Below, one piece after another: positions 1 through 29,363 of a stretch of 29,363 nt of DNA. The stretch is from Chiloscyllium plagiosum (lineage: Eukaryota). The notes under the pieces are model-generated. The model did not search any database, was not told the origin of the DNA, and saw nothing but the letters and a program-made list of their open reading frames with translations. The stretch spans positions 103,571,946-103,601,308 of the forward strand of contig NC_057718.1 of assembly GCF_004010195.1 (NCBI RefSeq). The letters run 5' to 3'. The position numbers and the translations under genes were made by a program. Each line of letters begins with the position of its first letter. Position 1 is the first letter of the stretch.

Positions 1-442
1 AAGATTGTGGCTGATCTGCTCACTCCATGTTCCCACTTACTCCTGATTGACCTTTCACCCCCCCTCGCTTGTCAAGTATCCATCTACCTCTGCCTTATCA
101 ATATTCAAAGACTCTGCTTCCATCACCTTTTGAGAGTTCCAAAGGCACAGGGCAGCCATAAACAAAATAATTCTCCTCATCTGTCTTAATTGAGTGATCC
201 CTAGCTTTTAAACAGTGTCTGTTAGTTTGAGATCCTCCCATTAGAAAAAGCATCCACCCAGTCAAGTCCTCTCAGGATCTTATATGATTCAAACAAGTCA
301 GCTCTTAGTCTCTGAAACTCCAATAGATACGAGTCCAGTCTCTCCAACCTTTCCTCCTCAGATAATCCACTCATTCCATGTATGACTCTAGTACACCTTC
401 CCTGACCTACTCCAAAGCCCTTTGATATCCTTTCTTTAATAA
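1..442 (-). mobile_element. CR1-type LINE 3' fragment, decayed
   Basis: Colinear with the copy at ~8700-9125: aagattgtggctgatctg vs aagatcgtggctgatctg, ctcaggatcttatat vs ctcaggattttatat, ccactcattcca in both, and atcctttctttaataag vs atcctttctcaaataag. Confidence 0.8.
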
Positions 443-3200
443 GTCTCTGGGTGACCTCTCACTATTCCAGCGTTCCTTCTCCTGGCTAAAACAATGTTCA
501 AAAGCATTTTCTCTGTAGAAAGCAAGACCCAAAGAAATTACAATGGAAAAACAATCTCCCTTTAACAAATAGGCTAAACAAACATGGAAAAGTTAAATGC
601 AGTGAACGTGATACTCATTTAATTTTGATCATGTCTATGCAGTGAGACTTTAATTTACACTTAGCTGATAAATGCTAAAATCAATCTGATAGAAACCTTG
701 GATGGGCTAAAAGCTGAAGAATTATATGGGGAAGAGGTTTGCCACATGGTGAACCAGGACCATGTGGGTCACACACAGACTCAGCTTTTTGTCACTTCAT
801 GTGTAACAAAGGGACAGAGAGGAATTCTGCATGCCTCATGGACTCAGCCCCATATCCAGTCACCCTGTGCTACTGAGTATGAAACAGACATCACTTGTTA
901 CCACTTGGTATGTTTCAATGTCACATCCACATAGGAAAGAAATTGGCTGCAAATTAAATTTTGGGAGGATGAAAAATACAATTACAACTCGCTTTTTGCT
1001 CAAATCCGGACTTAGCCACCCAGAACAAAAAAAAATCTAATCAGCTTTCAGGACAAGTGATTAAAATGCAGCAATAAGTTGCAGGTCATTCTAGGTAGGC
1101 CTTCATGTGTACAATGTAAACTATCCTACACAGTACTGCGGATTGCAAAGTTACCTTAAGGGGGAATAATCAAACTTTTTTTTGCAAAACTCACCAAAAG
1201 ATCTATAATGCGGACTGTGTCCCTTCTCTGTTAGGATTCTCAGATTCCCTGTCATATGCTGCAACGATTAAACAATTATTGTCCATTACAACCACAACAT
1301 ACTAACAAAGCCAGGAAGTTACTTTCTCATATAGATCGAATCATGTGTTCATTTGGATGATGCACAATTTATTATGCTGCGTTTTTGGACAAATCTAAGC
1401 TGTACTTCAAAACGAGTGATATTGTCATTCAGTCCGAGGTATACGCTATTGCTTTGGAATACGATTTTTAAACAGTATCAAAGAGGAGGATTTGCAGCAA
1501 TTTAAGAAAGCTCTCCCACTGAAAGACCACTTGGAAAGAAACTACTTCTCATTCGCCTCTTTCCGTGAAGTGCACACTTTCCTCTAATAGAGCAGCAGCT
1601 AGAAATGCTAAGCCAACAAATGTTCCTTTTAAAGGAACATCATAATAACAACTTGCTTGCATGCACGGTATTTTAAAACACATGCATGACCTGCACGGTT
1701 TAAGACAGCCCACTGACCAGATACACTCTCTCCCCTACCTCAAACCCATTGAGCAGCTGAGTGCAAACTGCTCTGATTTCTGCTGATGCGAGATGCTAAA
1801 GCTCTAAGGAATAAATTCAAATTTTAAGCTAATGGAATGATAGTGTGCACATATGTGTGCTTAGCACCAATTTCCAGAAACCCCCCACTGGAATTGAACA
1901 AATACAACCAATTTAAAGCGGCAGAACTCAACGCACATCAGGATTTTTAAAAACAAAACTGTTGCTTATTTTCAGAAACTCAATCCTGAAGGGACCAGGA
2001 ATCACTTCTGTTTTTCTCCTTTTCGTGTTGTGGGTTTTAATAGACACAAGTACAAAAGCCTATCAGCAAAAGATAAAACCGTTCCAAGCAGATTTCTATC
2101 CAGCCTGAAGTCTTTAAAAGGCCGACTCACTGAGAGAATCTATCTTGTCAGCTATCTGTTTCTTTTTTCCTGTGTGTGTTTGCCTGGGTGCTATCTTCAT
2201 AGTTCCTGAGAGAGACGGGGAGTAGGGCAGTAAAAATACTGACCCAGGTTCAAACATAGTCATCTGCCTGCCTCAGGGATGGGTTCCCTCTGTGCTATGT
2301 CAAAAGGGGAGAAGATCACAATTTTAGATACATCAAAGGCTGCTGCCACAGCGCACCAAGAAAGATTTTACAGTGGGGAGGTTTATTTTTGCTGAATTAA
2401 GAATCGTATTCTTACATCTCATGGGATGTTTGATCAGTAAACACCATGTTCACTTTTTATTTCACAAGTGGCCAACAAACACATTCCAAAGGACCACCGC
2501 TAATTACATCATAAAGAATTAACAGGTGGCAAAAATACGGGGAACAACTGGACACTGAAAGCAGTTGGAAAGAAGCTGCTTGCTGCAGTCTTCAGTGTGT
2601 GGAGGGTTAAAGTATTTATCGCCAGTTTGCACCATCGCAGGTTTTAAAAAGGGGATTTGTTTATTCAGAGCTCTGTACGAAGAATGGTACAGCACTCAGG
2701 GGACTGACAATACCAGACACAAAGCCCTGGTGCTTCAACACGTAAAAGGATGTTTTTTTATGTGCTACAAATCCCACTTGAAAATATAATTAGAAGGAGA
2801 AAATGGCAAACTATTGCATTAACTGTAATTGAACAAAAGACCAGCAAGGCATGTGGGAGGTTGCAGAGACCCAGGGGAGTTCCAGGATACATCAGATCCT
2901 AGAAGTGACATCTCCAGGGCACTCTCATTCCATTTATTCTGTCCCTTACTACTCTTGTTGATTGGCAATACAACTTGTAATTAATAGAAAAGCCGGGAAT
3001 AATATGAGAAAATATGGGGAGACAGACTGGCCTCAGCAGCAGAGCTTTTATTAACCAGATTAAGTGTGTGACTTCAGAAAAAGGTTGCTTAGAGGAACTG
3101 TGCAATGATTCACTGGCAAGTATCTGCCACACAACTGGGCTGACATATTCACTATACCTTAATGAGCTGCTCCGAGTTATTTGTCTCTTCCTACTCCTTT

Positions 3201-3247
3201 CCCCCTCCCCCTCCTCCTCTTCTCTCTCTCTCTCTCTCTCTCCCCCC
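3201..3247. repeat. Pyrimidine tract with (CT)n microsatellite
   Basis: ccccctcccc ctcctcctct followed by about 10 TC units. Confidence 0.9.
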
Positions 3248-4444
3248 TACACTGGATGCAGGCTAATTCAATGCTTAATTGTTTAGTAAATTCAATTTTC
3301 CACGTTCTATTCTTCATCGCCTTCACTAAGGTTCTTAAATCTTCCACCACTGTGCCCGCCATGCAGTATTTGTGAAACTGAGCATACCTTTTTTTCATCA
3401 CCATTTCTCTCCTCCACCGCTTAATTCACCATGAAAAGATTTTCCTCGCTGGAAATTCCTATTCCACCATGATCTGTGAGGCATTCCGATTCATTGCATT
3501 TTCATTGTGTTGGGACTTAGATGCTGGGCAGAAGCAAACCACCTCCCCCCCCCAACCCCACCCCTCCCCTAACTTTTCACACAGTTATCTCCACATTATA
3601 CAAGCGACCATGCAAGAATTGTTGCATTTCATCTCAGCTTATTACAATTTCCACTACAGTCACTCTTTAATGTGATCTCCAGAAATGGACAAAATGTTTG
3701 CAGCTCTTTTATATCGAAGTAAAACGAGAGGTGGTTTCAACTGGAGCTTTCCCACAACAACATGATTTCCGGATTATCAGTTTCTCCCAAGAAGTAATTA
3801 TAATTGGAGCGATAAATACTTAAAAGCCAGATTTCCACTCTCCCCTTGACGACTGTTTGTAGTCAAAGCAAGTTTATTAATATAATTCGAGGACAATGCA
3901 GTGCCAATGAATCAATGGTATTTTATTTTCGAAAAAAAAGAACATTTGTAACATTTCAGCAAACCTTTAGACCCTTTGAATAGAAAACAATAGACCTCAT
4001 TCTGACACAGGCATAAATGGAAAGGGAAGATTTGTACTGGGACCAATCAGTCTCCCCATCAGTTGAGAGCACAGGAGAGCTAGTCTTCGGACTTAAAGGA
4101 GAGGGAGGGCAATCAGTTCTGAAGTCTCCAAAATTTTCCCCTTGTTCGCAGGACAAAAGCACAGGCCAGAGATACTGAAGGAAGCTGTTTCCTTTGTGCA
4201 AATAGAGGGTTTTGTGAAACAAATTATGCACTTTTTCTCCCTGCCCTCGGCAATGAATCGAACACTTTTCAAATTGGCACCCGGTTTCAGGGATTGCAAA
4301 AATGACAAAAAAAAGTATAAATAGGTAAGTAACCCACACTTTCAACAGTTTGTAAAACTTTTGCTCCAATTTCTGCATAATCGTGCAAAGAAGCACAAAC
4401 AAACAGTCAACGCACAAAATGCACCAAACTAATGAATGCTTTAC

Positions 4445-4543
4445 AAACATAAACAGAAGTTGCTGGAAAAGCTCAGCTGGTCTGGCAGCATCTGTGGAGA
4501 GAAATCAGAGTTAACGTTTTGGGTCTGGTCACCCTTGCTTAGA
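4445..4543 (-). mobile_element. Short Penelope-terminal-repeat-like element with degenerate hammerhead core
   Basis: Shares gctggaaaagctcagc..tggcagcatc with the copies at 12290, 12991 and 14120. The minus strand reads CTAAGCAAGGGTGACCAGACCCAAAACGTT, a mutated CTGA..GA-stem-GAAACG. ATGCTT flanks it at 4436 and 4543. Confidence 0.7.
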
Positions 4544-4929
4544 TGCTTACAGCATCCGAAATTCTTTTGGTTTTTATTAAGTGATTTTTTTTTATCTTGA
4601 CCACACACAAATAAACCTACATCAGAATCTAACCAGTACACTTCTCTTTCAAATTAAGTTCAACAATTTTGCTCTGAAGAAGTGAACAGTACCTCTGTTC
4701 CTGGAACATTTTATTTGTAAATACATGCACTCACTTTCGTTGCATTGATTTGTGGTTTCATTTCCCACGTGAACATTACATGTTCAACATATTGTTTCAT
4801 AGTGAATGCTGATTTTACTCAACTATGATTGAAGAACTTTACTCGTAATTTACACTAGCGGCCAGACCACTGCTTCGATGTGCAGTCACACGGACGAATG
4901 GCTGAACATTACAGGACATGGGATAGACA

Positions 4930-5031
4930 GTATCAGTTCAGGAAGGCAGCTCTCCACTGCTTTCTCAAGGGCATCCAGGGATGGACAATAAATGCTAGCC
5001 CAGCCAGTGACACCCACATCCTATGAAAGAA
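4930..5031 (+). mobile_element. 3' tail of the LINE family also present at 18744-19600
   Basis: ttcaggaaggcagctctccact..caagggca..agggatggacaataaatgctagccca matches 19501-19566. Confidence 0.75.
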
Positions 5032-5099
5032 TAGCTAACAATCTGAGAGAAAGGATTAGCAGTCAGTGAGGAGCTTCGTGAGCACTATAAGATACGGTA

Positions 5100-5289
5100 A
5101 ATTCTCCACAGTCCCAGAGAACAACAGGACTTATCTCTCATTAGAGAGAGACGGCTGGTGGTGGTTTAATCTGAGGGTCACTGTGCCTTAGATGAGGGGA
5201 AAAGGTTTTAAAGGAGAGTCCTGATAACCTCAGCTGGTGCTGTTGGCATCACTAACTAGACATCCAGCCAACTGAGCTAACTGACCCCC
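5100..5289 (-). mobile_element. tRNA-derived SINE, decayed
   Basis: The minus strand starts GGGGTCAGTTAGCTCAGTTGG, a tRNA-like A-box. The B-box region appears deleted. The body resembles a chondrichthyan SINE family (recognised from memory). Confidence 0.65.
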
Positions 5290-5478
5290 AAGCAGTAAAA
5301 GCACCCAAATGCAACAGTTGGTCTGAGAGGCCCCTGTCCATTACTTCACATGGCCTTGGAGGAAGCTAGATCAAAAAAAGAAGTGAACTTTTTGCTGTAA
5401 TGTGGATGGATGAATCTAAATGAACCAACTCAGGGTTGCAATAGGTGATGCTTCAGGATGCCAAAGCAGCTGTGAAGT

Positions 5479-5591
5479 TGTAGTGATCAGAACAGGGGGC
5501 AGATAGATCTTATTGACAATGAGATGCGTGATTGGAGTTGTTAACCTGGTCCAATCAGGGAGCCCTGGCTGACTGATATAAACCAGAGATT
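5479..5591 (+). mobile_element. Solo LTR, 5' part (interrupted by a Tx1-like LINE)
   Basis: Starts TGTAGTGAT. gattgg..ctggtccaatcagggagccctggctgactgatataaa aligns with the intact copy at 8130-8355. Confidence 0.7.
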
Positions 5592-6505
5592 AAAAACCTC
5601 CTCCTCTGCTTTTGGTTGCACTTCAGTCCCACGCTCCTGATCTTCGGGCACCCGGTACAGAGGAGGGAGGGTAGGTCTGAAGACCTCTTTGTGGGTCTGC
5701 TCCTGGGCCTGGCCAAACTGGCCATCAACAGGTCGAGGCAGCGGGCCATGGAGGGGGTCGTTAGGGCCGACTGCCTGCCCCTCTTCCGCGGTTACATTAG
5801 GGCCCGGGTGTCCTTGGAGAAGGAGCACGCAGTGTCGACCAACACCCTGGAGTTGTTCAGGGAGAGGTGGGCACCGCACCGCAGGGAGTGGAGTGCATCA
5901 TTTCTCTCTCTAACTCTATTTTGATTTAGTCCCTACCCTCCCCTTCACTGTTTTGATCACACAGCACTGCCCTTTGATGTGAAGGGCAGTGTTTGTCACT
6001 GGCCACCCGGGTGTTTTCCCATCTTCCTGGTGGTGGAATTTGAATAAAGATTCGTGCACTTTGTGTCTTTCACTGTGTCTCACACCTGCACACACACACC
6101 ATGGGTGCTGGGGAAAAAATAAGCACTACCGCACTTAGGTGGTAGTGTGGGGATATAAAATAAAGGGAGAAAATAAAACAGGGGATCCACTACCGCAACA
6201 AAAAAAAACAGGAGTGTTGAGGCACTGGCCCTTGGAGGGGAGAGAAACTCCAGCAGCGCGCCGGTGGGAGTGAGTGACTGTGTGCGTGCACGTGCGGGGA
6301 CTAAGAAAAAAAAAATAAACCGGAGATTGGGATTTGAGGTTTGTCCTCATTTCCCTGAAAACTGGTTAAACAGTGGGGTTTGGGGGCTGGCTTTGCCATT
6401 CCTTTCCTTTGTAAAATTGCTGTTTCTCTGTATACTGCTGTTACTGTTAACTGTTTTTTTTTGTAAACTGTGTATTGTTTAATAAAATAATATACCCAGA
6501 AAAAA
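5592..6505 (+). mobile_element. 5'-truncated Tx1-like (L1 clade) non-LTR retrotransposon: ORF2 C-terminus, 3' UTR, AATAAA and A-tail
   Basis: KNLLLCFWLHFSPTLLIFG...LLLGLAKLAINRSRQ...FRGYIRARVSLE...FRERW resembles the C-terminus of Tx1 ORF2. GC/CpG-rich, so probably young. AATAAA at 6481 and A-run at 6500-6505. Imperfect flanking duplication ACCAGAGATT / ACCGAAGATT. Confidence 0.8.
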
Positions 6506-6628
6506 TACCGAAGATTCAGAGTGTCCCTTCACTCTAGGGACAGGCTCTGAGCTAACTGATCGGAGCCCATGTACTGTGCACACATGAATAAAGGGTGATG
6601 GGATCCTGGCCTCTGAGCCGTTATTTCG
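6506..6628 (+). mobile_element. Solo LTR, 3' part
   Basis: aataaagggtga...ggcctctg..gttatttc aligns with the 3' end of the copy at 8130-8355 (aataaaatgtga...gcctgtgtggaattatttca). Confidence 0.7.
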
Positions 6629-7198
6629 TGGTGAAATCCTCACTTGCTGAGATGGCTCCAGGAATACGGTGTACAGTTTTGGTCTCCTTATATGAAGACA
6701 GACGTACTTGCCATAGGGAAGAAGTGAAATGGCAATTCACCAGACCAACCTCTGATTTCCAGGCACAATTGGTTTATGAGAAGAGATTGAAGGAAGTTGG
6801 CTTCTATTCCTGAGAGTTTCACAGAATGAGCATTGATCTACAAAACTCTTACAAGGTGTCACAGGTGGATATTGGCTAGATATATGAGGACTGCAGATGC
6901 TGGAGAGTCAGAGTCAAACCAGGGGACACAGTCTTAGGATAAGGAGCAGGACTGAGATAAGGAGGAATTCCTTCACTCAAAAGGTCGTGAAGTTTTGGAA
7001 TTCTCCCACCCAAAGGGGCTCTGGTGGCTCAATTATTGAATATATTCAAGACAAAATTTGATAGGTTTCTGGATACTAGTGATCTCAAAAGATAAAGGAA
7101 TCCTGTGCAAAATAGCATTGAGGTAGATGATCAGCCATGACCTAATTGAATGGCACAGTAAACTCAATGGGCTGAATAGCCTACCCCAGTTCCTATGT
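6629..7198 (+). mobile_element. CR1-type LINE 3' end, decayed
   Basis: From 6662 it reads EYGVQFWSPY (CR1 ORF2 motif EYCVQFWSP), then YEKRLKEVGFYS. It ends in the tail gatcagccatga..gaatggc..gggctgaatagccta..ttcctatgt. A short ctgcagatgctggagagtcagagtc insert lies at ~6885-6918. Confidence 0.85.
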
Positions 7199-7969
7199 GG
7201 ATACCAACTTAAAGATGGGTTATAGGAAAGATTCAAATGCAGTCAAAAACATAGGCTGCAACTCTGAACAGGCCACTCAAAACCACAAAACAAAGTAGAA
7301 GTCTAAATACAAATTAAACTAAAAATGCAATTAAAGGTTCATAAACAACTTATCAAAGCAATTAAGCATTTTGTGCTTTCAAACAGCCAAACAACTTGAT
7401 ACTGAGAATGATCCATTTTATTTCTGCTAAACTCATTAAAACATTCAATATTTAAGCATATCCTTATTCCTTCACATTGTTACTCTCCCCATTTCTCTAA
7501 CAACGTAAGGAAGTTGTGACCATGGCCAACTGGTTGAATATCAGCAGGTGAAGCAGCAAAATAACGAGGGCTGAGGTTTCTTTTTAAATGAAAATAGAAG
7601 TGCTGGTTTTGTAACATAACGTACAACTCCCCTTTACAAATTCCTGGGAAACACAGTTTCCTAAACACACATTTCCCGAGAATACAATTTTATGACTGAA
7701 ACAAACAAAGCATGAACTGAGCAGGACACACCTCCAAAAATGACCCTTTAACACGTAAAGAACAGCTACCATGCCAACCAATGTCAGAATGGTTTGTTAT
7801 TCCAGCCGGGTCAGTGTATACGTCTGCTGGAAAAGGGCTAAGAATCATAACAACCTGAGTGTTTCTGCTGGGTCCCACACAAGCAGAAACCTTCAGTTAT
7901 TACATAACACAAACAGAGGAGAAAGAGAATAACTTTCAGACCTCAACAAGGTAAGAGGGAAGCCACAGG

Positions 7970-8405
7970 AAGTCGGAACATGAATGGGTCATTTTGCCCA
8001 CCTAACCTATTTGAGTAGATCACAGCTGATCTTCTAGCTCAACACCACTGCTCCACACTATCCACACATCACTGGATAGCTTTACTACCAAGAATCAATC
8101 TTTGTTCTGAACATGATCAATGACTGAGCTGTTGTGATTGTAACAAGGTCAGCAAGCTGGACCTCAGAATATGAGTTCCTCGATTGCTGCTCATAATCTG
8201 GTCTAATCTGAGAGCCCTATCTGACAGATAAAGAGGGGTGATGTCAGAGATGCTGACACTCTGGTAGCTGACCCTGAATGAGGCAGTGCTAAAGTTAAGG
8301 ACTGTAAATAAAATGTGACTCGGTCATGGACATTAGCCTGTGTGGAATTATTTCAGCGTCTCCATGAGCTCTCTGGGTGCAGAATTCCACAGATTCACCC
8401 CTTGG
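7970..8405 (-). mobile_element. CR1-type 3' fragment split by an LTR
   Basis: The tail gatcacagctgatct..tgaacatgatcaatgactgagc resumes after the LTR as ctcca..ctctggg..agaattccacagattcacc. Confidence 0.6.
8130..8355 (+). mobile_element. Solo LTR (~226 bp, TG...CA)
   Basis: Begins TGTTGTGAT, ends ATTTCA and has an internal AATAAA (~8307). Homologous to the split copy at 5479-6628 and inserted within a CR1 tail. Confidence 0.72.
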
Positions 8406-8634
8406 GCAGCCCACACCACCACAACTGAGTAAAGTGTGAACCACAACTTTGTAAGACTGGGCTGGAGGTCTGGATGCAATTGGAGAGCATAAAATGACAG
8501 AAACGTTGCTGTAAAGTTGAGGCAGCAAAAAAACATAAATGACCATGAAAGAAAGTTGCAGCTTTTGGAAATAGGTGTTTAAACAAAATGCCACCAAGAC
8601 GCATAGCTGTGTTGGCAAGGAGAAAGGATGGCAT

Positions 8635-9480
8635 CAGAATATATGACATGGGAGCAGCAGCAGGCTATTCAGCCCATCCCAGCTGCTCCCTCATTCAATA
8701 AGATCGTGGCTGATCTGTTTACATTTCAAATTTCTTATTTCCATCTATCTCCAATTGATCTTTGAGTCCTCTGCCTAACAAGAAACTCTCCTCCTCTACC
8801 TTCAAGATATTCACTGTCACTGCCACCTTTCCAGGCAAAAGTTTCAAAGGCTCAAACCCTCTGACAGAATAACATTATCCTCATCTCTGTTCTGAAAGTG
8901 TGACTGCTAATTTTAAAGCAGTGGCCCCTGGTTCCCTTCCCCACCCACCTTATCAAGACCACTCAGGATTTTATATACTTCAATCAAGTCATCCTCACTC
9001 TTCTACACCCTGTGGAAACAAGGCCCAGTCTATCTAACCTAAAACAAACCACTCATTCCAGTGATCAATCCAGTAAAGCTCCTCTGAGCTACTTCCAGTG
9101 TATTTATATCCTTTCTCAAATAAGGAAACCAAAACTGCGCATATTACTTGAGATGTGATCTCACCAATGCCCTGTATAACTAAAGCAGAACATTCTATGT
9201 TTAGTTCTCCTCCTAATAAAGACTAACATACCATTAGCTTTCCTGGATATCTGTGCACCTGCAAACTAGCCTTTTGTGACTGTACAACACCCCAGATCCT
9301 TCACCCAGCTTGACATTCAGCAGTCACTCTCCATGTAAATAACACTCATTCCTATGTCAGTGAACAATTTCACTTGTACCTACATTATAATTCAACTGCC
9401 AGACTTTTGCCCACTCACTCAGTCTATCTCTACCCATCTGAAAACTCTTTATATCGTCTTCACAACATCTTTCTGACCTA
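8635..9480 (-). mobile_element. CR1-type LINE 3' part, decayed
   Basis: The minus-strand peptide CEDDIKSFQMGRDRLSEWAKVWQLNYNVGTSEIVH matches the CR1 post-RT motif (LQ.DLD.L..WA..WQM.FN..KC.V.H). The tail ggctattcagccc..cattcaataagatcgtggctgatct is at 8660-8716. Confidence 0.85.
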
Positions 9481-9664
9481 CCTTGGTGTTGCCCTGCTGA
9501 TGTAGCCACCATGCATGCCTTGACTATAGAAGGAGGTATCGCAGGAAGGAATGTTCCTGGGCCAAACCTAAAGGCTAACTTTTCAGCCATCACAAGCTTA
9601 AGCAACATCAAAGTGCTCACAACCAGTGAAGCAACATCCTATCTACCTGCTCAGGAGGGCACCA

Positions 9665-9875
9665 AATATCCCAGGGCATCAATCTGAAGCAAAATCATGG
9701 GGCTCTCCCCTGGCAAAGATTCAACGCTCAACCATCACTATCATCTCATTACCACATTACTGTTCGTGAGAGCTTGCTGTACACAAACTGTGATGCTTGC
9801 ATCAGAACACCTACTTCATTGCTTGGGAAGATGCCCCCAGTGGCTGTGAAAGGCACTACATAAATGCAAGTTTCA
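9665..9875 (+). mobile_element. Deu-domain SINE relic (SacSINE1/AmnSINE1-like)
   Basis: cattaccacattactgttcgtgagagcttgctgtacacaaa and the tail tacttcattg..gtgaaaggcactacataaatgcaagt resemble the DeuSINE core and 3' tail as I recall them. Confidence 0.6.
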
Positions 9876-11403
9876 TTTGTCAGCAGATGGTGAGCTCAGT
9901 GTAGATGACCAGCATGTTTACCTTCCTTGGGGCACAGGATCCAGAAGGTGTTGGAACATCAGACTGGTTTGGAAATCCACTGGTGCAGAACATATTAAAC
10001 ACTATGATTTGCACTATTCCTTGCTTCACCATACTCTCTCACACTAATCCTCCACAAACTTGTCTCAGTGCCTGTTATAACAGACAGCCCTCAATTAATA
10101 AGTGTGATTAAGTACAGATAATTCCACAGCTGCCCTCTTAAAGTTTTAGACACAACTGAAGAACGCCATTCTCCTGAGCAGCAAATCTCACTGTGTACAT
10201 TGAAGCAAACTCCACTATTGGTAAGACACACGCAACTGGAAAGCATAGGGAGAGGCACTACGCAGCAACAGCACTGGATTGCCAAAAAGAAGAATTGATA
10301 GTAGGCCAATGAGCACAAGGTAAGGACATGCTGAGGACCAGTGCCTGCAATATATGGGTACCCTTAGTACTGATGATTGGTTATTGTTGCCATGCACACT
10401 ATATTGGACAACGAATTGCATGGGGAGAGCCCAATGCATCAACACTGGCTTATTGATAATATGCATTTAGTTCTAACACTGAACTTATGGCCACACCAAT
10501 GGTATTTGCAATCATGACCTTGGTTAACCAGGCCAAGCCACAGTGTAGCATTTCTCATGAATGCCTGCACTGTTGCTGTAGAGGTTCCTGTGTTCAAAAA
10601 TTCCAAGGTGAAATTCCAACACAGACTGTTTCCACCTTTGACAGAGGGCTGGAAGGCAGCTGTAAGACACTCCAAAATCAACAGGCGTCCTGACGAAATG
10701 CCCGCTCCCCTGTGTGGTGTAGGCACAGTCACAGGATCTTGTCTGTGCCATCACCTATGCCCGAGAGTCAGTTGAGCACACTGCATAGACTGGGTCCTAA
10801 CAAACCACAGCAAGTGAGATCCCTGGTCAGGGTGTAAGGCAGCAATTACAGGGCTGGCTACGAGAACAGTCCTGCCTGCAGCTTGTTGGTCAGCAATGCC
10901 ACCATCCGTCAATGTTACCTTGGAGACAGATTTAGTACAGCGTTAGCCCAGGGACCGAATGAGTGAGGGACGTCTTTCATTGCTACAAGGATAACTTTGA
11001 ACTTTTCCTCCTCACTAACAATGTTAACCAAATCCATTGACATTAATGGAGCAAAATACTTGGCCCTTCCATCTCCTCCAACTGATGGAAGATAACATTC
11101 ACCCCAGAAATCAAACGGAGCCTGGAAATGAATATTCATTCTTCAACTGACTGACTGTGCAGCTGAAGTGTATCCCACAAATTCAGCAACCATCACCAGG
11201 CTATACCGAGCAATATTACTATTCTAGTCATGCATTTTTGCTGAAAATGAAAACTCACGAGTATTAGACGGGAATAAATTCCCACCAACACTATTAAACC
11301 TGACTTCCCTCATCCAGAGTTCTCCGCATCCTCTACTGAAAGGGGCAGTCCCACTCTCATTGGCCACATTCCAAGACATTAGCCAAGCCATTCTTCATTG
11401 TAG

Positions 11404-11560
11404 GAACCAAGAACATAAGGACTAGAAGCAGGACGAGGCCATTCAGACCCTCACGTCTGCTCTGTCATTCAGTAAGATTGTGGTTGATCTTCAACAGCAG
11501 CTTCATTTTCTTGCCCTATCCCCTTCTCCCTTGATTTCCAAGCATCTATTAATCTCAATA
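11404..11560 (-). mobile_element. CR1-type 3' tail fragment
   Basis: aagaacataagg..agcaggacgaggccattcagaccc..ctgctctgtcattcagtaagattgtggttgatct is the same tail as at 8640-8716 and 1-17. Confidence 0.75.
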
Positions 11561-12289
11561 GTGAGTGAGTACGGTGTTAATTTACATCTTATTAAAACCT
11601 GTGTTAAAATTAAGCCTGAGAGATTTTTACTCAAAAGTATTGACTTTTTAAAAAGATAATCACACAGAAAGACAGTAACAATAACTATCATGAGTTCAGC
11701 TGGAAGAGCTTGCACCTTCTGGTGCTGAAGGTGGAGGATTTTCAAGCCACACTCCGAGACCTGGGATCTTTGTTTGGATTGAGATGAGTGTGCAGTCCTG
11801 AAGGAATTCTGCATTATCACAGCTGCTGTCTTCCAGACAAGACATCCAGCCAATTCCCAGCTCAACCATTCCATTATTCCAGGTGACGTTAAAGATTCCA
11901 TCACCTCCTTACCCTCCCCCATGAGGCAGACCACAGTCATTGCAGCCGAGGACTGACTCCAGGCAGAAAACAGAAAAAGAAAACTGTGAGCAAATTGGCT
12001 TCCTCATTTTGTGTCATTCCTTGAACTCGAAGTGCCGCAAAGTCACTTTCGGATTAATTTTTTTTGTCAACAATAAGTTCTCCCAAAATGTGCATAAAGC
12101 AAGATCCATGTCTTAGCTACTTCACACATCAAGATTACAAAGTCCTTACAGTGCAGGAATACGCCATTCACTCCATCTGGTCCATGCTGGTACTTAAGCT
12201 CCACATGAACAGTTTCCCACCCTACTTCGTCTAATGCCATCAACATTTTGTTCAAATACTTTTCCCACCTTGTACTCATCCTCCCCTAC

Positions 12290-12385
12290 CATTCCTAATG
12301 AAAGGACCTGCCCAAAACATCAACTCTCCTGCTCCCTGGATGCTGCCTGACCTGATGTGCTTTTCCAGTGTCACACTGTATCGAC
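12290..12385 (+). mobile_element. Short Penelope-terminal-repeat-like element, decayed hammerhead core, 9-bp flanking duplication
   Basis: attcctaatgaaagg..gcccaaaacatcaactctcctgctcc..ggatgctgcctgacctg aligns to 12989-13083 with CpG decay. CTCCCCTAC occurs at 12281-12289 and 12385-12393. Confidence 0.8.
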
Positions 12386-12434
12386 TCCCCTACTTGTAGC
12401 CATCTAGCTTCCCCATAAATGCAGCCACACTGTC

Positions 12435-12648
12435 CAGTATTCCATCATTCCTAAATCAGCTTTGCCCGAGCCCAAGAGCCATTAACTGAACGGTGATGAT
12501 CCTTGTCTTAATTTTACTTTTTAAGAAATTATTATATATGACTTCTGACATTGATGTAGGCACCATAGTGGGGTGACTTACAAAACTTTTCACTGAATTT
12601 TTCATGTAAAAGTAGAAGCAACAATAAATTTCTATTGTATTCTATTCT
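12435..12648 (+). mobile_element. Possible 3' end of another non-LTR element (Rex1-like) with AATAAA and (ATTCT)n tail
   Basis: caaaacttttcactg..caataaa followed by ttctattgtattctattct. It interrupts the CR1 relic. The family assignment is tentative. Confidence 0.4.
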
Positions 12649-12991
12649 ATGTGATACAGAGTTTCACATTCATTCATCGTTGGGAATGAAAGCTTCTCTC
12701 TTGAATTCCCTTGCGGATTTATTTTTGTTATTTAGCGTGGATTCATCAGTGGCTATCAATATAATCGTGGGCTCTAAACTTGGTCTTTCCACAAGTGGAG
12801 TGGAGACATCTCCTCTATATCTATCCCATCAAACCCCTTTCCTAAAGTTGACAACCTTGTTTTGGTCATCCTTGAATCACCTCTCAGTTCCAGTATATCT
12901 TTATTGCACCCACTTCAGGAACTCCATATCCTTTCTAAAACACATAGTCCAGAACTGGTCACAGTACTCCAAGCGAGGCATATTAAACTTC

Positions 12992-13119
12992 CTGATGAAG
13001 CGCTTATGCCCGAAACGTCGATTCTCCTGCTCCTCGGATGCTGCCTGACCTGCTGTGCTTTTCCAGTACCACACTCTCGACTCTGATCTGTAACATTTGC
13101 AGGCGTCACTTTCTCCTAG
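12992..13119 (+). mobile_element. Short Penelope-terminal-repeat-like element with intact hammerhead core boxes and a 10-bp target-site duplication
   Basis: CTGATGA-A-GCGC-TTAT-GCCC-GAAAC-GTC at 12992-13019. ATTAAACTTC occurs at 12982-12991 and 13120-13129. It interrupts CR1 ORF2. Confidence 0.85.
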
Positions 13120-13807
13120 ATTAAACTTCTGTGTAAATTCAACCTGATTTCTCTGGTTCTCAATTCCAACCCGGTGTCCCATTTGCTTTTTCATGTTTTC
13201 TGTTCTGCCTATGTTACTAATTTCAAATACCTTAGATCCCTCGGCTTCTCAGCCACACTACACAGCTAATTTCCAAGGATTATGTGACCACCGCCTGCTT
13301 CCCATGTCAGAATGTGCCACGACATACTTCTGCGTATACTGAAAGTAATCTATTTCTAATAAACCCATTCTGCACATTTATTGATGTCCCCCTGTTTTTG
13401 TTATAGTCCACCTCTGTACTAAGTACACCCTGAGATATTGTGTCATCTGCATATACTCTGTTGTAGGTCAAATAAAATCAGAGGGTTTAGAATATGGATT
13501 AAGTGGGACCACTTAAAAGACAAAAACTTTGGGAGTCTGAAGGAATTGGAAGAAAAGAGAGTGGAGATTGAAGTGGATGGCATAGCTCTGGAATGAGGAG
13601 ATAGATTTTCTCTGTTTAGGGCAGATGATAAGAGAAGAGGGCAGATGTGATGCGGAATTTAAAATGACGGGACAGATAGCCAGATGTAATCTTGAGGCGA
13701 TGAAGGATGTGTTAACAAAGAAGAAAATTCAAGCTTGAAACAAGAGGAAACAATTTGTAAGATGCCACATTCCATCCAATTTTCCAACCATCTCTGAAAC
13801 CCAAGTA

Positions 13808-13955
13808 ACAGAATCACTGCATTGTAGAAGGAGGCCATTCAGCCTACCATGCCTGTACTGGCTCATTAAATGGGCATCATGTCTCGAGCTATTTTCCCCA
13901 TACACTTGCACAAAATAATCATTCAATGCTCTCTTGAATGCCTCAACTGAAACCT
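13808..13955 (-). mobile_element. CR1-type 3' tail fragment
   Basis: acagaatca..gaaggaggccattcagcctaccatgcctgtactggctc..ttgaatgcctcaa. Confidence 0.6.
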
Positions 13956-14117
13956 GGACAATGAGTAAAATTTATGGAAGAAAATTTTTGAAATGGGGAG
14001 GCTCTGAAGTAGACTGAAGACTTCTACGTACAGGTCGCAAGGCAAATGCAAATGCACTTGTGAAAAGAGCTCTTAAAAAGTGACATTTAAAAACTACAAC
14101 TTTCAGTATTTTGGCCA

Positions 14118-14338
14118 CAAGAACATAAAATGCTGGAGAAACTCAGCATTGTAGTCAGAAAGACAGAATTAATGTTTCAAGTCCAGTGGCCATTTATCAG
14201 AACCCTTTCTGATAAAGGGGTCACTGGACTTGAAATATTAACTCTGTTTTTCTCTCTCTGCAGATGCTGCTGAGTTCCTCCAACACTTCCTGTTTTTGTT
14301 CCACATTTCCAGCAGCCACAGTTCTTTGTTTTTACTCT
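14118..14338. mobile_element. Inverted pair of Penelope-terminal-repeat-like sequences with a 13-bp flanking duplication
   Basis: Arms 14163-14202 and 14207-14247 are near-perfect reverse complements around CCCT. The flanks are AGTATTTTGGCCA (14105-14117) and AGTACTTTGGCCA (14339-14351). Confidence 0.8.
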
Positions 14339-14389
14339 AGTACTTTGGCCATTTGATCAGAGGTGAAAAGCTGCAGAGATCTCCCTGAG

Positions 14390-15095
14390 AGGGCAAAGGG
14401 CAGCATATGAGGGCCTGACCCAGGTCTAATGGGATGATGGCTGTTACAGAGCAGTTGTACAAGAGCTCAAGTGAAAATTTGAGCCAGGTGTAGAACAGGT
14501 GAGCAGGATGTCTTATGACAGGAGATTTTACAAGCAGCAGTAACACATTTGTAAATTCCTGAGTCCACGTTTTAAATGGTGAATGACAATGGTCTCAACA
14601 CTGACCCTTGTGGAGCACCACATCCAAACTCTGACTTAATCTGAACAAGTAAGGACAATATAGTTATTCTTATTTCTGTTAGATTAGCAGAGTGCTATAG
14701 TTGCACCAATTCTGCCACAGCAACTGTGGTGTAGGTGCTTTCCCAGGAAATGTTAAGATTGAGATAAGGATGCAAACCAACAGCAGAATCATAGAGGAGG
14801 AAGAGGGAAAGAATCAGGAGAGAGCTTGATTGCAAAGACAGGGATTAAGAAAGTGTTTCAAGAGAATTGGGTACTTAGGAACCCCCCAGGACTAGGACTG
14901 CTCAGCACACCCAGTGTGAGCACTGTAGCTGTTTCTGAGGAAGAATACTGCTGTCAGGTTTGAAAGTGATGGGAACACATTTCATGCACATGGAGCCAAT
15001 AAAAAGGTCATCGAGCTTTGAGGCAAGGACAGGTAGCTGAATGATCAGGAGTTGGCAAGGGAGACAGTCAAGGTCATGGAAATTGGGTCTCACAC
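14390..15095 (-). mobile_element. L2-like LINE ORF2 relic
   Basis: The minus-strand peptide RPNFHDLDCLPCQLLIIQLPVLASKLDDLFIGSM...VPITFK resembles the L2 pre-RT motif (P.SC.LDPIPT.LL...LP.L.P.L..I.N.SL..G.VP..FK). Boundaries are approximate. Confidence 0.55.
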
Positions 15096-18000
15096 AGCAG
15101 ACACAATTACATCTGTCTGAACTGAACTGAACTATATCATGTTATTAACTTAAAACATACATAATATATGCAGCAAATAAAAATTTAAGACCTTACCACC
15201 CAATGACACTGATACCAAAATCAGGTAACATAATAAGTTTGCATGTACCACGCACACTTGGAGCTCCTACTGAAGTTCCATTAACCAAAAGGTAATGTGC
15301 TTTGACTAGAATAATAAATGCAGTTTCATATCACATGACTTGATGAAGGTTTATTATATGAAGCTTAAAATAACACCCACACCCTGTGAATCATCAGCAG
15401 CTAATTCACAAATCTGTCCAATAACCAGAGGCGTATTGCATTTACTGTATATAAACAGATTTGATTCCTGCATTTACACATTGATACATGTCATATTGCA
15501 CAGACCATGCCTATCTGTCATCATTAATTGTTTTCTGCCTATAGATTCTCCAAACCAAATTCCATGATTCTACAAACTGAAGGAGAACAAGATAAAATTT
15601 TGCAAAATGAGATGACTAATTATCTCTATACTTGGAAAGATTCAGAATTTAATGAAAGGAAATATTGTTTTATATATAATACCATTTACGCTAATGGTAG
15701 CTGGTACTGTAATGGTAATGCTGTAGCTGCTACTGGGTTTTAATTGATAAAACAAAATGGGTTCTTTAATAAAGTGTTTTCTAAAATTTCCCTCAATTTA
15801 TATTTTTCTTGCTACATAATTTGCCACACACTATGTCACAGAAATCTTGTAATTTCCCAAGGCCAGGGGATTAGTATAAATCATAATCTCAATGCTACAC
15901 TTAACAAGCTAGTTATGAGCTAACAAAGTGTAAATGCCAAGTCATAATTTTAATAGCTCAGCTCTTTTGTTTTAATTCAAATTAAGGATCAAATTTTCTG
16001 ATTGGGACTCATTAAAATTGGCATGTCACTCTCTTGATCTCTTGTTAGGCCAGACATAAATAAAAATCTGTCTCAAGTTAATTTCATTACTTTTGTAGGT
16101 TGATAAAAAAAAAATCACAGATTATAGGCTTCCCCCTAAAAATATGATGAGTTTATTTTGTGATTAAAATATTTCAGAGCAGCATTTTAAAAGAGCCACT
16201 TTTATGTACCGTCATGAAGCAAGTGGTGTATTAGCTTGTTCTGATAAACTTTAATATTTTTTATACATTCATTTCCCCAAGTCAAAGTAAGTAAAGCCTG
16301 AATTTTTTTTTTAAATTGCAGCTTTGTCATGAATTAGAAGCAAGTGACATATTTTACAACACAGACACCTGTACTTCAGCAAGCAAATTATTACACATTA
16401 TTACCCAGCCAAAATGTTTAAAATGTAAGAATGCCTACAGAAAACAGTTTAAACAAATCGCCATTCACCACTTTATATGGCCAAATACATTGTCATAGCG
16501 AATGCACCAAACTCATTTCAAACAACTGTTCTCTATAAATAAATCCACTCTCCACTTTAACTTCAGTCTGTACAAATAAGGTCTATACAAGTGTGTAGTT
16601 CCTGTTTCCTGGCCAACTTTAATTGTGCAGGAGAATTCACATCTACTACCAACATGGTTAAAAATCAAATTCACTTCATTATGGCAACATCACTCACTCA
16701 TAATCGTTTTAATTTGTGCATTGTTCACTGCTGCTAAACACAAGCTACACTCAAATTCCTGCCAAATAAAAGTAACCCATTGAAATCTAAGAGTTAAAGA
16801 AATAGTACTTAGGAAAATGTTTGTTCACTGCAGGAGAACTCTGTCACCTTGAGGTACACAGTGCAGATAGGGATAACCTATAAACCCTTTGATTAACATC
16901 TTTAACTAGCAAGTGGCTAGTAGGAATGATTCTAATGGAATATAGTTTAGCCATAAAGGTTACTATGATTTTACCCAGTTGCGACGCTGTCAGTTAGAAA
17001 TACTTGAATGACATATTTGTATTTTTGTTATCAAATTAGACAAATTTTGCACAAGTTTTTGGACACAGGCTTGGATTAAAGCAGAATATTAAGAACGGAG
17101 TTTTGGTTTATTGGAAGCAAGCCCTTTTAGACGGAGTGAAAGCTTTATTCTAGGATGGTGTGCTCTCTAGGGCAGATTACTTTCCAAAAGGCAGCCCCAA
17201 GCTATTTTTCTTGTCATATGCTGCTATGTAAGCTTTACATATACAACATAAATTGTTTTCTTTCTTTCTGTTATTTTAATTATCGCCCAGTATTTTCAAC
17301 ATGTACCTGATAATAACCAGATGTGATCAGTGTACCATGAAGCATTGTGCTGTGTGCAACCTTCCACAGTGTGTGACAAAATGTAGAAATGTTGAACAAA
17401 ATTTGGTTTTCTGGACAATGCTTCAGAGAATAAATTCTATAAAGTGTAACATAATACTTTTTAAGGAATTACACTTCAAGCGTTTTGCTATTTTACCTTT
17501 CATTCCGAATTAAAACAATTTATGTTTCATGAGAGAATTTAAAATCTATTTAACTACTGTGCTTTATTCCTTCAATATCATTTCTCTGCTAGAAGAGGTA
17601 GAAGTTAGTAGATCGCTCATTATAGATTTTTGTTTATATTAATAAATGTAGAAGGATTTCATTCCTTTCCCATTTTGACTCATTAAAAGAATGTCTTCTG
17701 GAAATATTTAGTAAAATTTCAGAACCCATGTTTGGTATTTTTAGATTCCAGATAGTTGCAAACTGTATGAGATAAAACAAGAGCTCATGTACAAGACAAC
17801 ATCAGTGATCCAACAGATAACAAATGTACTGAAAGAAAAATGAAACATTAGCTAAAGAGATTGAGATTTTGGATCAATAGCTTTCATTTAGTAAGCTACA
17901 GTTACTGTCAGTTTAAAATGTAAGAAAATCTGAAATGAGAGGAAAAAAAACTCTTTATCCCATATAGACCGTTCCTTTCCATAGACTGCACAAAAAGTGT

Positions 18001-18743
18001 AGCATTGACCATAGACTCTTCTGAACTTGTATAGTATCCCAACAATGAGTAATGACAGGTTGAACTTCCATAGCCCACAATGAAGATACAACAAAAAAAA
18101 TTGTTTTACAATATCATACGTTATATATCATTCAACACAGTGCTGTACACAGAACTGTGAGGCTAGCTACAAGGCAAAATTTACATGTCATTCTTATGTT
18201 ATTTCGTTTACAAATCATGAAAGAAAAATTAAAGATAAAATTATATAAATTTGGGGGAAACAGCATTTATGATGGCATCTGCCAGAATGTTTATTTATTG
18301 TATTTTGCTCCCTGATTAGATTTTAAATTAAATCATAAATTGAATAGTAAAATTAACATAATGTATCTACTTGAAAAAGATTGGTAAAGCAAACTTTTAT
18401 TTGAGATCAGTATATTTATTTGAATTGCTAGTTTTTTTAAATTTAAAAACATTGTTTATCCACCACAAGCTGTCACAAAGTAATAATGCTGGCAAAGATT
18501 ACTAAGAAGTAACTGCAGACTGAGCTTTAACCTATTCAGACAGTACAGACTGAACACATCTGTGGCAGTGACAGCAAAATGCTTGCAATTTAAAACACAG
18601 CCAACTGCAAATAACAGAAAGGCACATTCCACATTGCCTATTAACTATTTCAAAGTGCATACTTCATCTTAAAAATGTTACATTGAAATGTTTCCATTTT
18701 GTTCCCAACACTCAAAGGTTTTAAGTAAATGAGGAAGTATATG

Positions 18744-19600
18744 GACAATCCACCTCCTGAAACCCCCATCACCACAGATACCAGACTTCAGCTAATTCAA
18801 TTCACTCCAAGTCAAGAAATGTCAGCGCACACAACATAGAGCAAAGGTTATGGACCCTGACAACACCCCAATACTGAAGACTTGAGCACCAGAGTCTGAC
18901 CATTTCCCTTTGTCATTCAGTGGTAATACCATAGTGAATCAGCTACTATCAAAATCCTGGATGTTACCATTTAATGTGATACCTAATGAACAAATTACGC
19001 AAATGCTTGTGCCAATGTAAGCAGATCAGAAGCTGGGAAGTCTGCAGTAAGCAACTCACCTCCTGACTCCTCGCAACCTATCTGTTAAAAAGGCACAAAT
19101 CAGTGTGGAATACTATCCAACTACTTGGATGAGTGTAGCTCCAGCAACATTCAAGAAGTTTGATAACATCCATGACAAGGGAAACTGTTTAACTGGCATT
19201 TCATCCATCACCTTAAACATTCACTCACTCCAAAGCTTTAATTGTGTGTCTCATTTGCAAGATGTACCGTAGCAATTCACCAAATCATCCTTGATAGTAC
19301 TTAATAAAAACTCACCATTTCTATCAGCTAGAAGACCAAGTGCAGCAAACACATGGCAACAACGCTGCCTGAAAGATTCCCCAAGCCACACCATCCTGAT
19401 TTGGAAACCTATTGTATTCCTTCTGTCATTGGGTCAAAATCCTTAAAGTCTCTCCCCAACAGCATTGTGGGGGATATCCGCACTCCACAGACCACAGTTG
19501 TTCAAGAGGGCAGCTCACCACCACCTTCGCTAGGGCAATTAGGGATGGGCAATAAATGCTGGCCCATCCAACAAAATCTAAAATCCCATGAATGAATGAA
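18744..19600 (+). mobile_element. L2/Crack-like LINE relic with internal deletion and 3' tail
   Basis: Fragments read MDPDN.. (GPDNIP-like), THLLTP, WMSVAPATFKKFDNIHDK. The 3' end has caataaatgctggccc and (atga)n. The tail is shared with 4930-5031. Confidence 0.7.
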
Positions 19601-21879
19601 ACATGTACATCAACACAGACTGTTACCTGATCACAACAAAGGCCAAGAGTACAAAAGAAAGTCGGCTAAAAATCAAAGTCAATATTGAAATGCGATGAAA
19701 AGAATGTGGGCCAGCCTTACTGTTACAAAGTAACACATATTCAAATACAGAATGACTAGACAAATGTGTTTTGTACCAGACTATATAATAATGGTTAATC
19801 CAATAAATTGGTTATTCACAGCATTGTAAAATTACCAGCTTAAACATTTTTACAAAAAACAAAGCTTCTATTACCAGGAACTGCACCCTCTAATCTTTGT
19901 TCACACCTTCACAAAAACAAAAAGGAAAGTCTCAATTATACCAAGAAACACCTAACCCAGAAATTTCAAACAGAATTTTTTATAACACTGTGCAATTGTA
20001 TCCAAGAACATCATTAAGGAGAGAAAAAAAGTTGCTGAAATATCCTGTATCGAGCGAATGCAATGCCATCAATATGTAAACTAAATTACTATATTCAAAT
20101 TTGTTTTTCCAGCACACAAAACACAAGTTAGGTCCACAACGTGCTTCATTCATAAGCATTTTTATTTTAAACTTATAGCAACCAGCATGAGTTAACCATA
20201 CCACAAATAGACCAATCAAATGATGGAACCACCAGATATAACACCTTTGTGACTTATACACCCAGGTCCAATCACTGTTTAAGTATCACAAGCGAACCAA
20301 CCTCTTCCCTCCTAAAACATATACATGTAACTCGAGCAACAGCTTTAAACAGTCACAAGCCACAATACATCTTGTTCTGTCTAAAAAAATGTGGCAATCC
20401 GTAAATTCAGTTCACTAATGTTTACTATTTAATATGCTATAACACTTTATTAGCTTTCACACCTCAAATAAGTCATCAAACATTACATAAGATTTGGAGC
20501 AAAACTCCAGAACAGCTGAGGAATTAAAGATCAATTTGTAATTAAGAGATTAATAATCCAGTTACAGCCATCTATACAAACTCCAGACATATTCACAGGG
20601 CAAAGAATCTAAAGACAGAGCAACAGATAACAATATTGCAAACAATTGGTGTAACATTTAATCTAATGACAAAACATAGATTTTGATTGTTTGAGCAATG
20701 CACATTAATTGCACAATTAGCCTTGTATCTAAGTAAAAAAGTGGAGACCAAGAGAAAAACAGAAATTTAATTGAGATCTCTGCTCTTCCACCAACTATTA
20801 TAAGCAAAGTTTCTGAGTGAGAGCTTTGACAGCTTTTTTGTAACATTGTGTAATGAAATTATATAAAATAAAAATGAGAGAAAGCAATCAAAAATGCATA
20901 ATAAAGATAACACAGAAAAAAAAACACATCCACTCAGAATACTCTTCTTATTGGAACTATATTTGAACACTTAACACCAGAGCCAAGGACTGTTTGGAAT
21001 TATTTGTTATCAACATGAGATATTTTTATGAGGATTATTTTATGTTTTCCCTTGAAACATACAAGGGCTACTCTAAATTTAGCAATTTCTGATTTTTATT
21101 TTAGTGTGGTAGGAATTAGGCTTGGGGCTTTTACATGAACTCTGGGAACTAAACTTATTCTGCAAGTCCCCAGTGAAACAAATACTCAGTGGATCAAAGC
21201 AGGTGATATGAATCTGCCCTTGAACAGAGACTGGTTGAAGCACTGAAATTAAAGGGAGAGTTTTAGGGTATTTTAGTGCTTAAGATTAATTCTTAAAATT
21301 GCTACTTTTTCTAAAACAAAAGTTCTCAATTGTTGTTTGAAATTATTTATACCACTAAAGTTAGTGACACCTTTAACTCAAAATAAAATTCGTTTCAAAA
21401 GGTAATTGATTTAAATTCTCTTCCTTCCTGAAATTATACCCAGCTTTCCAATATTCCATTATGGAAGACACTTCAGATAGAATCTGTTCTATATTCCCTT
21501 CCCAATATCAAATCGTAAGTTGCAAAATTCCATACACTTTTTAATTTCATGACTATTGCAATCTTTCACCACCCTTTCTATAACATCACAGCCCCAATAT
21601 GCTGCTGTATAAGAGCCCAGAAACTTGTATATAGGCAAGGATAAGGTACAAATACAAATTAGTTGTGCCGCCTGAGTTTTACTCTTGCGCTTAGTACCAT
21701 TGGAGTTGCTGGATTGTATTTCTTTGGAGAATATGCAAATACAATTTGTGAACAAAATCTCAGAGGAATGTTCATAATTAGAACATCTTTTAGCTGGTTA
21801 GCAACTACTTCAAGAGATCCAATGCAGTTATTTTGCGTTAGTTTTCTCAGACGGGAGAAATCTTTCACAGCTTGTTTCA

Positions 21880-22140
21880 CACAAAGCACCGGCTTTTCTA
21901 GGACACCCTCACACCGCGCCACTCCCAGGACACAGGCAGCAAGGTCCGAGAGAGGTCAGTCAGCCTCCAGCAGCGGCGAGCTCCTCGGATGCCAGAGGGA
22001 CGAAGTGGCAGGGCCAGGGCGGCTGCGAGCAGGCAGCTGGACGCGGAAACGGGCCCGGAACCCACTCAGACCAGTCCCGTAGGGAAGGACCGGGGCCAGG
22101 GTGGTGTCAGGATGGGCAGGGTGAAGGCCACGTGACAAGA
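21880..22140. promoter_or_regulatory. GC/CpG-rich island-like segment in intron 6
   Basis: Sharp switch from AT-rich DNA to GC-rich DNA with many CpGs (ccgcgcc, gcggcgagc, gggcggctgcg, gacgcggaaacgggcccgg). Confidence 0.55.
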
Positions 22141-22168
22141 CCAGGGCACTGTCAGAATGGGCAGGATC

Positions 22169-22500
22169 AGGGTCATGTGACAGTGCCAGTCAGTGTAACA
22201 ATGGGCACAGTGAGGGTCATGTGACAGTGCCAGTGTAACAATGGACAGTGAGGGTCATGTGACAGTGCCAGTGTAACAATGGGCACAGTGAGGGTCATAT
22301 GACAGTGCCAATGTAACAATGGGCACAGTGAGGGTCATGTGATAGTGCCAGTGTAACAATGGGCACAGTGAGGGTCATATGACAGTGCCAGTGTAACAAT
22401 GGGCACAGTGAGGGTCATGTGACAGTGCCAGTCAGTGTAACAATGGGCACAGTGAGGGTCATGTGACAGTGCCAGTCAGTGTAACAATGGGCACGGTGAG
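22169..22500. repeat. Minisatellite, 8 units of 38-44 bp (consensus AGGGTCATGTGACAGTGCCAGTGTAACAATGGGCACAGTG)
   Basis: Units start at 22169, 22213, 22251, 22291, 22331, 22371, 22411 and 22455. Units 1, 7 and 8 carry an extra CAGT (44 bp) and unit 2 lacks 2 nt. There are no unique spacers. Confidence 0.97.
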
Positions 22501-22604
22501 ATTGAAGATTCCCACTGAATGAGGTTGGCATGGGCAATCTGTGGGCAAGGCCGGGTGGTGTGCAATGTGAGATGTGTTTCTAGCCGTCTCCACAATTTCC
22601 AAAC

Positions 22605-22685
22605 AGCCAATGAAGAACGGAGCTGGCGGGCAATCACTGACAAACGAGTATAAAACTATCGAGGGCATTTTTCCCGAATATCCCC
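22605..22685 (+). promoter_or_regulatory. Candidate Pol II core promoter antisense to MEIS1 (CCAAT box, GC box, TATA box)
   Basis: AGCCAATGA at 22605-22613, GGCGGG at 22625-22630, TATAAAA at 22649-22655, in canonical order and spacing. Motif evidence only. Confidence 0.35.
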
Positions 22686-24439
22686 TCGCTCCGTGGCATG
22701 GTTTGGGAAAAAAGGAGTGAATGCAACAGGAACTCAGCTACTGAATCCTCACGCCCCAGTCCAGGGACGGTCCCGTTTCTACACCAACGCTGGCCTCAGG
22801 CAGAGCTCGCGCACTCTCTCTGCTTTCTCCAGCAACTCTTTCCAGCCGATTCCTAACGGACCAAGTGTTTGCTGTGAAATGTTCACTGGTGAGGCCTGAA
22901 ACTGGGTCAACTCCATTCCGGAGTGGCCGCGGAGTCGGTCAGAGTTTCCCTGTGGAGGGAGAGAGGGAGGACTTCGGGAGTCTATAACAATAGCAACCAC
23001 CCCCCTCCCAACCACCTAAGAAATGCCAGCCTGAACAAGGGACAGTAACTCCTGCCACAACCCAACACAGAAGTAAACATGTGTAGTCTCCAAATAAATT
23101 ACATTTCATTTTTTTTTCTTCTGACATTGCTGTGAGATATTTTCAGTTCAATTCATTTGATTATATTTTTGCCAGAGGGTAGACATTAAAAATACATCGC
23201 GGATGGGTTAATCTCGTGAAATTTACAGCGCTAATATCACCAATCAGGACCTAATGGGAAGGAGAGAGCTTTCAGTATGTTTTTAAAAAAAAGACATGAT
23301 CGGTGTGAAGCACAATTTTTTCCCGCATTATTTTTTGTATAAACTTTTCTTCACAGACACTCGTGAAATCAAAACCACAAAATATAAACTAGCCTGATTT
23401 CTGCTGTTAGCGAAGAGTGGGAAGGGGAAACTGGGGATGCTTCTCTGGGTAGGAATCTTTGCTTCAATTAAAACTAGAGGTCTCCTTACTGTTATTCTAA
23501 GCAGGATGTAGCTATAACTTTTTGTGTGCGAGTATCCAGCGCCGGTGCAGTATTTTCCCCGGGTTTAATTAGAACACAAGTGGGAATGAAACGTCTGTTC
23601 AGAGTTGGAAATAGGTGCATTTTTTTTAAATCCTTCTTATCCGTGGAACATAATGAACAGGGAATCCCGCTGAATCTGAAATCACTCGTTCAGGAGTATT
23701 GTCTATCTCCTTGTGATCTGGGGAGTGTGAGAAAGCGGATGTATTTTCCGGGTACCCTCCCTGTCCTGAAGCGGTCATTTCCACCCCCCACTAAAACCGT
23801 CCCCAAAATTCTCACACGCGGTAAGAAGTGAAGATGATAGTCCTGACAATAACCTCACGGTGGGATTGTTCAGAGATCGCTGTGTCATTCCCAGCCATCT
23901 CCAAACTATATCTGATCACAACTGCTTGTCCCGCAAATACCCCGCGTTTGTGCAGCATTTGAAGCAGTTTAATTTGGAAACATGTGGGAATGAGAGTCTT
24001 GTTCACAGTCTGAACATGGGAAAATTTATCTGTATGATTTTTTAAACTACATGTACAGAGATAGACAGAAAGCAGATTTGACCAGACTTTGTGAGCTGAC
24101 ACTACCCCATATCCCAAGAGTTCTGTACATCTTGCTAACTCTGTTTAAAAATGCTGTGATCCCCTCGCGTTGTTTCTGGGGTATGAGGAGTAAATGTATT
24201 TCCAAATATCACAATGTGGGCGCGGAGGGGGCAGGCTGTAAGGGCTGGCGAGGATGTCCTGTCTCCGTGTGGGGCTGCACTCACTTGAAAAGGAACCGTC
24301 ATATCGAATCCCTACTCTGGATCAGCCGCCTCTCTCTCCTCCCGTTCACCAAGGGCAGCTGGAAGTGTCAGGGATTCCCTGGGATCCCTCCACTCTCCCA
24401 CCCTCTTATTCCCCCTCAGCAATTGCCTTTCCTCAAAAA

Positions 24440-24650
24440 CGAAACCGTCCCCAAATCTCAAAGCTGCGGGACGGAGCTAGTACCGCGTTCCCAAGGCGCC
24501 GGCTCCTTTCTGCAGCGTCTGCCCGAGTCGAGTGCGCTCTGACTGGGCGCCTGCGGGACACGCTCCCGCCCCTGCTTTAGACCGAGCCGCCGCTACAGAC
24601 AGAAAGTCTGAGAGCAACTCACTCACCCCAACCCTAGCGTCTACGCTTCC
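24440..24650. promoter_or_regulatory. CpG-island-like segment with GC box
   Basis: Dense CpG (ccgcgtt, ggcgccgg, cccgagtcgagtgcgc, gggcgcctgcgg, ccgagccgccgc) and CCCGCCCC near 24565-24572. Confidence 0.55.
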
Positions 24651-25183
24651 TTCAAACAAAAAAATCAAATAGAAAAAAAAACACAAAGTTATCGATCACT
24701 AAATTCCACCTTTTTCTTTTGTTAAAGTGTGGGGGACCGAGGAAAAAGGCTCACACACACAGTCGGCCCCACAGCAGCCGAGTTGGCACTTCAGTCTCAC
24801 CGAAGCTAAAGACAAAATTCTATCCCTTTCTCTCTCTGCAACCCCTACATTACAAACACCATCATCTCAAACACCATCCAGGTCAGCAGCAGCTCCTTGT
24901 ATTATTTTATTAAAATGACGCCTCAACCACAGCAATGTCCTGAAGGAAACAAAGAGGGAAAACGACCACAGGGAAGAGGGTGAGAAAAAATATTATCGGG
25001 TCAATTTTACAACCATCAGTCCACACACACACACCGGCACAAACAACCGGGCAAGCTTCAGTACATAATGTCATACATTCTTTCTGACTAAGATTCAAAG
25101 GGGTCTTGACAATATGCAAATAACCAGCAGTCAAACAGCGACAGTAGGTATTCCGTGTCCCCCCCCAGCAGCTCTGGCCGTAC

Positions 25184-25336
25184 CTGATCTGTGATATTAA
25201 CTGATGAAGACCTGGTGATTTCCTCGTTGTCCGATTTGGAACCGCCTTCCCTCTCATCAATGACTAGGTCAATGGGCATTTTCCCTTTCAAGCAACTGAT
25301 GTACCGGTGGCAAAAATTGTCACATAATTCGTGCAC
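25184..25336 (-). CDS. MEIS1: MEIS1 coding exon 6 (153 nt); CDS continues beyond the left edge of the window
   Basis: Acceptor ccaattgtag|, donor CAG|gtacgg. Translates [58 protein letters not shown] and ITRS are MEIS1-type. Confidence 0.95.
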
Positions 25337-25870
25337 CTACAATTGGACGATGACAAGAAAATAATAAGGGAAACAATACGCGAGAAAATACATATTTCCT
25401 TTTTCAACAAATTCATTCTAGTGGAAGTGACAAGTCCAACTCAGGACTGTGTGACTCGGGTTTCTCAATAGTTGGAAGCACTTGTGAGTGCCCCCCACCC
25501 CCTCCCTCCCTCCCTCCCTCCCCCCAAGAGACACACGCATCAAGAATTTGGAATAACCGACAAAATAGAGATATCGGTGCAAAATTGGCAGTGACAAGAT
25601 GATTCACAGCTACAACGCACTCAACACCCCGTGTTAAATTTGCCTGCTCCCGGGGCTGTGCCCATTAGACGTTTGACCTGCATGAATGACATTTAAGGTA
25701 AACAGTTTAATTTCGTCTCGTTATTTCATTATAAACCTCTGAACAATTTCGGGCGCACGAAAATGGGATGTGTAGGATGGCACAGCTCGACACTGCTCAC
25801 GTCTTCAATAAGTACATATGTCCTGGGAGATTTGAACCATAGGAAACTGCTTACACTTTCTGTCACGCCA

Positions 25871-25886
25871 CCCCCCCCCCCCCCCC
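25871..25886. repeat. Poly-C run (poly-G on the MEIS1 strand) in intron 5
   Basis: 16 consecutive C. Confidence 0.85.
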
Positions 25887-26301
25887 AATAAAAAGTTGGA
25901 TTTGTCATTTAGATTTGATTAAAATATTCCCCGCGGACTAACAGGAGAAAATATTATGATTTCCCGCCTAATTATTCCGATTGTTGACATCTTTAGATCA
26001 TTTGTAACGTGTGGGCTCGATGGGGGGAGAAAGTGAGGATTTATGTTTTTTTAAAATAAAAAAAAATGGAGCTGATCAAAATTAAACCCCACAGCGAGAT
26101 TAAAATGAACAAAACGGCGGGGCGTTTGTGGTCAGGGGTTTTAGTGGAATGAATTGTAATCAAAGAACAAGAGAAATGTGAGGCAGGATTGGCTTTGACA
26201 CTAATTACGAACAAGCCAGACCAAGACATACATGCAAATGGTGCTCGCACTGAGCAGTAATGTTTATAACTATCCAGCAGCCAGAGCAAGGAAGTACGTA
26301 C

Positions 26302-26352
26302 CTTCTCTAACTCCAAAAGGTGAAACCTTAACACTTGTATGGCTTGAATCAT
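26302..26352 (-). CDS. MEIS1: MEIS1 coding exon 5 (51 nt)
   Basis: Acceptor cctttcag|, donor AAG|gtacgt. Translates MIQAIQVLRFHLLELEK. Confidence 0.96.
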
Positions 26353-27395
26353 CTGAAAGGAAACAGGTAAATATCTATTAGCACCCGGAAACGCACGGGG
26401 TTGGGAAACTTCTTATCCTGTTCCCCATTTTTAAAAACAGTTGCAATAGCAGAATCTTTAGTATTCCCTCCGCGTGAGTGTTTGGGAGAGAAGGGGGCAG
26501 GCACGCTCGAGTTGGCTGGTCTGCAAAAACAGGCAATATCATCACTGTTTGTTCCTAAAACCCCACTCCCCAGCCCCCAATCCCCCCCATTCCCAGCTCC
26601 TCCAGCTCTACTGACACCAACGCCAACAGTCTATATTAACCACACAGGCATGGAACAGGCCGACTAGCGCGCACACACACGAACACGCTTCCCCTTTCTC
26701 TTTGCTGCCTCTTAGAAACCCTATAAACTTTTATTCTCTTTTTTAAAAAAGTAGAAAGGAGTCAGTTGGGGGGTGGAGGGAAAGTGTGCTGTTGTGTGTG
26801 TGTGCGTGCGTGGGGGGGTCAGAAAGATTTAGCTTTCTTCAGAAAAATAAAATAGAGCGACTCCTTAAATTCATTAGGCCAGATTACTCCTCGCCACCAC
26901 ACACACACACACCAACCCTTCTCTCTTTTTTTTCTCGCCCTTCTCCCTCCAACCCAGTCAATTTAAAGTCAGAACCGAGCCCTGAATATTAAGGAATCTG
27001 CGCCGGGACTCGAAATTTCACGACAGAGGCCAAAAAGCGAAAATTAAATGAAATATATATTTAAAAATCACGCCTCATCTTCAGTGGAGTGACAGCCATA
27101 CAATAACTGAGTCTGATGGTTATCGTCCTGACAGTCATAGCTATCACAAAATCAAAAAAACGCAGATTTGCAATGGATTGTAACGATCACTTTTTTTCGC
27201 TCTCTCTTTTCTCTCGCTCACTGCCCTCCCCTAAACATGCGGCTGCATTAAACTGACAATAGATTCCCAGCCGTCTCCCAAGAAGTCCTGACAATTTGCC
27301 ACGATAAATATATATTTGTTTTGGTTTTCAGTGGAAACGGTTTCACGAGCTTTTCTACAGCGACTTCCCTCTACTGAATAAGCGGCCAGGCTTAC

Positions 27396-27446
27396 CAAAT
27401 TATCCAGCTCAGGGTTGGAGGAAAATAGAGGTTTTTCTGCTCGAAT
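27396..27446 (-). CDS. MEIS1: MEIS1 coding exon 4 (51 nt)
   Basis: Acceptor cccactttag|, donor TTG|gtaagc. Translates IRAEKPLFSSNPELDNL. Confidence 0.96.
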
Positions 27447-27920
27447 CTAAAGTGGGAAGATAAATACAATTGTCACTTTCCCCCCCGCTCCGCTCCTCTG
27501 AGTCGATACATTCAACTAGATTTACAGACTTCCAAAAATCTAATATCACACATTAGCGACAAGGATATTTTACCCAGTATTAGCCCAACAGATAGCAAGT
27601 GACTTAATTTCAAAAGGAACACTTTATGATGCATTAACAACTTATTTCAAACAATTAAAAAAAAAAAAAATATTCACAATTAAAGTTAAACTGACTGCGT
27701 TTTCACTGGTAGCAGCAACGTAAATTAAAATGGTCCGATTGTGGTCGGTTTCTACCACTGTCCCAATTCGCATTTTGACACCGTTTTAATTTGATATTGT
27801 TAACATCTTCAGTTCTGTTTGTCGGCACAAAAGGCGCTCTGTGTAAATCTGTGCTGAACTCTGCTGCAGACCAGGAGAAACTGAGTCTAGTCCACTGAAA
27901 TTACTGCTACTTTTTCTTCA

Positions 27921-28130
<210 letters not shown>

Positions 28131-28674
28131 TCAAAAAAAAGGGGAAAGAACAAGGCAAAAGGAGATTCGCTTTTGGGCGATCTAGACGGTACAGTATGAA
28201 CTTTTGTATAACTTACTTGTTGACTGTAGGCTTTACATAAATTACTGGCGTTAAACGTACCGATTGGGAAAAAAAAACACCGCGGTCCCTTCTAACTCTT
28301 AGCAAGTCTGTCTCTCTACCGAGCAAGCCAGAAATTAGGAACGAAACGGCCCAGAAATAACCTTTTAAGCAGCCATTTTGGACGCCAATTTTTTCTTTTA
28401 ATAAAAATACGTATAAAAATATCCAATATCATGTGTGCGCCTCTGAGTTCTCCTGATATTTACAATGGTAAATGAAATTTAACTCACTCCTAGAGTTCTT
28501 TCACAGAACGTCAATTTCGTACACAAGCCGAGGCGAAACTTTGTCGGTTTTTTTGTGTGTTTAGCATTTTGTTTGAGAATTTCAATGAAAACTAACATGT
28601 CACGTGTAAGGTCTCTGCCGTTGGTCACAGAATAGCGTTGAGGAACTCATGGTCAAAAGGTGTCAGCTACCTAC

Positions 28675-28901
28675 CCGTAAATCGAGTCTTTATCTCTCTT
28701 TAATGCATCGTTTACCGAGGAGCCCATGTTTGGTGGCATGGTATTAGCGTGGTTAGTGTGCGGATATTGGTGGCTGTGCAGCGGTGGCCCGTGGTTGAGA
28801 TGGTGCACAGGTTGCAGAGACCTGGGGGCGTGAGGGTCACCATACATTGTTGTCGGTATCCCTACTCCGTCCATACCACCGTAATGTGAGATTTCGTCAT
28901 A
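28675..28901 (-). CDS. MEIS1: MEIS1 coding exon 2 (227 nt)
   Basis: Acceptor ttttggatag|, donor GG|gtaggt. Translates [94 protein letters not shown] and MGSSVND match MEIS1 rather than MEIS2 (GVGVP, LHATQHYG, MGSAVND). Confidence 0.96.
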
Positions 28902-29170
28902 CTATCCAAAACGGAGAGAGAAGGAGAGAGAAAGCACCGTGAGGAAAACGGGGAAGAAATCGTGTGTCAACAAAGTTACAGGCACAAAGCGCGCACGTTT
29001 GCAAATCGACCAACTTCCTGACAGAACAGAGGCGCGAGAAAATACAACCCCACACACACATACACAGAAAATTAAAACTTTTCACAGGCATCTAAATGTA
29101 GCGCGCTATCTGCAAATGGATCGCGTTTAACACTCGCTTTAGAAAACGGACCAGTTCAAAAAGTACTCAC

Positions 29171-29182
29171 CCTTTGCGCCAT
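29171..29182 (-). CDS. MEIS1: MEIS1 coding exon 1 (MAQR)
   Basis: Minus strand reads ggccg ATG GCG CAA AGG|gtgagt. This is the MAQR start of vertebrate MEIS1/2, followed by a strong GT donor at 29170. Confidence 0.95.
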
Positions 29183-29363
29183 CGGCCTGTGTCCCTGTGT
29201 AGCAGCTTCTGTTAGAGTCTGGAAAGGGCCAGTATCAGGCAAAAACACACAGTCCAAAGCCAGATCAAGATTTCCTCAAAGTGCCTTCTGTAGATGATCA
29301 GCTGTGTGTGTGCGTTGTGTGTGTCTCTCTCTCACACACACACACACTCCCCCCCTCCCTCCC
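29183..29363 (-). other. MEIS1: MEIS1 5' UTR / exon 1 non-coding part (TSS not defined)
   Basis: Directly upstream of the ATG. No upstream ATG seen on the minus strand. Contains dinucleotide runs. Confidence 0.6.
29304..29347. repeat. Compound (TG)n(CT)n(CA)n microsatellite in the 5' UTR region
   Basis: tgtgtgtgtgcgttgtgtgtgt ctctctctc acacacacacacac. Confidence 0.85.

What the first reader, a model, noticed from the sequence alone, without database searches (positions are those of the whole stretch)
22169..22500. Minisatellite inside MEIS1 whose repeat unit carries the MEIS binding motif plus three other TF motifs
Seen: 7 of 8 units contain TGACAG (unit 5 has TGATAG). Every unit has GGGTCA and AACAATGG, and 6 of 8 have TCATGTGA (units 4 and 6 read TCATATGA). 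Established: TGACAG is the canonical MEIS/TGIF site, RGGTCA a nuclear-receptor half-site, TCATGTGA an M-box (MiT/TFE, USF), and AACAAT a SOX site. Meis genes respond to retinoic acid. Inference: the array could be a homotypic, copy-number-tunable autoregulatory enhancer. It lies ~2.7 kb downstream of exon 6 in CpG-retaining, transposon-free DNA. Caveat: one chance 6-mer is multiplied by any tandem expansion, so the copies are not independent evidence.
Basis: partly seen in the sequence, partly recalled or inferred. Interest (0 to 1): 0.72.

Follow-up and report, generated by a model that had tools for sequence, protein, structure and literature searches.

The report
Variable minisatellite in shark MEIS1 intron
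An eight-copy, 40-base DNA repeat sits in an intron of a shark MEIS1 gene and recurs, with changed units and likely different copy numbers, at the same spot in two related species; its units carry look-alikes of transcription-factor sites, but these mutate as often as the rest of the unit, so it is most likely an ordinary passenger repeat and not a self-regulating switch.

Summary
The array is locus-specific: no diverged copies from other loci were seen in three same-species runs. It occurs at the same place in two relatives (flanks 2.2% and 4.3% diverged). Depth-estimated size differs: about 9, 15 and at least 23 units.

The enhancer reading is not supported. Three of the four motifs overlap in one 14-bp near-palindrome. 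GGGTCA has no partner half-site, so there is no retinoic-acid element. There is no PBX/HOX site. In dinucleotide shuffles of the CA/TG-rich unit, TGACAG appears 8% of the time. Of 16 placeable unit changes, 8 hit the 20 of 40 motif positions and 4 hit TGACAG: no sparing.

Best reading (0.72): a locally born, near-neutral minisatellite. In favour of function: it borders the CpG-rich zone whose human counterpart holds a proven MEIS1 enhancer, and its E-box is the least chance-like motif. The scan noted a similar 'autoregulatory' array before, in shark STAT3 (e1-9306425), judged coincidental there.

The parts
22169..22500 (.). Minisatellite, 8 units of 38-44 bp (40-bp and 44-bp types; variant units 2, 4, 5, 6, 8); 1 CpG
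22252..22265 (+). 14-bp core of the canonical unit 3: overlapping RGGTCA, TCATGTGA and TGACAG around the 10-bp near-palindrome GTCATGTGAC (intact in 5 of 8 units)
   Evidence: sequence
22275..22280 (+). AACAAT (SOX-like; label recalled) in unit 3; reads AACAAC in a high-depth unit type of organism C
22087..22168 (.). Two decayed 5' units; 22125-22168 carries CACGTG and a minus-strand TGACAG at 22149-22154; the 45 nt at 22105-22149 are skipped in organism B
22145..22187 (.). Perfect 10-bp inverted repeat (arms 22145-22154 and 22178-22187) across the array's 5' edge; folding z -2.62 as single-stranded DNA on the + strand, -1.68 on the - strand
21881..29363 (.). CpG-retaining zone over MEIS1 exons 1-6 and proximal intron 6; the array is a CpG-free gap at its distal edge
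25184..25336 (-). MEIS1 exon 6 (153 bp, 51 codons, AG/GT ends); intron 6 runs from here past the window's left end
   Evidence: peptide matches P0002
28675..28901 (-). MEIS1 exon 2 (used to identify the gene); other exons 29171-29182, 27969-28110, 27396-27446, 26302-26352

Best explanation
This is a single-locus minisatellite in intron 6 of a shark MEIS1 gene, shared with two related species, that likely arose by local duplication of a CA/TG-rich 40-44 bp stretch and likely gains, loses and homogenises units by slippage and unequal exchange, its transcription-factor look-alikes most likely riding along without selected function. Shown: the array, its decayed 5' units, its presence at the same place in organisms A, B and C, unit variants that break each of the four motifs, and no diverged copies elsewhere in the runs laid. 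Estimated from contig depth: differences in copy number. Inferred: the mode of origin and turnover, and neutrality. The motif density follows largely from one near-palindrome in a unit rich in TG and CA steps, multiplied by the repeat.
For: (1) No sparing of motifs: of 16 distinct placeable unit changes (window plus runs X9, X14), 8 fall in the 20 of 40 motif positions (binomial P 0.60 for a deficit) and 4 hit TGACAG, 6 of 40 positions (P 0.92). The first two units on contig 24 of run X9 (organism B) lack plus-strand TGACAG. In organism C one unit has a 5-bp deletion through it, one lacks GGGTCA, and a type at about 6x flank depth reads AACAAC. (2) Chance: the unit has 12 TG/CA steps against 4.7 expected. 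In 100,000 dinucleotide shuffles TGACAG appears in 8.4%, and 5 or more of 24 recalled motif families (the unit's count) in 9.9%. TGACAG/CTGTCA occurs 23 times elsewhere in the window, 0.79 per kb. (3) Grammar missing: no DR1/2/5 partner, no TGATNNAT, TAAT, TTAT or decamer in the array. PMC7259794 defines RAREs as paired half-sites; PMC6023610 places functional TGACAG near PBX:HOX sites. (4) Local origin: decayed units grade into the 5' flank. (5) The 5' flank is the least conserved of three flank pieces against organism C: 24 of 348 against 27 of 900 on the exon-6 side (Fisher P 0.004). (6) A review states that most VNTRs evolve under neutrality (PMC12776774).
Against: The array has persisted at one site in all 3 of 3 organisms laid. 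It lies at the edge of a CpG-rich zone whose human counterpart is a proven enhancer (PMC9343249). The unit is motif-rich under the less strict nulls: 5 or more families in 1.9% of 1,443 background windows and 0.5% of base shuffles; all four named motifs together in 0.014% of dinucleotide shuffles, although chosen after the fact. GTCAYGTGAC arises in only 0.26% of shuffles. All 7 records of run X5 and all 6 of X1 match window units at 99% or more, and the array records listed cover motif-intact unit types. Run X15 reads TGACAG where window unit 5 has TGATAG. The commonest C units may keep the 14-bp core: most of their differences lie near contig ends and were not listed. Copies are redundant, so a functional array could tolerate loss in single units; 16 changes give little power, and I left out unplaced differences and one heavily diverged C record.
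Confidence: 0.72

Rival explanations
1. The array is a homotypic E-box cluster: MiT/TFE (or USF; recalled) dimers would bind the TCATGTGA palindrome in each unit and tune the neighbouring intron-6 enhancer in proportion to copy number. MEIS and nuclear-receptor matches would be by-products of the same palindrome.
For: TCATGTGA is the TYR-enhancer MITF element, bound with only moderately lower affinity than the CLEAR box (PMC10539308). It is the least chance-like motif (TCAYGTGA 1.0%, GTCAYGTGAC 0.26% of shuffles), and 6 of the window's 7 TCAYGTGA matches are in the array. It has no CpG, so methylation cannot block it (inference). Five to ten motifs gave mild activation in a tandem-repeat reporter series for another factor (PMC13373173).
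Against: Broken in 2 of 8 window units, in the first two B units and by a 5-bp deletion in C. In PMC13373173 the restricted tandem repeats with motif clusters had no general gene-regulatory activity. No chromatin data.
Confidence: 0.15
2. One reading: MEIS1, alone or with partners, binds the repeated TGACAG and feeds back on its own gene, with copy number setting the gain and retinoic acid acting through GGGTCA.
For: 7 of 8 units carry the monomeric MEIS/PREP hexamer (PMC6023610). The locus is unique, variable in size and beside the counterpart of the E2 enhancer zone. Short unit types in B and C that lose plus-strand TGACAG carry it on the minus strand (read from tables 3-5).
Against: TGACAG is hit by 4 of 16 changes against 2.4 expected. 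It is expected in 3.4% of background windows of this size and 8.4% of shuffles; with 10 arrays in a gene the chance that one carries it is 29% at the lower rate. No PBX/HOX partner site; no RARE geometry; MEIS, E-box and half-site overlap, so they would compete (inference).
Confidence: 0.06
3. The array acts without specific factors, as a CpG-free, length-variable spacer that marks or shifts the edge of the unmethylated intron-6 domain.
For: CpG observed/expected drops to 0.05 in the array between flanks of 0.55 and 0.63, and falls to about 0.2 further into the intron.
Against: CpG-rich sequence continues for about 290 bp beyond the array (21881-22168), so it is not the boundary itself. The lack of CpG follows from the unit's own sequence.
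Confidence: 0.05
4. The unit belongs to a dispersed satellite or transposon family inserted here.
For: One record of run X14 runs on into 20 unlike letters at 22267, and C's high depth could include other loci.
Against: At 80% likeness, X1 gave 6 of 6 records at 99%+, X5 7 of 7, X15 8 of 8 at 95%+, none running on into unlike sequence. Raw reads of X19 (about 4% of the run, 4 reads on 2.1 kb) gave none on the array, where a multi-locus family would pile up. No match elsewhere in the window beyond 11 bp, E 0.4.
Confidence: 0.02

Closest known systems
Non-coding VNTRs/minisatellites whose unit holds a TF site, e.g. the 72-bp SIRT3 intron-5 VNTR (PMC12776774, passages)
   Same: Intronic, single-locus, tens-of-bp unit, variable copy number and internal variants that make or break a motif.
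   Different: Allele-dependent reporter activity is reported for SIRT3; none is shown here, and motif positions are not spared.
MORC3-repressed tandem-repeat enhancer of IFNB1 in a FOCAD intron (PMC13373173; abstract and sections 11-13)
   Same: Intronic tandem repeat giving a homotypic motif cluster, variable within and between species.
   Different: That element has 45 PU.1 sites, keeps the motif across mammals while the unit changes, and repression needs more than 15 motifs. Here there are 6-8 copies of each motif in the window, no sign of motif-specific constraint, and only three close species compared.
Human MEIS1 intron-6 CpG-island enhancer E2 (PMC9343249; passages and first part of Results)
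   Same: Same gene and intron; the shark intron 6 also has a CpG-retaining proximal part.
   Different: E2 is single-copy, depends on an ETS/FLI1 site and lies in a CTCF-bound region. The array is CpG-free with no ETS match in its unit. E2 could not be mapped on the window.
TALE (MEIS/PREP-PBX-HOX) enhancers with HEXA and PBX:HOX or DECA sites (PMC6023610, passages)
   Same: Contains the HEXA word TGACAG.
   Different: No PBX:HOX octamer and no DECA site; those enhancers lie in highly conserved DNA.

Membership tests
Minisatellite / VNTR | Head-to-tail units of 10-100 bp | tested here: met
   Period 40, 8.1 copies, 92% matches
Minisatellite / VNTR | Single locus with unique flanks | tested here: met
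   No diverged or run-on records in X1, X5, X15; no read pile-up in X19. Contigs show presence, not absence.
Minisatellite / VNTR | Unit variants differ among individuals and species | tested here: met
   T22343C in X15; X1 and X5 show no records with the window's variant units 4-6; further variants in B and C
Minisatellite / VNTR | Copy number varies | tested here: inconclusive
   Depth ratios give about 8.7 (X1), 14.8 (X5) and at least 23 (X14) units; B skips one decayed unit. No record spans the array, library types are not on record, and the tool warns that contig depth is no copy number.
Retinoic-acid response element | Two half-sites spaced 1, 2 or 5 bp (PMC7259794) | tested here: not met
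   8 half-sites, 38-44 bp apart, none on the minus strand
TALE-bound enhancer | TGACAG hexamer | tested here: met
   7 of 8 units
TALE-bound enhancer | Nearby PBX:HOX octamer or a decameric PBX-PREP/MEIS site | tested here: not met
   0 TGATNNAT and 0 decamer matches in 22085-22520
TALE-bound enhancer | Motif under purifying selection | tested here: not met
   4 of 16 placeable changes hit TGACAG, 2.4 expected; low power
TALE-bound enhancer | MEIS occupancy, open chromatin, reporter activity | not testable with these tools
   No chromatin data could be identified as such
Tandem-repeat motif-cluster enhancer (IFNB1-MRE type) | Homotypic motif cluster made by the repeat | tested here: met
   6-8 copies per motif; below the more-than-15 threshold for MORC3 repression in the window, possibly above it in organism C
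Tandem-repeat motif-cluster enhancer (IFNB1-MRE type) | Motif kept across species while the rest of the unit drifts | tested here: inconclusive
   No sparing in 16 changes, but at 4.3% divergence a 14-mer survives by chance 54% of the time and most differences in common C units were not placed
Tandem-repeat motif-cluster enhancer (IFNB1-MRE type) | Activity scales with unit number | not testable with these tools
   Needs reporters or allele-specific expression

The most novel reading that the evidence does not exclude
A young, lineage-restricted VNTR has parked 6 to more than 20 copies of a palindromic site that MEIS and MiT/TFE/USF factors compete for at the edge of the ancient MEIS1 intron-6 enhancer, giving these sharks a copy-number-tuned autoregulatory dial on a dosage-sensitive developmental gene.
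Probability: 0.06. Interest if true: 0.7.

Novelty: new member of a known kind. Interest (0 to 1): 0.2.

Why it matters
On the best reading it matters little: a polymorphic marker in shark MEIS1 and a clear example of how a CA/TG-rich unit multiplies chance motifs. If the array did bind MEIS or an E-box factor and scale with length, it would be a rare natural case of an autoregulatory VNTR at a developmental master gene, testable because alleles of different make-up already segregate. No paper on this array came up: the search for MEIS1 + minisatellite + shark gave 0, and none of the listings describes it. The library lacks most subscription papers.

Tried and rejected
No whole genome is held, so no genome-wide BLAST was possible. 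Rfam: 0 matches in the window. Earlier findings by place: none; by sequence: 3 unrelated windows sharing 2-3 of 47 words, ignored. Hairpin-driven origin: a single unit folds no better than shuffles (z 0.05 and -0.72), two units z -1.12 and -1.53; only the 5' edge on the + strand (z -2.62) and the whole array as RNA (z -2.62, ill-defined centroid, and shuffles do not keep the repeat) stand out, so this was not adopted as a mechanism. The idea that CATGTG came from an ancestral CACGTG by CpG decay is left as a guess: the CACGTG-bearing unit is skipped in organism B, so its age is unknown. Gaps in cover (X15 at 22134-22268; X14 at 22138-22190) prove nothing. Of 21 runs listed I laid 7 (X1, X5, X9, X10, X14, X15, X19). 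Paper search returned 0. Prokaryote, phage and plasmid collections were not searched, as they do not bear on a shark intron.

Full report
Observation. The array is real and described correctly. Splitting 22169-22500 at each unit start gives 8 units; TGACAG is in 7 of 8, GGGTCA and AACAATGG in 8 of 8, TCATGTGA in 6 of 8. TRF gives period 40, score 507; it is the only long tandem array among the 6 rows for the window. Two decayed units lie 5' of it (22087-22168; P 0.008 and 0.001), none 3'. The gene is MEIS1 on the minus strand: five exons with canonical splice ends were placed and exon 6 (25184-25336); the exon-2 peptide is identical to the cluster headed by Chiloscyllium plagiosum Meis1b and 76% identical to shark Meis2a. 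The array lies 2,684 bp into intron 6. CpG observed/expected is 0.55-0.97 in the 1-kb windows from 23 kb onward and 0.07-0.45 in those up to 22 kb; the array itself holds 1 CpG (0.05) between CpG-retaining flanks.

Is it dispersed? No genome is held, so I used public runs. One search listed 21 runs; 18 hold the stretch, in three coded organisms. I laid 7 at 80% likeness. In organism A, X1 gave 6 records, X5 7 and X15 8, all 95% alike or better, none running on into other sequence. X19 raw reads (about 4% of the run) put 4 reads on 2.1 kb and none on the array. A dispersed family is therefore unlikely; contigs cannot prove absence.

Relatives and variation. Organisms B and C carry the array between the same flanks, which differ from the window by 39 of 1,799 and 76 of 1,768 aligned bases. 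Ratios of unit-contig depth to flank depth suggest about 8.7 units in X1, 14.8 in X5 and at least 23 in X14. These are rough: no record spans the array, library types are unknown, and part of C's depth could come from elsewhere. Unit make-up differs among individuals: canonical 40-bp words occur 1.9 times in the window but at 5.0 and 9.0 times flank depth in X1 and X5, whereas X15 carries the window's variant units 4-6 except that unit 5 reads TGACAG. B skips 45 nt of the decayed part.

Are the motifs special? First, three of the four are one feature: GGGTCA, TCATGTGA and TGACAG overlap in positions 2-15 around a 10-bp near-palindrome, so their factors would compete (inference). Second, the unit has 12 TG/CA steps against 4.7 expected and no CpG. 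With dinucleotides kept, TGACAG appears in 8.4% of shuffles and 5 or more of 24 recalled motif families in 9.9%. Less strict nulls make it rarer: 1.9% of 1,443 background windows, 0.5% of base shuffles; all four named motifs together 0.014%, but they were picked after seeing the unit. The E-box is the least chance-like (1.0% for the 8-mer, 0.26% for the 10-mer). Third, known grammar is missing: half-sites are 38-44 bp apart, not DR1/2/5 (PMC7259794, passages), and there is no PBX:HOX or decameric site (PMC6023610, passages). Fourth, selection: I tallied by hand 16 distinct changes against the 40-bp unit, 6 from the window and 10 from X9 and X14. Eight fall in the 20 motif positions (one of them keeps RGGTCA), 4 hit TGACAG; neither shows a deficit (P 0.60 and 0.92). 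Left out: differences near contig ends, which the tool does not list, and one heavily diverged C record. The commonest C units may keep the 14-bp core while one loses AACAAT; retention of a 14-mer at this distance is expected 54% of the time. Redundant copies weaken this test.

Context in favour of function. Human MEIS1 intron 6 has a CpG island with the E2 enhancer, which loops to the promoter and depends on an FLI1 site (PMC9343249; passages and first part of Results; supplements not read, and they may give the coordinates needed to map E2). Meis introns 6-9 are long and rich in conserved elements across animals (PMC3140891, passages). Tandem repeats can work as motif-cluster enhancers whose output scales with unit number, although most such repeats in that study showed no general gene-regulatory activity (PMC13373173; abstract and sections 11-13). 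TCATGTGA is a good MITF site (PMC10539308, passages). A review holds that most VNTRs are neutral and that few enhancer VNTRs are documented (PMC12776774, passages). Against: the flank just 5' of the array is the fastest-changing of three flank pieces against C (6.9% against 3.0% on the exon-6 side). The SOX label for AACAAT and USF binding to this E-box are recalled and come from no call.

Mechanism. Most likely (0.72) a 40-44 bp stretch at the distal edge of the CpG-rich zone duplicated before A, B and C split and has since expanded, contracted and homogenised; the motifs are passengers. Next (0.15) is an E-box cluster that modulates the neighbouring enhancer; MEIS autoregulation gets 0.06, a spacer effect 0.05, a dispersed family 0.02.

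Verdict. Observation confirmed; interpretation partly supported on locus-specificity, variability and neighbourhood, not on motif function. A new member of a known kind (intronic minisatellite with TF-like words). Interest 0.2.

Noticed in passing
window 21600-23400; runs X5-X8, X12, X13: Six runs with small contig sets (142-265 million letters) still hold most of the words that whole-genome-sized runs of the same organism hold, which suggests enrichment-type or RNA libraries covering this intronic stretch; library type is not on record.
   Followed up: partly
window 22105-22149: A 45-nt decayed unit with CACGTG and part of the left arm of a perfect 10-bp inverted repeat is skipped in organism B and probably C; gained in A or lost twice is unresolved.
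   Followed up: partly
window 23037-23038: Organisms B and C both carry a 21-23 nt insertion relative to the window here, so the window's lineage likely lost it.
   Followed up: no
window 22935-22970: A contig from another locus in run X10 matches this short stretch, perhaps a small dispersed-repeat remnant inside the CpG-rich zone.
   Followed up: no
window 14157-14253: Inverted repeat of 35-nt arms, 89% complementary, 27 nt apart, within a repeat-like stretch of intron 6.
   Followed up: no
window 1-19570: Several interspersed repeat-like families (12309-12377/13007-13075; 4936-5006/19500-19570; 8656, 11430, 12155, 13826) fill distal intron 6; not classified, as no repeat library was available.
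   Followed up: no
window 27090-27134: Two MEIS-type hexamers 39 bp apart in single-copy, CpG-retaining intron 4; better placed than the array for a conserved MEIS input, untested.
   Followed up: no
protein P0009: A Scyliorhinus torazame protein named Meis2 is 96% identical to this MEIS1 exon-2 peptide, against 76% for other shark Meis2a, so its name is probably a mislabel.
   Followed up: no
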